A DNA stretch of 64,000 nt from Gemmatimonas sp. (GTDB lineage Bacteria; Gemmatimonadota; Gemmatimonadetes; Gemmatimonadales; Gemmatimonadaceae): assembly GCA_031414535.1 (NCBI GenBank), contig JANNVQ010000017.1:25450-89449 (forward strand). Reading direction: 5' to 3'. Shown here in pieces: positions 1-64,000 of the stretch (position 1 is its first letter; every line of letters begins with the position of its first letter). Made by a program: the position numbers and the translations under genes. The notes beneath the pieces are model-generated. The model was not told the origin of the DNA, made no database searches, and saw only the letters and a list, made by a program, of their open reading frames with translations.

Positions 1-882
1 ATCGATAAGATCAACGACTACGATTGCTCGTGGGGCGCACCGGGCATCGGCCGCTTTCGCGTGAACATCCTGCGGCAGCGATCGAGCTTCATGATTGTCA
101 TGCGCGTCATTCCCTTCGAGGTGCCGAACTTCGAGCGGCTCGCCGTGCCAGGCGTCCTCAAGCAGATTGCCGAAGCCGAGCGCGGCATGATTCTCGTCAC
201 CGGCGTGACGGGCTCTGGCAAGAGCACCACGATGGCGGCGCTGGTCAATCACATCAACCAGCATCACAACAAGCACATCGTGACGCTGGAGAACCCAATT
301 GAGTTTCTGCATCGCGACCTGCAGAGCTCGGTGACCCAGCGTGAAATTGGTGTGGACACCGAAAGTTTCCGCATGGGCCTGCGGGCGGCACTGCGTCAAG
401 ATCCCGACGTTGTGCTGATCGGCGAGATGCGAGACGCCGAGACCATTGATACCGCGATGAAGGCCGCGGAGACGGGGCACCTGCTCATTTCCACGGTGCA
501 TACGCCAGACGCGCAGAGCACCGTGTTGCGCATCCTCGCGATGTTCCCACCGGAGGAGCAGGACGTCGTACGCGTGCGTCTCGCCGAGTCTCTGCACGCC
601 GTGATCTCGCAGCGCTTGCTGCCGCGCAAAGATGGCAATGGTCGCATCGCGGCGCTGGAAATCATGATCGTCACGCCCACCATCCGCGACCTGATGCTCG
701 ACCGCGATAAGGTGGGTGAGATTCGCGATTACATCGCGGCGGGCCGTGAACAGTATGGCATGCAGACGTTTGACCAACACCTTGAGCAGTTGGTGCAGGA
801 TGGCTCGATTGATCTGAAGGTGGCGCTTGCAGCCTCTACTCGGCCGTCGGATTTGGCACTCAAGTTCTCGATGAACAGCTGA
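1..882 (+). CDS. pilT: PilT/PilU-family type IV pilus retraction ATPase (5' truncated by window edge)
   Basis: Frame is open from base 1 (IDKINDYDCSWGAPGIGRFRVN). Walker A GVTGSGKST, TLENPIE, ALRQDPDVVLIGEMRD, AAETGHL..TVH, GMQTFD. The AIRNLIRE motif is degenerate (TIRDLMLD), so possibly a PilT paralogue. Confidence 0.9.
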   Translation: MDKINDYDCSWGAPGIGRFRVNILRQRSSFMIVMRVIPFEVPNFERLAVPGVLKQIAEAERGMILVTGVTGSGKSTTMAALVNHINQHHNKHIVTLENPIEFLHRDLQSSVTQREIGVDTESFRMGLRAALRQDPDVVLIGEMRDAETIDTAMKAAETGHLLISTVHTPDAQSTVLRILAMFPPEEQDVVRVRLAESLHAVISQRLLPRKDGNGRIAALEIMIVTPTIRDLMLDRDKVGEIRDYIAAGREQYGMQTFDQHLEQLVQDGSIDLKVALAASTRPSDLALKFSMNS

Positions 883-1760
883 TGATTAAGCTTGAAGGCA
901 TCTTCGCGCCCGTCGTCACGACCTTCCACGCCGGTAGCGAGGATCTCGATCTCGCCGGCTTCTCCAAGAACGTGCAGTCGCACATCGCGGAGGGATTGGA
1001 TGGTGTGGTGGTGGCTGGCAGCACCGGCGAGGCCGCGCTGCTCAGCGAGGACGAACGCAACGCATTGGTGGCCGCCGCGCGCGCCCAGACGCCCAAGGGA
1101 CGCCTCGTGATTGCCGGATGCGGCGGTGAGAGCACACGGCAAACCATCGCGCGCTCAAAGTCCGCGAAGGCGAACGGCGCCGATGCCGCACTCGTGGTCG
1201 CGCCGCACTACTACGCCAACGCGATGACCGAGGAGATTCTCCGCGCGCACTACAGGCGCGTGGCCGATGAATCACCAGTGCCGGTCATCCTCTACAACAT
1301 TCCCAAGTACATGCACTTCGCGCTCTCGGCTGAGTTGGTGGCGGAGTTGGCGCAGCACCAAAACGTGATTGGAATCAAGGACAGCTCGGGCCAACTCGAT
1401 ATGCTGAAGGGCTTCCTGCGCGCCCAGAGCAGTGCGTTCAGCGTACTGACGGGCAGCGGCAGCGGCTTGCAGGCGGGCATCGAGGCCGGCGCTCGCGGTG
1501 GCATTCTCGCGGTGTCGCTCTTCGCGCCGGGCTTCGCGCTCGAGGTACGCTCGGCACTCGCCGCGGGTGATGCAGCGACCGCGGCCAAGGCCCAGGCTCG
1601 TCTGAAGCCGATGGCGGATGTGATTGTGGCCAAGCTCGGCGTGCCTGGCGTGAAGGCTGCCCTGGATGCCGTAGGCAAAGTGGGCGGCCCGCCGCGCATG
1701 CCGCTGTTGCCGCTCGGCGCCGAGGGACGCGTCGAGGTTGCCGCAGCGTTGGCTGGCTAA
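882..1760 (+). CDS. Dihydrodipicolinate synthase (DapA/NAL aldolase) family protein
   Basis: GSTGE motif, LYNIP and Schiff-base Lys in GIKDSSG. TGATG overlap with the upstream gene. Substrate cannot be assigned. Confidence 0.9.
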   Translation: MIKLEGIFAPVVTTFHAGSEDLDLAGFSKNVQSHIAEGLDGVVVAGSTGEAALLSEDERNALVAAARAQTPKGRLVIAGCGGESTRQTIARSKSAKANGADAALVVAPHYYANAMTEEILRAHYRRVADESPVPVILYNIPKYMHFALSAELVAELAQHQNVIGIKDSSGQLDMLKGFLRAQSSAFSVLTGSGSGLQAGIEAGARGGILAVSLFAPGFALEVRSALAAGDAATAAKAQARLKPMADVIVAKLGVPGVKAALDAVGKVGGPPRMPLLPLGAEGRVEVAAALAG

Positions 1761-1774
1761 CAGCGAACGGCCTT

Positions 1775-1842
1775 TCACCACAGAGGCACAGAGAGAGGGA
1801 GAACCGCATCGCAGTCTCCGAGCCTCCGTGCCGCCGTGGTGA
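1775..1842. repeat. REP-like imperfect palindromic element (copy 1)
   Basis: Arms TCACCACAGAGGCACAGAG (1775-1793) and CTCCGTGCCGCCGTGGTGA (1824-1842) are 16/19 complementary, with an inner GGAGA/TCTCC stem. Same arm family as 52977-53102. Confidence 0.75.
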
Positions 1843-1849
1843 TCAGCAG

Positions 1850-1878
1850 TTGCCGTTCATTTGGTCACGGCCTAGATT
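1850..1878 (+). promoter_or_regulatory. Putative sigma70 promoter upstream of purA
   Basis: TTGCCG (1850-1855), 17 nt spacer, TAGATT (1873-1878). Confidence 0.55.
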
Positions 1879-1884
1879 CTTTCT

Positions 1885-1914
1885 ACGCCCCGCGCATCCG
1901 CGGGGCGTTTTTTT
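1885..1914 (+). terminator. Intrinsic terminator-like hairpin (or attenuator) upstream of purA
   Basis: Perfect 10-bp stem ACGCCCCGCG-catc-CGCGGGGCGT, ending in a T7 run (1908-1914). Confidence 0.8.
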
Positions 1915-1959
1915 GTGCCCTGCCGGGCCACTCGGCTACGTCCCAAGCCTGACCGCAAA

Positions 1960-3240
1960 ATGTTCGACTCCAAGACCCGCACCATCGTCATCGTCGGCGC
2001 CCAATGGGGCGACGAAGGGAAGGGAAAACTCGTTGACGTCCTCGCCGAGCGCGCCGACTGGGTGGTGCGGTATCAGGGGGGCGCGAACGCGGGCCATACG
2101 GTGCATGTGGGAGATGAGTCCACGGTGTTGCATCAGGTGCCGAGCGGCATCCTGCACCCAGGAGTGCGCTGCGCGATTGGCAACGGCGTCGTGCTCGATC
2201 CCGAGGGAATGTTTGAAGAAGTGGACGCGCTGGTGGCGAACGGCGTGGACGTCGCGGGCCGCCTGTACCTGAGCGACCGCGCACATCTCGTGATGCCGTA
2301 TCACAAGCTCGTGGATAAGGAGAGCGCCGCGAGCAAGGTGATTGGCACCACGGGTCGCGGCATTGGTCCGGCCTACGAGGATAAGGTCGCGCGCCGTGGC
2401 ATCCGCGTGCTCGACTTGCGTCACCCGGCGCGTTTGAAGGCGCTTGTGGAGCGCGGCACGGACCACGCGAATCACATTCTCGCGGGCTTCGGCTCTGCGA
2501 AGCGCGCCGATGCGGCGTTCACGCTCTCGGAATTGGAGCGCATCGCGCCGCGTCTCTTGGCGATTGCTGAGGACGTGGGCCTGGCGGTACATCGCGCGCA
2601 GAAGCAGGGCGCAGCGGTACTCCTCGAGGGCGCGCAGGGCTCGCTGCTCGACGTGGATCACGGTACCTACCCCTTCGTGACCTCGTCCAGCACCACGGCC
2701 GGTGGCGCGGCGATTGGCATTGGCATCGCGCCGCGGTCGTTGGATGCGGTGCTCGGTGTGGTGAAGGCGTACACAACGCGAGTCGGTGGCGGCCCGATGC
2801 CCACCGAATTGCTCGACGCCACCGGCGAGGAATTGCGAAAGGTCGGCAATGAGTTTGGCGCCACCACTGGGCGCCCGCGCCGTTGCGGTTGGTTTGACGC
2901 CGTTGTTGTGCGCTATGCCGTGCGTGTGAACGGGCTCACCGGCCTCGCCGTAACCAAGCTCGACGTGCTCGACCAGTTCGAGAAGATCGCGCTGTGCACG
3001 GGCTACAAGATTGGGAATGAGGTGATGACGGAGTTCCCCGGCGACTTGGCGGACCTCGAAGGCATTGAGCCCGTGTACGAGTGGTACGATGGGTGGAAGT
3101 CTTCGACCCAGGGTGCACGCAAGCTCAGCGACCTGCCGAAGCAGGCCCGGACGTATCTCGACCGGCTCGTGGAAGTCGCGGAATGCCCGGCCCAGTATGT
3201 CAGCGTGGGCACACGCCGGGACCAAATTATCGGGCTGTAG
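1960..3240 (+). CDS. purA: Adenylosuccinate synthetase
   Basis: GAQWGDEGKGK, QGGANAGHT, GTTGRGIGP, EGAQG, HGTYPFVTSS, GATTGRPRRCGW. Start set at ATG 1960 (MFDSK). Confidence 0.98.
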   Translation: MFDSKTRTIVIVGAQWGDEGKGKLVDVLAERADWVVRYQGGANAGHTVHVGDESTVLHQVPSGILHPGVRCAIGNGVVLDPEGMFEEVDALVANGVDVAGRLYLSDRAHLVMPYHKLVDKESAASKVIGTTGRGIGPAYEDKVARRGIRVLDLRHPARLKALVERGTDHANHILAGFGSAKRADAAFTLSELERIAPRLLAIAEDVGLAVHRAQKQGAAVLLEGAQGSLLDVDHGTYPFVTSSSTTAGGAAIGIGIAPRSLDAVLGVVKAYTTRVGGGPMPTELLDATGEELRKVGNEFGATTGRPRRCGWFDAVVVRYAVRVNGLTGLAVTKLDVLDQFEKIALCTGYKIGNEVMTEFPGDLADLEGIEPVYEWYDGWKSSTQGARKLSDLPKQARTYLDRLVEVAECPAQYVSVGTRRDQIIGL

Positions 3241-3357
3241 TTGGCGCTGGCCTGCGCGGCACAAACATGGGAGTTTCTCCTCTCCGCATGCCATTTCTCG
3301 TAGGAATCGACCCACTCGCGTTCAACTCATGTGAGCCCGGTCACGCAATTCTCGTTC

Positions 3358-3377
3358 AGGTGTAAGGGTTTACACCT
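3358..3377. promoter_or_regulatory. Perfect inverted repeat, candidate operator upstream of the envelope/caspase cluster
   Basis: AGGTGTAA-gggt-TTACACCT within the ~250-nt intergenic region. Confidence 0.45.
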
Positions 3378-3491
3378 TGCGAACCTTCTCTCGATACCCA
3401 AAATTGTGGGCGGTAGGGAACTAGCTGAGATGGCTCCTTGTCATCCTTTCGGACTAGTCCTGACTCACAAGTCCTGGGAGGGACTGTAAAA

Positions 3492-4073
3492 ATGAAGCAT
3501 GTCGTTCTTGTTGCCTCACTTGCGACCCTCGCTGCGGCTTGTGCCTCGGCCCCGGCCACGACCACGGTCACCAACCAGGGTGCAGTTGTCTCCGACATCC
3601 CCACTTGGTTCACCACGGTTCCGACGGATTTGAACATGCTGTACCAGCCGTCCACCTCGGAGTCGCGCGACCTTCAGCTGGCCATCAACAAGGCCACGGC
3701 GGACGGCCGCAATGGCATCGCGCAGCAGATGGAGACGCGCTTCCAGGGTCTCACCGAGCGCTTCCAGGAAGAGACGGGCCTTGGCGCTGACGCTGAGCTC
3801 CTCGACCAGTTCCGTCAGGCGTACCGTGGCGTTGTGAGCCAGACCCTCAATGGCTCGCGCGTCGGCCGTCAGGAAATCCGCAACAACGGTGTTACCTACC
3901 GCGCCTATGTTTTGGTTGAGATGCCAATTGGTGCCGCGAACCAGGCGCTCATGCAGCGCATCCGTGCGAACGAGCGGATGTTCACCCGCTTCCGCGCGGC
4001 GCAGGCATTCGAAGATCTTGACCGCCAGGTTAAGGCCTACGAAGAGTCGCAGCGCCCGCCTGCCAATCCGTAA
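3492..4073 (+). CDS. LPP20-like lipoprotein
   Basis: GGGAGG RBS, lipobox LAAAC, IPTWF motif, 'LAINKATADGRNGIAQQM' helix and 'YRAYVLVEMP' strand typical of LPP20-like domains. Confidence 0.75.
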   Translation: MKHVVLVASLATLAAACASAPATTTVTNQGAVVSDIPTWFTTVPTDLNMLYQPSTSESRDLQLAINKATADGRNGIAQQMETRFQGLTERFQEETGLGADAELLDQFRQAYRGVVSQTLNGSRVGRQEIRNNGVTYRAYVLVEMPIGAANQALMQRIRANERMFTRFRAAQAFEDLDRQVKAYEESQRPPANP

Positions 4074-4082
4074 GCGCGGCCG

Positions 4083-4877
4083 GTGTTTCGCGGGTCCCTG
4101 GGGTGGCAGCCCCTGCTTGCGGGTGTGCTGGTTCTGACGGGATCCGCGTGTGCACCGAGCGCTTCTGCGCCGGTGCGCTCGCCGGTTTCGACGGCAGTGC
4201 GGACGAGTTCAGAAAGGTTTGAATACCCGGCATGGTTCGTGCAAGGACGTTCGGACGGGGTCGTGGTCGGATACGCGCCTGATTTTGCCACCACTGCGAC
4301 CGCCGAGAGCTTGGCGGTATTAGATGCTGCCGCGAGGGCACGCTTGTCGGTTCGGATGCGAATTCGTGTGGACGCAGGGTTCGAGGCTCGTCCTGGCGAG
4401 CGGTTGGACAGCCAAGGCGAGATCAGCGAGGAGGAGCCGCTCACTGACAGCTTCCCTGTGTTTGTACGGGGAGCGGCGTCGGCGCGTGGCATGTACTTAG
4501 TGGCCGCTGGAGCGGATTCCACTGCACCGCGGATACCGTCAGCGATGGTCACCTTGGGTGCTGAGATTCCGCCCTGGATTGAGCACCCGCCGGCGACTGA
4601 TGGGGAGTGGTGGTACGGCGTTGGAGTGTCCACGGCGTATGCCCGGGAATACTTCTCATGGGACGAGGCTGAGCGTCACGGCAGGCAGACCTTGGCTCTG
4701 AATGCGGGTGCGAGACTACGCTCGGTGATGCGTGGGACGGACGAGGATGACTCGGCGGTGATGCAGGTCAGCACCGCGGTTGAGATGGAATCGGTGTCGG
4801 TGGTGTTGCGCTGGCGCGACACCGGGAATTGTTATGTGTTGGTTCGAGGCCGCATTCTGGCGGTCCGAGGCCGGTAA
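4083..4877 (+). CDS. Lipoprotein with two LPP20-like repeats (hypothetical)
   Basis: Lipobox-like GSAC. Two internal units start YPAWF and IPPWI, each followed by G-x-x and an A..AR/GR..LA helix, ending in YLV/YVLV. Confidence 0.6.
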   Translation: MFRGSLGWQPLLAGVLVLTGSACAPSASAPVRSPVSTAVRTSSERFEYPAWFVQGRSDGVVVGYAPDFATTATAESLAVLDAAARARLSVRMRIRVDAGFEARPGERLDSQGEISEEEPLTDSFPVFVRGAASARGMYLVAAGADSTAPRIPSAMVTLGAEIPPWIEHPPATDGEWWYGVGVSTAYAREYFSWDEAERHGRQTLALNAGARLRSVMRGTDEDDSAVMQVSTAVEMESVSVVLRWRDTGNCYVLVRGRILAVRGR

Positions 4878-4909
4878 GCTTCTTCTGCTGTTGCATGAGG
4901 TTGATCGAA

Positions 4910-7441
4910 ATGGCTCACAGTCTCTTTGATACCCGCGCTTTGCGCGTGGCCCTCCTGCTCCTTGCGATGCCGTTGACGTTGGCGGCACAGGGAAACCAAC
5001 TCGCAGAAATCGAAATTGCTGCCGACAGCTCCGGCCAGCCGATTTCCGTAAACGGGCGTCAGATGGGCGTGACTCCCGCGACGGTGAGAATCGCGCCGGC
5101 AGCAGGTGTTCGCATCGAAGTCGGCCGCGGCGCTCGCATGCGCGGGCTCACGCTGGACGTGCCAGCCTCCGCCCGCATCAAGGTGGAGATGACGATGCCG
5201 CGTGACACGCAGCCGCTGCCGCGCGTGCGCACGCAGGAAGAGATTCAGCGCGCGCTCTCCGGGTCCAGTAATTACCCGACGCCCAGCGCCCCTGTCGCAC
5301 CGATTGCGCCGCGGCGTCCGGGCTTCTTCGGGAGCTTGGTGATGGGTGGCGCACTGATTGGCGGCGGGGCCTTTGTGGCCTCCTCGGGAGCCTGCGACCA
5401 GAGCTTCACGTCACCGGCGCCGTCCGGTGGCTATGTGGGTGGTACGTACTATGCGCCTGGCGAGCATTCGCTGGGCGTCGCGGCCAGCTGCCAGGCCAGC
5501 GCGGCGGCCGTTGGCGCTCTTGTTGGCGCTGGTGCCTTGCATCTCATTCGCCGCGGGAGATACAAGTCGCGTCAGGCGAGCTTTGCCTCCGCACAGGCGC
5601 AGCATCGGACGGCGCAGGTCGCCTATGAGCGGTCCGTCACGGATCGTGAACGGCGCTTCCGCGAAGATGTGCAGAAGGCACTCGACGGCGACCAAGCTCA
5701 GCGTGTGGCCGTTGCCTCGAACAACGACCGCGCCATCCGTGCCAATCAGGAACTGCCGCTCGTGACCTTCTTGAACACGACGCGGAGCCAAGTCGTCGGC
5801 GGTCGCACGAACATGGTCCCGCCCGCGCTGCGCATTCAGTCTGTCTCGTTTGAAGATGCCGATGGTGATTCCGTCATCTCGGCCGGTGAACGCGCCACAG
5901 TGAAGGTGCGCTTGCAGAACACCGGTCGCGGCGCAGGCGTGAACGTGCGTGTTGATGCGAAGTCCACCTCACGTCTCCGCTTTCAGCCGGCGCTGGTCGG
6001 TACTGTCGCCGCCGGTGACATTCGTGAGGCCGTACTCGAGGTCATCGCCACGCAGGACGTTACGGATGAGCAGGCCGCGCTCGACATCACGCTGGTTGAG
6101 GCAAACGGCTTCGACTCCGAGCCACTGCGTCTCTTGGTGCCGGTGATGGCGTACCGTCCACCCAACCTGAGCATCCTCGGTGCGCAAGCCGTTGACGCCG
6201 AGGGTCGCACCGTCATCCGGCCCGGTTCGCAGGCCACCGTGACCGTGCGCGTGCAGAACCGCGGCCAAGGTCTGGCGGAGAACGTGCGCTTGGTCATCGC
6301 CCTTGGCGACAGCACAATGTTCTTTGCGGACAATCCCACCATGAACGTCGTCACGCGTGATCTCGGGCGTATGCGCGCGGGAGCGTTCCAGGATGTGAAG
6401 TTCGAAGTGATCGTGAACAACCGCGCGACGCGCTTCGCGCTGAACGCATCGATTACGGAACAGTCGGGTCGCTATTCCTTGGCACCGCGCGACCTTGGCC
6501 TCCAGTTGAACCGCCCGCAGCAGAGCATCGCGCAGGTGGTGGCAGTGGAAGCGCCACGGCCAGGGGTTGGTGCTGGTGCCGTGCCCGGCACGTTTGGATC
6601 TGACCTTTTGCAGGGTATTCCGCGGGTGGCGGAGAATCCGAATTCTGTCGCGATCATCATTGGCAACTCGCAGTATTTGGGCGGCATTCCGCCGGTGCAG
6701 TTCGCGGCCAATGACGCGGTGGTGATGCGTCAGTATGCCGAGCAGTCGCTCGGCGTGCGGCCGGGCAACATCGTGATGCTCAACAACGCGACCATGTCGC
6801 AACTGCGCACGACGTTCGGAGAACGCGGCAATCCGAATGGCCGTTTGCGCAACATGATTCGCCCCGGTGTGAGTGAGGTCTTCGTGTTCTACTCCGGCCA
6901 CGGTGCGCCGGACGCCGCTGAGCGCAAGGCGTACATCATGCCGGTGGATGCGGATGCCAGCTTGCTCTCGCTCACGGGATACAGTGTGGATGTGCTCTAC
7001 GAGAATCTCGCGGCGATTGGCGCCAAGCACGTGACGGTGGTGATTGACGCCTGCTTCTCCGGCGCCACCGGTGGCGGCGAAATGCTCATCAAGTCGGCCT
7101 CGCCGATTGGCATTCAGGTCAATGATCCGGCGCAACGCTTCCAAGGTGGTAACGCCACAATCATTGCTGCGGCCGAAGGGCAGCAATTGGCCAATTGGTA
7201 TGACGAAAAGAACCACGGCTTGCTGACGTACTTCTTTTTGAAGGGTTTGCAAGGGCAGGCGGACAAGGACCAGAACGGCGAAGTGTCGGTGGCGGAGATG
7301 CGCGGGTTCCTGACCGATCCGGCCTATGGCATCCCGTATGAAGCGCGGCGTTTGCACAGCCGCGATCAGACGCCTCAGGTGTTTGGTTCTGGGGAGCGCA
7401 CCCTACGTGCGAAGCCTGTTGAAGCCGCGGGGCAGCCGTAA
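4910..7441 (+). CDS. Exported multidomain caspase-family (peptidase C14) protein: signal peptide, PEGA, hydrophobic hairpin, coiled coil, 2x CARDB/Ig-like, caspase domain
   Basis: Signal peptide ..LAAQ, PEGA-like ISVNGRQMGVTP, AIIIGNSQY, FAANDA, His in FYSGHG, Cys in IDACFSG, HGLLTYFFLKGL, EF-hand-like loops DADGDSVISAGE and DKDQNGEVSVAE, QTPQ. GAGG RBS before ATG 4910. Confidence 0.88.
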   Translation: MAHSLFDTRALRVALLLLAMPLTLAAQGNQLAEIEIAADSSGQPISVNGRQMGVTPATVRIAPAAGVRIEVGRGARMRGLTLDVPASARIKVEMTMPRDTQPLPRVRTQEEIQRALSGSSNYPTPSAPVAPIAPRRPGFFGSLVMGGALIGGGAFVASSGACDQSFTSPAPSGGYVGGTYYAPGEHSLGVAASCQASAAAVGALVGAGALHLIRRGRYKSRQASFASAQAQHRTAQVAYERSVTDRERRFREDVQKALDGDQAQRVAVASNNDRAIRANQELPLVTFLNTTRSQVVGGRTNMVPPALRIQSVSFEDADGDSVISAGERATVKVRLQNTGRGAGVNVRVDAKSTSRLRFQPALVGTVAAGDIREAVLEVIATQDVTDEQAALDITLVEANGFDSEPLRLLVPVMAYRPPNLSILGAQAVDAEGRTVIRPGSQATVTVRVQNRGQGLAENVRLVIALGDSTMFFADNPTMNVVTRDLGRMRAGAFQDVKFEVIVNNRATRFALNASITEQSGRYSLAPRDLGLQLNRPQQSIAQVVAVEAPRPGVGAGAVPGTFGSDLLQGIPRVAENPNSVAIIIGNSQYLGGIPPVQFAANDAVVMRQYAEQSLGVRPGNIVMLNNATMSQLRTTFGERGNPNGRLRNMIRPGVSEVFVFYSGHGAPDAAERKAYIMPVDADASLLSLTGYSVDVLYENLAAIGAKHVTVVIDACFSGATGGGEMLIKSASPIGIQVNDPAQRFQGGNATIIAAAEGQQLANWYDEKNHGLLTYFFLKGLQGQADKDQNGEVSVAEMRGFLTDPAYGIPYEARRLHSRDQTPQVFGSGERTLRAKPVEAAGQP

Positions 7442-10400
7442 TGCGTCCTGTACTTCGCTTGGTATTGTGCGGCGTTGCTCTGCTTTCCTGCGCGCCTGAA
7501 GTTATCGTTGCGCCTCCGGAACCAGGGACGGTGACGGTCACGATCGCTGCGAGCACCATTCTGCAGGGTTCGACGACTCAGGCCACGGCCACTGCAACGG
7601 ATTCACGTGGGCTTGTGCTGTCGAGCGAGCCGCGGGTGTGGACCTCGTCGGCGCCACTGGTGGCGTCTGTGAGCGCAACCGGCTTGGTGACTGCATTGGC
7701 CCCGGGCTCGGCTCAGATCAGCGCCTCCGTGCTTGGGCGCACGTCTGGGGTGGCGGTGACGGTGTTGCCGCGCGCGGTGCGCGTGACGGTCACACCGGAC
7801 TCGGCAACGCGTACGTACGCAGACACCGTCCGTTTTACTGGCGCGGCCTTCGCTGTCGGTAATGCGGCGATGCCGGGCGCGCCCATGGCGTACTCGATCA
7901 CGACGGGCAGTAGCTTCGCGTCCGTCAGCACCACGGGCTTGGTCACGCCGGTGCTGCAGTTCGATACGGTCACGCGGCTGGTCACTGTGCGCGCGACCTC
8001 TGATACGGCGTCGGGCACGGCCCAGTTGCGCTTGCGGAAGCTGCCAATCGATACCGTCATCGTCTCACCGGCCAGCGCGAGCCGCACGGCGGGTCTGACG
8101 GCTCAGTTCACGGCCGAGGCTCGGCGCACGAACGGGTCGGTGCTGACGGATCGTGTGGTCACTTGGACGAGCAGCAACACCGGCGTAGCCACTGTCAACG
8201 CGAGTGGCTTGGTGACTGCGGTCGCCGCGGGCACTGCGACCATCTCGGCCACGTCCGAGACCCGCGTCACGACGGCGGTTGTGACGGTTACCAACACGCC
8301 CGTGCAGACGGTGGATATTGTGTTGCCGTCGCTTACGACGCCGTTGACGGCGCTCAACCTTGCGAACGGCCGCACGCAGCAATTGAACACCATCCTCAAG
8401 GACGCAGGGAACAATGTTCTGACGGGGCGCACGGTCACGTGGAGTTCGGGCACCCCCGGCGTGGCGACGGTGTCGGCGACGGGAGTCGTTTCTGCGGTTG
8501 CTGCCGCAGGCACGACCATTATCACCGCCACCTCTGAAGGGCAGACGGCGTCGTTCACACTCACCATCGGAAATCCGGTCGCGAGCGTGACGCTGCCCGC
8601 GAGCATCGCGGTGTCGAACGTGCAAACAACGAGCCAGACCGTGACGGTACGGGACGTCAGCCTCGTGGGCCTCGCTAACCGCGTGGTGACGGTCACGTCT
8701 ACCAACCCTTCGATTGTCACTGCCACCCCTGCCGTTTCGCAGACCAACATCTCAGGCGTTGTCACTCTCGCGGTGCGAGGCGTCGCGGTAGGCTCCGCGT
8801 CAATCATTGCGAGTTCCGAGGGCTTTGCCGACACCGTGCTGGTCACGGTGTCTACGGCCGTGCCTGCTTCCATCACTTTTGATGGCTACCTCGCCCTCAC
8901 CACGACTCCAAGCATCAGCACAGGTAGGACGTACCAAGCGGTAGCCACGGTGCGCGACAACCTTGGCAACGCCATTCCTGGCCAGGCTGTCACTTGGACG
9001 TCATCCCTACCGACAGCGGCGACGGTCAGCACGTCTGGCCTCGTCACCGGCGTTGGCGCTGGCTCTACGCTCATCACTGCCGCGGTGACTTCGAATCCTG
9101 CGATTTCCCTCGGCCGCACGTTTACAACCCAGAACCCGGTCGCGACAGTTCTGTTGTCCAGCAGCACCATCTCTGGCGTGGTGAGCTTGGTGAGCAACGT
9201 GACCGTGACGCCGCGCGATGCAGCGAACGCGACTCTCACTGGCCGTCCGTTCACGGCCACGTCGTCGGACACGACAATTGCCAGGGTGATATTGGTGTCC
9301 GCGAATCAGATTCAGGTCACCAACGTGCGAATCGGCACGGCCGTGATTACGGTCGCGTCTGAGGCTGTCACTTCTACGATCAACGTGACGGTGACACCGC
9401 CGCCGGTGGCCTCGGTGATCATCACGGGCGGCACGACGCTGAATCGCAGTAGCACACTGCAGTTGACAGCGACGACGCGTGACGCGGGCAACAATGTGCT
9501 CACGGGCCGCACGGTCACGTGGTCCTCGTCAAATCCGGCCGCCGCGACAATCAACGCGTCGACTGGCTTGGTCACGGGCGTTGGCGTTGGCTCCACCCTG
9601 ATTACGGCCACGAGTGAAGGCATCAACGGCACGGTGACAATTTCTGTCACCACCGATGTGACGCAGGTGATTGTCGCACCGAGCACGTTCTCCCTCGCAG
9701 TGGGGGCGACGCAGACCCTCACAGCCACGCCGCAGAATGCCGGTGGCACGGCACTGACCGGACGGACGGTCACTTGGACGAGCCTCAGCCCGACCATCGC
9801 AAGCGTGAACGCCTCCACCGGCGTTGTGACGGGCGTGGCAATCGGCTCCGCGACCATCCGTGCTACCGTGGATGGCGTGATTGGTAACGCCACGGCAACC
9901 GTCACCGCAGCGGTCAACGTTTGCGATCCGGTCGCACACACACCGCCCTCGACGGTTAGCGGTTCCGTAACCACGACGGACTGCATCGTGACCGCCGGCA
10001 CGACGTTCGAAGACATCTTCACGCTCACCTCTGGTGCCAGCCGCGTGATGTCATGGAACGTCACGCCGACCGGAGGCTCGCTGCTGTTGGCGCGGCAGCT
10101 GCAGCAGAATACGAGCAGCGGGCCCTTCATCAGCACGACCTTCGCCGCCAACGGTATGGCGTACGGGCTCTACGGAGCTGGCACGCATCGCTTCTCTGTG
10201 CGGAACACAACGGCAGCTCCTGTGAACTATTCGTTCACGACGAATGCGGCCGCGACAATCCCTAACGAATGCGTGGTCGTGTCCACCCATATCGGATCCG
10301 GCGTGTCGGCCAACTTGAGTCTCGGGACCGCCTCCTGCTACGCCAATTCCAAGCGCTACGGTCGGTTCTGGATGCATATGGCGGCGGGGCAGCAGGTCAC

Positions 10401-10686
10401 CATCACGATGACGGCCGCCTACGACGCATTCCTCGAACTGTATCCTCTCAATGGCGACGGGACGGTGGGCACGCGGGTCGCCTCCGACGACGACGGCGCG
10501 GGTGGTACGAATTCGCGCATCATCTTCACGGCGACCACGGCGGGATTCTTCGAACTCCGATCCACGACGTTCGCGAACGACATCACCGGCGCATACACGC
10601 TCTCGTTGAGCAGTACGCCGTCGAACCTGATGGCGCCTGATGCGAGCGCTCCCCTCGCGATTCGCACCCCGGATTCCCGTCCGTGA
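7441..10686 (+). CDS. Large Ig-like (Big_2) repeat surface lipoprotein with C-terminal PPC-like domain
   Basis: Lipobox LLSC. About 9 repeats of VTW(T/S)SS..ATV..GLVT(A/G)V. C-terminal 'VTITMT..YDAFLEL..VASDDDGAGGTNSRI..GAYTLSL' is PPC-like. Confidence 0.88.
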   Translation: MRPVLRLVLCGVALLSCAPEVIVAPPEPGTVTVTIAASTILQGSTTQATATATDSRGLVLSSEPRVWTSSAPLVASVSATGLVTALAPGSAQISASVLGRTSGVAVTVLPRAVRVTVTPDSATRTYADTVRFTGAAFAVGNAAMPGAPMAYSITTGSSFASVSTTGLVTPVLQFDTVTRLVTVRATSDTASGTAQLRLRKLPIDTVIVSPASASRTAGLTAQFTAEARRTNGSVLTDRVVTWTSSNTGVATVNASGLVTAVAAGTATISATSETRVTTAVVTVTNTPVQTVDIVLPSLTTPLTALNLANGRTQQLNTILKDAGNNVLTGRTVTWSSGTPGVATVSATGVVSAVAAAGTTIITATSEGQTASFTLTIGNPVASVTLPASIAVSNVQTTSQTVTVRDVSLVGLANRVVTVTSTNPSIVTATPAVSQTNISGVVTLAVRGVAVGSASIIASSEGFADTVLVTVSTAVPASITFDGYLALTTTPSISTGRTYQAVATVRDNLGNAIPGQAVTWTSSLPTAATVSTSGLVTGVGAGSTLITAAVTSNPAISLGRTFTTQNPVATVLLSSSTISGVVSLVSNVTVTPRDAANATLTGRPFTATSSDTTIARVILVSANQIQVTNVRIGTAVITVASEAVTSTINVTVTPPPVASVIITGGTTLNRSSTLQLTATTRDAGNNVLTGRTVTWSSSNPAAATINASTGLVTGVGVGSTLITATSEGINGTVTISVTTDVTQVIVAPSTFSLAVGATQTLTATPQNAGGTALTGRTVTWTSLSPTIASVNASTGVVTGVAIGSATIRATVDGVIGNATATVTAAVNVCDPVAHTPPSTVSGSVTTTDCIVTAGTTFEDIFTLTSGASRVMSWNVTPTGGSLLLARQLQQNTSSGPFISTTFAANGMAYGLYGAGTHRFSVRNTTAAPVNYSFTTNAAATIPNECVVVSTHIGSGVSANLSLGTASCYANSKRYGRFWMHMAAGQQVTITMTAAYDAFLELYPLNGDGTVGTRVASDDDGAGGTNSRIIFTATTAGFFELRSTTFANDITGAYTLSLSSTPSNLMAPDASAPLAIRTPDSRP

Positions 10687-11543
10687 TGCTGATCCGACGG
10701 CTCGCGTCGGCGGTCACGCTGCTGCTGCCCGCCGTTGCCCACGGGCAGGGTGGCAGCAGTTGTGCGCCCGGCCTCGACGCCGAGTGGCAGCGGGTGCGCC
10801 TCATCCGCTACGTCTCGCCCGATCGGTCGCGCGCCCAAGTCGAACAACTCCTCTTGGGCGAGGCGCGACGCCTCGCCGTGCAGCAGGCCGTCGGTATCGC
10901 CATCGCGAGCACAACCACGCGCACGCAATACGAAGCGATGGCGAACGGCGAATCGAAGGAGTATCGCGACAACTTCTTCGAGCTCTACTCGCAGGAGGCG
11001 GCCGGTCTCATCGTTGAAGAGAAGCACACCACCGCCCGGCGCGGCGATGACTCGCTCTCGGTGGTCTACGAGGCTCGCGTCAGCTGTGACACGGGGCCGG
11101 TCGCGGCGGGCTTCACGGCTAAGGTGGAGACCAACCAAGAGACGTACCGGGAGCGGGACCAAGTCACCATTGACGTGGAAGCGAGCGACTCCTCCCGCGT
11201 CTACCTCTTCTCGATGGCGCAAGACGGATCTGCGGTGATGATCTTCCCGAACCACATCGACGCTGCCAACACGCTGCGGCCCGGTGTGAAGCGCGTCGTT
11301 CCTGGGCCTGGAGCGCTCTACAGTTTGCCCGTCAGTCTCGATCAGCGCTTCGGGCCGTCGCAGAACGAAATGCTGCTCGCCATTTTCTATCGGGGCTCCG
11401 GGCCGCCGCCCTTCCGTGCGGCGGATGCGTTCTCAAAGGTCTTCACGCTGCAGGAAATCAATCGCGTCTTGCTGTTAATCCCGCGCGCAGAGAGAACTCG
11501 CGTCGCGACCGGCTACGAGATCCGCGCCCGCGCGGAGCGCTAG
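10683..11543 (+). CDS. Secreted LPP20/FlgT_N-like + DUF4384-like protein (paralogue A)
   Basis: Sec signal AVAHG-Q, 'EARRLAVQQAVG' helix, and C-terminal 'YRERDQVTI..VYLFS..DGSAVMIFPN' DUF4384 pattern. Confidence 0.75.
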   Translation: MMLIRRLASAVTLLLPAVAHGQGGSSCAPGLDAEWQRVRLIRYVSPDRSRAQVEQLLLGEARRLAVQQAVGIAIASTTTRTQYEAMANGESKEYRDNFFELYSQEAAGLIVEEKHTTARRGDDSLSVVYEARVSCDTGPVAAGFTAKVETNQETYRERDQVTIDVEASDSSRVYLFSMAQDGSAVMIFPNHIDAANTLRPGVKRVVPGPGALYSLPVSLDQRFGPSQNEMLLAIFYRGSGPPPFRAADAFSKVFTLQEINRVLLLIPRAERTRVATGYEIRARAER

Positions 11544-11568
11544 CATCGCGCGCGCCGCCGCCGCGCCA

Positions 11569-12498
11569 TTGTTGCGCCCGCGAGTGACCATCATACTCGC
11601 GCTGGCGCTCGGCGTTGGGCTTGCCTGCGCCTCGTCCCCACGGCCCACCGCGGCGACACCCTCAGCTTCCCCCGCCAATTCCGGACCCTGGCAGCAGCGC
11701 GAGTCGCCAACCCCGAGCCTGGGCTGCGTGCCTGGGCTCGAGCGCGAGTGGCAGCGCCTTCGCCTCTCCCGCTATGTACCACCGGACCGTTCGCGCGCGC
11801 AGGTGGAGCAGGTGCTGCTCAGCGAGGCGCGCGTGCTCGCCGTCCAGCAGGCCGTTGGCATCAGCATTGCCACGACCACCTCGCGGGCGCAGTACGAGGC
11901 GATGTCGAACGGATCATCGCGGGAGTATCGCGATCACTTCATTGAGCTCTATAGCCAAGAGGCGGCGGGCCTGATTGTGGAGGAGCGCCATCGCACGGCG
12001 CGTCCGTACGCCGATTCCTTGGCCCTCACGTACGAGGCACGCGTCGCCTGCGATGCGGGGAGTGAGGCGGCGGGATTCACCGCATCCCTCAGCACGGACC
12101 AGCTGGTCTACCGCGCAGGCGATTCCATCAGAATTGCGGTGCGCGCGTCCGATGCGGCAAGGCTCTATCTCTTTTCCGTGTTACAGGATGGATCCGCTCG
12201 GCTCATTTTCCCCAATTCGATTGAGCCGCGCAACGAGCTTGTTGGCGGCGGAGCCCGCACGATTCCCAGTCCCGGTGGTGTCTACCGCCTGACCGCGGAG
12301 CTAGATTCGCGCTTCGGTGCAACGCAGGCCGAGTTGTTGCTGGGCATCTTCCTCACTGGAGACGTTCCTTCGCCGTTTCGTGCCCAAGACGCCAAGGTGG
12401 TGGAGTTCTCTCTCGAGGAGATCAACCGCATCCTGCTGCGAATCCCCCGTGCCCAGCGGACGCGGGTCGCGGTCGGTTACGAGATTCGTGCGCGCTAA
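11569..12498 (+). CDS. Lipoprotein LPP20/FlgT_N-like + DUF4384-like protein (paralogue B)
   Basis: Lipobox GLAC. Colinear paralogue of 10683-11543, with 'YRAGDSIRI..LYLFS..DGSARLIFPN'. TTG start is uncertain. Confidence 0.75.
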   Translation: MLRPRVTIILALALGVGLACASSPRPTAATPSASPANSGPWQQRESPTPSLGCVPGLEREWQRLRLSRYVPPDRSRAQVEQVLLSEARVLAVQQAVGISIATTTSRAQYEAMSNGSSREYRDHFIELYSQEAAGLIVEERHRTARPYADSLALTYEARVACDAGSEAAGFTASLSTDQLVYRAGDSIRIAVRASDAARLYLFSVLQDGSARLIFPNSIEPRNELVGGGARTIPSPGGVYRLTAELDSRFGATQAELLLGIFLTGDVPSPFRAQDAKVVEFSLEEINRILLRIPRAQRTRVAVGYEIRAR

Positions 12499-12513
12499 TC
12501 GCGCGCCGCTTCG

Positions 12514-15500
12514 ATGACCGTACCCGCCTCACCCTCATTCCGACTCCACACGCTCGGCACGGCGACGCTCGAGCGCCGCGACGACGCTGGCACCTGGGAG
12601 GTGGTGATGCGCGCGAGCAAGCCGCTTGCGCTGCTGGTGTATCTCGCCACGGTCGCCGGGCGCTCACTCTCGCGCGAACAGCTGGCCGACTCGCTCTGGG
12701 GCGACGAATCGCCTGAGCGCGCCCGCGCCTCGCTGCGTCAGGCCATTTACGCGCTCAAGCAGGTAATCGGAGAGGAGGTACTGCAGAGCGAGCGCGAAGT
12801 GGTGGTGCTCCGCGAAGGCGCCATCGAATGCGATCGCGATGCCTTTGTCGCCGCCATGCGGCGCAATGATTTGGACACGATGCTGTCCGTGTATCACGGG
12901 GCCTTCTGCGATTCGCTCACGGTGGGTGGTGCCACGGAGTACGATCGCTGGATGCGGGCTGAGCGCTCACACCTGGAGCGCCTCCTGCTTGATCGCGCGC
13001 AAAGCGTGGTGGCGGCACGCATCGCGGCGGGAGAGGGCGATTCCGCGCTGGTGGCGGCTCGTGCACTTGAACGACATCTCGCCGACCGCAGCGAGGTCCA
13101 GGTGTTGCTCTTTGACGCGCTGGTGGCCTCAGGAGGGAGGCTCGAGGCGGTGCAGCGGCTTTCGGCGCACGCCTCTCAGCTCTCCTCGCAGGAACTGTCC
13201 ATTCCCCCGCAGATTGCCGAACGCATCGCGCGCGTGCGGCGGGCCGCACTCGAGACGCCAGCACCGTCCAGTAATTCCCTCAGTTCCATTGGCGAGCATC
13301 TGATTGGCCGCGATTCCCTGCTCGGGGAACTCTCGCGCGAGGCAGAAGCGGCGCGCGGCGGCGGCGCCCGCCGTGTGATTCTGAACGGACCAGCTGGCGT
13401 AGGCAAGACCCGTGTGCTGGATGAACTGGAAGCGCGCCTCCGGCTTCGCGGCGCCCGTGTGGTGCGCGCCGGTTTATTGCCGAGTATGCAGGATGTCGAG
13501 AACTCGGCGCTAGTGGAAGTCGTGCGCGCGGTCTGCGATCTCCCGGGTGCGTTGGGCGTGTCGGAGCAGTCGGCACGGCGCCTGGTTCGCGTACTGCCAG
13601 AGTTGCGGACCCGCTTTCCGGGTGTGCCACGCGATTCGCAGTTGGGATCGGATGACATTCGTGCACTGCAGGTTGCTGTGTCGGATCTGCTCGCCTCGGT
13701 ATCCGAGGAACGCCTGGTCGTACTGATGCTCGACAACGTGCATCACGCTGATGTGGCGTCTTTGCAGGTGATGATTGGCACACAGATTCATCCAAAGAGC
13801 CGCCTGCTCCAGTTGTGGACCTCGCGCAGCGGACGGGAGTACACGAGTGATTCTGGCACGTCGGTCATTGATGTGCTCCCGCTCGCCGAGCCGGACGTGG
13901 TTGCGCTGCTCTCTGCGGTGGCTCGGGTGCCGGATGAGCCGTGGATGCATGGACTCGCGGCGGCGCTCTACCGCCGTTCGCGCGGGGTGCCGCTCTTAGT
14001 GCTGGCGGCCATCCGTTCATTAGGTGCAGCCGGACTGCTGCGCATCTCACAGGGCATGTGGACCAGCGAGCGCCCGGAGGCACTGCTGCAAATGGCGAAC
14101 GCCACGGCGGGCACCGGCGCTCTGGTTGCTGGCGTGGATGCCGTGTCGCGCTTGGCACTTGAGGTGCTGGCGGCGTGGGGTCGGCCGATGGAGGAGCGCG
14201 ACCTGCTCGGAACCCTGGCATTCGCGGCGCGCGCGGTAGGGATGGACGAATGGCGCGCGTGCCTTCGCCGCCTCGAATCGCTGGGTCTCGTACAGTCCCG
14301 CGACGTGAACTGGGCCATCGCCCACGACACGGTGGCAGATGAGTTGCGCGCCACGCCTTCCACGGTACTCAACGACGCGCCGCGCGAGCTCTTGTTCGCG
14401 TACTGGAGTGCTCCCACCAGACTCACGGTGAACGCGTTCGAGCAGCTGGCCCTGCTCACCGGGCAAGAGGCCTCGCCCATGATGGCCTTACGTCTCGCAC
14501 GCGTGGCCCAGAAGCTGCCGCGCTTCTCCGATGCTGGGCTCCGCGGCCGTGAGCTCACGCGACGCATTGCTCGGCAGTCTGGTCATCCGGAGTGGGAACG
14601 CGATATTTCACATGGGATTGGCTTTTTTGCGCGGCAATCGGACGGGACGCGCTTTGCGTTGGCAGTGGTGATGACCTTTGCGCTCATGGGACTCTCTGTC
14701 CTCGCGGTGCAACTGCAGCCGCGCATCGTGATTGAGAGTGTCCCGATGGCGGAGCAAAGCCGAGAAGGTGAGGCAGCGGAATTCGTAGTCCAGCCGCGCG
14801 TGCGCATTGCGGACGGTTTTGGGAGGGCGAGCGAGCTCGAGGTACCCGTGCGGGTGACCGTGGACCACGGCCGCCTTGTTGGTGAAACGCTACGCAAGAC
14901 AGAGAAGGGGCGACTGCAATTCGAGAGCGTGGCCTTGATACGTGGCCCGTCGCGGTCCGATGGACGCCCTGTGCATGTGCACTTTGAAGGACCCTGGTAC
15001 GTTCGTCCAGCAACCACGGAGATTCCAGGCCTCAGTACCGCGTACACCCGCGATGGATTTCGCATCGTGGCGCTCACGGCTAACGGAGTCCCCGTCGGGG
15101 ATGACTTCGTTGTGAGCGTGAAGGTGCGGGATTCGATTCGCTTTGACTTGGCCTTCGAGTATACGACCGGAATGCCAACGGCCAATTACATTCTTGGGGC
15201 GATGCCTACTTGGGGGAGGCGGGAGCAGAGTGCCATTCGACTGGCTGGACTCCCACGCCCCGTCGTGAATGCCTGGCGCTGGGTGACCTTTGCTGTTCCA
15301 CCACTTGGACGCCCCGGTGAGGAGTACGTGCTGATTCTGATGGACGCCGAAGACACGGTGGACCATATGTTCTCGAGCACCAGTTGGCAGGCGGGCGCTC
15401 CACGCTGGAATGATGGGAATGATCTCGTTGATCTTGGGCGGGAGTTCTTTGAGGACCTGCGGCGGTCCGGGACGGCAGTTGCCGAAGGCCAAGCACGCGC

Positions 15501-15636
15501 ACTGTACTCCAAACAGCAAGGAGGGTACCGCGTGGGTGATCAGGTGGTACTCAGAGACAAACGGGATTCTGCCGCTTACACGATCCCACGCGTCATCACC
15601 GGTCGCGCCGTGCTGGTGCGCTTTACCGAGAACTGA
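12514..15636 (+). CDS. SARP/BTAD-like regulator fused to AAA ATPase, one TM helix and an extracytoplasmic beta domain
   Basis: N-terminal LHTLG..KPLALLVYLA..SREQLADSLWG..ARASLRQA (AfsR/SARP-like), Walker A GPAGVGKT, Walker B VVLMLDNVH, SRGVPL, TM FALAVVMTFALMGLSVLAV. Confidence 0.85.
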   Translation: MTVPASPSFRLHTLGTATLERRDDAGTWEVVMRASKPLALLVYLATVAGRSLSREQLADSLWGDESPERARASLRQAIYALKQVIGEEVLQSEREVVVLREGAIECDRDAFVAAMRRNDLDTMLSVYHGAFCDSLTVGGATEYDRWMRAERSHLERLLLDRAQSVVAARIAAGEGDSALVAARALERHLADRSEVQVLLFDALVASGGRLEAVQRLSAHASQLSSQELSIPPQIAERIARVRRAALETPAPSSNSLSSIGEHLIGRDSLLGELSREAEAARGGGARRVILNGPAGVGKTRVLDELEARLRLRGARVVRAGLLPSMQDVENSALVEVVRAVCDLPGALGVSEQSARRLVRVLPELRTRFPGVPRDSQLGSDDIRALQVAVSDLLASVSEERLVVLMLDNVHHADVASLQVMIGTQIHPKSRLLQLWTSRSGREYTSDSGTSVIDVLPLAEPDVVALLSAVARVPDEPWMHGLAAALYRRSRGVPLLVLAAIRSLGAAGLLRISQGMWTSERPEALLQMANATAGTGALVAGVDAVSRLALEVLAAWGRPMEERDLLGTLAFAARAVGMDEWRACLRRLESLGLVQSRDVNWAIAHDTVADELRATPSTVLNDAPRELLFAYWSAPTRLTVNAFEQLALLTGQEASPMMALRLARVAQKLPRFSDAGLRGRELTRRIARQSGHPEWERDISHGIGFFARQSDGTRFALAVVMTFALMGLSVLAVQLQPRIVIESVPMAEQSREGEAAEFVVQPRVRIADGFGRASELEVPVRVTVDHGRLVGETLRKTEKGRLQFESVALIRGPSRSDGRPVHVHFEGPWYVRPATTEIPGLSTAYTRDGFRIVALTANGVPVGDDFVVSVKVRDSIRFDLAFEYTTGMPTANYILGAMPTWGRREQSAIRLAGLPRPVVNAWRWVTFAVPPLGRPGEEYVLILMDAEDTVDHMFSSTSWQAGAPRWNDGNDLVDLGREFFEDLRRSGTAVAEGQARALYSKQQGGYRVGDQVVLRDKRDSAAYTIPRVITGRAVLVRFTEN

Positions 15637-15651
15637 GCGCGCGAGCGAAGC

Positions 15652-16410
15652 CTACCACTCCGGGGTCGCGAGTCCCTGCAGCAGGGGCCGCGCAAACCGA
15701 TAACCTTGAAAGAGCCGAATGCCCATTTCGCGCAGGACCTGGACCTCTTCGTCCACTTCGACACCCTCCGCGATCACCGTGATGCCTAAATCGCGGCAAG
15801 TCTGCACTGTGCCGGCGATAATGGCGCGCCGCGTGCGATCCTGGTGAATGTTGCGGATGAGCGCCATGTCGAGCTTGATGAGATCCGGCTCAAAGTCCGC
15901 GAGCAACGAGAGGCCGGCGTAGCCGGCACCGAAATCATCGATGGCGGTTTTGAATCCCTGGCGTTTGTACTCAGCGAAAATGCCTTTTAGATGCGCGCGG
16001 TCGCCCACGGGTTCGGCTTCGTTCACTTCGAAGATGATCTGCGACGTGGGGAATCCAAGTTCCGTCGCGGCCTCGAGTGTGACCCGGATGCAGGTTTCTG
16101 GACGGTAGACGGCGTTGGGCAGAAAGTTGATGGATACCGGCACCGTCATGCCGACCCTGGACGCCTCGGTGATGGCCGTGACGCGCGCCGCTTGATCGAA
16201 GCGGTAGCGGTTCTGGTCGTTCACCTTAGCGAGCACGTCCGCGGCTCCCGAGCCATCGGCTCCACGTACCAGGGCCTCGTGCGCAAAAATCGTCCGTGTC
16301 TCCACGTCCACAATGGGCTGGAAGGCCATTGTGATCTCGAAGTCGAGCCCGGCGCCATCTCGGCAGGCTTTACAGGTGAGATGCGGGGGGAGGGCGGGGA
16401 GCGCAGGCAC
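15652..16410 (-). CDS. Stand-alone EAL-domain c-di-GMP phosphodiesterase
   Basis: FQPIVD, EALVR, SINF, FEVNE, IDDFGAGYAGL, IKLD, AEGVE and QGY are all present. N-terminal CKAC. Confidence 0.93.
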   Translation of the reverse strand: MPALPALPPHLTCKACRDGAGLDFEITMAFQPIVDVETRTIFAHEALVRGADGSGAADVLAKVNDQNRYRFDQAARVTAITEASRVGMTVPVSINFLPNAVYRPETCIRVTLEAATELGFPTSQIIFEVNEAEPVGDRAHLKGIFAEYKRQGFKTAIDDFGAGYAGLSLLADFEPDLIKLDMALIRNIHQDRTRRAIIAGTVQTCRDLGITVIAEGVEVDEEVQVLREMGIRLFQGYRFARPLLQGLATPEW

Positions 16411-16423
16411 GGTTAGAAAGGTG

Positions 16424-16459
16424 GACGGATGACGGATGATGGATGACGGAATGAACGGC
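16424..16459 (-). repeat. Heptamer tandem array GCCGTTC-(ATCCGTC)n in the EAL gene leader
   Basis: + strand reads GACGGAT GACGGAT GATGGAT GACGGAAT GAACGGC. Confidence 0.8.
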
Positions 16460-16552
16460 TATGTGAAAAGATATCCGCAAGGGCTCCCGACCGCTCGCCG
16501 GAGCGCGTCCGAAGCCTCAGGCCAGAGATTAGATTTGTCCTGAGCATTTCGC

Positions 16553-16573
16553 ATCCGTCTTCCGTCATCCGTC
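16553..16573 (+). repeat. Heptamer tandem array (ATCCGTC)x3 in the glyQS leader
   Basis: ATCCGTC TTCCGTC ATCCGTC, ending 4 nt before ATG 16578. Confidence 0.8.
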
Positions 16574-16577
16574 CCCC

Positions 16578-17951
16578 ATGCGCCCCGACGTCCTCGAATC
16601 CCTCGTCAGCCTAGCCAAGCGCCGCGGCTTCGTCTTCCAGTCCTCCGAGATCTACGGTGGTACCGGATCGGTGTGGGATTACGGGCCACTGGGCGTAGAG
16701 CTCAAGAATAACGTCAAAGCGCGGTGGTGGAATGCGATGGTCCGCGAGCGCGATGACGTGGAGGGTCTCGACGCCGCCATCTTGATGCATCCGCGCGTGT
16801 GGGAAGCCTCGGGCCACGTATCCGGCTTCTCCGACCCGCTCATCGATTGCAAGGCCTGCAAGGCCCGGTTCCGCGCCGACAAAATTGCCGACGCGCAATG
16901 CGCGCGGAAGCCGAGCAAGAAGCCGGGCGAGCACACGGATTGTCAGCTCACCGAGCCGCGCCAGTTCAACTTGATGTTCAAGACCTTTATGGGCCCCGTC
17001 GAGGAATCGGCGTCGGTGGTGTATCTGCGTCCCGAGACGGCGCAGGGCATTTTCGTGAACTTCTTGAATGTGCAGCAGGCCACGCGTCAGAAGGTGCCGT
17101 TTGGCATCGCGCAGATTGGCAAGGCGTTCCGCAACGAGATCACGCCCGGAAACTTTACGTTTCGCACGCGTGAGTTCGAGCAGATGGAGATGCAGTTCTT
17201 CGTGGAGCCAGGCACGGACATGGAGCACTTCGAGCGCTGGAAGCAGGCGCGCCTCGATTGGCACCTATCGCTCGGCCTCGATCGCGACCGCTTGGAGTTC
17301 CATCAGCACTCGGAAAAGGAACTCGCGCACTACGCGCGCGCGGCCTTCGACATCAACTTCGATTTTGGTGGCACGCTCGGCTTCCAGGAAATCGAAGGCG
17401 TGCACAACCGCAGCGACTTCGATCTCAAGCAGCACCAGGAGTTCAGCACCAAGAAACTCGAGTACGTGGATCAGGCGGCGAATAAGCGCTACTTGCCGTA
17501 TGTGATTGAGACTTCGGTCGGTGCCGACCGCGTCACACTGGCCATCATGGTGAATGCGCTGCGTGAGGAGGCCGTCCCGGGTGAGACGGAAGGCCGTACG
17601 GTGATGGGATTTCATCCGGTACTGGCACCCATCAAGGCGGGCGTGTTCCCGCTCACCAAGAAGGACGGACAGCCGGAGATGGCCGAGAAGCTCGGCGCGG
17701 CGCTGCGCAAGAAGTTCAACGTGTTCTACGACGAGGCCGGCGCCATTGGCCGTCGGTATCGTCGGCAGGACGAAGCGGGCACACCCTTCGGCATCACGAT
17801 TGACAGCGACTCCACCGCCAACAACGACGTGACGATTCGCTTCCGCGACAACATGGGGCAGATTCGCGTGTCGACGGATCAGGTGATTGACGTGCTGACC
17901 AAGTATCTCGAGGCCGATCATCAGACGGCTGATTCCTCACTGGTGGGCTGA
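16578..17951 (+). CDS. glyQS: Glycine--tRNA ligase, homodimeric (alpha2) type
   Basis: [65 protein letters not shown]. Confidence 0.97.
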
Positions 17952-17955
17952 GAGA

Positions 17956-19536
17956 GTGGCGACGACACGCACGACCGAGGCGGCTGCGGCGGGCGATTCG
18001 ATTGCGCAGTTACGCATCCGTGGCGAGGCATTTCTCGAGGCCATCTCCAAGGAGTACCACGCCGCTTACGCGGGCCTCAAGCCGCAGCCGGCCATTCAAC
18101 CCATCTACGCTGCGCACGCGGCGGCGTACGGCGATGAGGCTTTTTCCCAAGCGCTGGAGCTCTTTCAGAAGTCTGCGGGAGCAACGAGCGCGTCGGCATT
18201 CGGCGAGTCCAGCGCCGCCGCTACTCTGCGGTCCTCGCGCTTGCTCCTCGATTGGCTGCTTGAGTCGCGGGTTGGACGCGAACTGGCCTCACTCGATGAG
18301 CGTGAGATTGCGTGGGAAAATTCCGCGCTCATCTCGCTCCCGGATGGCAACAAAGAGCCCTACCAGCGCGTGCCCATTACACTCGGCAACACGCGGGACG
18401 CGAAGCAGCGACACGCGATAGACGATGCACGCGCCGCGTTGGTGCTGGCGGAGCTTGCACCGATGCGCCAGGAGAAGCTGGAGCGCGAGCACGAGGTGGT
18501 GCAGGGCTTGGGCATCGCCCCCACATACACCGCCACGTGGGAAGCCTTGAGCGGCATCTCGCTCGCAGACCTGCGAGTGGAGTGCGAGCAGTTCCTGCGG
18601 GACACGCAAGACATGTGGAATGAACTCTTCCCGGAGTTCTTAAAGCGTGGGCTCGGCATCACCCCGGCCGAGGCGACCCGCGCCGATGTGGCGGCCTTGA
18701 TGCGGGCCCCAGAGTTTGACGAGTACTTCACCGCTGAGGCGATGGAGCGCGAAGTGCGCCGCCAGGTGACGGAGATGGGTATTTCGCCGGATGCGGAAGG
18801 CCGCGTGCGCTACGACACCGGAGAGCGTGAAGGCAAGCGACCGCGCGCCTTCTGTGCGCCAGTGCGCATTCCTGATGTAGTGCATCTCGTGCTGCGCCCG
18901 CACGGCGGCCAGAACGACTGGATGACCTTACTGCATGAGCTTGGCCACGCGCTACACTTCGCCAATATGCGCAGCAGCTTACCGTTTGAGTTGCGGTGGC
19001 TGGGCGACAACTCGGTGACCGAAGGCTATGCGATGCTCTTCGATCATCGCCTGAAGGATCGTGGGTGGCTCGCGCGCTACTCCGGGCTCGACAAGAAGTC
19101 GTTGCCGTCCTTCCTGCGCTATATGGGCTTCGAAGAGTTGCACTTCGTGCGCCGCTACTGCGCCAAGCTCATCTACGAAACCGAACTTCACGCGGGCTCC
19201 GTGTCTTGGCAGTCGCTGCCGGACTTGTACGTCGAGACCCTCACGGCAGCTACGGGCTTCCGCTATCAGCGCAGCGATGCCTTCGTGGACGTGGATGCGC
19301 GCTATTACGCCGCGCGCTATCTGCGGGCGTGGCAGCTGCAGGCCGTGCTCGATGAATCTTTGCGTGACCGCTTCAACGAAGACTGGTGGCGCAATCCCAA
19401 CGCCGGGCCGTGGATGGTGGAAGAGCTCTTCGCTCACGGGCAGACGGAGCTGGCGCACGAGCAAGCCAAGCGCGTGGCAGGCAAGGGATTGTCATTTGCG
19501 CCGGTCATTGCCGGCATTGAACGCATGCTGGGCTGA
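17956..19536 (+). CDS. M3-like zinc metallopeptidase (gluzincin)
   Basis: REGKRPRAFC, HELGH zinc motif and downstream TEGYAMLF glutamate. Confidence 0.8.
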   Translation: MATTRTTEAAAAGDSIAQLRIRGEAFLEAISKEYHAAYAGLKPQPAIQPIYAAHAAAYGDEAFSQALELFQKSAGATSASAFGESSAAATLRSSRLLLDWLLESRVGRELASLDEREIAWENSALISLPDGNKEPYQRVPITLGNTRDAKQRHAIDDARAALVLAELAPMRQEKLEREHEVVQGLGIAPTYTATWEALSGISLADLRVECEQFLRDTQDMWNELFPEFLKRGLGITPAEATRADVAALMRAPEFDEYFTAEAMEREVRRQVTEMGISPDAEGRVRYDTGEREGKRPRAFCAPVRIPDVVHLVLRPHGGQNDWMTLLHELGHALHFANMRSSLPFELRWLGDNSVTEGYAMLFDHRLKDRGWLARYSGLDKKSLPSFLRYMGFEELHFVRRYCAKLIYETELHAGSVSWQSLPDLYVETLTAATGFRYQRSDAFVDVDARYYAARYLRAWQLQAVLDESLRDRFNEDWWRNPNAGPWMVEELFAHGQTELAHEQAKRVAGKGLSFAPVIAGIERMLG

Positions 19537-19539
19537 ACG

Positions 19540-20385
19540 ATGAGCAGCGTCTACTTGAACGGCCGCTTCGTACCGAAGGGCGAAGCAATGATCTCGGTGG
19601 AAGACCGCGGCTTCATCTTCGGCGATGGCATCTACGAAGTGGTGCGCGCCATCGAGGGTCAGCTCTTTGCTTGGGACGCGCACGCAGTGCGCATGGCCAA
19701 CGGCCTCGCCGGGCTGCGTATTGATGCCGCTGGCACCGAAGGCTTGAAGGGCGTCTGCGAGCAATTGCTGCGCGACAACTCGCTCACGACGGGCGAAGCG
19801 ACCGTGTATTTGCAGATCAGTCGCGGCACCGCGCCACGGACGCATCACTTTCCGCCCGCTGGTACGGCGACGACCATCTACGCCGCAGCCTCGCGCTTCA
19901 CGCCCAACATGGTGATGCGTACCAAGGGGGCGAAGGGCATCACGCATCCGGACCAGCGCTGGGCCCGCTGCGACTTGAAGACTGTGAACCTCCTTGGCCC
20001 CGTGATGGCGCGCCAAGCCGCGGTTGAGGCCGGTGCCTACGAAGCCATCATGCATCGCGACGGCATGATTACCGAAGGCGCGGCCACCAATTGCTTCATC
20101 GTGCTCGATGGCGTGCTCCGCACCTATCCGCTCTCCAACTACATCCTGCCGGGCATCACGCGGGCGGTGTTGATGGAGATGATCCGCGCCGAGGGTATGC
20201 GCTGCGAGGAGCGCCCGGTGCCGCTGGTTGAGCTGCACCGCGCGGAGGAGATCTTTGTGTGCGGCACGACGACGGACGTGCAGGCTATCGTCACGCTCGA
20301 CGAGCGCCCTGTGGGCACGGGAAGCGTTGGCCCGATTACCGCAACGCTCCGTGATCTGCTGGCGCGCCGCCTCTACGGTCACTGA
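19540..20385 (+). CDS. dat: D-amino-acid aminotransferase (PLP class IV)
   Basis: EDRGFIFGDGIYEV, YLQISRG, RxH, CDLKTVNLL, ITEG..N, ILPGITR. Confidence 0.85.
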   Translation: MSSVYLNGRFVPKGEAMISVEDRGFIFGDGIYEVVRAIEGQLFAWDAHAVRMANGLAGLRIDAAGTEGLKGVCEQLLRDNSLTTGEATVYLQISRGTAPRTHHFPPAGTATTIYAAASRFTPNMVMRTKGAKGITHPDQRWARCDLKTVNLLGPVMARQAAVEAGAYEAIMHRDGMITEGAATNCFIVLDGVLRTYPLSNYILPGITRAVLMEMIRAEGMRCEERPVPLVELHRAEEIFVCGTTTDVQAIVTLDERPVGTGSVGPITATLRDLLARRLYGH

Positions 20386-20399
20386 GAGCCAGGCCGCGC

Positions 20400-21041
20400 G
20401 TGCCCCGTCGCAGGCGCTGGCAACTGCCCGATCCACCCGTGGCCGCGGTGGCTACTGACCCGGCGCCGAAGGTGGTGGCTGAGATTGTCCACGCATTGGT
20501 TCGCGCCGATAGCTCTGCCGAGGCTTACCAGTTTGCACTGGACCGCGCCTGCCCAGTCGTTGGGGCCTCACTGGGCGCGGTGTTCCTCCTCGATGGGGCT
20601 GCTGAGGTGATGCGTCCTGTAGCCGCCCACGCTTGGCCGGAGCGGATGCGTCCTTGGCTCGGGGAGATGCGGGTGCGGCTGGGTTTTGGCCCCGCCGGCG
20701 AGGCAGCCGCCGAGCGGCGACTCATTGAGACGCCGGATGTGTTTGGTGATCCCGGCCTCGAGGATTGGGCCGAGGTGGCACAGGAACTGGGTTTCCGGGG
20801 CATTGTATCGCTGCCCATCATGGGCGCCGAGGGATTGGCGGGGGCGGCGAGCTTTTACTTCGACACGCCAGGACCCCGTCCAGCCGCTGCCAAGGACCTG
20901 ATGCGCACCGTGGCCGACCTCCTCGCCGCAATTCATGAGATGGACCTGCTGCGCCGTCGGCTGAGGCTCGCCGAGGCCGCACTTGAGGATGAACGATCGG
21001 CGTCGCCAAAGCGTAGAGACATCGAAGCAACCGACCAGTAG
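20400..21041 (+). CDS. Stand-alone GAF-domain protein
   Basis: GAF-like pattern G.G.AG.AA..RR....DV..DP, GFRGIVSLPI, plus a C-terminal coiled helix. Start uncertain. Confidence 0.75.
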   Translation: MPRRRRWQLPDPPVAAVATDPAPKVVAEIVHALVRADSSAEAYQFALDRACPVVGASLGAVFLLDGAAEVMRPVAAHAWPERMRPWLGEMRVRLGFGPAGEAAAERRLIETPDVFGDPGLEDWAEVAQELGFRGIVSLPIMGAEGLAGAASFYFDTPGPRPAAAKDLMRTVADLLAAIHEMDLLRRRLRLAEAALEDERSASPKRRDIEATDQ

Positions 21042-21084
21042 ATTTCAGGTGTCATACCGACACCTTCTTGGAGATGCCCCGCAC

Positions 21085-21393
21085 GTGACACGCCATCAGC
21101 AGTCCGGTCGCACACTGCAGCAGCAGCGCACCGTGATGTCCGCCGCCGACGTCCTTGAGCACGCTCGCGAGTTCTTCTCGCGTCGCTCGGGCATCTACGC
21201 GGCGTTTCTCGAGAAGCAGGGTCCGAACTGGATGAGCCTCCGCGGCCAGGGCGGCGAAGAAATTGCCATCGCCGCAACCGAGGAAGCCGGCTCCACCTCC
21301 GTGAGCGCGTCGAGCTACATGTTCGATGCGCAGGTCGCGCAGTTCCTGGCGTCGTTGCCGCCCGCCGGCGAGACCGCAGGAACCGTCGCATGA
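21085..21393 (+). CDS. Small hypothetical protein
   Basis: GGAG precedes GTG 21085, codon usage looks coding, ATGA overlap with the next gene. Confidence 0.7.
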   Translation: MTRHQQSGRTLQQQRTVMSAADVLEHAREFFSRRSGIYAAFLEKQGPNWMSLRGQGGEEIAIAATEEAGSTSVSASSYMFDAQVAQFLASLPPAGETAGTVA

Positions 21394-21713
21394 ACGACGT
21401 CTTGAATGGGCTGCGCGCTCGCCCCGGGGTGTTGGCACTCGGCGCCACCGCGGAGAACGCCATCACCGTGCGTGTGCAGATGACGGAGCTCTGGGACACG
21501 CTCGCCGTGCGTTGCGCGCCCGACACCTCGGTGCGTGCGCTTAAGCAAGCGGCGCTCGACACCTTCATGCCAATCCATCAGCCCACGGCGGACTTCGTGA
21601 TGAAGCTGCGCGGCTTTGAAGTGTTGGATGAAGCCGCCCCGCTCACCGTGGCCGGTGCGCGCGATGGCAGCACCTTCCTGCTCTCCTACCGCTTTCGCCG
21701 GCCCGTCCGCTGA
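21390..21713 (+). CDS. Ubiquitin-like (beta-grasp, YukD/EsaB-like) protein
   Basis: ITVRVQ..TLAVRCAPDTSVRALKQAAL..FVMKLRGFEVLDEAAPLTVAGARDGSTFLL aligns by eye with the ubiquitin pattern. Ends RRPVR with no GG. Confidence 0.65.
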   Translation: MNDVLNGLRARPGVLALGATAENAITVRVQMTELWDTLAVRCAPDTSVRALKQAALDTFMPIHQPTADFVMKLRGFEVLDEAAPLTVAGARDGSTFLLSYRFRRPVR

Positions 21714-22729
21714 GCGCTGCTGCCGCCACTCCGCGCCCTGATCGCGACGCTCTGCTCTCGGCGGCGCGGTCGTTGCGCGCTGAAGTGGGGAAGCGCATCG
21801 TGGGGCAGGAAGCCGTACTCGATGAAATCTTGATGGCGCTGGTGGCCGGTGGCCACGCCCTGCTCGTGGGCGTGCCTGGCCTCGCGAAGACTTTGATGAT
21901 TCGCTCGGTTGCCGAGGCGATGGCCTTGGACTTCCGGCGCATCCAGTTCACGCCGGACCTCGTGCCGAGCGATATCACCGGCACGGAGTTGCTTGAGGAA
22001 GACACGCAGACGGGGCACCGCGCGTTCCGCTTCGTGCGTGGACCGGTGTTCGCCAACATAGTGCTCGCGGACGAAATCAATCGTGCGCCGCCACGCACGC
22101 AGGCCGCGCTGCTCGAGGCCATGCAGGAACATCGCGTCACGGCCGCCGGTGAGACGATGTCGCTGCCCGAGCCCTTCTTCGTGCTCGCCACGCAAAATCC
22201 CATCGAGCAGGAAGGCACGTACCCGCTGCCGGAGGCCCAGCTCGACCGCTTTCTCTTCGACATTCGCATTGGGTATCCCGATGCCGAGGATGAAGTGGCC
22301 ATTCTGCGCGCCACCACCGGAGTGAGCAACGAAGCGCTCAAGCCCATGCTCACGGCGCATCAGGTGCGCGAGTTGCAGCAGATGACGCGCGAGATTGCTG
22401 CGGCCGATGCGGCTTTGCGCTACGCGGCGGCACTCGCGCGCGCGACGCGGCCCAAGGGCGGGGAAGCCACGCCGCTCGTTGAACAGTACGTGCGTTGGGG
22501 CGCCGGTCCACGCGCCGGTCAGGCCTTGGTGCTCGGCGCAAAGGCCGCGGCATTGCTCGCGGGGCGGCATAACGTCTCACCAGAGGACATTCGTCGCGTC
22601 GCCCGTCCGGTGTTGCGGCATCGCGTGCTGCCCAACTTCGCCGCCGAAGCCGAGGGCGTGAGTGCCGAACGCATCGTGGACGATTTGATTGAGCGCGTGG
22701 CTGAGCCGCGCGGCCTCACCGGGATCTAG
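21710..22729 (+). CDS. moxR: MoxR-family AAA+ ATPase
   Basis: IVGQ, GVPGLAKT, RIQFTPDLVPSDITG, LADEINRAPPRTQAALLEAMQE, ATQNPIEQEGTYPLPEAQLDRF. Start may be CTG 21710 (CTGA overlap) rather than TTG 21773. Confidence 0.95.
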   Translation: MSAAAATPRPDRDALLSAARSLRAEVGKRIVGQEAVLDEILMALVAGGHALLVGVPGLAKTLMIRSVAEAMALDFRRIQFTPDLVPSDITGTELLEEDTQTGHRAFRFVRGPVFANIVLADEINRAPPRTQAALLEAMQEHRVTAAGETMSLPEPFFVLATQNPIEQEGTYPLPEAQLDRFLFDIRIGYPDAEDEVAILRATTGVSNEALKPMLTAHQVRELQQMTREIAAADAALRYAAALARATRPKGGEATPLVEQYVRWGAGPRAGQALVLGAKAAALLAGRHNVSPEDIRRVARPVLRHRVLPNFAAEAEGVSAERIVDDLIERVAEPRGLTGI

Positions 22730-22731
22730 CG

Positions 22732-23583
22732 ATGCCGGTCGGCCCGTACGGCGCGCTGCTCGACGCCGTGCGCGGCGTTCGTTGGCCTGCGCGCCGTCCC
22801 GTGCCGCAGGGGGCGCCGGGTGCGCATCAAGCGCGTTCGCGTGGCGCGGCGCCGGAGTTCGCGGAGTATCGCCCGTATCGCCAAGGCGATGATCCCAAGC
22901 GCCTTGATTGGAAACTGCTCGCGCGCTCTGATCGTGCGTTCATTCGCTTGGCACCTGACCACTCGGTGCTCGGCACCACGTTTCTCGTGGACGCCTCTGC
23001 CTCAATGGATTTTGCGGCTAAGTGGACGCTCGCCAAGCGTCTCGTGATTGGACTCGCCGCGGCGGCGCACGCCGGGTCTGATCCTGTGGGACTGACGCTT
23101 GTGTCCGGTGAGGCGACGCGCCGGCTTGAGCCACGTACGAGGCAAGGAGTGGTCGGTGACATTGCCCGCTTGCTCGGCACGGCCAAGCCGAACGGCGCTG
23201 CGGCGCTGGCGGACGCGGTGGCGACCGCGGCACCGCGCTGCGCCGTCCTCACCGACTGCCTCGGCGACGTGGACGCACTGCGCACGTCGCTCGCGCGACA
23301 TTTGGTGAAGGGCGGCGAGGCGTATCTCGTACACGTGGTTGCGGCAGCGGAACTGAATCCCGGTGATGCGCCCATGCTCGCCACCGATCCCGAGGATGCG
23401 CGCCTGCAGCGTCCGCTCTTTGCAGCCACGCACGAGGGCTACCGCGCGCGATTCGATGAGTTTCGCGCTGCGGTTGCCCGTGGGATGCGAAGCGAGGGAG
23501 TGCACGTGTTTGAAGTGCGCGATGACGAAGCGGCCGAAACCCTCGTGCGACGGATTGCGCGACCCGCGGAGAGCATTCGCTGA
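22732..23583 (+). CDS. DUF58 (vWA-like) MoxR partner
   Basis: EFAEYRPYRQGDDPKRLDWK and VDASASM (MIDAS-like). Confidence 0.92.
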   Translation: MPVGPYGALLDAVRGVRWPARRPVPQGAPGAHQARSRGAAPEFAEYRPYRQGDDPKRLDWKLLARSDRAFIRLAPDHSVLGTTFLVDASASMDFAAKWTLAKRLVIGLAAAAHAGSDPVGLTLVSGEATRRLEPRTRQGVVGDIARLLGTAKPNGAAALADAVATAAPRCAVLTDCLGDVDALRTSLARHLVKGGEAYLVHVVAAAELNPGDAPMLATDPEDARLQRPLFAATHEGYRARFDEFRAAVARGMRSEGVHVFEVRDDEAAETLVRRIARPAESIR

Positions 23584-24836
23584 TGAGCTTCCTCGTTCCG
23601 TGGATGTTCGCGGCTGGCATCGTGGCCGCGCTCGGTGTGGTCGCGCTGCATCTGCTCTCCACACGTCGTCCTCCCGTGAGCATGCTCCCCACGGCGCGCT
23701 TCGTGCCAGAGTCCGATGTGCGGGCGGTGGCCCGTACATCCAAGCCCACGGATTTGCTCCTGCTCGCGCTGCGGGCGCTGGCCGTGCTGCTCATTGGACT
23801 AGGGTTCGCTCAACCGCTGCCAGATTCACCAGGTCCCAGCGTACGCACGGTGTTGGCATTGGAGTGGACCACGGCACTCACAGATGCTGAAGCGGCACGC
23901 AGCGCGGCGCGCGCTCGATTGGAGGCGGGTGATGCGTTGGTGATCTTTGATACCGCGGCGCGAGTTGTGGATGCGTCTGAGTTGAACGCCTTGGCAACTC
24001 CAAGCGTGCGCCGTGCCGCACTCTCACCGATGTACATCGCGGCACGCGATGCCGCTCGTAGCATCGCAAGAGGCGCGGATTCCTTGCGCTTGGTGGTCGT
24101 GAGTGCACACACGGCGGACGCGCGTGACGCGGCCACTCCCGCGTTGGCGGCCAGTTGGCCAGGTCGAATTGAACGTATCGTGTTGCCTGCCATCGCTGAC
24201 ACGGCTGATTCGCCAGCGGTGCAGGTGTTGCCTGCTGATGCCGACGATGCGCTCGCGCCCGCGCTCCGTGCGCTACCACGAGCGCGAGGCACTCATCTCG
24301 TACGGGTTCAGCGGCGAGACATCACCGCGGTGGATTCGGCATGGCTCAGGGCGAATGCCGGGTCCGTGCTCGTCCACTGGCCGCGTCGCTTCACGGATAG
24401 TGTCCGTGCCGACGGCGTAGCCACGGACGATGGCAATACGCTCGTCGCGCCTCTCGCGCGTTTGCCTGTGTCCGAAGGCGCTGTGATTGCTCGCTGGCGC
24501 GACGGCGCAGCGGCGGTATCTGAGCGCCCTGTTGCCAGCGCCTGCCTACGCAGCGTAGGCATCGGCTTGCCAGAGTCAGGTGATCTCACGCTGCGCTCGC
24601 CCTTTGGCCACTTCCTTGGAAGTCTCGTCTCCCCCTGTGGTGGGCGCCGCGATCGAGCGTTGGCGGATTCGCTCTTGGCGTCATCGCGCGACACGCTGCC
24701 GCTCGCCTTGGCGTCGGTGCTCGCCGGGGAAGGGAATGAGCGCTCGCCGCTCACACCCTGGCTGCTTGCTTCGGCGTTGCTCCTGCTCATCGCTGAGCAG
24801 ATTCTGCGTCGGCGTCTGCCGAAGGCAGGCTCGTGA
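23583..24836 (+). CDS. BatA N-terminal domain membrane protein
   Basis: MSFL.PW..ALHLL..PTARF..LLLALRALAVLL..FAQP (BatA). C-terminal TM ..LLLLIAEQILRRR. Confidence 0.82.
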   Translation: MSFLVPWMFAAGIVAALGVVALHLLSTRRPPVSMLPTARFVPESDVRAVARTSKPTDLLLLALRALAVLLIGLGFAQPLPDSPGPSVRTVLALEWTTALTDAEAARSAARARLEAGDALVIFDTAARVVDASELNALATPSVRRAALSPMYIAARDAARSIARGADSLRLVVVSAHTADARDAATPALAASWPGRIERIVLPAIADTADSPAVQVLPADADDALAPALRALPRARGTHLVRVQRRDITAVDSAWLRANAGSVLVHWPRRFTDSVRADGVATDDGNTLVAPLARLPVSEGAVIARWRDGAAAVSERPVASACLRSVGIGLPESGDLTLRSPFGHFLGSLVSPCGGRRDRALADSLLASSRDTLPLALASVLAGEGNERSPLTPWLLASALLLLIAEQILRRRLPKAGS

Positions 24837-26908
24837 GCGCTCTCGAGCGACTACGTCGCGCCCGCCAGCGGCTCCTCATAGTGCTCGCGGCGCGCGCACT
24901 GCTGACAGCTGCTCTCGCAATCATCGCGACCATCCTGTTTGCCCTCGCCGGGGACGGATTGCTCGGCTGGAGCGCCGACACGCGCCGCGTCGTCGCAATC
25001 CTCCCCTGGCTCGTGGGCGCACTCGTGCTCGCCGTGCTGGGCGCGCGTGCCTACGCCTCCTCGCACGCCGCGACGCACGAGTCCGTCGCGTTATGGTTTG
25101 AGAAGCGTATCCCATCGCTGCGGTATGCCCTAGTCACGCGACTCACCGTCGAACCAGACGCGTTCACTGAGGCGGCGTTGGATCGCGTGATCGCCGAGGC
25201 GCCGCTCGAGCGCGAAGTGGCTGTCGCGACGCGTGCATCACTCCTGAAGCCGGCGCTGGGCTTGCTTGGTGCAGTGGCACTACTGGCCTCGCTACCCGAC
25301 GGGGCAGTTGGGCGAGTGACCACGCCTCGCGATGGGGATGCGCTTGAGCGTCCCGGTGCGGCGGCCGCGGCGGCGAGCAATCCGCTGGCCACTATCGTCG
25401 TGCGCGTGCAGCCACCAGCGTACGCGGGATTGAGTAGTGAGATCTATGATGACCCGGCCACCGTGCAGGCGCTCGCTGGTAGCCGTGTCGTGGTTGAGGG
25501 GCTTGGGCGCGGCGTGAGTCTGCAGCGCGAATCCGATGCGCAAATCGCGGAGTACAGCGGCGAGCGCTGGCGGCTTGCCATACAGGTGCCACCTCGCGCC
25601 GAGGCCATGCGGCTCCGGGCCGCAGGACGCGAGCGTGTGCTTGTCATTGAGCCCATCACGGATTCGGTTCCGCGCGTGCGTCTCAGCCTTCCAGCGCGTG
25701 ATACCGTCATGCGTGTGGCGAGCGGGGAGCTCGCGCTCGCTGCGTCGCTTGAGGATGATCTCGGGCTTGCGGACGCCTCGTTCGAACTCATCATCAGCAC
25801 GGGCGACGGTGAGCTCTATGAGTTCCGCACGCTGCGCGTGGCACTCAAGCGGTTTGCCACTCCTGAGCGTGAGGCTGTGCTCGAAGGAAGGGTCAATCTT
25901 GATTCACTGAATCTCAAGCCTGGCGATCTCATTCACCTGCGAGCGGTGGCGGCAGACCGCAATGATGTGAACGGCCCCGGGCGCGGTGCGTCCGAGACGC
26001 GCACGCTGCGCGTGGCGCGCGCCGATGAGTACGACTCCGTGTCGGTTGATCCGGCGCCGCCAAGTGAACCGGAGAAGGACGCGCTCTCGCAGCGGATGAT
26101 TCTCCAGATGACACGCGAGTTGGTGGCGCGCTCGCGCCGCATTGGCGCGGCGGCCACGACCCGCGACGCGCGACGCATTGCCGTGGACCAGACCAAGCTG
26201 CGTCAGCGCGTGGGACAGATTGTGTTCCAGCGCCTCGGCGAGGATGAGGGCGAGCACCAACACTTCCCCGGCGACGGTCACGCGCACGGGCAGGAAGGCC
26301 CCCTCAACCCCGATCAGATTCTTGCTGCCGCGGAGCGCGCAGCCAATGCGGATCCCACGCGAAGCCTCGACAACCACGGTGACGAGACGCCTATCGTGGC
26401 CATCAACCGACCGCTGCTTGAGGCCTACAACCACATGTGGCGGGCGGCGACGGAGTTGGAGACGGGAGCGCCCGCTGCGGCCATCCCGTGGATGGAGCGT
26501 GCGATAGCCGCGTTGCAACGCGCGCGTGCCGCTGAGCGCATCTATTTGCGCGGGCGTCCTCCAAATGTTGTGGTGGACTTAGCACGTGTACGGCTGGCCG
26601 GAAAGAACGAGGGAGATCCTACATCTCGCAGTGCCCGGCCCAGTGTTGACCCGCTACGCGCTGAGCGACTCGCCCGCTTTGATGCGGCACTGACAGTGGT
26701 GACGAGCGATGCCGCGGCGGCGGCGGACTCGTTGCTGCTGCTCCGCGTGACGCTTCCGGACGAGGAGCGCGCGGCCATCCTGGCACTAGATGCGGCAGCG
26801 AACGCGCTGCGCCAGGGCGGGGATGTGACCCTCGTGCTGTCTAACGCGCGCCGTGCCCTCGTCGCGCAACCGCCACGCCGTTCGTCGCTCGCCGGATGGG
26901 GGCTCTAG
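24833..26908 (+). CDS. Membrane protein, DUF4175-like, of the MoxR operon
   Basis: N-terminal TM helices, VQPPAYAG, EDDLGL, LKPGDLIHLRAVAADRN and a helical C-terminus. GTGA overlap. Confidence 0.7.
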   Translation: MSALERLRRARQRLLIVLAARALLTAALAIIATILFALAGDGLLGWSADTRRVVAILPWLVGALVLAVLGARAYASSHAATHESVALWFEKRIPSLRYALVTRLTVEPDAFTEAALDRVIAEAPLEREVAVATRASLLKPALGLLGAVALLASLPDGAVGRVTTPRDGDALERPGAAAAAASNPLATIVVRVQPPAYAGLSSEIYDDPATVQALAGSRVVVEGLGRGVSLQRESDAQIAEYSGERWRLAIQVPPRAEAMRLRAAGRERVLVIEPITDSVPRVRLSLPARDTVMRVASGELALAASLEDDLGLADASFELIISTGDGELYEFRTLRVALKRFATPEREAVLEGRVNLDSLNLKPGDLIHLRAVAADRNDVNGPGRGASETRTLRVARADEYDSVSVDPAPPSEPEKDALSQRMILQMTRELVARSRRIGAAATTRDARRIAVDQTKLRQRVGQIVFQRLGEDEGEHQHFPGDGHAHGQEGPLNPDQILAAAERAANADPTRSLDNHGDETPIVAINRPLLEAYNHMWRAATELETGAPAAAIPWMERAIAALQRARAAERIYLRGRPPNVVVDLARVRLAGKNEGDPTSRSARPSVDPLRAERLARFDAALTVVTSDAAAAADSLLLLRVTLPDEERAAILALDAAANALRQGGDVTLVLSNARRALVAQPPRRSSLAGWGL

Positions 26909-27519
26909 TGGCAGAGTTTGTGTGGGCCACCGCGCAGTATGACAGCGGCGACTGGGACAGTGCGCCAATGGTCGCGCCAAATCTCATTGACTCCGTGGCG
27001 CGCTACACGACGATTGACGTGGCGCCCACCGGAGTCATTGTCCCGCTTGGCTCGCGCGATCTGTTTAAGTACCCGTTGGTGTTTCTTACGGGTCACTTGC
27101 CGGTGCGCTTCTCGGACGTGGAGCGCAGTACGCTCCGCGAGTACTGCCGGCGCGGCGGATTGCTGTTTGTGGACGATCACAACCACGACATCGACGGTGA
27201 GTTTCATCGGACCGCGTGGGAAGAGATTGCCAAGGCCGTCGCTCCGCTCAAGGACCTGCGCAACGATCATGAGATCTACCGGAGCTTCTTTACGTTCGCG
27301 GACGGGCCGCCCACGACCAGCCATGAGCTCAATGGTTGGGGCGACAATCTCGTGCACAAGCACCTACAGGCTGTAGAGCGCGACGGCCGCATCTGCGTGC
27401 TGTATAGCAGCAAGGACTACGCCTCGGAGTGGAATTACCATCCTGATAACAAGCGATTCCTCTCGCTCGACAACACACGCTTTGGCGTCAACGTGGTGGT
27501 GTATGCGCTCACCCGTTGA
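26908..27519 (+). CDS. DUF4159 family protein
   Basis: YDSGDWD, YPLVFLTGH, LREYCRRGGLLFVDD, HEIYRSFF, RFGVNVVVYALT. Confidence 0.88.
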   Translation: MAEFVWATAQYDSGDWDSAPMVAPNLIDSVARYTTIDVAPTGVIVPLGSRDLFKYPLVFLTGHLPVRFSDVERSTLREYCRRGGLLFVDDHNHDIDGEFHRTAWEEIAKAVAPLKDLRNDHEIYRSFFTFADGPPTTSHELNGWGDNLVHKHLQAVERDGRICVLYSSKDYASEWNYHPDNKRFLSLDNTRFGVNVVVYALTR

Positions 27520-28750
27520 GTCGCAACTGCGGCAGTCGCGCCGCGAGGGATTGCTGCGTGGCGTGGCCCTCGCCGCACTCGCGGCGGCAACGCTCGTGGC
27601 GGCCTGGCTCGCGATGCGCCCTGAAGTCACTGGCCCGCCGGCGCTTCGGGTGCAGTTCGAGACTCCGCCATCGGCCATCGCAAGGGATTCGCTCGCTGCG
27701 CTGGTTCGCGCGGGCCGTACCGTCACGTGGGAAGGAGACCTCGCGCCCTTAGCCGTGATGGCGGAGCCCGTGCGTGAGCCCGGCACGCGTTGGCGAATCG
27801 CGGCCGTGGGCAGCGCGCCGCTCATCGTGCGTGATTCCCTAGGCGTGATTGACTCACTCGGGGTGGCATCGGCGCTCACGCTCGAGCCCACGCGCGGACC
27901 CGTACAAATTGTGCAGGGCGGTACCCTAGCCTCCGTTGCGCCGCGAGAGATCGCGCCCCCGCGCCGCGCCATGGTGCTCGGCCGCGTGGGCTGGGAAGCG
28001 CGCTTCATTATTACGGCGCTGGAGGAGGCCGGTTGGAATGTGGACGCGAGGCTCGCACTCGGGCGCGAGCGTGAGGTGCGTCAAGGCGAGGGCAGCCCAC
28101 GATTGGAGCGGCACGATGTGGTGATCGTGACCGATTCCACGTCGGCCAATGCCAGCGCCGCATCGCTCGCGCGCTTCGCGCGTGCTGGTGGTGGGCTCCT
28201 CCTTGCTGGCGAAGCAGCGGCGGCGGGAGCTCCGGCCCTGCGCGCAATCACGGGCGCGCGCGTGCAGCGCATCGAAGAGCCCGAGACGGAATCCTTCGAA
28301 GGCCACGAACCCACGCACGCCCTGCCGCTCTTCGCGCTCAGCGCCATCGCGAGTGATGCGAGTCTGCTGGAAGACCGCGAAGGCACGCCAGCCATCGTCG
28401 CCCGGCGAGTGGAGGCGGGGCGGGTGATGCAGGTGGGCTACGCTGAGACGTGGCGTTGGCGCATGCAGGGTGAAGGGCGGAGTGTGGAAGAGCATCGCGC
28501 GTATTGGTCTCGACTCGCTGGCCTCGTGGCACGCGGTGAAGCGCGACCCGCCGCGCTCGTGGCCGATGCTCGCGAAGCTGCTCGAGACGCCGCGCCGCTC
28601 GCCGCACTCGTACACGCAATTGGCCCGCCGAGCGAAGCTGACGCATCTGCCGTACGCAACGGACCAACGCTCCCAGCTTGGCTCGGCCCCATCATCTTAT
28701 TAGCCCTGCTCGCTGAGTGGGGATCACGCCGCCGTAGAGGAGCCCCGTGA
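27503..28750 (+). CDS. Hypothetical membrane protein (GATase-like domain) of the MoxR operon
   Basis: N-terminal TM, WEARFI..ALE, FARAGGGLLLAG, GRVMQVGYAETWRWRM, HRAYWSRL, C-terminal LLAEWGSRRRRG. Confidence 0.7.
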   Translation: MRSPVESQLRQSRREGLLRGVALAALAAATLVAAWLAMRPEVTGPPALRVQFETPPSAIARDSLAALVRAGRTVTWEGDLAPLAVMAEPVREPGTRWRIAAVGSAPLIVRDSLGVIDSLGVASALTLEPTRGPVQIVQGGTLASVAPREIAPPRRAMVLGRVGWEARFIITALEEAGWNVDARLALGREREVRQGEGSPRLERHDVVIVTDSTSANASAASLARFARAGGGLLLAGEAAAAGAPALRAITGARVQRIEEPETESFEGHEPTHALPLFALSAIASDASLLEDREGTPAIVARRVEAGRVMQVGYAETWRWRMQGEGRSVEEHRAYWSRLAGLVARGEARPAALVADAREAARDAAPLAALVHAIGPPSEADASAVRNGPTLPAWLGPIILLALLAEWGSRRRRGAP

Positions 28751-29676
28751 CGGACAAGCTTGCGTTCATCTCGCACTCAGATTGTGGTCGTCACGACAAC
28801 GGATGGAAACATCCCGAGCACGTGGGCCGCGTGCGGGCCATCACGAGTGCCCTCAAGTACTCGCCGGATCTCTTCATGGCGATGGACTTGCTCGAAGGCC
28901 GCCATGCCACGGAGGCCGAGCTCGAGCTCTGCCACGACAAGGCGTACATCGCGGCCGTACGTGAGCTGAGCGAGCAGGGTGGCGGCCGCTTCGATGCGGA
29001 CACCGTGGTGAGCGAAGGCAGCTGGGACGCCGCGCGGGCGGCTGCGGGCTGCGTCCTCGATGCCGTGGAGCGTGCAATGGACGGACGGAACCTCCGCAGC
29101 TTCTGCGCCGTGCGTCCACCGGGACATCACGCGCTTCGCGCCCAGGGCATGGGATTCTGCCTGTTTGGCAACGCGGCTATCGGGGCCAAACACGCGCTCG
29201 CCCGCGGAGCGGAGCGCGTGCTTATCGTGGACTGGGACGTACATCATGGCAACGGTACCCAGGCATTGGTTGAGGATGACCCGCGTATCCACTTCGTCTC
29301 GATGCATCAGTGGCCATGGTATCCCGGCAGCGGGGCAGCTGAGGACCGGGGTCCGCACGGAAGCCTTTGGAACGTGCCGATGGCGGCCGGACTTGAGGCT
29401 CCCGCCTACCTCGGTGCGCTCTTTGCGGCGGTGGATGCTGCCACGGAAGGCTGGACGCCGGACCTCGTGCTCGTGTCGAGCGGCTTCGATTCCATGGCCC
29501 GGGATCCGCTTGGCGGGTTCACCCTAGAGCTTGAGGACATCGGCACGCTGACGCGCGAGCTTGTCGCACGGGCGACGCGTTGGTGCGGGGGCCGGCTCGT
29601 CAGTGCCCTCGAGGGTGGTTACGACCCTCAGCGCGTGGGTGCGGGCGTCATCGCGCACCTTGAGGCGCTGCGGTAG
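28747..29676 (+). CDS. Histone deacetylase family (Zn-dependent amidohydrolase)
   Basis: HPE, RPPGHHA, GFCLFGN, DWDVHHGNGTQ, SGFD, LEGGY. Confidence 0.95.
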   Translation: MTDKLAFISHSDCGRHDNGWKHPEHVGRVRAITSALKYSPDLFMAMDLLEGRHATEAELELCHDKAYIAAVRELSEQGGGRFDADTVVSEGSWDAARAAAGCVLDAVERAMDGRNLRSFCAVRPPGHHALRAQGMGFCLFGNAAIGAKHALARGAERVLIVDWDVHHGNGTQALVEDDPRIHFVSMHQWPWYPGSGAAEDRGPHGSLWNVPMAAGLEAPAYLGALFAAVDAATEGWTPDLVLVSSGFDSMARDPLGGFTLELEDIGTLTRELVARATRWCGGRLVSALEGGYDPQRVGAGVIAHLEALR

Positions 29677-29686
29677 CTTCTTAGGC

Positions 29687-30733
29687 ATGGCCAAAAAACG
29701 ACGTTCGCTCCGCCTCGCTAAGCATGAGATTCATAGCACACCGCAGCCTGCCGAGCGCCCGCGAAGCTGGTATCGCGATGCCGACGGTGTGCTGAAGACC
29801 GACCTGGATCCGCGCGACATGCCGGCCATTCTTGCGGCTGGGACGGGCACGCTGTGGGTCGATATCAATACCGAAAGCAAAACGCAGCACGCACTGCTCG
29901 CGGACGTCTTCAAGTTTCACCCGCTGAGCATCGAAGACACCACCTCCAGCGAGGGACGCGTAAAGTTCGAGGAGTTCCCTACGTACGCCTTCGCCGTGGT
30001 GCGCGCGGTGCGCTTCGCCGATGAGACGCCCGAACTGTATGACATCGAGACGTTCAACCTCTGGACCTTTGTGGGACAGAATTTCGTGGTCACGGTACAC
30101 GGGCCACACTCACCAGGCGTGGACACCGCAATTACCCGTCTGGGTCGAGACGCGCAGCTGCTCGCGCACGGTCCGGGGCGCTTGATGCACCAGATTCTCG
30201 ACGCCACGGTGGACGCGTACTTCCCTGTCCTCGACCAACTCGACGAGTTCGTTGATGGTCTCGAGGAGCGCGTGTTTGTGCACTTCGATCAGGAGGCCCT
30301 GCGCGACATCTTTTCTGTGAAGCGGCTCGTGCTCACGCTGCGTCGCCACTTGGCTCCGATGCGCGAAGTGTTCAACACGCTCCAGAGCCGCCCGTCTGCG
30401 CATATCTCGCCTGAAACGCAGATTTACTTCCGCGATGTGTACGATCACGTCATCCGGCTCAACGAGTCGCTCGATACGTATCGCGACCTGCTGTCGAGCA
30501 CGCTCGACTCGTATCTGACACAGATTTCGAACCGCATGGGCATGGTGACCAAGGGCCTGAGCGTGGTCGCGACGCTCAGCGTGCCCTTCGTCGTGGTGAG
30601 TGGCATGTGGGGAATGAATTTTGCCCACATCCCGCTGTCTGACGCCCCAAGCGGCTTCTGGCTAATGCTGGCCTTGCAGCTTGGGCTCGGCGCGCTGCTG
30701 CTCTGGGTACTCCGCCGCAATCGTTGGCTCTAG
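29687..30733 (+). CDS. corA: Magnesium/cobalt transporter CorA
   Basis: FHPLSIED, YFRDVYDH, GMWGMNF signature and two C-terminal TMs. ATG 29687. Confidence 0.93.
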   Translation: MAKKRRSLRLAKHEIHSTPQPAERPRSWYRDADGVLKTDLDPRDMPAILAAGTGTLWVDINTESKTQHALLADVFKFHPLSIEDTTSSEGRVKFEEFPTYAFAVVRAVRFADETPELYDIETFNLWTFVGQNFVVTVHGPHSPGVDTAITRLGRDAQLLAHGPGRLMHQILDATVDAYFPVLDQLDEFVDGLEERVFVHFDQEALRDIFSVKRLVLTLRRHLAPMREVFNTLQSRPSAHISPETQIYFRDVYDHVIRLNESLDTYRDLLSSTLDSYLTQISNRMGMVTKGLSVVATLSVPFVVVSGMWGMNFAHIPLSDAPSGFWLMLALQLGLGALLLWVLRRNRWL

Positions 30734-30743
30734 ATTACATCCT

Positions 30744-31721
30744 GTGTTCTGCCCTGACTGCGGTACCTGGAATCGCAGCGCCCTGCGCCAATGTGCGCAG
30801 TGCGCCCGCAACCTCCCCGACCTGCCCTCGGCGGTGGATGCGCCGGATCATCTCATCACCTCGCTGCGGCACGCCACGGGGCACCGGTATCGCATCGTGC
30901 GCCGCATTGGCGCCGGCGGTATGGCCGACGTGTACGAAGCCCGCCACCATCTTCTTGACCGCCCGCTCGCCGTCAAGGTGATGCACGCGCACTTGGCCCG
31001 CGATCAAGAAATGCGTCTGCGCTTTAAGCGTGAGGCCGAGGCCGCAAGTCGCCTGCTGCATCCATTCATCTGTGCGCCGCTCGACTACGGCGAAACAGAA
31101 GACGCCGTCTACCTCGTGCTGCCATACCTCGGCGGCGGTTGTCTCGCCGACGACTTGATGCGCACGCGCACTGTCGCCGCGCCACGAGCAGCGCGCATAG
31201 CAGCACAGGTTGCCACGGCCCTCGATTACTCAGCACGACAGGGCGTGATTCACCGCGATGTGAAGCCGGACAATGTGCTCTTCGACACCGACGGCAACGC
31301 CATCCTCACGGACTTCGGCATCGCCACCGCGTACTTCCACGGCCGCATGACGGCCGGAGGTCGCGCGATGGGTACGCCGCACTACATGGCGCCCGAGCAG
31401 GCGATGGGCCGCTTTGTGGACGGACGTGCCGATCTCTACGCGGTCGGCGTCATGCTCTACGAATGTCTCTCGGGGGCCACACCATTTGACGGCCCGGATG
31501 GCTATGCCATCGGCTACAAGCATGTGCACGAGTTGCCGAAGCCCATCCTCGAGGCGGCGCCCGATACCCCAAGCGGTCTGACTGATATCGTGATGGCGCT
31601 CTTGGAGAAGGACCCGAACGCGCGCTACCAGCGCGGGCACGACGTCGCCGAGGCCATCTACCATTGGATGCACGAGACGGGCATCCGAGAGGAATCGCCG
31701 GCTCGCGCATCGCGAGGTTAG
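30744..31721 (+). CDS. Soluble Hanks-type Ser/Thr kinase with N-terminal double zinc ribbon
   Basis: CPDC..CAQC, GAGGMA, AVK, HRDVKPDN, DFG, GTPHYMAPE. No TM. Confidence 0.92.
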   Translation: MFCPDCGTWNRSALRQCAQCARNLPDLPSAVDAPDHLITSLRHATGHRYRIVRRIGAGGMADVYEARHHLLDRPLAVKVMHAHLARDQEMRLRFKREAEAASRLLHPFICAPLDYGETEDAVYLVLPYLGGGCLADDLMRTRTVAAPRAARIAAQVATALDYSARQGVIHRDVKPDNVLFDTDGNAILTDFGIATAYFHGRMTAGGRAMGTPHYMAPEQAMGRFVDGRADLYAVGVMLYECLSGATPFDGPDGYAIGYKHVHELPKPILEAAPDTPSGLTDIVMALLEKDPNARYQRGHDVAEAIYHWMHETGIREESPARASRG

Positions 31722-31722
31722 C

Positions 31723-33996
31723 GTGAACACGGCGGCTCTTATCAGCACGCGCTTGGTGGAAATCGCGTTGCCGCTGCCGCTCCTCCGCACCTTCACCTAT
31801 GCGGTCCCCGAAAAGGCGCGTCACCCGCTCTACCCGGGCAGCCGCGTCGTGGCCCCGGTGCGGGGCAAGCGCGTCATTGGCATCTGCGTTGGTGAGAGCG
31901 ACGGCGTCTCGCTCGGCGAGAAGGAAGCCAAGTCGCTCCTCGACGTGCCCGATGCCGCGCCCTCGCTGCCGCCAGACCTGCTGCGCGTCTGCCGATGGAT
32001 CAGCGACTACTACATCGCGCCGCTCGGCCTCGTTTGCCGCGCGGTGCTACCCGCCGCACTCGGGAGCGCCGCGAAGCCAGACGCGCCAGGAAGAGAAGAG
32101 CGCCTGCTCGTCATCGCCAAGGAATTGCCAACCCTGCTCGCCCGTGATGAAGCCTTCAAGCGGGCTCCGCAGCAGCGCCAGCTCTTCGAACTGCTTGAGC
32201 AACTCGGCGGCCGCGCACCACTCTCGCTGCTCATGGAACAGCTCGGCTGCACCCAGTCAGTCGCGCAGGGCTTGGTCAAGCGCGGTCTCGCGAACATTGC
32301 GCGTGCGAGTCGCATCCGCGATCCCTTCGCGTCGCGCACGCCTCCGAGACCCGCGGCGGTCAGGCCCACCGACGCCCAGCGCGATGCCATCAGCGCAATC
32401 ACGGCATCGGCGCCGGGGGCTGTCACCCTCTTGCACGGCATCACCGGAAGCGGGAAGACGCTCGTGTATCTCGAAGTGCTCAAGCGAGTGGTGCTCGAGC
32501 AAGGCAAGTCGGCAATCGTGCTGGTGCCGGAGATTGCGCTCACGCCACAGGCCGTGGACCGCTTCCGTGCTGTATTCGGCGATCAGGTGGCGGTGCTGCA
32601 TTCTGGGCTCAGCGATGGCGAACGGCTCGATGCTTGGCGTGCGCTCCAGCGCGGCGAGCGGCGTATCGCGGTGGGCGCGCGTTCGGCGGTCTTTGCGCCG
32701 CTGCCAAACCTCGGCGCCATCATCGTGGATGAAGAACACGAGTCGAGCTACAAGCAGGCCGAGACGCCACGCTATCACGCGCGCGAGGTGGCCATCGTGC
32801 GCGCACGCGAAGCCGGCGCTGTCTGCGTGCTCGGCAGCGCCACGCCCTCGCTCGAAACCTGGGTCAACGCACGCGAGGGCCGCTACGCGCTGATTTCACT
32901 TCCCGAACGGGTCGGTGGTGGCGCGCTTCCCACGGTCCGCATCCTCGATTTGCGCAGCGAACTCCGCGCCGCTGCTCCGGAAGATCGCGCCCGACGCCAA
33001 GTGCTCAGTGGTGAGCTTGAGAAGGGTCTCAGAGACCGACTGGAGCGGAAGGAACAAAGCATTCTGCTCCTTAACCGTCGTGGTTATGCGAGTTTTGTGC
33101 AATGTGATGAAGGCCACGTTGCGGTTTGTCCCAACTGTTCTATCTCGCTCACCTACCACCGCACGCCTGAGCGCTTGGTCTGCCACTACTGCCTGCACCA
33201 AGAAGACGCCGCGAAGGCCTGCAGTGACTGCGGTCAAGCCCTCAAGCGCCAACGGGGACTTGGCACGCAGCAAGTGGAGCGGCTTCTGCTCGAGCGGCTC
33301 CCGGAGGCGCGTGTGGCGCGCATGGATGTGGACACGACGAGCGGGAAGTGGGCGCATACAGCCATCCTCGACCGCGTGGCGAGTGGCGAAGTGGACATCC
33401 TGCTTGGCACGCAGATGATCGCCAAAGGACTCGATTTCCCCAACGTGACGCTGGTCGGCGTGATTGATGCAGACATCGGCATTAACCTGCCCGACTTCCG
33501 CGCGAGCGAACGCAGTTTCCAGTTGTTGAGCCAAGTGGCGGGCCGTGCCGGACGCGGGCCGAAGGGCGGGGAAGTGGTGATTCAGACACGTGTGCCTTCC
33601 CATCACGCGTTGCGCTGCGCCATGACGCACGACTATCACGGCTTCGTCGCTGAGGAACTGCCGGCGCGGGAGTCGCCACCGTATCCGCCCACGTTGCGCT
33701 TAGCCAACGTCGTGGTCAGTGGAGTGGACGAGGGCGCGGTGGCACAGTTCGCCACTGAGGTGGCGGACTGGATTATCAAGGCCGATCTCAAGTTCGGGCT
33801 GGGCGTGACGGTGCTGGGGCCAGCGCCCTGTCCCTTGGAGCGCATCAAGAACCGCTGGCGCTGGCACGTGGTCCTCAAGAGCACGCAGCCGGGGCCGCTG
33901 ACCCGCCTGCTCCGCGGCCTCGCGGAAGGCGTGGATGTTCCAGCGCATCACGAGCTCCGCTTGATGGCGGACCGAGACCCGGTCACCCTGCTTTAG
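31723..33996 (+). CDS. priA: Primosomal protein N' (replication restart helicase)
   Basis: GITGSGKT, LVPEIALTPQ, DEEH, GSATPS, LNRRG, Cys-rich region, GTQMIAKGLDFP, QVAGRAGR. Confidence 0.97.
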   Translation: MNTAALISTRLVEIALPLPLLRTFTYAVPEKARHPLYPGSRVVAPVRGKRVIGICVGESDGVSLGEKEAKSLLDVPDAAPSLPPDLLRVCRWISDYYIAPLGLVCRAVLPAALGSAAKPDAPGREERLLVIAKELPTLLARDEAFKRAPQQRQLFELLEQLGGRAPLSLLMEQLGCTQSVAQGLVKRGLANIARASRIRDPFASRTPPRPAAVRPTDAQRDAISAITASAPGAVTLLHGITGSGKTLVYLEVLKRVVLEQGKSAIVLVPEIALTPQAVDRFRAVFGDQVAVLHSGLSDGERLDAWRALQRGERRIAVGARSAVFAPLPNLGAIIVDEEHESSYKQAETPRYHAREVAIVRAREAGAVCVLGSATPSLETWVNAREGRYALISLPERVGGGALPTVRILDLRSELRAAAPEDRARRQVLSGELEKGLRDRLERKEQSILLLNRRGYASFVQCDEGHVAVCPNCSISLTYHRTPERLVCHYCLHQEDAAKACSDCGQALKRQRGLGTQQVERLLLERLPEARVARMDVDTTSGKWAHTAILDRVASGEVDILLGTQMIAKGLDFPNVTLVGVIDADIGINLPDFRASERSFQLLSQVAGRAGRGPKGGEVVIQTRVPSHHALRCAMTHDYHGFVAEELPARESPPYPPTLRLANVVVSGVDEGAVAQFATEVADWIIKADLKFGLGVTVLGPAPCPLERIKNRWRWHVVLKSTQPGPLTRLLRGLAEGVDVPAHHELRLMADRDPVTLL

Positions 33997-34040
33997 CCGC
34001 CGAGGGTACCATCTCGCCCCGCTGAGAGCGAGATTTCAGA

Positions 34041-34520
34041 ATGACGCAGAGCATTCCTCTCGGATCTGACGCGCGCGAGCGCTTTTTGCTGGAAATCGCG
34101 GCCGTGGTCCCGCCGCACCGCGTGTCGGAGGTGCACTTCTTCGCCCCCCTTCGCCAAGGGCCGATGGAGACCGGCGTGGCTGTTGTCGCGGCGATGCCAG
34201 AGGGTGCCTTGGAGCAGGAGGCCCCCGTGGACGCCGATGCCGCTCCGATTGAGGAACCGCAGTATCCCGAAGGCGCGCATTTATCCGCGCGTCACGTGGT
34301 CTACTCCGCAAGCTACCGCTGGACGCGCAAAGGACCCGAGCGCGGGAAGTGGGAGAGCGAAGTGGTGGCCGAGGCTGATGCCCCGTTGCTCACGGTGGAG
34401 ACGGTCGTGAAGGGTGTGATGCAGCGTTCGTCCGATCCGCTGGCGGTGGAGAAGCTTGACGGCGATACGATTCGCGCGATGATTGAAAAGGCGCAGCAGC
34501 GGTGGCCGACCACTCCGTAA
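34041..34520 (+). CDS. Hypothetical protein
   Basis: Fills the gap between priA and fur, codon usage looks coding, overlaps fur. Confidence 0.75.
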   Translation: MTQSIPLGSDARERFLLEIAAVVPPHRVSEVHFFAPLRQGPMETGVAVVAAMPEGALEQEAPVDADAAPIEEPQYPEGAHLSARHVVYSASYRWTRKGPERGKWESEVVAEADAPLLTVETVVKGVMQRSSDPLAVEKLDGDTIRAMIEKAQQRWPTTP

Positions 34521-34981
34521 CGGCCGGCTTCGTGCAGTACCTGCGCGAGCACAATCTGCCCGTGACGGCGCAGCGGCTCGCCATCGCTGAGGTATTGCTC
34601 GGTGCTGATCGGCATCTGTCCGCGGAGGAAATCGCTGAGGCGGTGAGCGAGAGTGGTCGCAAGGTGGGCACGGCGACGGTGTACCGCACGATTGATACGC
34701 TGCTGGAAAGCGGGCTTATTGTGGAGCGAGACTTCGGTGAGGGGTTTCGTCGCTTCGAGGCCGCACGCGACGTTCCGAATCACGAACATCTGGTCTGCAC
34801 GCAGTGCGGCAAGGTCGAGGAGTTTCGCGACGAGCGTCTTGATCGCATGACAACGATCGTGGCCGAATCGCGCGGCTTTGCGCGCCAGCGGCACCGACTC
34901 ATCATCCATGGTGTGTGCCGCGAGTGCCAGCGTGGCGCCGCACCAGTCACTCCATCGCCCACCCCCTGGGGACGTCGGTAA
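34502..34981 (+). CDS. fur: Fur-family metalloregulator
   Basis: TAQRLAI, HLSAEEI, ATVYRT, HEHLVCTQCG, CREC. Confidence 0.93.
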   Translation: MADHSVTAGFVQYLREHNLPVTAQRLAIAEVLLGADRHLSAEEIAEAVSESGRKVGTATVYRTIDTLLESGLIVERDFGEGFRRFEAARDVPNHEHLVCTQCGKVEEFRDERLDRMTTIVAESRGFARQRHRLIIHGVCRECQRGAAPVTPSPTPWGRR

Positions 34982-34983
34982 TC

Positions 34984-35712
34984 GTGGAATCCACTGCTAC
35001 GCTCGGACTCTTCATCGCATTTGGCGCCGGCCTGCTCAGCTTCTTGAGCCCCTGCGTGCTCCCGCTCGTCCCGAGTTACGTCACCTTCATCACGGGGATG
35101 AACCTCGAGGACCTGCAAACCTCGCGCCGCGACACGCTCGTGCACGCGTTGCTGTTCATCGCTGGGTTCACGCTGATTTTCATGGCGCTTGGCGCCGGCG
35201 CCACGGTGTTCGGTCAGATCATGATCCGCTACCGCGATGTCATCAGCCGGACGGGCGGCGTGCTCATCATCATCTTCGGTCTTTACCTACTCGGCGTGTT
35301 CAATCTCTCCTTCTTGATGAAGGACACGCGCCTGCATTTGGCCAATAAGCCGTTGGGTTACTTCGGTACTGTCGTGGTCGGAATCGCCTTTGGCGCGGGC
35401 TGGTCGCCCTGCATCGGTCCAATCCTTGGCGCCATCCTCACGATGGCCGCGAACGAAGCGGATCTCGGACGGGGGATGCTGCTGCTCTTCGTGTATTCAG
35501 CGGGCTTGGCGGTGCCATTCCTTGCTGCGGCGCTGATGGTGGAGCGCTTCCTGGCGCTGTTCGCCAAGGTGCGGCGCTACATGGTGTGGGTGAACCGCAC
35601 GGCGGGCGCGCTACTCATCTTCGTGGGCGTGTTGATGGTGACCAACCGCTTCACGCTGCTCGCCAACTGGCTGCAGGGGTTCACGCCCGAGTTCATTCTC
35701 AACCGCATCTAG
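34984..35712 (+). CDS. ccdA: Cytochrome c biogenesis / thiol-disulfide transporter CcdA
   Basis: AGLLSFLSPCVLPLVP and GWSPCIGPILG, about 6 TMs. Confidence 0.93.
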   Translation: MESTATLGLFIAFGAGLLSFLSPCVLPLVPSYVTFITGMNLEDLQTSRRDTLVHALLFIAGFTLIFMALGAGATVFGQIMIRYRDVISRTGGVLIIIFGLYLLGVFNLSFLMKDTRLHLANKPLGYFGTVVVGIAFGAGWSPCIGPILGAILTMAANEADLGRGMLLLFVYSAGLAVPFLAAALMVERFLALFAKVRRYMVWVNRTAGALLIFVGVLMVTNRFTLLANWLQGFTPEFILNRI

Positions 35713-35720
35713 CGCGGGCA

Positions 35721-35769
35721 GAAAAGACGAAGCCCCGCGGCGCTCTGCGCCGCGGGGCTTCGTCTTTTC
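35721..35769. terminator. Bidirectional intrinsic terminator between convergent genes
   Basis: Perfect 23-bp inverted repeat GAAAAGACGAAGCCCCGCGGCGC-tct-GCGCCGCGGGGCTTCGTCTTTTC. Confidence 0.88.
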
Positions 35770-35783
35770 CTGAGGAACGAGGC

Positions 35784-36296
35784 TTAGCGCCAGAAGACGC
35801 TGAGGCCGAAGCGTGCGCCGAGCACGGTGTCACTGTACGAGTCGCCGTCGCGCAGGGTGCCTGCGAATGCCATTGAGACCTTCGGGCTGATTGCGCTCTT
35901 GTAGCCGATGTCGGCACCGAAGTCGATGCCTGCATCCACGTCAGTGACCTTGGAGATCATCACGCCTGGCGACAGGAAGAGTCCATTGTGGCCGCGGTCG
36001 CCAGCGAGATAGAAGGGGGCGAAGACGCCCAACGTGAGTCTCGAACTGCTCGAGCCAACGTCCGGTGAGAAGTAGTTCAAGCCAAGGGTCGGTTCCAGTG
36101 CGAGCTTGTCGTTGAGATAGACGCCAAGTGCGACTGTGCCCGGGATGCCGACGCCGAGCGCCGTATTGCCGTTCGCGGTCTGAAGATTCAAGAGGTCAAC
36201 GCGGATTTCCTCAATCTTCAACTGCGCCTGCGCCACAGAAGCCGAAACTGCCACAAGCGAAGCAACTGCAACCGCACGACGAAAAACTGACAGCAT
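35784..36296 (-). CDS. Small outer-membrane beta-barrel protein
   Basis: Signal peptide ..AQA-Q, alternating amphipathic strands, aromatic C-terminus GLSVFWR. Confidence 0.75.
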   Translation of the reverse strand: MLSVFRRAVAVASLVAVSASVAQAQLKIEEIRVDLLNLQTANGNTALGVGIPGTVALGVYLNDKLALEPTLGLNYFSPDVGSSSSRLTLGVFAPFYLAGDRGHNGLFLSPGVMISKVTDVDAGIDFGADIGYKSAISPKVSMAFAGTLRDGDSYSDTVLGARFGLSVFWR

Positions 36297-36323
36297 TTGG
36301 TTTCCCCCAAGAGGAATGAAGAG

Positions 36324-38108
36324 TCAGTCGCCTCCTATTGCCCGGGCGACCGCGGGTTCCTGCTCAATCTCTTCTTCAAGCTGCTGACGACGCAGCAGCG
36401 TCCAGTATCGTCCCTTGAGTGCGAGCAGATCTTCGTGCTTACCCTGCTCAACCACTCGGCCCTCGTCCATCACCAAGATCCAGTGCGCATCGCGGATGGC
36501 CGTGATGCGGTGCGAGGCGATGATCGCGGTGCGCCCCACCAAGGCCTCACGTAGTCCGCGTAGAATTGCCGCCTCCGTATGCGTGTCCACCGCCGACAGC
36601 GCATCGTCGAGGATCACCACGCTGGGGCGTCTTGCGAGGGCCCGAGCCAACGCCGCGCGTTGCTTCTGGCCGCCGGAGAGATTGACACCCCGTTCACCGA
36701 TCTGCGTTTCCCATCCGCCGGGAAATCCTTCAATTGTCTCCGACAGTTGCGCCACACCCGCTGCCCAACGCGCGTCGTCCACGTTCGCGGTCCCGTACGA
36801 CAGGTTCGTTGTAAGGGTTTCGCTGAATAGGAGACTCTCCTGTGGGACGAAGCCAATCTCTCGGCGTAACACGTTCAGTGTGATGTTCCTCACATCAACG
36901 CCATCGAGCAGAATCCGCCCGCCCGTTACATCGGCGAGGCGGGGAATGAGCTCGAGCAAAGTGCTCTTGCCGCTGCCCGTGGCGCCCACAATGCCGAGCG
37001 TTGTACCGGCGGGAATGGTGACCGAGATGTCGTGCAATACTTCGCGCGCCGGCTCACCGTGGCGCGGTGGGTACGCAAAGCGCACGCCCTCGATTGAGAG
37101 CGCGCGGCCGCCAGTCGTCGGTGGCAACTCCGCTGGGTCGAGCGGATTCGCAATCATCGGAACGCCATCGAGGATTTCGAGCAAGCGAGTCATGGAGGCG
37201 GCGCCGCGCTGAAAGAGGCTGGTTACCCAGCCCAATGCGATCAGCGGCCAGGTGAGATTGGACAGGTAAAGTCCAAATGCCACGAAGGCTCCAATGCTGA
37301 TTGTACCGGCCACAACCTGCGCCCCGCCGAAGCCGAGCACGGCCGCAGCGCCCAATCCGGCGAAAAATGTGAAGCTCGGGCCCATCATCGCATTGAGCCG
37401 TACGAGGGCCACATTTCGCTGCAAATAGTCCTCGCTAATGCCGTCAAACCGCCCCTGCTCGGCGGCCTCCTGACGGTACGCGCGGATGATGCGGAGGCCA
37501 GACAGATGCTCCTGCACCAATGTGGTAAGGTCCCCAAACCGGGACTGAACGCGCTCAAAGCGGTCGTGAATCGCCTTCCCAAGCCGCAGGGTTATGAGCG
37601 GCAAAACGACCATCGGCCCGAGCGCGATGAGTGTCAGGCGCGGTGAAATCGCGATCATAAACGACAGCGCGAAAACCCCACCAAAAATGGTGTTAGTGAG
37701 GTACATAACGGCCGGACCAACGGCCATGCGAACTGCGCCTAAGTCGTTGGTGAGCTTAGCCATAAGCTCACCGGTGCGCGTGCGGCTGTACCAGCCCGGG
37801 TCGAGAAGCGCCAGGCGGGCGAACAACTCCTCGCGCAGGTCGTGCTCGATGACACGCGAGACCCCGTTGAGAATGTTACGCATCTGAAAACGGAACACGG
37901 CCATGGTGAGCGTGACGCCAATCATCGTGGCCCCAATCTTGACGATGTCCCGAACGGGAGCGCCGCGCTCCATAGCTTCAACGGCCTGACGAATCAGGGT
38001 CGGAATCCAGGCAAACATCGCCGTGGATATGACGACGCAGAGCAACCCGTACGCGATGCGTCCCCTATAGGGTTTAACCCAAGGGAGCGCGCGTCTCAGC
38101 GAACTCAT
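36324..38108 (-). CDS. ABC exporter, fused permease/ATPase (MdlA/YheI-like)
   Basis: About 6 TM, GATGSGKST, LSGGQKQR, ILDDALSAVD, SHR. GGAG RBS before ATG 38108. Confidence 0.93.
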   Translation of the reverse strand: MSSLRRALPWVKPYRGRIAYGLLCVVISTAMFAWIPTLIRQAVEAMERGAPVRDIVKIGATMIGVTLTMAVFRFQMRNILNGVSRVIEHDLREELFARLALLDPGWYSRTRTGELMAKLTNDLGAVRMAVGPAVMYLTNTIFGGVFALSFMIAISPRLTLIALGPMVVLPLITLRLGKAIHDRFERVQSRFGDLTTLVQEHLSGLRIIRAYRQEAAEQGRFDGISEDYLQRNVALVRLNAMMGPSFTFFAGLGAAAVLGFGGAQVVAGTISIGAFVAFGLYLSNLTWPLIALGWVTSLFQRGAASMTRLLEILDGVPMIANPLDPAELPPTTGGRALSIEGVRFAYPPRHGEPAREVLHDISVTIPAGTTLGIVGATGSGKSTLLELIPRLADVTGGRILLDGVDVRNITLNVLRREIGFVPQESLLFSETLTTNLSYGTANVDDARWAAGVAQLSETIEGFPGGWETQIGERGVNLSGGQKQRAALARALARRPSVVILDDALSAVDTHTEAAILRGLREALVGRTAIIASHRITAIRDAHWILVMDEGRVVEQGKHEDLLALKGRYWTLLRRQQLEEEIEQEPAVARAIGGD

Positions 38109-38191
38109 TTGCCCCACTCCATTGATACTGGCTGGATCTCGTGAGACCTTTCGATGTTATCAAATGTCCCCACATACAGGAGAGGTTCCAT

Positions 38192-38959
38192 ATGAAGACG
38201 AATATTATTCGCCGTACGGTCGCATCGCTCGCCATTCTTGGATTAGCTGCTTGTGGCGGCGACAAGGGTGAGGAAGGCCGCGAGATTGAACTCGCGCCCA
38301 CCGATTCCATGTCCGCCATGAACGACGCCGCGCCGGCCGCTGCGCCGACCCCGACGCCCGCTCCCGCGACGGCGAGCCCGGTCACACCGCGCCCGGCCCC
38401 GCGTCCAACCGCCGCCGCTGGCTCACGCACCGGTGCGCTCTCCGCTGGCGCCACGATGGCCCTCGCCTCCGGCTCGCGCGTCTGCACCAACACGCACAAG
38501 GTCGGTGACCGCTTCACGGCGCTCACCACGGGCGAGCTCTTCGCCACAAACAGCGTCACCATCCCAACTGGCTCCGAAGTCACCCTCGAAGTCGTGGAGT
38601 CAGCTCGCGGTCAGAACTCCCGCGATCGCGTGAAGCTTGCGTTCAAGCCCGTGTCCATCAACGTGCGTGGAACGACAATCGCACTCGCGGCCGATGTGAC
38701 CCAGGTTGCGGCGCTCGACGTCGCGCGCGTGCAGTCCACTGGTACGCAGGTTGAGAAGGTTGCGGTTGGCGCGGCCGCTGGCGCGATTGCGGGTCAGGTA
38801 CTGGGCCGTAACACCAAGAGCACAGTTGTCGGCGCTGCAGTCGGTGCCGCAGCAGGTGGCGCAGTTGCCGCCGCAACGACGGATTACGACGGTTGCTTGG
38901 CTGCCAACGCACCGCTCACGGTGACGCTGGCGTCCAGCCTGACGGTGCGCGGCGCGTAA
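38192..38959 (+). CDS. Lipoprotein with Pro/Ala linker, beta domain and glycine-zipper hairpin
   Basis: AGGAGAGG RBS, lipobox LAAC, GAAAGAIAG..GAAVGAAAG. Confidence 0.8.
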   Translation: MKTNIIRRTVASLAILGLAACGGDKGEEGREIELAPTDSMSAMNDAAPAAAPTPTPAPATASPVTPRPAPRPTAAAGSRTGALSAGATMALASGSRVCTNTHKVGDRFTALTTGELFATNSVTIPTGSEVTLEVVESARGQNSRDRVKLAFKPVSINVRGTTIALAADVTQVAALDVARVQSTGTQVEKVAVGAAAGAIAGQVLGRNTKSTVVGAAVGAAAGGAVAAATTDYDGCLAANAPLTVTLASSLTVRGA

Positions 38960-39000
38960 TCGCCGTGCCCCATCGGGGCAGTACGAGGTAAAATGCTCCG

Positions 39001-40728
39001 CTAGTAGCCAGCGGCGCCGCCTGCCGAGCGTGGTTCATGCACGCCGTGCCAGACGGCGCCGCTTCTCATAACGGCGTTGACGTTCGCGATGCCCTCCTGC
39101 GGCGTGAGAACATGTCCCATCCGTCGCAGGCGGCGCAGCGTTAGCTCACTGAAGCCCACCGTCTCGTGGCGAATGGCGTCTGGGAGCGCCTGATGGTGAA
39201 TGCGCGGCGCACGCATCGCCTCCGTAAGCGGCATGCCAAACTCAATCACGTTCAAAATCACCTGTGACGTCGCGGTGATGATGGTTGGGCCGCCAGCCGC
39301 GCCGACCACGAGCAACACCTTGCCTTCGCGATCAAGCACAATCGTCGGCGACATCGCCGAGAGCATGCGCTTGCCAGGCTGAATGGCATTCGCCTCGCCT
39401 TGCACCAAGCCAAACATGTTCGCAGTGCCCGGCTGCGCGGCGAAGTCATCCATCTCGTTGTTCATGAAGAACCCACCATCGCGCACCCATACCGCGCTGC
39501 CGTACCCTCCGTTGAGGGTGGTCGTGGTTGCCACGGCATTGCCCATGGCATCCACGACGGAGTAATGCGTTGTGTGGTCGGGCTCGGCGCCCGTCTCAAA
39601 CTGTGGTGTGCGGGTGGCCCGACGGCGGTTGATTGTCGAGGCGAGCGTATCTGCGTATGCCTTCGAGACGAGTTGCGCACGCGGCACGGGTACGAAGTCA
39701 GGGTCCGCCAGTTTTGCATTGCGATCCATAAACGCCCGGCGAAACGCCTCAGAGAGCAGATGCATGTACTCCGGGCTACCAAATGGAGGGAGCGGCGCGA
39801 ACTTCTCGAGAATATTGAAGGTCTCCGTCATCGTGATACCGCCTGAGCTCGCCGGCGGCATGGTGATGAGGGTGTACCCTCGATACGTGGACACCACGGG
39901 CTCACGCCAGCGCGGCTCGTACCGTCGCAAATCCTCGCGAGTGATGATGCCCGCTCCGCGCTGCACCTCTGCCACCAGCACTTCAGCCACGGGCCCATCG
40001 TAAAAGGCCTTCGGCCCTTGCTCGGCAATCAGCTGCAGCGAACGAGCGAGGTCCGGTTGCACAAGCGTCGTGCCCGGTGCTGGCGCGGTACCGTTTGGGT
40101 AAAAGGTGGAGCAGCCTTCGTACGCACAGAGCCGTTGCTGAGCGCCACGCAGCGACCGATACAAATTGCTGTCCACGGCAAAGCCTTCACGCGCGAGGCG
40201 AATGGCTGGCGCCATCACTTCGGCGAGCGTCTTGGTGCCGTACTTCTGGAGCGCTTCGTGCATGCCCGCCACGGCACCTGGCACACCAGAGGCGAGGTGT
40301 CCCGTGAGTTGACGGCCGGTCAGTTTTCCCGTGGAGTCCACATACATGTTGCGTGTCGCCGCAAGCGGGGCGACCTCGCGGTAGTCCAGTGTGCCCGTGC
40401 GGCCATCGGACATGCGGATGACCATGAAGCCGCCGCCACCGATGTTGCCGGCAAATGGGAAAGTCACCGCCAATGAAAATCCGACCGCGACGGCCGCGTC
40501 CACCGCGTTTCCACCAGCTTTGAGAATCTCAACACCAGCCGCACTCGCGAGGGCGCTGTTGCTGGAAATCATCGCGTCGTTGCCAACAACTGGCGCCTGC
40601 AGTTCAGGAAAGCGCCATCCACCGGCGAAGGTGCCGCTGAGCCGTGCGTCGCCCGCTGTCGCACTCGGGCGACACGCGACAATCGCAAGCGAGGCAAGCA
40701 GCACGAGCCCAACCGGACGACGCATCAT
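39001..40728 (-). CDS. ggt: Gamma-glutamyltransferase (lipoprotein)
   Basis: GGNAVDAAVA, NIGGGGF, DYRE, TTHYSVVD, NNEMDDF, PGKRMLSAMSP, GAAGG. ATGA overlap with the upstream gene. Confidence 0.95.
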   Translation of the reverse strand: MMRRPVGLVLLASLAIVACRPSATAGDARLSGTFAGGWRFPELQAPVVGNDAMISSNSALASAAGVEILKAGGNAVDAAVAVGFSLAVTFPFAGNIGGGGFMVIRMSDGRTGTLDYREVAPLAATRNMYVDSTGKLTGRQLTGHLASGVPGAVAGMHEALQKYGTKTLAEVMAPAIRLAREGFAVDSNLYRSLRGAQQRLCAYEGCSTFYPNGTAPAPGTTLVQPDLARSLQLIAEQGPKAFYDGPVAEVLVAEVQRGAGIITREDLRRYEPRWREPVVSTYRGYTLITMPPASSGGITMTETFNILEKFAPLPPFGSPEYMHLLSEAFRRAFMDRNAKLADPDFVPVPRAQLVSKAYADTLASTINRRRATRTPQFETGAEPDHTTHYSVVDAMGNAVATTTTLNGGYGSAVWVRDGGFFMNNEMDDFAAQPGTANMFGLVQGEANAIQPGKRMLSAMSPTIVLDREGKVLLVVGAAGGPTIITATSQVILNVIEFGMPLTEAMRAPRIHHQALPDAIRHETVGFSELTLRRLRRMGHVLTPQEGIANVNAVMRSGAVWHGVHEPRSAGGAAGY

Positions 40729-41396
40729 TCGCGCACTCCCAAAGCCTGCCAACGCAGGCCGATTCGTGTGGTGTACTGCTCTTGGGCCCGGCGCGTCCCA
40801 GGCGGAAGCCCCTTGCCCGATCCAATCACCGTCGCGTAGTCCTGCGCCAGCGACACCGTGGCACGCTTGCCCAACGGAATGGAGAGACCATAGCCGAGCA
40901 CGAAAGCCAAGGCGTTGCGAGGCTTGGCTTCATCGTCGCTGAGGATGTCGGTGCCTGAATAGTTGAGCCACTGCGAGAGACCAACGCCCACCTCAATCAC
41001 CTGCCCAAAGCCGCGCGGCTGCGGCGAGCGAAACGTCCCCAAGAATTGGCGTTGTTGAATGTCGCCTACGGAGCTTGTGGCGTTTCCACGCTGGATGGGT
41101 ACCCTGGCAAAGCTTGCGGCAACGCCAATCGTGCCGATCCCCGCTCCCACATCGGCGCCGACTCGGTACTGCCAGCCATCACCGAGGAACCACGGCTGGC
41201 CGCTCTGTCCGTCAAAGCGATTCTGCGTGAGGAAGTAGCCCGCCGAGGCGTGCACGAAAATGGGTAGCGATGATTCGTCGCTCGACGGCACCTTAATAAG
41301 CTGCGCCTCGAGCGGACGCGAGGCACAAAGCGCGAGGAGCGCGAATCCGACAAGGGCAGCGGAGAACCCACGCCTAGCAGTGCGAGAGGTGGTCAC
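40725..41396 (-). CDS. Exported hypothetical protein, probable outer-membrane beta-barrel
   Basis: Signal peptide ..LEA-Q and Gly/aromatic amphipathic strands. GTG 41396 is preceded by TAAGTT-N7. Confidence 0.65.
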   Translation of the reverse strand: MTTSRTARRGFSAALVGFALLALCASRPLEAQLIKVPSSDESSLPIFVHASAGYFLTQNRFDGQSGQPWFLGDGWQYRVGADVGAGIGTIGVAASFARVPIQRGNATSSVGDIQQRQFLGTFRSPQPRGFGQVIEVGVGLSQWLNYSGTDILSDDEAKPRNALAFVLGYGLSIPLGKRATVSLAQDYATVIGSGKGLPPGTRRAQEQYTTRIGLRWQALGVRE

Positions 41397-41439
41397 GAGA
41401 AGTAACTTATCCCGAGTGTCCTCGGCTCGGCACCCAAGT

Positions 41440-41468
41440 GCCGTTTCATCCGTCATCCGTCATCCGTC
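41440..41468 (+). repeat. GCCGTTTC-(ATCCGTC)x3 array abutting the murQ start codon
   Basis: Three exact ATCCGTC at 41448-41468, then TTG 41469. Confidence 0.85.
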
Positions 41469-42386
41469 TTGCTCGATCCGCGCATCACCGAGCGCCGCAA
41501 CCCCCGCAGCGCCGACATCGATCTCGCCTCCGTGCTCGAGATCGTGGATTTGATGAACGCTGAGGACCGTAGCGTCGCCGACGCCGTGGCCACGCAGCGC
41601 GAGCCCATCGCACGAGCCATTGCTCTGGTTGAGGGCGCATTCCGCGAAGGACACCGCCTGTTCTACGTTGGTGCTGGCACCTCCGGCCGACTCGGCGTTC
41701 TCGATGCCGCCGAGTGCCCGCCGACCTTCGGTAGCGACCCGGCGATGGTGCAGGGCATCATCGCCGGTGGCGTTGCAGCACTGACGCAGGCACAGGAAGG
41801 CGCAGAGGATCGCCCCGACGGCGCCCGCGAGGACCTCACCGCCGCCGGCGTGTCGCGCGGCGATGTGCTCATTGGTATCGCGGCGAGCGGTACCACACCC
41901 TACGTGCGCGCTGCCCTCGCACACGCCGCGACGCTCGGAGCGCATCCCATCATCCTCGCCTGTTCGCCGCCGCCGGCAGAGCTGCTGGCCAGCGTAGAAG
42001 TAGCCATCCTTCCCATCACCGGCCCCGAGGTGGTGACTGGCTCTACGCGTTTGAAGGCGGGCACGGCGACGAAGCTCGTGCTCAACACCATCACCACCGG
42101 CGCGATGGTGCGCATCGGCAAGACCTACGGCAACTTGATGGTGGATCTACGCGCGACCAACGACAAACTGCGGGATCGGGCGGAGCGTCTGGTCATCACC
42201 ACCTGCGACGTGCCGCGTGACGCGGCGCGCAGCTTGCTTGCGCGCGCCGATGGGAGCGTGAAGCTCGCCATCGTCATGCACAAGCTTAGCCTCGATGCCA
42301 GCACTGCGCGTGCCCGGCTCGATGCGGTTGGTGGCGTCATTCGTCGCGTCATCGCGGATGCACCGCCGCCGGTGGGACCGCTATGA
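41469..42386 (+). CDS. murQ: N-acetylmuramic acid 6-phosphate etherase
   Basis: TERRNP, GAGTSGRLGVLDAAECPPTF, AASGTTPYV, GPEVVTGSTRLKAGTA, GNLMVD. Confidence 0.96.
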   Translation: MLDPRITERRNPRSADIDLASVLEIVDLMNAEDRSVADAVATQREPIARAIALVEGAFREGHRLFYVGAGTSGRLGVLDAAECPPTFGSDPAMVQGIIAGGVAALTQAQEGAEDRPDGAREDLTAAGVSRGDVLIGIAASGTTPYVRAALAHAATLGAHPIILACSPPPAELLASVEVAILPITGPEVVTGSTRLKAGTATKLVLNTITTGAMVRIGKTYGNLMVDLRATNDKLRDRAERLVITTCDVPRDAARSLLARADGSVKLAIVMHKLSLDASTARARLDAVGGVIRRVIADAPPPVGPL

Positions 42387-43528
42387 GCGGTGATGTGCTC
42401 GTTGGTCTGATGTCGGGCACTTCCCTCGATGGCATCACGGCCGTCGCTGCGCGCTTTACCGAGGACGAGCAGGGCCGTGTGCATCCGGAGCTACTCGCCC
42501 ACGTTGAGCGTCCGTACACCGGTGGCCAGCGTGCCCGCCTCGCCGCAGCGATGCAAGGCGCGACGCCCGCCGAGTACACGAGGCTCGACTTCGCGCTGGG
42601 CGCGTGGCTCGCCGACGCCGCTGTTGCCGCTATCGCGGAGTGTGGCGTGGCGCGCGCGGATATTCGCGCCATCGCCTCGCACGGGCATACGCTGTGGCAC
42701 GCAGCCCCCCACGGTACTTGGCAGTTCGGTCAGCCAGCCGTCATCGCCGAACGCACGGGCGTAGACGTCATTGCGGACTTTCGCGTGCGTGACGTCGCGG
42801 CGGGCGGGCAGGGCGCTCCGCTCGTGCCCATCGCCGACGCACTGCTCTTCGCGCGGCCTGACAGCTGGCGTCTGCTGCAGAACCTGGGTGGCATTGGTAA
42901 TCTGACCCTGCTCCCTCCGCTTACAGCGGCGGCGCCGGATCTGACGGCAGTACGTGCCTTCGATACCGGCCCCGGCGTCTGCATCGTGGACGGTGCCGTT
43001 CGCTTGCTGCGTCCCGGACTCAGTTTCGACCGGGATGGCGCACTCGCACTGAAAGGCCGCGCGATTGAATCGGTCATTGAGTCACGCCTCAGTGATGCAT
43101 GGTTTGACGTTGCGCCGCCAAAGAGCACGGGTCGTGAGCGGTATTCCACGTCCTACATCGCGGAGTTCGTCGCCCAGTGCCGCGCGGAGCGTCCGGGCTG
43201 CAGCGACGAGGATGTCATCGCCACGGCCGTCTGGTTCACTGCACGCAGCATCGGGAAGGCGGTACAGAACTTCGTGCCACAGGAGCTCGGCGACGTGTTG
43301 CTCTCCGGCGGGGGCGCACGCAACCCGGCTCTGCGCGAAGCCATCGCGATGGTGTTGTCGCCGCGTATCGTGCGGCCCTTCGGCGAGGTGTACTTCGACG
43401 GTGATGCCAAGGAGGCCGTGGCCTTTGCCTTTTTAGGATGGCTGCATCTGCATCGCCGCTCTGGCAACGTTCCGTCGGCAACTGGCGCTCGGGGCCCGCG
43501 CATTCTCGGCGCGCTCTACCCCGCGTGA
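42383..43528 (+). CDS. anmK: Anhydro-N-acetylmuramic acid kinase
   Basis: GLMSGTSLDG, SHGHT, DVAAGGQGAPLVP, NLGGIGN, FDTGPG, PKSTGRE, KEAVAFA. Confidence 0.96.
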   Translation: MSGDVLVGLMSGTSLDGITAVAARFTEDEQGRVHPELLAHVERPYTGGQRARLAAAMQGATPAEYTRLDFALGAWLADAAVAAIAECGVARADIRAIASHGHTLWHAAPHGTWQFGQPAVIAERTGVDVIADFRVRDVAAGGQGAPLVPIADALLFARPDSWRLLQNLGGIGNLTLLPPLTAAAPDLTAVRAFDTGPGVCIVDGAVRLLRPGLSFDRDGALALKGRAIESVIESRLSDAWFDVAPPKSTGRERYSTSYIAEFVAQCRAERPGCSDEDVIATAVWFTARSIGKAVQNFVPQELGDVLLSGGGARNPALREAIAMVLSPRIVRPFGEVYFDGDAKEAVAFAFLGWLHLHRRSGNVPSATGARGPRILGALYPA

Positions 43529-44979
43529 GCCAGCCACTCGGCGCGCTGCTCATTCCTGAGTTGCGCTGGGATCCGCAGCACGGGTACACGCATATGCAGG
43601 GGTTGGTGGACGACGCCCTCGAGATTGGCGTCGGCGGCTTCCTCATCGCGAATGGTCCGCGCGCACAGGTGGCCGAACTCGCCGCCGTGCTGCAGCGCGC
43701 GTCGCGGCATCCTCTGCTCATCGCGGCGCCGGCGGAACGCGGCGCCGGGGCGGCGATTGACGGGTGCACCGGTTTGCCGCCGTTCGCCGCGCTCGGCGCA
43801 CTCCACGACGAGGATGTCCTACGCCGTGCGGCACGGCTCACCGCGCGCGAACTGCGCGGCGCTGGTGTGAACTGGGCGCTCGCACCATCGGCAGATCTCG
43901 CGGTGGAACCGGCCAACCCGTTCATCGGCGCGCGCGCGCTGCATCATGACGCGCAGAAGGTCGCGGAGTGGCTGGTGGCGTGGATAGACGCCTGCCAAGC
44001 CGAGGGTGTGCTCGCGACTGCCATGCACTTACCCGGCGAAGGTCGCGCGCTCGAGGATCCTACGCTCGGTGAAGTAATCGTGAGTGCGCCGGGAGCCGGG
44101 CTGTGGGGCACTGACCTTGTACCGTTTCGTGCCGCGGTAGACGCTGGCGTGGCAACGGTCCTCGTGTCTACGGTGTCGTACTCAAAACTCGACACAAGTG
44201 GAGCAGGCGCCGCCTGGTCACGCGTCATTCTGCAGGAGCTGCTACGCGATGAGCTGCAGTACGAAGGTCTCATCGTGGGGCCACCGCCGGCCGTGGGCGG
44301 CGCACGTATCGTTGGCGACGAGGGTCTTGCTGCCACTGCAATGCTCGATGCAGGCTGTGATTTGATTCTCGCACCGCAGAATGTGGACTTGGTGATTGAG
44401 CGAGTGGAGCGCGCACTGGACGCGGGCCTTCTGGACATCACTCGGCTCGAGGCCAGTGCCTCACGGCGCGATTTCTGGGCCGCATGGGGACGTGCCGAGC
44501 ACGGGAGAGAGCCAACGCTGGACGACGTGCTCTGGGCTCGTCAGGTGAGCGATACCGTGATTCACGCGCCTCGCGGCGTCTTTGCAAACATTGGACCCGT
44601 TGTGGACGTCATACTTGTAGATGACGATGTGAGCGGCGCCGCGCGGGAATCGGACTTTGCGCCGTTTCTTGCAACGCTGCGCGCCGTGGGCTTGGGGCCC
44701 CGAGTGGTCGTGGGCCCAACCGACGAGGGGCGCGGCGCGGTGTGCATCGTGATTCGCGGTGCCCCGAGCCCTGGTCGCGCGCGGGCTGGATACTCACCGA
44801 ATACGCGCCAGCGAGTGGCACAGGTTGTGGCGGAGGCTCGCACGGTTCGGCGCTCGGTGGTGGCGCTGATCCTAGGGCCGCCTTCGCTTGCCGCGGAGAT
44901 TCCAGAAGTGCCGAACGTGATTTGTGCTTGGGGCGCCGACCGAGCGATGCAGGAAGCGGTCGCTAGACGAATTGCGTAA
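43525..44979 (+). CDS. Glycoside hydrolase family 3 (NagZ-like) protein with degenerate catalytic motifs
   Basis: GH3 framework (GVNWALAP, DLVPFRAAVDAGV, LLRDELQYEGLIV, AGCDLIL) downstream of murQ-anmK, but KHFPGHG reads MHLPGEG and the nucleophile Asp is not visible. Confidence 0.8.
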   Translation: MSQPLGALLIPELRWDPQHGYTHMQGLVDDALEIGVGGFLIANGPRAQVAELAAVLQRASRHPLLIAAPAERGAGAAIDGCTGLPPFAALGALHDEDVLRRAARLTARELRGAGVNWALAPSADLAVEPANPFIGARALHHDAQKVAEWLVAWIDACQAEGVLATAMHLPGEGRALEDPTLGEVIVSAPGAGLWGTDLVPFRAAVDAGVATVLVSTVSYSKLDTSGAGAAWSRVILQELLRDELQYEGLIVGPPPAVGGARIVGDEGLAATAMLDAGCDLILAPQNVDLVIERVERALDAGLLDITRLEASASRRDFWAAWGRAEHGREPTLDDVLWARQVSDTVIHAPRGVFANIGPVVDVILVDDDVSGAARESDFAPFLATLRAVGLGPRVVVGPTDEGRGAVCIVIRGAPSPGRARAGYSPNTRQRVAQVVAEARTVRRSVVALILGPPSLAAEIPEVPNVICAWGADRAMQEAVARRIA

Positions 44980-45039
44980 AAGCGAACCTCGCGGGCCCCC
45001 CATCCCGTAGGTACACTATCCACTAACCCTATCCCATCC

Positions 45040-46812
45040 GTGTCCGATTTCACCGCCCAACTGCAAGCTTCACTCGCTCCGAGCTACACGCTCGAGCGGG
45101 AGCTGACGGGCGGAGGCATGAGCCGCGTGTTTGTGGCAACGGATACGGCGCTCGGTCGCAAGGTCGTGGTGAAGGTGTTGCCGCCCGAACTCGCGGCTGG
45201 TGTGAACCACGAGCGCTTTCGCCGCGAAATCCAGGTCGTGGCGCAGCTACAACATCCGCACATCGTGCCGCTGTTGAGCGCAGGCGAGCAGGGCGCGCTC
45301 ATCTGGTACACCATGCCGTACATCCACGGTGAGTCGCTGCGTGAGTTGCTCGCCACGGGCCAGGTCATTGCTGTGCGCGACGTGCTACGCATTATGCGCG
45401 AGGTTGCCGAAGCGCTCGACTACGCTCACGGGCTCGGCGTGATTCATCGCGACATCAAGCCTGGCAATGTGCTCATGCAGGGCGCTCACGCCCTCGTCAC
45501 GGACTTTGGCGTGAGCAAGGCCATTTCTGCCGCGATGCCGCAGAGCGGCTACACCAGCGCCGGCATGGCAATCGGCACGCCGGCGTACATGGCGCCGGAG
45601 CAGATTGCCGCCGACCCTGCGGCTGATCATCGCATGGATCTGTACGCGCTGGGCTTGCTCGCCTACGAATTGCTCACGGGCAAGGTGCCGTTTAAGGAGG
45701 CCTCGCCGCAGCAGACGATGGCCGCGCAACTCACGCGTGAGCCTGAGCCGGTGGAAAAGTCGCGCGCCGACGTGCCGCTCGCCCTGCGTGCCTTGATTGC
45801 GCGCCTGCTGCAGAAGATTCCCTCTGATCGGCCGTCGAGTGCGGCCGAAGTCGTGGACGCGCTGGACGCGATGTCTTCCAGCTCGGGCGAGACACTGGCC
45901 ATGCATGCGATGTCGGCGCCGTCCAAGGGGCGCATCATGGCCGTCGCGGCCGCCGGCATCCTGATGGTGACTGCGGCCTGGTTGATGGGACAGCGTCGCG
46001 GCGAAGAGGTCGTATTTACGCAGATGCGTGATTCGCTGGCGGCGGCGGAGTCCCTGCAGGCGCTCGCGCCAGCGACGGCGATGCTCACGCGCGAGGATTC
46101 GGTCGCCATTGCCAAAGCGGTGTCGGACCGGATATCGCGGCGTCCCGCCACCCCGGCCGCGGCGCCCAGTGATGCCGCCGCGCTCGCGATGATGGCCGAT
46201 TCCATTCGTCGGCAGATTCAACGCACGGTGATGGATTCCATGATGCGCCACGTGACAATCGTCGCCGGAGCGGCGCAGCAGGCCCCAGCGCTATCCGTCG
46301 AAGCAGAGCGTCAGGCCCAGATAGCCTCGCGCACGGCTCCACTGCCTCCGCGTGGGCCGCGGCGCGTCGTCATCGCCTTGCCGCGCCCCTCGCGCTCCCG
46401 CCCCGATCTCAATGCGGCGGCCCTTCAGATTGCCGATTCACTCCAGCAGGCCTTCGACGACCACCCGCGCTATGTAGCGGTGCCCCGGGACTCCGTGGTC
46501 GCGGTGCTCGCGCGCACGCGCACCGTGGATGCGGTGCGCGAGCAATTGAACGCAGATGTGATTGTGTCCATCTCGCTGGTCCCCATGCAGGCGGACTCAG
46601 TGATGCGTCTCGTAAGCCTTCGCGACCTCAAGCTGCCCGGCGGTGGCACGGCCGTGCGCGTGGTGAACACGCCCCTCCCGGCTCACGCGCAGTCTTCGCG
46701 ACTTGAAGGCTTGGTGCACGAGTCATTCCGCGCGTTGTTTGATATGGAGCGCATCGCTCGCGAGCAACAGCGCACGCAAACCCCGCGGCCAGCTCGGCCG
46801 CTTCTGCCGTAA
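45040..46812 (+). CDS. Membrane-anchored Hanks-type Ser/Thr kinase
   Basis: GGGMSRVF, VVVK, HRDIKPGN, DFG, GTPAYMAPE, TM IMAVAAAGILMVTAAWLM and a C-terminal alpha/beta domain. Confidence 0.93.
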   Translation: MSDFTAQLQASLAPSYTLERELTGGGMSRVFVATDTALGRKVVVKVLPPELAAGVNHERFRREIQVVAQLQHPHIVPLLSAGEQGALIWYTMPYIHGESLRELLATGQVIAVRDVLRIMREVAEALDYAHGLGVIHRDIKPGNVLMQGAHALVTDFGVSKAISAAMPQSGYTSAGMAIGTPAYMAPEQIAADPAADHRMDLYALGLLAYELLTGKVPFKEASPQQTMAAQLTREPEPVEKSRADVPLALRALIARLLQKIPSDRPSSAAEVVDALDAMSSSSGETLAMHAMSAPSKGRIMAVAAAGILMVTAAWLMGQRRGEEVVFTQMRDSLAAAESLQALAPATAMLTREDSVAIAKAVSDRISRRPATPAAAPSDAAALAMMADSIRRQIQRTVMDSMMRHVTIVAGAAQQAPALSVEAERQAQIASRTAPLPPRGPRRVVIALPRPSRSRPDLNAAALQIADSLQQAFDDHPRYVAVPRDSVVAVLARTRTVDAVREQLNADVIVSISLVPMQADSVMRLVSLRDLKLPGGGTAVRVVNTPLPAHAQSSRLEGLVHESFRALFDMERIAREQQRTQTPRPARPLLP

Positions 46813-48192
46813 TCAGCGCAGGATTGACCGCGCGTCCGCGGGCAGCTGGGCGGCCAGGCGCTCGACGGGCACGGCGTAGACGATGCGGCCGCCACTCTCC
46901 GTGGCGCCTCCGTAGATCACGCCAACTACAATCCCGCGGGCATCAAACACGGGCGATCCGCTGGAGCCCTGCGCCGCAAAGGCATCCAACTGCAGCGTGC
47001 CATCCACGCGCTTGCTCACGGTGCCCACGCTAAGCGTGGCGGAGGGTCGAAGCGTGTTGATGCTGCCGTTCATGCCCGCCGTCCCAGTGCCAAGTGGGTA
47101 CCCGAGAATCGCCACCGCTGCCCCAGTCGTCGCGTATGCTCCCGTGCGATCGACGCCCACGACCACGGGATAGGTGCCCGGCGAGGTGATGCGGAGAAAC
47201 GCCAGTTCGTCTGTCTCGCTCACGACTTCGATTGATGCACGCTTCCACTCGCCGCTGGTGCTGTCGAATGCCACCCCGATGCGCTGCGCACGCGTGCCAT
47301 TGGGCTGCTGCACCACGTGTCGATTGGTGACGATGAGTCCGCTCGGCAGGACGTTGAAGCCGGTACCCGTCATTCTTGACGAATCCGGAAACTCCACAAT
47401 CAAGAACGCAATCGCCTTCTGGTTGGCCTTCGCGATGGATTGATAGTCCATCCCTGCGAGGGCCGTCGTGCGGACCTGCGCATCTCGCACGCGTGCGGCG
47501 GCGGCGGACACATCGCCGCCACGCTCCTGCTGCGTGCGAAGCTCGCGGGCCAGACGCTCGTTTTCGGCTCGTGCGGCCGACAGCGAAGCATCGGCGATGT
47601 TCGTGCCGCTCAAGCGAGATTCCAGCGTGCGCGAGAGGGAATCGTTCGCGGCAATGAGCGAGGCCAGCTGGGCGCGAGTCTCCTCGGCGCTCTTGCGCGT
47701 GATCCAGACCGCAACGAGGGCACCGATGATCACGACGCCCGCGAGTCCAAGCACGAGGCGCTTGAGCGCGCCCGTCTGCTTTTCCACGGCCATCGCGATA
47801 CGCACTTCCGTGTTGGGCTTCTTGACCGCACTCGAAGGCCGCTGCATCGTGGCCTTCACTCCCGGCGAAGGCGCCGACGACTCGTTGACGATGTGGAACT
47901 CAACCTGCGGCCCGTCGTCACCGAAGGTGATGACGTCGCCGTCAAAGAGCGCCCGTTCACCGTCAACGTGCTGGCCGTTTACAAACGTGCCGTTCGTGGA
48001 GCCAAGGTCCACGAGCATGTGACGCTCACCGACGATGCGCAACTCGGCGTGCCGCGACGACACGTCCAAGTCGCGCTCTGCATCAAAGCGCAGGTCGTTG
48101 ATGGGGTGTCGCCCAATGGCGATGATGGACTTCTCAAAGCGCTCACGGGCACCCGCGCGGGCTCCCCTAGTGATGCGGAATTCGACGGCCAT
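46813..48192 (-). CDS. FHA domain - TM - coiled coil - trypsin-like (S1) serine protease
   Basis: FHA: IGRH..VSSRHA..STNGT. TM LVLGLAGVVIIGALVAVWI. Protease: TGTGF, VTNRHVV, DELAFL, GYPLG, QGSSGSPV. Confidence 0.88.
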   Translation of the reverse strand: MAVEFRITRGARAGARERFEKSIIAIGRHPINDLRFDAERDLDVSSRHAELRIVGERHMLVDLGSTNGTFVNGQHVDGERALFDGDVITFGDDGPQVEFHIVNESSAPSPGVKATMQRPSSAVKKPNTEVRIAMAVEKQTGALKRLVLGLAGVVIIGALVAVWITRKSAEETRAQLASLIAANDSLSRTLESRLSGTNIADASLSAARAENERLARELRTQQERGGDVSAAAARVRDAQVRTTALAGMDYQSIAKANQKAIAFLIVEFPDSSRMTGTGFNVLPSGLIVTNRHVVQQPNGTRAQRIGVAFDSTSGEWKRASIEVVSETDELAFLRITSPGTYPVVVGVDRTGAYATTGAAVAILGYPLGTGTAGMNGSINTLRPSATLSVGTVSKRVDGTLQLDAFAAQGSSGSPVFDARGIVVGVIYGGATESGGRIVYAVPVERLAAQLPADARSILR

Positions 48193-49370
48193 CAGCCGCG
48201 GCGTGTCCACACGAAAATGGCAACGATCGCAACGAGGACTGCCAGGGCGCCGAAGTAGACGCGAAGTGTGCTCGCCGGAATGCGACCGCCCGGCGGCGGC
48301 GGCTCAGGCAATTTGGCGCGCACGGACGGTGCGATCTCCACCGTGGGGCCGTCCCCAGCCTTGCCAACAATCATCTTCTCCGGCTGCACCGCGGGAGTCT
48401 CGAGCGTCGGAATCCCGTTCTGCTCGTCCACGATGGCGCTCAGCTGTGGAATCGAACTGCGGTCAAGCGGAACAGTTGGCCGCTCGGACGAGCCACGATA
48501 CACGCGGTGCGCGAGTGTCTCCGCACCCGCCGCGGCGAGACCTTCACCCTCGAAGCGCGCGGCGACCACGGTGATGTTGTCTGGACCACCGGCTTCGTTG
48601 GCGAGGTCAATGAGGCGCTTGCAGACGTTGACCAAATCCGACTCGGTGCGCACGACGTCCGCAATCTCGTTGGTGCGAACCTGGCCCGAGAGTCCATCGG
48701 AGCAGAGAATGAGCACGTCCCCACGCATGACCTGCTGGGAGGTGAGGTCCACCTTGATCTTTGGCTCGGGCCCCAAGGCCTGCAGGATGATGTTGCGGCG
48801 CTCGCTCACCTCGGCTTCCTCGGGCGTCATTTCGCCGGCCTCAATCAGCTTCTGCATCAAGGACTGGTCCTTGGTAATCTGGATGGCGTGCCCGTCGCGC
48901 ACGATGTAGCCGCGCGAGTCACCCACCTGGCAGAGGAAGAGCGTGTCGCCGAGCAGGCCGGCGATGGTGGCCGTCGTGCCCATGCCACGATTCTCGGGGT
49001 GCGTAGCAGCGTAGCCGTGAATCTTGGAGTTCGCGGTCTCGGTCGAGGCCTTGAGCGCGCGCGCGAAGGTCTCGGCGTCCGCAGATCGTGAAGTGCTCCA
49101 GCGCGTCTTCATCTCGCCGAGGATGGTCTCGACCGCCATGGAGCTGGCCACTTCGCCTGCTGCCGCGCCGCCCATCCCGTCGGCCACCATGAAGAAAGAT
49201 CCGCGCTCGCCACAGGTGTGCGTGCGGACTTCCGGCTGCAGTGACGCGTTGAACGTGGTCAGGTCTGCGACCGCGAAGGTGTCCTCATTGTGCTCGCGCG
49301 TGCGACCGACGTCCGTGCGTCCGAAGACGTGGACAATGACAGTGCCGTGGGGATTAGGAGTACCCGTCAC
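48192..49370 (-). CDS. PP2C/Stp1-family Ser/Thr phosphatase with C-terminal TM
   Basis: TDVGRTREHNED, VADGMGG, MGTT, VGDSR, RNIILQALG, CSDGL, GGPDNIT and a C-terminal TM. Confidence 0.93.
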   Translation of the reverse strand: MTGTPNPHGTVIVHVFGRTDVGRTREHNEDTFAVADLTTFNASLQPEVRTHTCGERGSFFMVADGMGGAAAGEVASSMAVETILGEMKTRWSTSRSADAETFARALKASTETANSKIHGYAATHPENRGMGTTATIAGLLGDTLFLCQVGDSRGYIVRDGHAIQITKDQSLMQKLIEAGEMTPEEAEVSERRNIILQALGPEPKIKVDLTSQQVMRGDVLILCSDGLSGQVRTNEIADVVRTESDLVNVCKRLIDLANEAGGPDNITVVAARFEGEGLAAAGAETLAHRVYRGSSERPTVPLDRSSIPQLSAIVDEQNGIPTLETPAVQPEKMIVGKAGDGPTVEIAPSVRAKLPEPPPPGGRIPASTLRVYFGALAVLVAIVAIFVWTRRG

Positions 49371-49467
49371 GAGAGCGGTGCGAAAAGTGAAGGAAGACTG
49401 CGTGCGGAGACGATAAGCCTACGACGGCCCGCCCGCGAGGGTTGTGTCAAAGAGAGTGTGATGCGCA

Positions 49468-51276
49468 TCACTGGCAGTACTGCTTGGCAAAGTCGTCGCC
49501 GAACGTGCCCTTGGGGTGGCCTGCCGGGAAGGCTTGAGCCGTTGCACGGGCCGCCGGGCACCCACGTTCGGTGTCTTCGAGCACGAGGTAGGCCAGCAAC
49601 TGTGTGAAATGCCACTCACCAAGATCGACGCCGCTGAGCCCGGTTCGCATGGCGGCCGACTCCCGGAGGACACGCGTCGCATCGGCTGCGGTGACCGCAT
49701 CGAGCTGAAGCTCGCGCTGCATGGCCGTCAGCCTCGTGCGAGCCGTGGACGAGGAGGGTGTAGAGGCGGGCGTCGTTGCGGGCGTTGTAGCCGGCACGTT
49801 TGTCGCAGGAGTCGTCGCCGCAGGTTGCGGCGTCGTCGGCTGGGATGTGTTCCCGGTCGGACGCGGTTGTGTGCCCGCCGGCTGATTCGCGGTTTGATTC
49901 CCCGCCGGACGAGGCGCGGTCCCCGGACTGGTTGTCGGCATTTGCGCTGACGAGCCGTCATTCGGCAAGGGGCGCTGGTAGGTCTGAGAGTTGGCGCTGG
50001 TATCGTTGCTCGCTACACCGGAGAGCTGCGTCACCGAGGAGTCCGCCGGCGGGGTCTCCGCTCCCTTGCCATTCATCTGCTGGTAGCCGAAGAATCCAAT
50101 CACGGCCGCGGCCGCGAGGCCGCCGACGAGCGGCACCATCGAAGACTTCTTGGCTGGCGTGTCGACGGCTGCTGCCGATCCCTTTGCAGGAGACGCGGGG
50201 CGTCCCGCACCGCCAGCCACGCGCGTCGCGGGCGGCGCCGCAACCTGCGCAGTCTTCGCGGTGTTCGCGGTGACCTTAGCGGCGCCAATCACCATCGTGG
50301 CGCCTTCGGAGGCGCTGGCTGGCATTTCTTGCGTGGCGGCAGCGAAGTCACGCCCAAACTGCGCCGCGCTCTTGTAGCGCTCTTCCGCGTCGCGGGCGAG
50401 CGCCCGATCCATCACGGACTGCAACTGCTCCGGCCACTCGACTTCAGGACGAATCTCCGCCAGCGTGCGCGGCCGATCCGTGAGGCGCATGATCATCGCC
50501 TCCTGCGCCGTCTCGCTCGGGAAGGGCAACTTGCCCGTCAGGCAATTGAAGGCCACCAAGCCCAACGAATAGATGTCGCTGCGGCCATCGAGTTTGTCGC
50601 CGGCCAGCTGCTCTGGGCTCATGTACTCCGGTGTGCCAACCACGAGGCCCGTCTTGGTCACCTTCTGCGCGTCACTCGAACTGGCCTTGGCGATCCCGAA
50701 GTCCACCACCTTTACAAGATCCGAGCCATCACGGCTCTTGGCGACCATGATGTTGTCGGGCTTCAGATCGCGATGCACGATGCCGGCATCGTGAGCGAGC
50801 TGCAGGGCATCGCCGGTCTGGTGCACGATGCTGCCCGCGCGCCGCGGCGCCATCGGGCCGCCCTTCTCGATGATGTCTGCGAGCGCCTGGCCCTCGATGA
50901 ACTCCATCGCGAGGTAGATCAGGCCATCCGGCGTCTCGCCAAAGTCATAGATGCCGCAGATGTTCGGATGCGAGAGCCGCGATGCATTGGACGCTTCGCG
51001 GTTGAAGCGCGCAATCGCGTCCGGATCGGAGTTCATGCCCGGGTGCATCACCTTGAGCGCGCTCTTGCGACCCATCTTCACGTGCTCGGCGAGATACACG
51101 GCGCCCATGCCGCCCTCGCCCAACTTCTTGATAATGTGGTAGCGATCCGCCACGATGGTGCCGAGGAGGTCACCCTGACCGGCCGCCGAGCGAAGTGCCG
51201 TCCCGTCGCGCGGACAGAAGCGTTCGCTCAGTGGATACTCAGTGCCGCAGGTGGGACAGACTTTCTGGTCGCTCAC
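49468..51276 (-). CDS. Hanks-type Ser/Thr kinase with N-terminal Zn ribbon, TM and Pro/Thr-rich extracytoplasmic tail
   Basis: CPTC..CPRD, GEGGMG, ALK, HRDLKPDN, DFG, GTPEYMSPE, TM LVGGLAAAAVIGFFGY. Confidence 0.93.
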   Translation of the reverse strand: MSDQKVCPTCGTEYPLSERFCPRDGTALRSAAGQGDLLGTIVADRYHIIKKLGEGGMGAVYLAEHVKMGRKSALKVMHPGMNSDPDAIARFNREASNASRLSHPNICGIYDFGETPDGLIYLAMEFIEGQALADIIEKGGPMAPRRAGSIVHQTGDALQLAHDAGIVHRDLKPDNIMVAKSRDGSDLVKVVDFGIAKASSSDAQKVTKTGLVVGTPEYMSPEQLAGDKLDGRSDIYSLGLVAFNCLTGKLPFPSETAQEAMIMRLTDRPRTLAEIRPEVEWPEQLQSVMDRALARDAEERYKSAAQFGRDFAAATQEMPASASEGATMVIGAAKVTANTAKTAQVAAPPATRVAGGAGRPASPAKGSAAAVDTPAKKSSMVPLVGGLAAAAVIGFFGYQQMNGKGAETPPADSSVTQLSGVASNDTSANSQTYQRPLPNDGSSAQMPTTSPGTAPRPAGNQTANQPAGTQPRPTGNTSQPTTPQPAATTPATNVPATTPATTPASTPSSSTARTRLTAMQRELQLDAVTAADATRVLRESAAMRTGLSGVDLGEWHFTQLLAYLVLEDTERGCPAARATAQAFPAGHPKGTFGDDFAKQYCQ

Positions 51277-52370
51277 AAGCTCTCCACACGGAGGGTCTGG
51301 TCGCCCAGCAGGATGCGCTGGCCGGCCTTCACGGGACGTTCACCGCGCACCGCAACCGCGATGCCGTTGCGGCTTCCGAGATCGAGAACAATAAACTCGA
51401 GGTCTTCGCTGCGAATCTCGGCGTGCCGTCCACTCATGGTCTGATCATAGGGAAACAGCCAGTCGCCCTCGCTGCGGCCCACGACCACCGAACGAGCGGG
51501 TGAGAGGTGGCAGGAGTCGCGAGCCGAGCCGTCCGCCCGCAACTGCTGCAACACGGCGACGTCGGCGCTTGGTACCGCAGACCCGAGTCGCCGCGTGGCG
51601 TCGGCTTCGGGCGGATTGGGGCCTGGATAGCCAAGCCGCCTGAAGCGAATGATCTGCGAGCCCACGAGGATGGAATCACCGTCCTGGAGCTTGTACGGCT
51701 CCGTGGCGTAGAGCCAGGTGCCATTGCGTGAGCCAAGGTCGCGCAAAAAGAGCTGCCCGTCGCGGAACGAAAGCTGCGCATGCACGGGGCTCATATAGAC
51801 GTCGTCGCCGAAGCGCAGATCCCCGTCAGCACGGCCAATGGTGGATTCGGCCGCGTCCATGGTGACCGTGCGCGAGACCTGTCCGGCGCTGTCGAGCACC
51901 GCAATCTTTGGCCCGCTGACCGCATTCCGCGCGGAAAACACCGCGGTGCCCAAGGGCGGCGTCGTTGCGGCTGGCGGTTCACTGGAGGAGGTCACGCGCG
52001 CGCCGCAGCGTGCGCAGAAGACGTCTACGCCCGGGGCCACCGGGTTGCTGCACGACGCGCAGACCGCGGCGGTCTTCGGCGGCCCGTTCTCCGTCGCGAC
52101 GCGCGCACCGCACTTGGGGCAGAACGGGAGCGAGGGGTCAATGTGCGTCTGGCAGTAGCGGCAGGGCGTCTTCACTGGAGCCGTCGAAGCGACTTTGGCG
52201 GACACTCGTGTATTCGGCACGCCGAAGCCTCCGCCTTCGCCCGTCTGCGCCGCGGCGGGCACGGGTATGATGCGCGCCCCGCTCGCCACGACGGGCTTGC
52301 CGCAGTCGAGGCAGAACTTGGATGCGGGGTCATTATCTCGGCCACAAAACGTGCAACGAATCACATTCAC
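51273..52370 (-). CDS. Triple double-zinc-ribbon, tandem FHA-domain protein
   Basis: Six CxxC motifs (CTFC/CLDC, CRYC/CPKC, CASC/CARC) and two FHA domains (IGR..MSPVHA..SRNGT, VGR..MSGRHA..SRNGI). Start GTG 52370 or 52364. Confidence 0.87.
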   Translation of the reverse strand: MNVIRCTFCGRDNDPASKFCLDCGKPVVASGARIIPVPAAAQTGEGGGFGVPNTRVSAKVASTAPVKTPCRYCQTHIDPSLPFCPKCGARVATENGPPKTAAVCASCSNPVAPGVDVFCARCGARVTSSSEPPAATTPPLGTAVFSARNAVSGPKIAVLDSAGQVSRTVTMDAAESTIGRADGDLRFGDDVYMSPVHAQLSFRDGQLFLRDLGSRNGTWLYATEPYKLQDGDSILVGSQIIRFRRLGYPGPNPPEADATRRLGSAVPSADVAVLQQLRADGSARDSCHLSPARSVVVGRSEGDWLFPYDQTMSGRHAEIRSEDLEFIVLDLGSRNGIAVAVRGERPVKAGQRILLGDQTLRVESL

Positions 52371-52440
52371 GGGGCAAAAGGGGACCGCGTGGCGAATATA
52401 CGGAGTGGGCGCAGAGGAGGCGAGGGTACTACGATATCTT

Positions 52441-52968
52441 ATGGAATCTCGAGAACCAGTCCACGCGCCCGGTGTCGGCAAATCTCCCGTTGTTCCGCCC
52501 TCAGCGTGGATTCATCCATCGGCTACGGTGCTAGGAGAGGCGACGTTGGGCGCTGACGTGAGCGTGTGGCCGGGCGCGGTGATTCGCGCTGACCGCGACA
52601 GCGTCAGCATCGGCGCCGAGACCAATGTACAGGATGGCGCGGTGCTTCACTGCGACCCGGGGTTCCCGCTGCGCATCGGCGCGCGGGTGACGATCGGGCA
52701 TCGCGCCGTGGTGCACGGTTGCACGATTGAGGATGGAGCGCTCATCGGCATTGGCGCCATTGTTCTCAATGGCGCGATCGTTGGCGCGGGCGCTCTGATC
52801 GCTGCCGGTGCCGTCGTGGGCGAAGCGCAGGTGATTCCGCCCCATTCGCTGGTGGTAGGCGTGCCGGCGAAGGTGCTGCGGCCCCTGAGCGATGAGCAGC
52901 GCGAGCGCGTGCGGCGCGGGTACCTCACGTACGTGGGCCTGAAGGAGCTGTATCGCGCACGAGAGTGA
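52441..52968 (+). CDS. Gamma carbonic anhydrase family (hexapeptide-repeat) protein
   Basis: VWPGAVIRAD, TNVQDGAVLH, TIGHRAVVHGCTI, GVPAKVLR. Confidence 0.92.
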   Translation: MESREPVHAPGVGKSPVVPPSAWIHPSATVLGEATLGADVSVWPGAVIRADRDSVSIGAETNVQDGAVLHCDPGFPLRIGARVTIGHRAVVHGCTIEDGALIGIGAIVLNGAIVGAGALIAAGAVVGEAQVIPPHSLVVGVPAKVLRPLSDEQRERVRRGYLTYVGLKELYRARE

Positions 52969-52976
52969 ATACCGCA

Positions 52977-53102
52977 TTCACCACGAAGGCACGAAGGGTC
53001 TCTTTCGAGTCTGTCGTTTATCGCGCTCCCTAAAGTCTATGACCCTTGGGGGGAGCGCTGATGTTAGCTCTCGCGCAGAGCCCTCCGTGCCTTCGTGGTG
53101 AA
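52977..53102. repeat. REP-like long palindromic element (copy 2)
   Basis: TTCACCACGAAGGCACGAAGGG and CCCTCCGTGCCTTCGTGGTGAA are 21/22 complementary. Inner stem GCGCTCCC (53023-53030) / GGGAGCGC (53051-53058). Confidence 0.8.
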
Positions 53103-53269
53103 CCTGTCGGCCAGAGTGTTACGAGCGAAGGCGTGACGTCTCGCCGCGTGGCGCCGTCGCATTAGTGACTGCGAGCAAAAAACAAGGGACTAGCGGTGTG
53201 AAAAGGTCTGGGGTACGTTGACCTCCCTTCACGAACGGCCCCCGAATCGTCGTGTGGGAACAAATATTC

Positions 53270-53294
53270 TAAGTAGTTGATTTATAAGGTGTTA
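53270..53294. promoter_or_regulatory. IHF-consensus-like AT-rich site upstream of nrdJ
   Basis: TAAGTAGTTGATT matches YAANNNNTTGATW. A related 25-mer lies at 53415-53439. Confidence 0.45.
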
Positions 53295-53570
53295 GCTGCT
53301 TGGAATGATCGCCGGTGAAGTGTCGCTACGCTGTCGTAGGACTCGTGGTACAAAGGCCACCGACAGTAGCGTGGAAAAGCTTACCCTCGTGACCATTTCG
53401 TGATGCCAGTCGTATAAGTCCTTATCCTCTCAGAGGTTACAATCTGCTTGCGCGGTTTCTCGTGCGAGCTAGCTTGGACCCCTCTCGATCCCCTGAGCCG
53501 GACAGTCCCTCAATGGGCATTGCCGGATTCACTCAGGTTTGGCCCAATACCCTTCGTTGGAGAAGTACCG

Positions 53571-56066
53571 ATGCCGCTCCCCGCCAACCCGCCCGCCACG
53601 CCAGCGACGCTCTCGCAGAACGCCCGCACCGTTCTTGAGAAGCGCTATCTGGTGAAGGACAAGACCGGCAAGCCGATCGAGACGCCCGAGGATATGTTCT
53701 GGCGCGTCGCGACGACCATCGCCGAGGCGGACCGGAAGTATGGGGCCACGGACAAGCAGATTGAGAAGACCGCGAATCAGTTCTATGAACTGATGACGCA
53801 GCGTCGCTTTGAGCCGAACTCTCCCACGCTGATGAACGCCGGCCGTCCGCTTGGCCAGCTCTCTGCCTGCTTCGTGCTGCCGGTAGACGATGCGCTCTCC
53901 AATGGAACGAGCGGCATCTACGACACGCTGCGCTCGATGGCGCTCATTCATCAGTCGGGTGGTGGTACGGGCTTCTCGTTCTCGCGCCTGCGTGGCCGCG
54001 GGGCGATGGTGCGCTCTACCACTGGTGTGGCGAGCGGCCCCATCTCCTTCATGGAGCTCTACGACGCATCCACGGATGCGGTGAAGCAGGGCGGCACCCG
54101 TCGCGGCGCCAACATGGGCATCCTGCGCGTGGACCATCCCGATGTGATGGAGTTCATCACGTCCAAGGAAGACCTCACGAAAATCACCAACTTCAACATC
54201 TCCGTCGCCATCACGACGAAGTACATGGAGGCGTTGAAGGCCGGCGGCGACTACGATCTCATTGATCCGTCCACCAAGAAGGTGGTCGGTCAGATGAACG
54301 CCCAGGAAGTCTGGGATAAGATGATCGAAGGCGCGTGGCGCACCGGTGAGCCGGGCGTGTTCTTCATTGACGAAGCCAACAAGTACAATCCGGTGCCACA
54401 CCTCGGCGCCTACGAAGCCACCAACCCCTGCGGCGAGCAGCCGCTGCTGGCCTACGACGTCTGCAATCTCGGCTCGATCAACGTTGGCTACTATGTGAAC
54501 GACGGCAAGATGGATTGGAAGTCCTTCGCCAAGGACATCCACCTCTCCACGCGTTTCCTCGACAACGTCATTGACGCCAACAAGTATCCGCTGCCGGAGA
54601 TTGACTCGCTCTCCAAGCGCATCCGCCGCATCGGCTTGGGCGTGATGGGCTTCGCCGACGCGCTCATCCGCCTCGGCGTCGTGTACGATTCGCCGGAAGG
54701 CGTGGAGTTCGGCCGCAAGGTGATGGAGTACGTGGACGTCGAGGGCAAGAAGGCCTCGGCGCAGCTCGCCGAAGAGCGTGGCGCGTTCCCCGAGTGGGCA
54801 CAGTCCATCTGGGGCCCGGATGCCACCGCCGCTCGTGACGAGAGCGGCAACCGTCTCCGCCCAGAGATGAAGCTCCGCAATTGCAACGTCACCACCGTCG
54901 CACCAACCGGCACCATCTCCATCATCGCCGGCTGCTCGTCTGGTTTAGAGCCGCTCTTCGCCGTGGCCTTCATGCGCAATCAGGCCGGCGTGATGATGCC
55001 CGATGTGAACGAGGACTTCATTGCCATTGCCAAGAAGGAAGGCTGGTACTCCGACGCGCTCATGGAGCGCATCGCCAAGACCGGCTCGGTGATCCACAGC
55101 GAGGTGCCGGTGAAGTGGCAGCAGGTGTTCGCCACTGCGAACAACATCGCCCCCGAGTGGCACATCAAGATGCAGGCAGCGTTCCAGGATCACTGCGACT
55201 CTGCCATCTCCAAGACCACGAACTTCTCGCACGCCGCTACACGCGAGGATGTGAAGAAGATTTACGAGCTCGCCTATGAGATGAGGTGCAAGGGCGTCAC
55301 CGTGTACCGTGACGGTTCGCGCGATGGCCAGGTGCTCTCCACCGGTGCCACCGCCGACGCTGCCGCCAAGCGTGACGGCAAGGTCGAAGACGCCGCTTCG
55401 CGTCAGGAGCTCGCGGACTTGAACGAGCGCCTCGCCGAAGTGCAGGCGTCCAACGATCGCTTGCAGCGCCTGCTGTTCGATGCCGAGGCCGAAACCCTCC
55501 AGCGCCGTCAGAAGCGCTCGCGTCCGGACGTCCTCAAGTCCACGGCCATCCGTAAGGAGACGCCGCTCGGCACGATGTTCGTGCACATCACCGAGGACGA
55601 TAAGGGCCAGCCCTTCGAAGTCTTCATCAACCTCGGCAAGGCTGGCGGTTCTGCCATGGCCGACGCCGAAGCGATGGGTCGCCTCGTGTCACTTGCGCTG
55701 CGCTCGGGCATCCCGATCCAGCAGGTGCACCGTCAGCTGCGCGGCATCTCCTCCGACCGCGCCGTGGGCCTCGGTCCGAACAAGGTGCTCTCTGTGCCGG
55801 ACGCGATTGGTCTCGCGCTCGAGGATTGGATGCGCACCAAGAATGGTGTGCAGCAGGAGTTGCTGACTACGGCCGAGACGCTGGCGTCGCCCGCGGCCCC
55901 GGTCATGAAGACGATGCCGGCGACTGCCGGGAACACGCAGATGGCCTTTGAGCCGGTGAGCAGCGGCGATTCGTTCATCGGGACCTGCCCGGATTGCGGC
56001 TCGCAGTTGGAGTTCGCCGAGGGCTGCGCGAAGTGCCACGTGTGTGGCTTCTCGGAGTGCGGCTGA
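53571..56066 (+). CDS. nrdJ: Class II (adenosylcobalamin-dependent) ribonucleotide reductase
   Basis: NSPTLMNAG, SACF, GGTRRGANM, TNPCGEQPL, VAPTGTIS, YRDGSR, TSCPD-like domain, C-terminal CPDC..CHVC. GGAG RBS before ATG 53571. No nrdB nearby. Confidence 0.93.
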   Translation: MPLPANPPATPATLSQNARTVLEKRYLVKDKTGKPIETPEDMFWRVATTIAEADRKYGATDKQIEKTANQFYELMTQRRFEPNSPTLMNAGRPLGQLSACFVLPVDDALSNGTSGIYDTLRSMALIHQSGGGTGFSFSRLRGRGAMVRSTTGVASGPISFMELYDASTDAVKQGGTRRGANMGILRVDHPDVMEFITSKEDLTKITNFNISVAITTKYMEALKAGGDYDLIDPSTKKVVGQMNAQEVWDKMIEGAWRTGEPGVFFIDEANKYNPVPHLGAYEATNPCGEQPLLAYDVCNLGSINVGYYVNDGKMDWKSFAKDIHLSTRFLDNVIDANKYPLPEIDSLSKRIRRIGLGVMGFADALIRLGVVYDSPEGVEFGRKVMEYVDVEGKKASAQLAEERGAFPEWAQSIWGPDATAARDESGNRLRPEMKLRNCNVTTVAPTGTISIIAGCSSGLEPLFAVAFMRNQAGVMMPDVNEDFIAIAKKEGWYSDALMERIAKTGSVIHSEVPVKWQQVFATANNIAPEWHIKMQAAFQDHCDSAISKTTNFSHAATREDVKKIYELAYEMRCKGVTVYRDGSRDGQVLSTGATADAAAKRDGKVEDAASRQELADLNERLAEVQASNDRLQRLLFDAEAETLQRRQKRSRPDVLKSTAIRKETPLGTMFVHITEDDKGQPFEVFINLGKAGGSAMADAEAMGRLVSLALRSGIPIQQVHRQLRGISSDRAVGLGPNKVLSVPDAIGLALEDWMRTKNGVQQELLTTAETLASPAAPVMKTMPATAGNTQMAFEPVSSGDSFIGTCPDCGSQLEFAEGCAKCHVCGFSECG

Positions 56067-56089
56067 TTAGTCGCTAGCGGCATCAGTGC

Positions 56090-56123
56090 AAAGCGGGCCG
56101 GTCCTTCGGGATCGGCCCGCTTT
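56090..56123 (+). terminator. Terminator-like hairpin after nrdJ
   Basis: AAAGCGGGCCGGTCC-ttcg-GGATCGGCCCGCTTT with a cUUCGg tetraloop. Confidence 0.75.
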
Positions 56124-56209
56124 CGCATTCCGCGGCGTGATTTGGATGGGGCGACCTAGCGCGTGTCAGATATCCTCGGCGGACGAACACTTCGTCCTGT
56201 GATCGAAGC

Positions 56210-56238
56210 TTGACTCATCACCATGAGTAATATATGAT
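56210..56238 (+). promoter_or_regulatory. sigma70 promoter with overlapping palindromic operator for vapBC
   Basis: TTGACT (56210-15), N17, TATGAT (56233-38), N7, ATG 56246. ACTCAT-cacc-ATGAGT at 56213-56228. Confidence 0.8.
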
Positions 56239-56245
56239 ACTGCCA

Positions 56246-56500
56246 ATGACGCAGCGCCTTCAGGTCCTCCTCGACGACTCCGAGTTCGCCGAAATTCGTC
56301 GCATCGCGCGCCGGCACCGCATGACGGTGGCGGAATGGGTGCGTCAGGCATTGCGTGCCGCTCGGCGCGACGAGCCCCGCTATGAAGTGGACCGCAAGCT
56401 AGCGGTACTTCGTGAGGCTTCACGGCACTCGTATACGTCCGGCGACATCGGGGAGATTCTTTCCGACATCGAGCGTGGCCGCTTCGGCGAGCAAGCATGA
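56246..56500 (+). CDS. vapB: Ribbon-helix-helix antitoxin (VapB/CopG-like)
   Basis: MTQRLQVLLDD..IRRIARR..TVAEWVRQAL RHH pattern. ATGA overlap with the PIN toxin. Confidence 0.85.
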   Translation: MTQRLQVLLDDSEFAEIRRIARRHRMTVAEWVRQALRAARRDEPRYEVDRKLAVLREASRHSYTSGDIGEILSDIERGRFGEQA

Positions 56501-56892
56501 TCTTCGTCGACTCCAACGTGCCGGTGTATCTGGTCGGCGCGTCGCAGCCCCACCGGGAGAGCACGGTCGCCGTGGTAGACCGCCTAGTGCGAGGTGGCGA
56601 GAAGATGGTGACGAGCGCCGAGGTAATGCAGGAGTTGCTGCATCTGTACACGCACCGACGGGCTTTGCACGCGGTGCAACCGGCGCTCGATGTGCTGAAG
56701 GGACTGGTTGACGAGGTGTATCCAATCGAAGCGATGGATGTCGAGCGCGCGCATGCGGTGCTTCGGGCGCATCCTGGGTTCTCGTCACGAGATGCGCTGC
56801 ACGTTGCGGTTATGCAACGTCACGGCGTGCGCCGTGTGCTGAGCTACGATCGGGACTTCGATCGAATCGATACGCTAGAGCGCGTGTACTGA
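56497..56892 (+). CDS. vapC: PIN-domain toxin VapC
   Basis: IFVDSNV, EVMQE, RDALHVA, SYDRDFD acidic tetrad. Confidence 0.92.
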   Translation: MIFVDSNVPVYLVGASQPHRESTVAVVDRLVRGGEKMVTSAEVMQELLHLYTHRRALHAVQPALDVLKGLVDEVYPIEAMDVERAHAVLRAHPGFSSRDALHVAVMQRHGVRRVLSYDRDFDRIDTLERVY

Positions 56893-56929
56893 GCCTGCCT
56901 CGAGGCCGTTTCCTTCCGTCATTAGTCAA

Positions 56930-57460
56930 ATGATCTGCACAGCCTTCATCGCAACATCCCTCGACGGCTACATCGCGCGCCCAGACGGCGCCATCGATTG
57001 GCTACCCGTGCCCGAAGAGGGCGGAGACGACTACGGCTACAACGAGTTCATTGAGTCGGTGGACGCCATCGTGATGGGTCGCAACACCTACGAGTTAGTG
57101 CTCACATTCGGTGGCTGGCACTACACAAAGCCGGTGTTGGTACTATCAACGCAGGGCGTGAGCGTTGCGCCAGAGTTAGTGTCGAAGGTCCATCAAGCGT
57201 CTGCCTCACCGCGCGAGGTGCTCGACTTCTGCAAAGCGCGGGGATGGAAATCTCTCTACGTGGACGGCGGCGTTACCATCCAGCGATTTCTGGCTGCGGG
57301 GTTGATGGACCGATTGATTGTCACGCGTGTACCGGTAATCATCGGCAGCGGACTGCCGCTGTTTGGTGCAGTGCCAACCGACGTCAATTTCAGTCATGTA
57401 CGTACGCAAGCCTATAATAACGGGCTCGTGCAGAGCGAATATCTCGTCAGGCGCACCTAA
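56930..57460 (+). CDS. Dihydrofolate reductase / RibD C-terminal family protein
   Basis: IATSLDGYIA, VMGRNTYE, YVDGG, PVIIGSGLPLF. Confidence 0.9.
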   Translation: MICTAFIATSLDGYIARPDGAIDWLPVPEEGGDDYGYNEFIESVDAIVMGRNTYELVLTFGGWHYTKPVLVLSTQGVSVAPELVSKVHQASASPREVLDFCKARGWKSLYVDGGVTIQRFLAAGLMDRLIVTRVPVIIGSGLPLFGAVPTDVNFSHVRTQAYNNGLVQSEYLVRRT

Positions 57461-57469
57461 TCGGAGCCG

Positions 57470-58294
57470 ATGATGAACCGACTGCTGTTGCTCATTGGAC
57501 TGTTGACGATTGCGCCGCTGTCTCGCGCCGAAGCGCAGTGCGCCGTCGGTGGCTATCCCATCACGGTCGCAGCGCTCGGTGATGCCACAGCAGACAGCAC
57601 ATTCCTCGCGAGCACAGCACGTATCATCGCGCTGCGTTGGGCGACGCCGAGCCTGCGGCGCACGGACTTCACGCAGTGGCGCCGGGTGCGCGAGCGCACA
57701 CTCCCGGAGATTCCACGCTGGGCGGACGATTGGCGCCCAGACTCATCGCATAAGGCAGAGTTCGTGATTGTGCTTCGCCGTCGCGGTCGTAGCGACCTGT
57801 TGCAACCGACCACGTCTTCAAGCGACCGACTCTTTGACCGTTCGCTGGAGAGTGTGCTGCGCGATCCGCTTCCAGGTAGCCCGGACCTGCCGCTACTGCC
57901 GGCGAGTGTCAGCGCCGATACGCTCGCATTGCGCGTGCGCTTCGGTGTGGAGCCGGAGACGCTGATGCCCGGCATGGTTCGCTTCGCGGCGATTCAGACG
58001 CCAGTGGAAGTGGTGCCGGGTACGCTACAGATGACCTTTCAGCGACGCGCGCCAACCACCATCGGCGGACGCAACACCTCCGCGGCCGCCGCAGTGTCGG
58101 GGATTGAAGCCACCGTGAAGTACGACGTGACTGTCGAGGGGACGATCGATCCGCGCTCCCTCCAACTCGTGGACAGTAACGACCGTGAGTTTGGTCGCAC
58201 GGTGATGGACGCTCTGGTGCGCGCACGATTCAATGCGGCGACGACGAACTGTCAGCCCGTGCGCATTTCCGTGCTACAAAAGTTCAATCTTTAA
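57470..58294 (+). CDS. Exported protein with TolA/TonB C-terminal-like domains
   Basis: Signal peptide ..AEA-Q, FVIVL..G..SSSDRLFD, and GIEATVKYDV..G..F..A..QPVR..QKFNL (TonB_C-like). Confidence 0.6.
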   Translation: MMNRLLLLIGLLTIAPLSRAEAQCAVGGYPITVAALGDATADSTFLASTARIIALRWATPSLRRTDFTQWRRVRERTLPEIPRWADDWRPDSSHKAEFVIVLRRRGRSDLLQPTTSSSDRLFDRSLESVLRDPLPGSPDLPLLPASVSADTLALRVRFGVEPETLMPGMVRFAAIQTPVEVVPGTLQMTFQRRAPTTIGGRNTSAAAAVSGIEATVKYDVTVEGTIDPRSLQLVDSNDREFGRTVMDALVRARFNAATTNCQPVRISVLQKFNL

Positions 58295-58296
58295 CA

Positions 58297-58716
58297 TCAG
58301 GCGTTCGTCGAGAACACGCGCCGCACCGCCGGGTCAACCCGCGTCACGCGCCCAGACGCGCGACTGATCGGACACCAGAGCGTCCGCACCGCTGCCAAGA
58401 CCTTGCGATCGCTCCCCCGCAGGATCTCCACAAATCGCTCGAATTTCACGGAGTCCGCTTCTCCAACCCACGTTGATGCGATGATTGTATCGGCGGGCAG
58501 GGCAGGCACCTTGTAGTCAACTTCGTGCCGCACGGCCACCCACGCGATTGCCTCCTGCTGTGCCGGCGTCGCGGCCGCGACCCAGTGGGCGGTGGCGACG
58601 TCTTGGGCCCAACGGAGGTACACGACATTGTTGACGTGCCCGAGGGTGTCGATGTCGGCCGGGACGATCTCGAGGGCGAGTTCGAAGCGTGGCGCGAGCC
58701 GGGACGAGGTGGACAT
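58297..58716 (-). CDS. Acyl-CoA thioesterase (4HBT/YbgC hotdog fold)
   Basis: DIDTLGHVNNVVYLRW. ATG 58716 is preceded by TATCTT-N7. Confidence 0.9.
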   Translation of the reverse strand: MSTSSRLAPRFELALEIVPADIDTLGHVNNVVYLRWAQDVATAHWVAAATPAQQEAIAWVAVRHEVDYKVPALPADTIIASTWVGEADSVKFERFVEILRGSDRKVLAAVRTLWCPISRASGRVTRVDPAVRRVFSTNA

Positions 58717-58801
58717 CCGGAAAAAGATAGCCGGTGTAGCTGGCGGTCCGGAGTCCCGCTCCACAACTTGGAGCGGACACCTCCTCATCTCTGGTGCAAC
58801 A

Positions 58802-59656
58802 ATGCCAGTCGCAAACCGTAAGCCGACAGACGCTGAGATTGACGTTCATGGGCTCACCCATCGTGGGTTGGTGCGCCCAGCCAACGAAGACCAGTTCCTT
58901 CTGGGATCTATCCTCAAACACGTGCAGGTGATCTCGACAAGCCTGCCGGCCGATGCCATCCAGAACTCCGAGGACCGACTCGCCTTCATTGCGATGGTCG
59001 CCGATGGCGTGGGCGGCCTCGAGCGCGGCGAGGAGGCCAGTGCCACCGCCGTTGAAGCGGCGATGACCTACGTCGCCGAGAGCATGAAGTGCTACTACAT
59101 GGCGGAGTCTGGCACCGAACGCTTTGAAGCAGAGTTGGTGGCGGCCGCACTCCGTGCCCACGAAGCGGTGCGCGCCAAGTCTGGCGCGGACAGCGGTGGA
59201 CGTCCGATGGCGACAACGCTCACGCTCTACATGGGCGTCTGGCCCGTCTACTACCTGCTGCAGGTTGGGGACTCCCGTTACTACATGTATCGCGATGGTA
59301 AGCTCACGCAGGTCTCGCGTGATCAGACCGTGGCGCAGGATCTGGTTGACCAAGGCGTGCTCTCGCAGGCGGCGGCGGAGAAGACGCGTCTCGCCCACGT
59401 GCTCTCGTCGGCCCTCGGCGGCGACCAAGCGGCACCGGTGGTGACGCGGCTCGATTCCGAATGGGGCATCGCGCACCTTCTGTGTAGTGACGGCCTCACC
59501 AAGCACGTGAGCGACGCCCGCATCGCCGAGGTGCTCGGTTCGATGACCAGCGCCAAGCAAGCTGCCGAGCAATTGCTTCAGGACGCGCTTGACGGTGGTG
59601 GGACGGACAACGTCACGATTATCATAGGGCGCACCAGCCCCGACGCCGTACGGTAA
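58802..59656 (+). CDS. PP2C-family Ser/Thr phosphatase (soluble)
   Basis: THRGLVRPANED, VADGVGG, ATTLT, VGDSR, CSDGLT, GGTDNVT. Confidence 0.92.
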   Translation: MPVANRKPTDAEIDVHGLTHRGLVRPANEDQFLLGSILKHVQVISTSLPADAIQNSEDRLAFIAMVADGVGGLERGEEASATAVEAAMTYVAESMKCYYMAESGTERFEAELVAAALRAHEAVRAKSGADSGGRPMATTLTLYMGVWPVYYLLQVGDSRYYMYRDGKLTQVSRDQTVAQDLVDQGVLSQAAAEKTRLAHVLSSALGGDQAAPVVTRLDSEWGIAHLLCSDGLTKHVSDARIAEVLGSMTSAKQAAEQLLQDALDGGGTDNVTIIIGRTSPDAVR

Positions 59657-59727
59657 CGGAGCCAGTCGGCTCGCACCGAATTAGAGGGTATCTTTCAGGA
59701 CGTTTCTTTCCCGAACCCTCCAGTCAG

Positions 59728-61842
59728 ATGGTTATGCGCCTTCGCGTTCTCGTCGGCTTGCTCATGACAGCGTTCGTCGTACCCGCGGCTCTCCATTCCC
59801 AGAACTCCGCGCCCACTGCTGCGGAAGATCCCTTCATCTGGCTTGAGGAAATCGAGAGCCCACGCGCGCTCGATTGGGTTCGCCAGCGCAACCTGCGCTC
59901 ACTCGGCGTGCTCGAAGGCGACGCCCGCTTTGCTGGCTTGAACGCCTCGGCGCTCGAGATAGTGAACGCCACGGACCGCATTCCAGCGCCGTCGTTCTGG
60001 TCAGGGGCCATCTCCAACTTCTGGCAGGACCGCAGCAACGTGCGCGGTCTCTGGCGTCGCACCACGCTCGATGGTTATCGCAGTGCCTCGCCCGCTTGGG
60101 AGACCATTCTCGATATTGACGCGCTTGCGCGCGATGAAGGGAAGAATTGGGTGTTTAGCGGTGCGAACTGCTTGGAGCCCGACGAGCGCTATTGCCTGGT
60201 GCAGCTGTCCGATGGCGGCAAAGATGCCGTCACGATTCGCGAATATGATACCCAGACCCGTCGGTGGATTGATGGCGGATTCGTCTTTCCTGAGGGAAAG
60301 CAGAATGTGTCTTGGGTAGACCGCAACACCGTGCTCGTGGCGCGTGAGTGGACAGCGGGCGAGATGACGACCTCTGGTTATGCATATGTCGTGAAGCGAG
60401 TCACGCGTGGTCAGCCGATGGAAGGCGCGGTGGAGGTGTTCCGCGGCGAGCGTACGGATGTGTGGGCGAATGGCCTCGTGCTCCGCGACGCAGACGGTGT
60501 CGTGCGCGCAACGCTCATCAGCCGTGGCCGTACGTTCTGGGAGAGCGAGATTTACCACCTCACACCTACGGGCACGCGTCTGCTGCCGCTCCCGGGCCGA
60601 CACGACCTGCACGGACTGGTCAACGGTGCGCTGTTGTTCACGGCGAATGAAGAGTGGAAGGGCTTCAAGGCCGGCGACGTGTTGAGCTATGATCTCGCCA
60701 GCCTGCTGCGGGATCCGGCGACGGCGCGCGCGCAACTCGTGCTGCGTCCCGGTCCGCGTGAAGCCGTGGAAGGCGTCACCCTCACCAAGTCGCGGCTCGT
60801 GGTGGCGCTCTATGAAAACGTGCGCGGTGCCGCGTACGCTTACCGTCGTGAGGCAGATGCCTGGGTGCGGACCCGGCTTCCGCTGCCCGAGAACGTCACC
60901 GTAGCGCTGGGCTCGGTGGAGCGTGGTGCCGATCGTCTCTTCGTGAATGTCTCGGGGTATCTCACGCCGCAAACCCTGCTGCTCGTGGACGCTGCGGCCG
61001 TGACCGCCGAGTCGGTCAAGCAGGCGCCCGCAAAGTTCGACGCTACCGGCTTGATTGTCGAGCAGTACGACGCGACCTCAGCGGACGGCACCAAGGTCCC
61101 CTACTTCATCGTGCGTCGCGCCGACGCCCCTCGTGACGGCACGACGCCGACTCTGCTCTACGGATATGGCGGATTCCAGATATCACAGCTGCCCAGCTAC
61201 AGCGCCATTCGTGGCAAGCTCTGGTTGGAGCGTGGTGGCGCGTTCGCGGTAGCCAACACGCGAGGCGGCGGCGAGTTCGGCCCGGCCTGGCACCAGGCGG
61301 CCATCGGCGCGAATCGCGATCGCGCGCACGAGGATTTCATTGCGGTCGCGGAGGATCTCATCGCCAAGAAGTTCACCTCACCGCGGCGCTTGGGCATTCA
61401 GGGCGGTTCGCAGGGCGGACTCTTCATGGGTGTAGCCATGACGCGACGTCCGGAGCTGTTCAGCGCCGTCATCATCGGCGTGCCGCTCTTCGATATGCTG
61501 CGGTATCACCTCCTGCTCGCCGGCGCGAGCTGGGTGGGTGAGTATGGCAATCCAGACATACCCGCCGAGCGCGCGTGGATTCTGAAGTATTCGCCGTACC
61601 AGGCCTTGGCAGCGGGGCGTAGCTATCCCGAGCCGTTTATCTTCACGTCCACCAAGGACGACCGCGTACATCCGGGTCACGCCCGCAAGGCGGCGGCTCG
61701 TCTCGAGCAGTTGGGGTACCCGTACCTGTATTACGAAAACACAGATGGTGGGCACTCTGCGGCGGCGAATCTCGTTGAGTCAGCACGCCGTAATGCACTG
61801 GAGTACACCTATCTCACCCGCAAGCTGATGGATACGCCGTGA
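59728..61842 (+). CDS. Prolyl oligopeptidase (S9A), exported
   Basis: Signal peptide, DPFIWLEE, LYGYGGF, RGGGEFG, GGSQGG nucleophile, DDRVHP, GGH. Confidence 0.93.
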   Translation: MVMRLRVLVGLLMTAFVVPAALHSQNSAPTAAEDPFIWLEEIESPRALDWVRQRNLRSLGVLEGDARFAGLNASALEIVNATDRIPAPSFWSGAISNFWQDRSNVRGLWRRTTLDGYRSASPAWETILDIDALARDEGKNWVFSGANCLEPDERYCLVQLSDGGKDAVTIREYDTQTRRWIDGGFVFPEGKQNVSWVDRNTVLVAREWTAGEMTTSGYAYVVKRVTRGQPMEGAVEVFRGERTDVWANGLVLRDADGVVRATLISRGRTFWESEIYHLTPTGTRLLPLPGRHDLHGLVNGALLFTANEEWKGFKAGDVLSYDLASLLRDPATARAQLVLRPGPREAVEGVTLTKSRLVVALYENVRGAAYAYRREADAWVRTRLPLPENVTVALGSVERGADRLFVNVSGYLTPQTLLLVDAAAVTAESVKQAPAKFDATGLIVEQYDATSADGTKVPYFIVRRADAPRDGTTPTLLYGYGGFQISQLPSYSAIRGKLWLERGGAFAVANTRGGGEFGPAWHQAAIGANRDRAHEDFIAVAEDLIAKKFTSPRRLGIQGGSQGGLFMGVAMTRRPELFSAVIIGVPLFDMLRYHLLLAGASWVGEYGNPDIPAERAWILKYSPYQALAAGRSYPEPFIFTSTKDDRVHPGHARKAAARLEQLGYPYLYYENTDGGHSAAANLVESARRNALEYTYLTRKLMDTP

Positions 61843-61855
61843 TTGGGATTTTTCG

Positions 61856-62644
61856 ATGACCCCGTGGGTGACGCGACTGTTGGTCGCGAACGTCGTGATG
61901 TTTGCATTGTCATACACCGTGCTCCCCAACGCCATCACTGATTTGTTGGTGTTCGTCCCGCGCGCGATTGTGACGCGCCCGTGGACGGTGGTGACGTACA
62001 TGTTCCTGCACGGCGGGCTCTCGCACATCCTCTTCAACATGCTGGGCCTGTTCTTCTTCGGCTCGCGCGTGGAATCGCGGCTGGGTGAACGGCGCTTCAT
62101 CACGCTCTATCTGGTGAGCGGCATTGCCGGCGCGCTCGCCTCGCTGATTTTCACGCCCCGCGCGGCCGTCATCGGTGCATCCGCGGGCGTGTTTGGCGTG
62201 ATGATGGCCTTCGCCATGTTTTGGCCGCGCGAGAAGATCTACATCTGGGGCGTGATTCCCGTCGAAGCGCGCGTCCTCGTGGCCATCACGACGGTGTTTG
62301 CACTCTTCTCGGGCTGGACGGGGCGCAGCGGCGGCGTGGCGCACTTCGCCCATCTCGGCGGCTACGTCGGTGCCTGGGGCTACCTCTTCTATGTGGGCCG
62401 GAATAGTGCCCAGCGGAAGTTCCAGCAACGCATGACCGCGGTGGAGCCGAGCGTGAAGCGCGCCGTAGCGCTGAACCGCGACGCGCTCAACCTCGACGGC
62501 GTGCATCAACTCACGCGCGAGGAAGTAGATCGCATTCTCGACAAGATCAGCGCCGATGGCATGTCGAGCATCACGCCCGAGGAACTGCGCTTCCTGTCGA
62601 ACTTTGCCCCGATGGACGACAGGAAGCCGATTCAACCGACTTAG
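61856..62644 (+). CDS. Rhomboid intramembrane serine protease with C-terminal helical tail
   Basis: YMFLHGG..HILFNM, GASAG, AHFAHLGG. Tail EVDRILDKIS..G..S (DUF6576-like). Confidence 0.92.
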   Translation: MTPWVTRLLVANVVMFALSYTVLPNAITDLLVFVPRAIVTRPWTVVTYMFLHGGLSHILFNMLGLFFFGSRVESRLGERRFITLYLVSGIAGALASLIFTPRAAVIGASAGVFGVMMAFAMFWPREKIYIWGVIPVEARVLVAITTVFALFSGWTGRSGGVAHFAHLGGYVGAWGYLFYVGRNSAQRKFQQRMTAVEPSVKRAVALNRDALNLDGVHQLTREEVDRILDKISADGMSSITPEELRFLSNFAPMDDRKPIQPT

Positions 62645-63807
62645 CGCTGGGGCTCCAGCCGATAGATGGCGCTCGGCTGGCCCATGCGATCTTCAATCGC
62701 GATGTAGAGAAATCCGTCGGGCCCCTGCCGCACGTCGCGCACGCGACCACGACGCGAGATGATGGTCTCGTCTTCGACCACACGGCCGCCGTCAATCTTG
62801 AGGCGTACCAAGGTCTCACCCACGAGCCCGCCCACGAACACGCTGCCCTGCCAGCTGCTGAAGGCGTTACCGGTGTAGACCGTGATGCCTGACGTCGCGA
62901 TGCTCGGTACCCACACCTTCACCGGCTGCTCCATGCCTTGGCGCGTGGTGCCGCTGTGGATGTTGCTCCCGCTGCGATAGTTCACGCCGAACCCAATCAC
63001 TGGCCAACCGTAGTTCTTGCCGGGCTGAATGAGATTGAGTTCGTCACCACCCTGCGGGCCGTGCTCGGTGGCCCAGACCTCGCCACTCACCGGATGCACA
63101 AGCAGGGCCTGCGGATTGCGATGTCCGTAGCTCCAGATCTGCGGCAGCGCGTCTTCACGGCCCACGAAGGGATTATCCGTCGGCACGCGCCCGTCGTCGT
63201 GGAGGCGAATCACCTTGCCATTGTGCACGCGCAGATTCTGCGCGGGATGCGCTTCGAGGTCGCCGGTGGGTGGCACCTGACGATCGCCCACGGTGATGAA
63301 CAGGTAGTTGTTCTTGTCGAAGGCAAGGCGCGAGCCGTAGTGACCCTGGCCCTGCGACCAGGCGTTGGCCTCAAAGATCTCCTGCACATCGTTCAGCCCA
63401 CCGTTCTCAAAGCGCGCGCGAATCACGGCCGTGGTGCTCTGCGTGCTGTCGGCGTTGGGCTTGGCGTACGAGATATAGATGAGGCGGTTGCGCGCGAAGT
63501 CCGGATGCGGGACTACGTCGAGCAGGCCGCCTTGGTTGCCGACGCGGACGGCGGGAAGTCCCGCCACGGGCTCGGCGACCAAGCGCCCATTGCGCACGAT
63601 GCGCAGACGGCCTGGCCGCTCGGTGACGAGCATATCGCCGCCGGGTAGGAAGGCCATGGACCAAGGGTTCACCAGTCCATCGGCGACGGTCACCATCGTA
63701 AACTGATGATAGGCGGAGCGCATCGGCTCGGACTGGGCGCCGGCAACAGCCGGAGCAATCAGAGCGAGGGCGAACACGGAAAAGCGGAGTGACAGGCGAA
63801 CGGACAT
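62641..63807 (-). CDS. PQQ-dependent aldose sugar dehydrogenase (YliI/GSDH family)
   Basis: GLVNPWSMAFLP, TERPGRL, GGLLDV, HYGSRL, YGHRNPQ, EHGPQGGDELN, GKNYGWP, RVRDV. Confidence 0.93.
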   Translation of the reverse strand: MSVRLSLRFSVFALALIAPAVAGAQSEPMRSAYHQFTMVTVADGLVNPWSMAFLPGGDMLVTERPGRLRIVRNGRLVAEPVAGLPAVRVGNQGGLLDVVPHPDFARNRLIYISYAKPNADSTQSTTAVIRARFENGGLNDVQEIFEANAWSQGQGHYGSRLAFDKNNYLFITVGDRQVPPTGDLEAHPAQNLRVHNGKVIRLHDDGRVPTDNPFVGREDALPQIWSYGHRNPQALLVHPVSGEVWATEHGPQGGDELNLIQPGKNYGWPVIGFGVNYRSGSNIHSGTTRQGMEQPVKVWVPSIATSGITVYTGNAFSSWQGSVFVGGLVGETLVRLKIDGGRVVEDETIISRRGRVRDVRQGPDGFLYIAIEDRMGQPSAIYRLEPQR

Positions 63808-63860
63808 CAGAAGCTCCCGAGGTGCACTAAAGGTGCGAAAGAGTGGTGCACGAAAACTGA

Positions 63861-64000
63861 CGCGGGGGGGGGCCGCGGGCGCCCCGCCGGCCGGGGACCG
63901 GTAGCTCGGGGGTGAGTTTGGGCGGGGGCGGGCCGGGCCGCGCGCGCGGCCCCCCCCCCCGGGGCAGCCCCGGGCAAGAGAGCGCGCGGCCCCCCCCCCC
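63861..64000. other. Low-complexity poly-G/poly-C tract, probable sequencing or assembly artefact
   Basis: G9 and two C11 runs, duplicated GCGCGCGGC(C)n, abrupt change from the coding-like sequence before it. Confidence 0.6.

Follow-up and report, generated by a model that had tools for sequence, protein, structure and literature searches.

Between purA and a convergent EAL gene, a sediment bacterium assigned to Gemmatimonas sp. (GCA_031414535.1) carries seven genes in a row, raising the question of whether they form a single system and what such a system would do. The window, by which we mean the whole stretch of 64,000 nt analyzed here, corresponds to positions 25,450-89,449 of the forward strand of contig JANNVQ010000017.1. 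purA ends at position 3240 and is followed by seven open reading frames, G1 to G7, and by the EAL gene at 15652-16410. The gaps from G1 to G7 are 9, 32, -1, -4, 25 and 15 bp; coordinates and gaps both agree with the closely packed, co-oriented run described in the initial annotation. The reading that we favor, with somewhat better than even confidence, is that G1, G2, G3 and G5/G6 are the core of a widespread, undescribed non-flagellar envelope module that would tether cysteine enzymes in the periplasm. At the level of sequence comparison, the folds, the intact catalytic dyad, the export signals and the joint occurrence of G1 with the caspase and G5, and of G2 with a transglutaminase-like gene, are shown below.

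Coordinates of the features discussed, counted within the window unless another location is given
Feature	Position	Strand	Description
G1	3492..4073	+	Lipoprotein, Lpp20 (SHS2-like) fold with helical insert; hub of the proposed module, most conserved gene
G2	4083..4877	+	Lipoprotein, two LPP20-type repeats by profile comparison
G3	4910..7441	+	C14 caspase-type protease, apparently exported; carries a signal peptide, a weak PEGA, a Gly-rich hairpin, a coiled stalk, a pair of CARDB-like domains and the caspase domain
G3 Gly-rich hydrophobic hairpin	5324..5548	+	Residues about 139-213, conserved C162 and C194
G3 catalytic dyad	H664, 6899-6901; C715, 7052-7054	+	Located by alignment to relatives
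G3 post-catalytic linker S729-P740	7094..7129	+	Predicted DUF4384 binding site (complex model)
G4	7441..10686	+	Big_2 Ig-stalk lipoprotein (6 Big_2 stretches), fast-changing PPC-like tip; lineage-specific accessory
G5	10683..11543	+	Secreted FlgT_N/FlgP-type domain with beta-hairpin insert and DUF4384 Ig-like domain; predicted caspase adaptor
G6	11569..12498	+	Lipidated G5 duplicate, 61-65% identical to G5
G7	12514..15636	+	Regulator with winged helix, BTAD, AAA_16, TM helix and ectodomain; at home between purA and glyQS, probably outside the module
Transglutaminase-like gene	G000:C30:22676-24394 (this genome, outside the window)		Secreted, unlinked; shares the genome distribution of G2

The six export signals annotated earlier were found again. 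A pattern search gave lipobox-like motifs in G1 (AAAC), G2 (GSAC), G4 (LLSC) and G6 (GLAC), and Sec-type signals were read by eye and from hydropathy in G3 and G5. The lipobox pattern also matches G5 at Cys27 (GSSC), which was taken as chance. One 13.8-kb contig from a DNA run, possibly the window's own source, covers 3178-16932 with zero differences, and no well-supported joint bypassing the cassette was found among the DNA contigs. The base composition (GC 62-66%; GC3 69-82% versus 78-81% in housekeeping neighbors) does not support a recent foreign island. Visual comparison with the nearest relative, in which the site is empty, revealed no junction repeat, no tRNA lies within the 64-kb window, Rfam gave zero matches over positions 1-22000, and promoter and terminator scans were at chance level (1 versus 1.9 and 10 versus 9.3). 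NCBIfam produced no match above cut-off for the seven genes. Plasmids yielded 3 distant G1 matches and 2 caspase matches, with the module absent from all four regions read.

Domains of LPP20/FlgT_N type, previously suggested for four proteins, were confirmed by profile and structure comparison in G1, G2, G5 and G6, five domains altogether. The AF2 model of G1 (pLDDT 86) is close to Helicobacter pylori Lpp20 (5ok8; Z 10.7, rmsd 2.8, 105 aligned), with a Foldseek E-value of only 2.8e-3, and shows a helical insert in place of the ring-associated beta-hairpin. G1 scores 16.4 bits against the Pfam LPP20 cut-off of 25.9 and G2 has no Pfam LPP20 match; most G1 homologues carry PF02169, and one G2 homologue passes Pfam LPP20. 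The two halves of G2 match one another (HHalign 96.6%) and each also matches G1, the C half at 96.7% and the N half at 89.7%; in the ESM Atlas G2 is closest to clusters that are LPP20-named or unnamed (0.93, a weak recognition). Among the best 80 of 112 G1 matches, G2 stands immediately 3' of G1 in 50 of the 52 loci that hold it. G1 is 76% identical to its counterparts in two relatives, in which G2-G7 are 49-73% identical. A G1 homologue at 76% is named from the cultured strain Pseudogemmatithrix spongiicola 138, so that a laboratory host may exist.

The annotated DUF4384 pair was recovered by Pfam at E 2e-12 (G5) and 1e-11 (G6). The N-domain of G5/G6 matches G1 (HHalign 85.5%) and the solved FlgT (E 1e-3), and Pfam FlgT_N is found in 10 of 66 homologues of this domain. 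The middle and C-terminal domains of FlgT are missing; the sole further domain is DUF4384, an Ig-like sandwich. The G5 model (pLDDT 88) includes a beta-hairpin insert, which in FlgP/FlgT-type folds correlates with ring formation according to an excerpt of PMC12222027. Fold searches with G5 were dominated by its Ig domain, a widespread fold, with the MG domains of complement C5/A2M ranking first at Z about 9. A second G5-type copy, as G6, is present in 3 of the 55 genomes of the genus.

The caspase domain of G3 is above the Pfam Peptidase_C14 cut-off (E 5e-10, 39.9 bits versus 21.4) and is accompanied by CARDB/DUF11-like and weak PEGA regions, of which the CARDB-like region matches TIGR03900 far below cut-off. 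The His-Cys dyad is intact, as had been stated, with H664 kept in 43 of 43 aligned relatives and C715 in 42 of 43. D602 and D713, presumably the acidic S1 residues, are kept in 95% and 98% of the 43. The profile of G3 matches yeast metacaspase-1 and MALT1 among solved relatives (E 3e-8 and 2e-6); a single-sequence PDB search with the caspase gave zero matches. Two DxDxDG-type motifs, at residues 316 and 785, are the only feature seen that bears on the Ca2+ regulation suggested in the initial annotation. Consistent with the extracytoplasmic location proposed earlier, G3 looks exported, and signal-like N-termini were found by a lenient heuristic without a control in 34 of 39 neighboring caspases. 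The two hairpin cysteines are kept in 13 of 14 aligned homologues and recur in three short caspases without CARDB; the hydrophobicity of the hairpin is marginal. The hairpin may be a membrane anchor, and could be an inner-membrane stop-transfer that alters the topology. Neither this hairpin nor the PPC-like tip of G4 (E 2e-4, below cut-off) had been annotated. In the same genome a second caspase locus encodes two caspases, one having a weak DUF4384 match at its C-terminus (E 0.036), the other joined to PPC repeats.

Which of these genes travel together? Among 55 genomes of the genus, G1 is present in 15 and absent from 40. The G3-type caspase (E<1e-50) occurs in 14 and the G5 type in 13, all G1-positive, and neither is found in any of the 40 G1-negative genomes; these counts amount to about three independent branches, with 11 of the 13 module genomes in the tree forming one clade. 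In six genomes the caspase is on a different contig from G1, so linkage alone does not account for the co-occurrence. Across phyla, we examined the best 80 of 112 matches of one G1 peptide pattern, a set with many loci cut by contig ends and a partial overlap with the genus set. In these best 80, G2 is found in 52, the caspase in 23 and the DUF4384 partner in 25. Caspase and partner occur jointly in 17 of the best 80, in at least four phyla (Gemmatimonadota, Bacteroidota, KSB1 and Calditrichota); along the G1 tree this state changes 7 times, and no fewer than 3 of these changes are forced. In a set of 93 loci, the two genes touch in 21 of the 31 that bear a caspase. Caspase and G2 are uncoupled in the best 80 (both 13, caspase only 10, G2 only 39). 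In 57 of the same best 80 the caspase is out of reach and MltC (14), SH3-M48 (19) and PrsW (17) are found instead, which argues that G1 can do without the caspase. The initial annotation had anticipated co-occurrence of caspase, LPP20, DUF4384 and BTAD; the first three do co-occur far beyond this genome, but BTAD does not follow, a G7-type gene adjoining G1 in 5 of the best 80 loci, all from close relatives (a sixth match is an AAA-LuxR protein). LpoB-like and CsgG-like genes are present in some G1 loci, and other LPP20 types stand with LpoB-COG3014 in 6 of 6 loci. As a control, the LpoB-like gene is in 40 of 55 genus genomes and in 3 of 15 G1-positive ones; it does not track G1 and was rejected as an obligatory partner.

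G2 has a different companion. It is present in 8 of 55 genus genomes, the same 8 that carry the transglutaminase-like gene (one copy fragmentary), a count that is a lower bound from a stricter first pass. The two genes are on different contigs or far apart. Five G1-positive, G2-negative genomes gave zero profile matches to the enzyme in a search without a positive control. Among 14 aligned sequences Cys and His are invariant and Asp is kept in at least 90%; Pfam Transglut_core is matched weakly by 5 of the 14 (best E 0.0018). One genome has the enzyme and a caspase together in an operon-like run, in favor of a single system.

Complex modeling, proposed in the initial annotation, lent support to a pairing of G3 with G5. 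The DUF4384 of G5 docks on the linker after the catalytic cysteine with a score of 0.65, the best of three controls scoring 0.00; the score mark is reached by 116 of 157 solved pairs and 2 of 215 mismatched pairs. The model was built from our own alignments; its runs share at least 78% of contacts, with a partner pLDDT of at least 76. Confident contacts are confined to caspase residues 729-740, with H664 and C715 outside. On the partner side the interface includes N189 (86%) and E228 (98%), and both strands contribute hydrophobic positions in alternation; its mean conservation in the partner, 0.35, is not above that of the remaining domain (0.37). In a mirror-distance test the caspase-partner correlation of 0.53 was not above the 0.64 of partner and G1, giving no specific caspase-partner signal. 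Sequence searches of the PDB found no comparable caspase-DUF4384 complex. Adding a strand to an Ig edge is an easy docking mode. The model supports binding by beta-strand addition away from the dyad, in which case G5 would act on the caspase as adaptor or allosteric regulator and would not be its substrate.

The initial annotation inferred from the seven genes a surface-sensing circuit for contact, predation or defence, in which the caspase would cut G4 or the ectodomain of G7; on this reading G7 would give the transcriptional output. G7 is the membrane-anchored SARP/BTAD-AAA regulator that had been described (Pfam Trans_reg_C, BTAD and AAA_16; one strong TM helix at 714-732), with an intact Walker A; at Walker B, G7 and three orthologues have DN and two orthologues have DD. 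The G7 ectodomain gave weak Ig-like leads only in the ESM Atlas (<0.82). A G7-type ectodomain is encoded in 15 of 15 G1-positive genus genomes, the seven-gene order recurs in two further genomes, another locus type in the genus has caspase, DUF4384 and Ig genes consecutively, and PPC domains like that of G4 are fused to another caspase of this genome. However, G7 also occurs in 8 of the 40 G1-negative genomes; 7 of these have it next to glyQS or EAL-glyQS with G1-G6 all missing there, and purA-G7-(EAL)-glyQS was read whole in 4. Its rarity beside G1 in the best 80 of 112 matches was noted above, and Ig genes adjoin the caspase in 2 of these best 80. Such neighbors are common because this genome encodes 12 Big_2 and 6 BTAD-type proteins. 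The seven-gene unit was ruled out by these distributions; G7 and G4 are probably mere neighbors of the module, and we regard the circuit as distinctly unlikely. The opposite extreme is that there is no common machine and purA-glyQS is a hotspot gathering unrelated envelope genes. The interval is indeed variable across the genus, where it can be empty, hold G7 or G1 by itself, hold G1-G2-G5, or hold the full set of seven, but the same genes adjoin elsewhere in four phyla among the best 80 of 112 G1 matches, module genes co-occur though unlinked, and the complex model passes its controls, which makes this highly improbable.

Two other readings accept part of the module. In one, the transglutaminase-like enzyme, likened to LapG, would use G2 as an adaptor to release surface proteins, G4 for example, or to cross-link them, and the caspase would be a separate module sharing the locus. 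The conserved triad-like residues, the exact match of enzyme and G2 across the genus and the uncoupling of caspase and G2 agree with this. Against it, the enzyme has zero PDB sequence matches, LapG included, the G1 and caspase loci read in six genomes with G2 and the enzyme contain no Ig gene, and the run shared with a caspase ties the two together; we consider it very unlikely. In the other, G5 and G6 are caspase substrates, DUF4384 docking on the protease and offering a cleavage site, so that the FlgT_N-like assembly domain is set free or disabled, as in Csx29-Csx30. The tight pairing of the genes and exosite docking in the model would suit this reading, and excerpts of 10.1101/2022.08.17.504292 place one group of Csx30 C-terminal domains in DUF4384 and the cut made by Csx29 within the characterised Csx30's C-terminal domain. 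That characterised domain, however, is outside the DUF4384 group, Csx29 is a CHAT protease, DUF4384 also occurs fused to caspases, and the confident contacts do not reach the dyad. A substrate role thus seems unlikely.

Under the tethering module that we prefer, the lipidated G1, G2 and G6 would be fixed to the outer membrane and would assemble together with G5 by way of their LPP20/FlgT_N domains, by analogy with FlgP and FlgT of the Vibrio H-ring. The caspase, for which Arg/Lys specificity is probable by prediction, would be held and switched on this scaffold and may process envelope or surface proteins. G4 could serve as an exchangeable surface arm for ligand capture or as a substrate, and G7 would be a neighbor outside the mechanism. 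A broader version, which we advance tentatively and hold less probable than not, is a general non-flagellar scaffold at the outer membrane, equivalent to the FlgP/FlgQ/FlgT rings, with a dedicated LPP20-fold adaptor as the docking point of every envelope enzyme. The caspase would dock through FlgT_N-DUF4384 and the transglutaminase-like enzyme through G2, while other LPP20 types would serve LpoB-COG3014 or MltC/PrsW. DUF4384 would then work as a portable switch, binding the caspase linker to set the activity of the protease, and would have been reused in fusions and in some Csx30. In the literature searched we found no description of the module, no role for exported bacterial caspases (noted in 2012) and no function for DUF4384. 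The locus makes two points testable, namely that DUF4384 binds caspase residues 729-740 and that G2 pairs with the transglutaminase-like enzyme; it would also reveal what role the FlgP/FlgT fold plays outside flagella.

How does the module compare with known systems? Craspase, the type III-E CRISPR Csx29-Csx30 pair, likewise joins a caspase-fold protease to a dedicated partner, but it is cytoplasmic, RNA-triggered and has an anti-sigma output; no CHAT protease, Cas7-11, Csx30 N-domain or cas/sigma gene was found by Pfam and NCBIfam among the seven genes. Bacterial orthocaspases and metacaspases share the dyad and the acidic S1 residues with G3, and possible signal peptides and DUF4384 fusions are already noted for them in excerpts of PMC3501461, PMC7475262 and PMC6426788. 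G3 differs in its export, Gly-rich hairpin and CARDB-like domains, in having DUF4384 in trans on a FlgT_N-like protein, and in an envelope context versus cell death or defence. The fold of G1 is like those of H. pylori Lpp20, Tip-alpha and HP1454 (Z 10.7, 7.0 and 6.0), but identity is 17% and the gene context of G1 is a different one, with caspase, DUF4384 partner and transglutaminase-like enzyme. The module also resembles the Vibrio H-ring (FlgT, FlgP, FlgO) and the Campylobacter basal disk (FlgP, FlgQ), which share with the module the SHS2-like LPP20/FlgT_N fold and lipidated members. The single-domain G1 followed by the two-repeat G2 recalls FlgP and FlgQ, FlgQ resembling a two-FlgP repeat in the excerpt of PMC12222027. 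In the H-ring FlgP contacts FlgT_N, and the G5 profile, besides FlgT, weakly matches a pair of lipoproteins from flagellar motor entries (E 0.011 and 0.3). FlgH (L-ring), the sole flagellar gene searched, was not found in this 98% complete genome (controls detected) and was found in 1 of 15 module genomes; a flagellar role was rejected on this result. Unlike the ring and the disk, the module would have enzymes attached, and G5 carries DUF4384 in place of the FlgT middle and C domains. In NlpI-Prc and LbcA-CtpA, to which the TIGR03900 match of G3 far below cut-off is the only sequence link, an outer-membrane lipoprotein adaptor holds a periplasmic protease, as proposed here, with the difference that those adaptors are TPR proteins and their proteases are S41 serine enzymes acting on cell-wall hydrolases.

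The seven plus-strand genes reported between purA and the convergent EAL gene (here G1 to G7) are all present, with intergenic gaps of -4 to 32 bp. Pattern and hydropathy give six of the proteins export-type N-termini, four lipobox-like and two Sec-like, and the seventh, G7, does combine winged helix, BTAD and AAA_16 domains with one strong TM helix. The initial annotation took the seven as one unit; a conserved envelope module stands, but it is smaller than seven genes and has one member elsewhere in the genome. The module is real and conserved, apparently undescribed, and composed of known domain families. Judged by its named relatives, the genome (G000) belongs to Gemmatimonadota, and DNA-run matches to the window come from one freshwater sediment study.

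The model of the lipoprotein G1 recovers the fold of H. pylori Lpp20 (pLDDT 86; Z 10.7), G2 has two LPP20-type repeats, and the N-domain of G5 and G6, which is related to G1 (85.5%) and to FlgT_N, is followed by a DUF4384 domain that is an Ig-like sandwich. The caspase G3 keeps the dyad H664 and C715 as well as the acidic D602 and D713, and its closest solved relatives are metacaspases and MALT1. Acidic residues are tied to Arg/Lys specificity in those enzymes, and by analogy D602 and D713 suggest the same specificity for G3. A Gly-rich hydrophobic hairpin carrying two conserved cysteines is a further feature of G3. Hydrophobicity is weak in both of the hairpin's segments (summed scale +2.2 and +4.9 versus -1.7 for the G7 helix), from which we infer an anchor that would leave the caspase on the exported side. 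Signal-like N-termini were found by a lenient heuristic in 34 of 39 neighbouring caspases, most of which lack such a hairpin. G4 consists of an Ig stalk and a fast-diverging PPC-like tip.

Features of the module and its surroundings, with coordinates
Feature	Coordinates	Description
Inverted-repeat-bounded element upstream of glyQS	window 16420-16575	REP- or MITE-like; no Rfam match; its 12-mer has 130 genomic copies (0.3 expected), with 20 inverted pairs spaced within 250 bp genome-wide
Transglutaminase-like gene	G000:C30:22676-24394	Eighth member, unlinked
Second exported caspase locus (L205)	G000:C30:81501-94056	M48-like/TPR-like protein (judged by eye); 781-aa caspase with weak C-terminal DUF4384 match; 1133-aa caspase with PPC repeats, its type distributed in the genus differently from G3; several PPC-repeat proteins
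LpoB-like row (L212)	G000:C8:11098-14083	LpoB-like gene, small TPR-like lipoprotein, COG3014-like gene
Caspase array (L051)	G045:C44:25000-44999	DUF4384 partner and G1 homologue, then five exported caspase genes in tandem
FlgH gene	G001:C63:2149-2721	Single match among module genomes, E 1.7e-53, far above other genus matches; may be a contaminant contig
Distant plasmid G1 homologues (L207, L209)	NZ_CP030360.1, NZ_CP031094.1	One in Salinibacter ruber, one adjoining traF/traH/traG

A complex model of G3 residues 562-843 with G5 scored 0.65 against 0.00 for the best control, a mark that 116 of the 157 solved pairs reached, as did 2 of the 215 mismatched ones; it applies only roughly, as our own alignments were used. 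At least 78% of contacts agree between runs, partner pLDDT is at least 76, and the model supports binding of G5 to the caspase domain. With confidence the model places S729-P740 of G3, the linker that follows C715, against an edge strand of DUF4384 (G5 210-220) and against G5 N190 and E229. The linker pattern is conserved across the G3 caspase family and was not seen in the two other caspases of the genome. Against binding, conservation at the interface shows no overall rise, and no specific caspase-partner signal came from the distance correlations.

Among 55 genomes of the genus (26 at least 90% complete), G1 occurs in 15, the G3-type caspase (E<1e-50) in 14 and the G5 type in 13; five more genomes have only a distant caspase type. 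The G3-type caspase and G5 are confined to G1-positive genomes, with neither in the 40 others. Three genomes, G000 included, have the complete seven-gene order. Elsewhere, G1-G2-G5 or G1-G5 lies at purA-glyQS with the caspase at another site, or G1 stands there alone with a second locus of G1b, caspase, DUF4384 and Ig genes. A glyQS tree built from 41 genomes requires three changes for the module, two of them forced. The G7 ectodomain is found in 23 genomes, all 15 with G1 and eight without it, where purA-G7-(EAL)-glyQS is whole in four, partial in three and ambiguous in one. Since G7 also stands at this interval without G1, it is a resident of the interval and probably not a module member as had been claimed; a regulatory link is possible. 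Several relatives (L055, L058, L165-L168) have, between dapA and purA, a G7 paralogue together with a shorter BTAD-ATPase gene in convergent orientation. Across the phylum, 14 of 301 genomes have G1 matches (one marginal), and 8 of 13 fetched G1 regions contain a caspase.

Wider neighbourhoods were read up to 10 kb each side in the best 80 of 112 G1 relatives. G2 is present in 52 loci (immediately after G1 in 50), a caspase in 23, FlgT_N-DUF4384 in 25 and both of these in 17. The others include SH3-M48 (19), PrsW (17), CHASE2-cyclase (17), MltC (14), LpoB (7), a family we take to be COG3014-like (7) and BTAD-type genes (6). One of three protease types occurs in 48 of the 80. Given these varied enzymes, G1 is a hub with exchangeable enzyme cassettes, the caspase cassette being one. 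A caspase-free variant (L079, L080, L094, L098, L105, L110, L115, L123 and others) runs CHASE2-adenylate cyclase, SH3-M48 peptidase, MltC, long LPP20 protein and PrsW before G1-G2; no locus of the 80 has a caspase together with MltC or PrsW. L091, a Synechococcus-titled record with a Bacteroidota-type gene order around G1, is probably a misassigned contig.

The transglutaminase-like family adjoins G1 in 15 of the 80 loci. The protein is secreted, its Cys and His are invariant and its Asp nearly so, and its Pfam matches, transglutaminase-like, are weak. At least 8 of the 55 genus genomes have the gene (one copy fragmentary), exactly the eight with G2; a profile search run without a positive control found no match in five G1-positive, G2-negative genomes. 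It precedes a WD40-CARDB caspase by two genes in one of the genomes. The LpoB-like gene, which adjoins G1 in other loci, is present in 40 genus genomes, was not found in the 12 small module-bearing ones, and within the genus is not tied to G1.

The most likely reading, to which we give somewhat better than an even chance, is an outer-membrane LPP20-fold scaffold on which G5/G6 would hold the caspase and G2 the transglutaminase-like enzyme. Lipid-anchored LPP20-fold proteins would assemble the scaffold, and G5/G6 would join it through their FlgT_N-like domain and grip the linker of the caspase, thereby controlling where the caspase sits and how active it is; G2 would play the same role for its enzyme. 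Substrates and a trigger are likewise presumed parts of the proposal. That G5/G6 are instead caspase substrates in the manner of Csx30 would share the predicted contact and is unlikely; the H664/C715 dyad lies outside the confident contacts.

The circuit first proposed, in which the caspase cleaves G4 or the G7 ectodomain, is rather improbable. The complete order, in which both genes accompany the caspase, speaks for it; against it, G7 persists without the module, and Big_2 genes occur in 2 of the 80 G1 loci. Adhesin release or cross-linking with a separate caspase module is improbable too; G4 and the transglutaminase-like enzyme would suit it, and the genome in which that enzyme lies close to a caspase points to one system. 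An unrelated hotspot is the least probable explanation. In the nearest relative purA directly abuts EAL. Caspase and partner occur together beside G1 in Gemmatimonadota, Bacteroidota, KSB1 and Calditrichota, a distribution that takes seven changes on the G1 tree.

Possible signal peptides of prokaryotic caspases, and fusions of DUF4384 with proteases, are mentioned in the accessible portions of three papers (PMC3501461, PMC7475262, PMC6426788), with a function given for neither. With 10.64898/2025.12.02.691832 and 10.1101/2022.08.17.504292 also compared, no description of the module was found in the literature searched, which covers few subscription journals.

The proposed scaffold may be set beside NlpI-Prc and LbcA-CtpA, and the transglutaminase-like enzyme beside LapG. 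In the G5 N-domain model a beta-hairpin sits between the helix and the second strand, and the accessible text of PMC12222027 connects such an insert with the ability of FlgP and FlgT to form rings. G1, in contrast to these ring-forming proteins, has a helical insert in place of the beta-hairpin.
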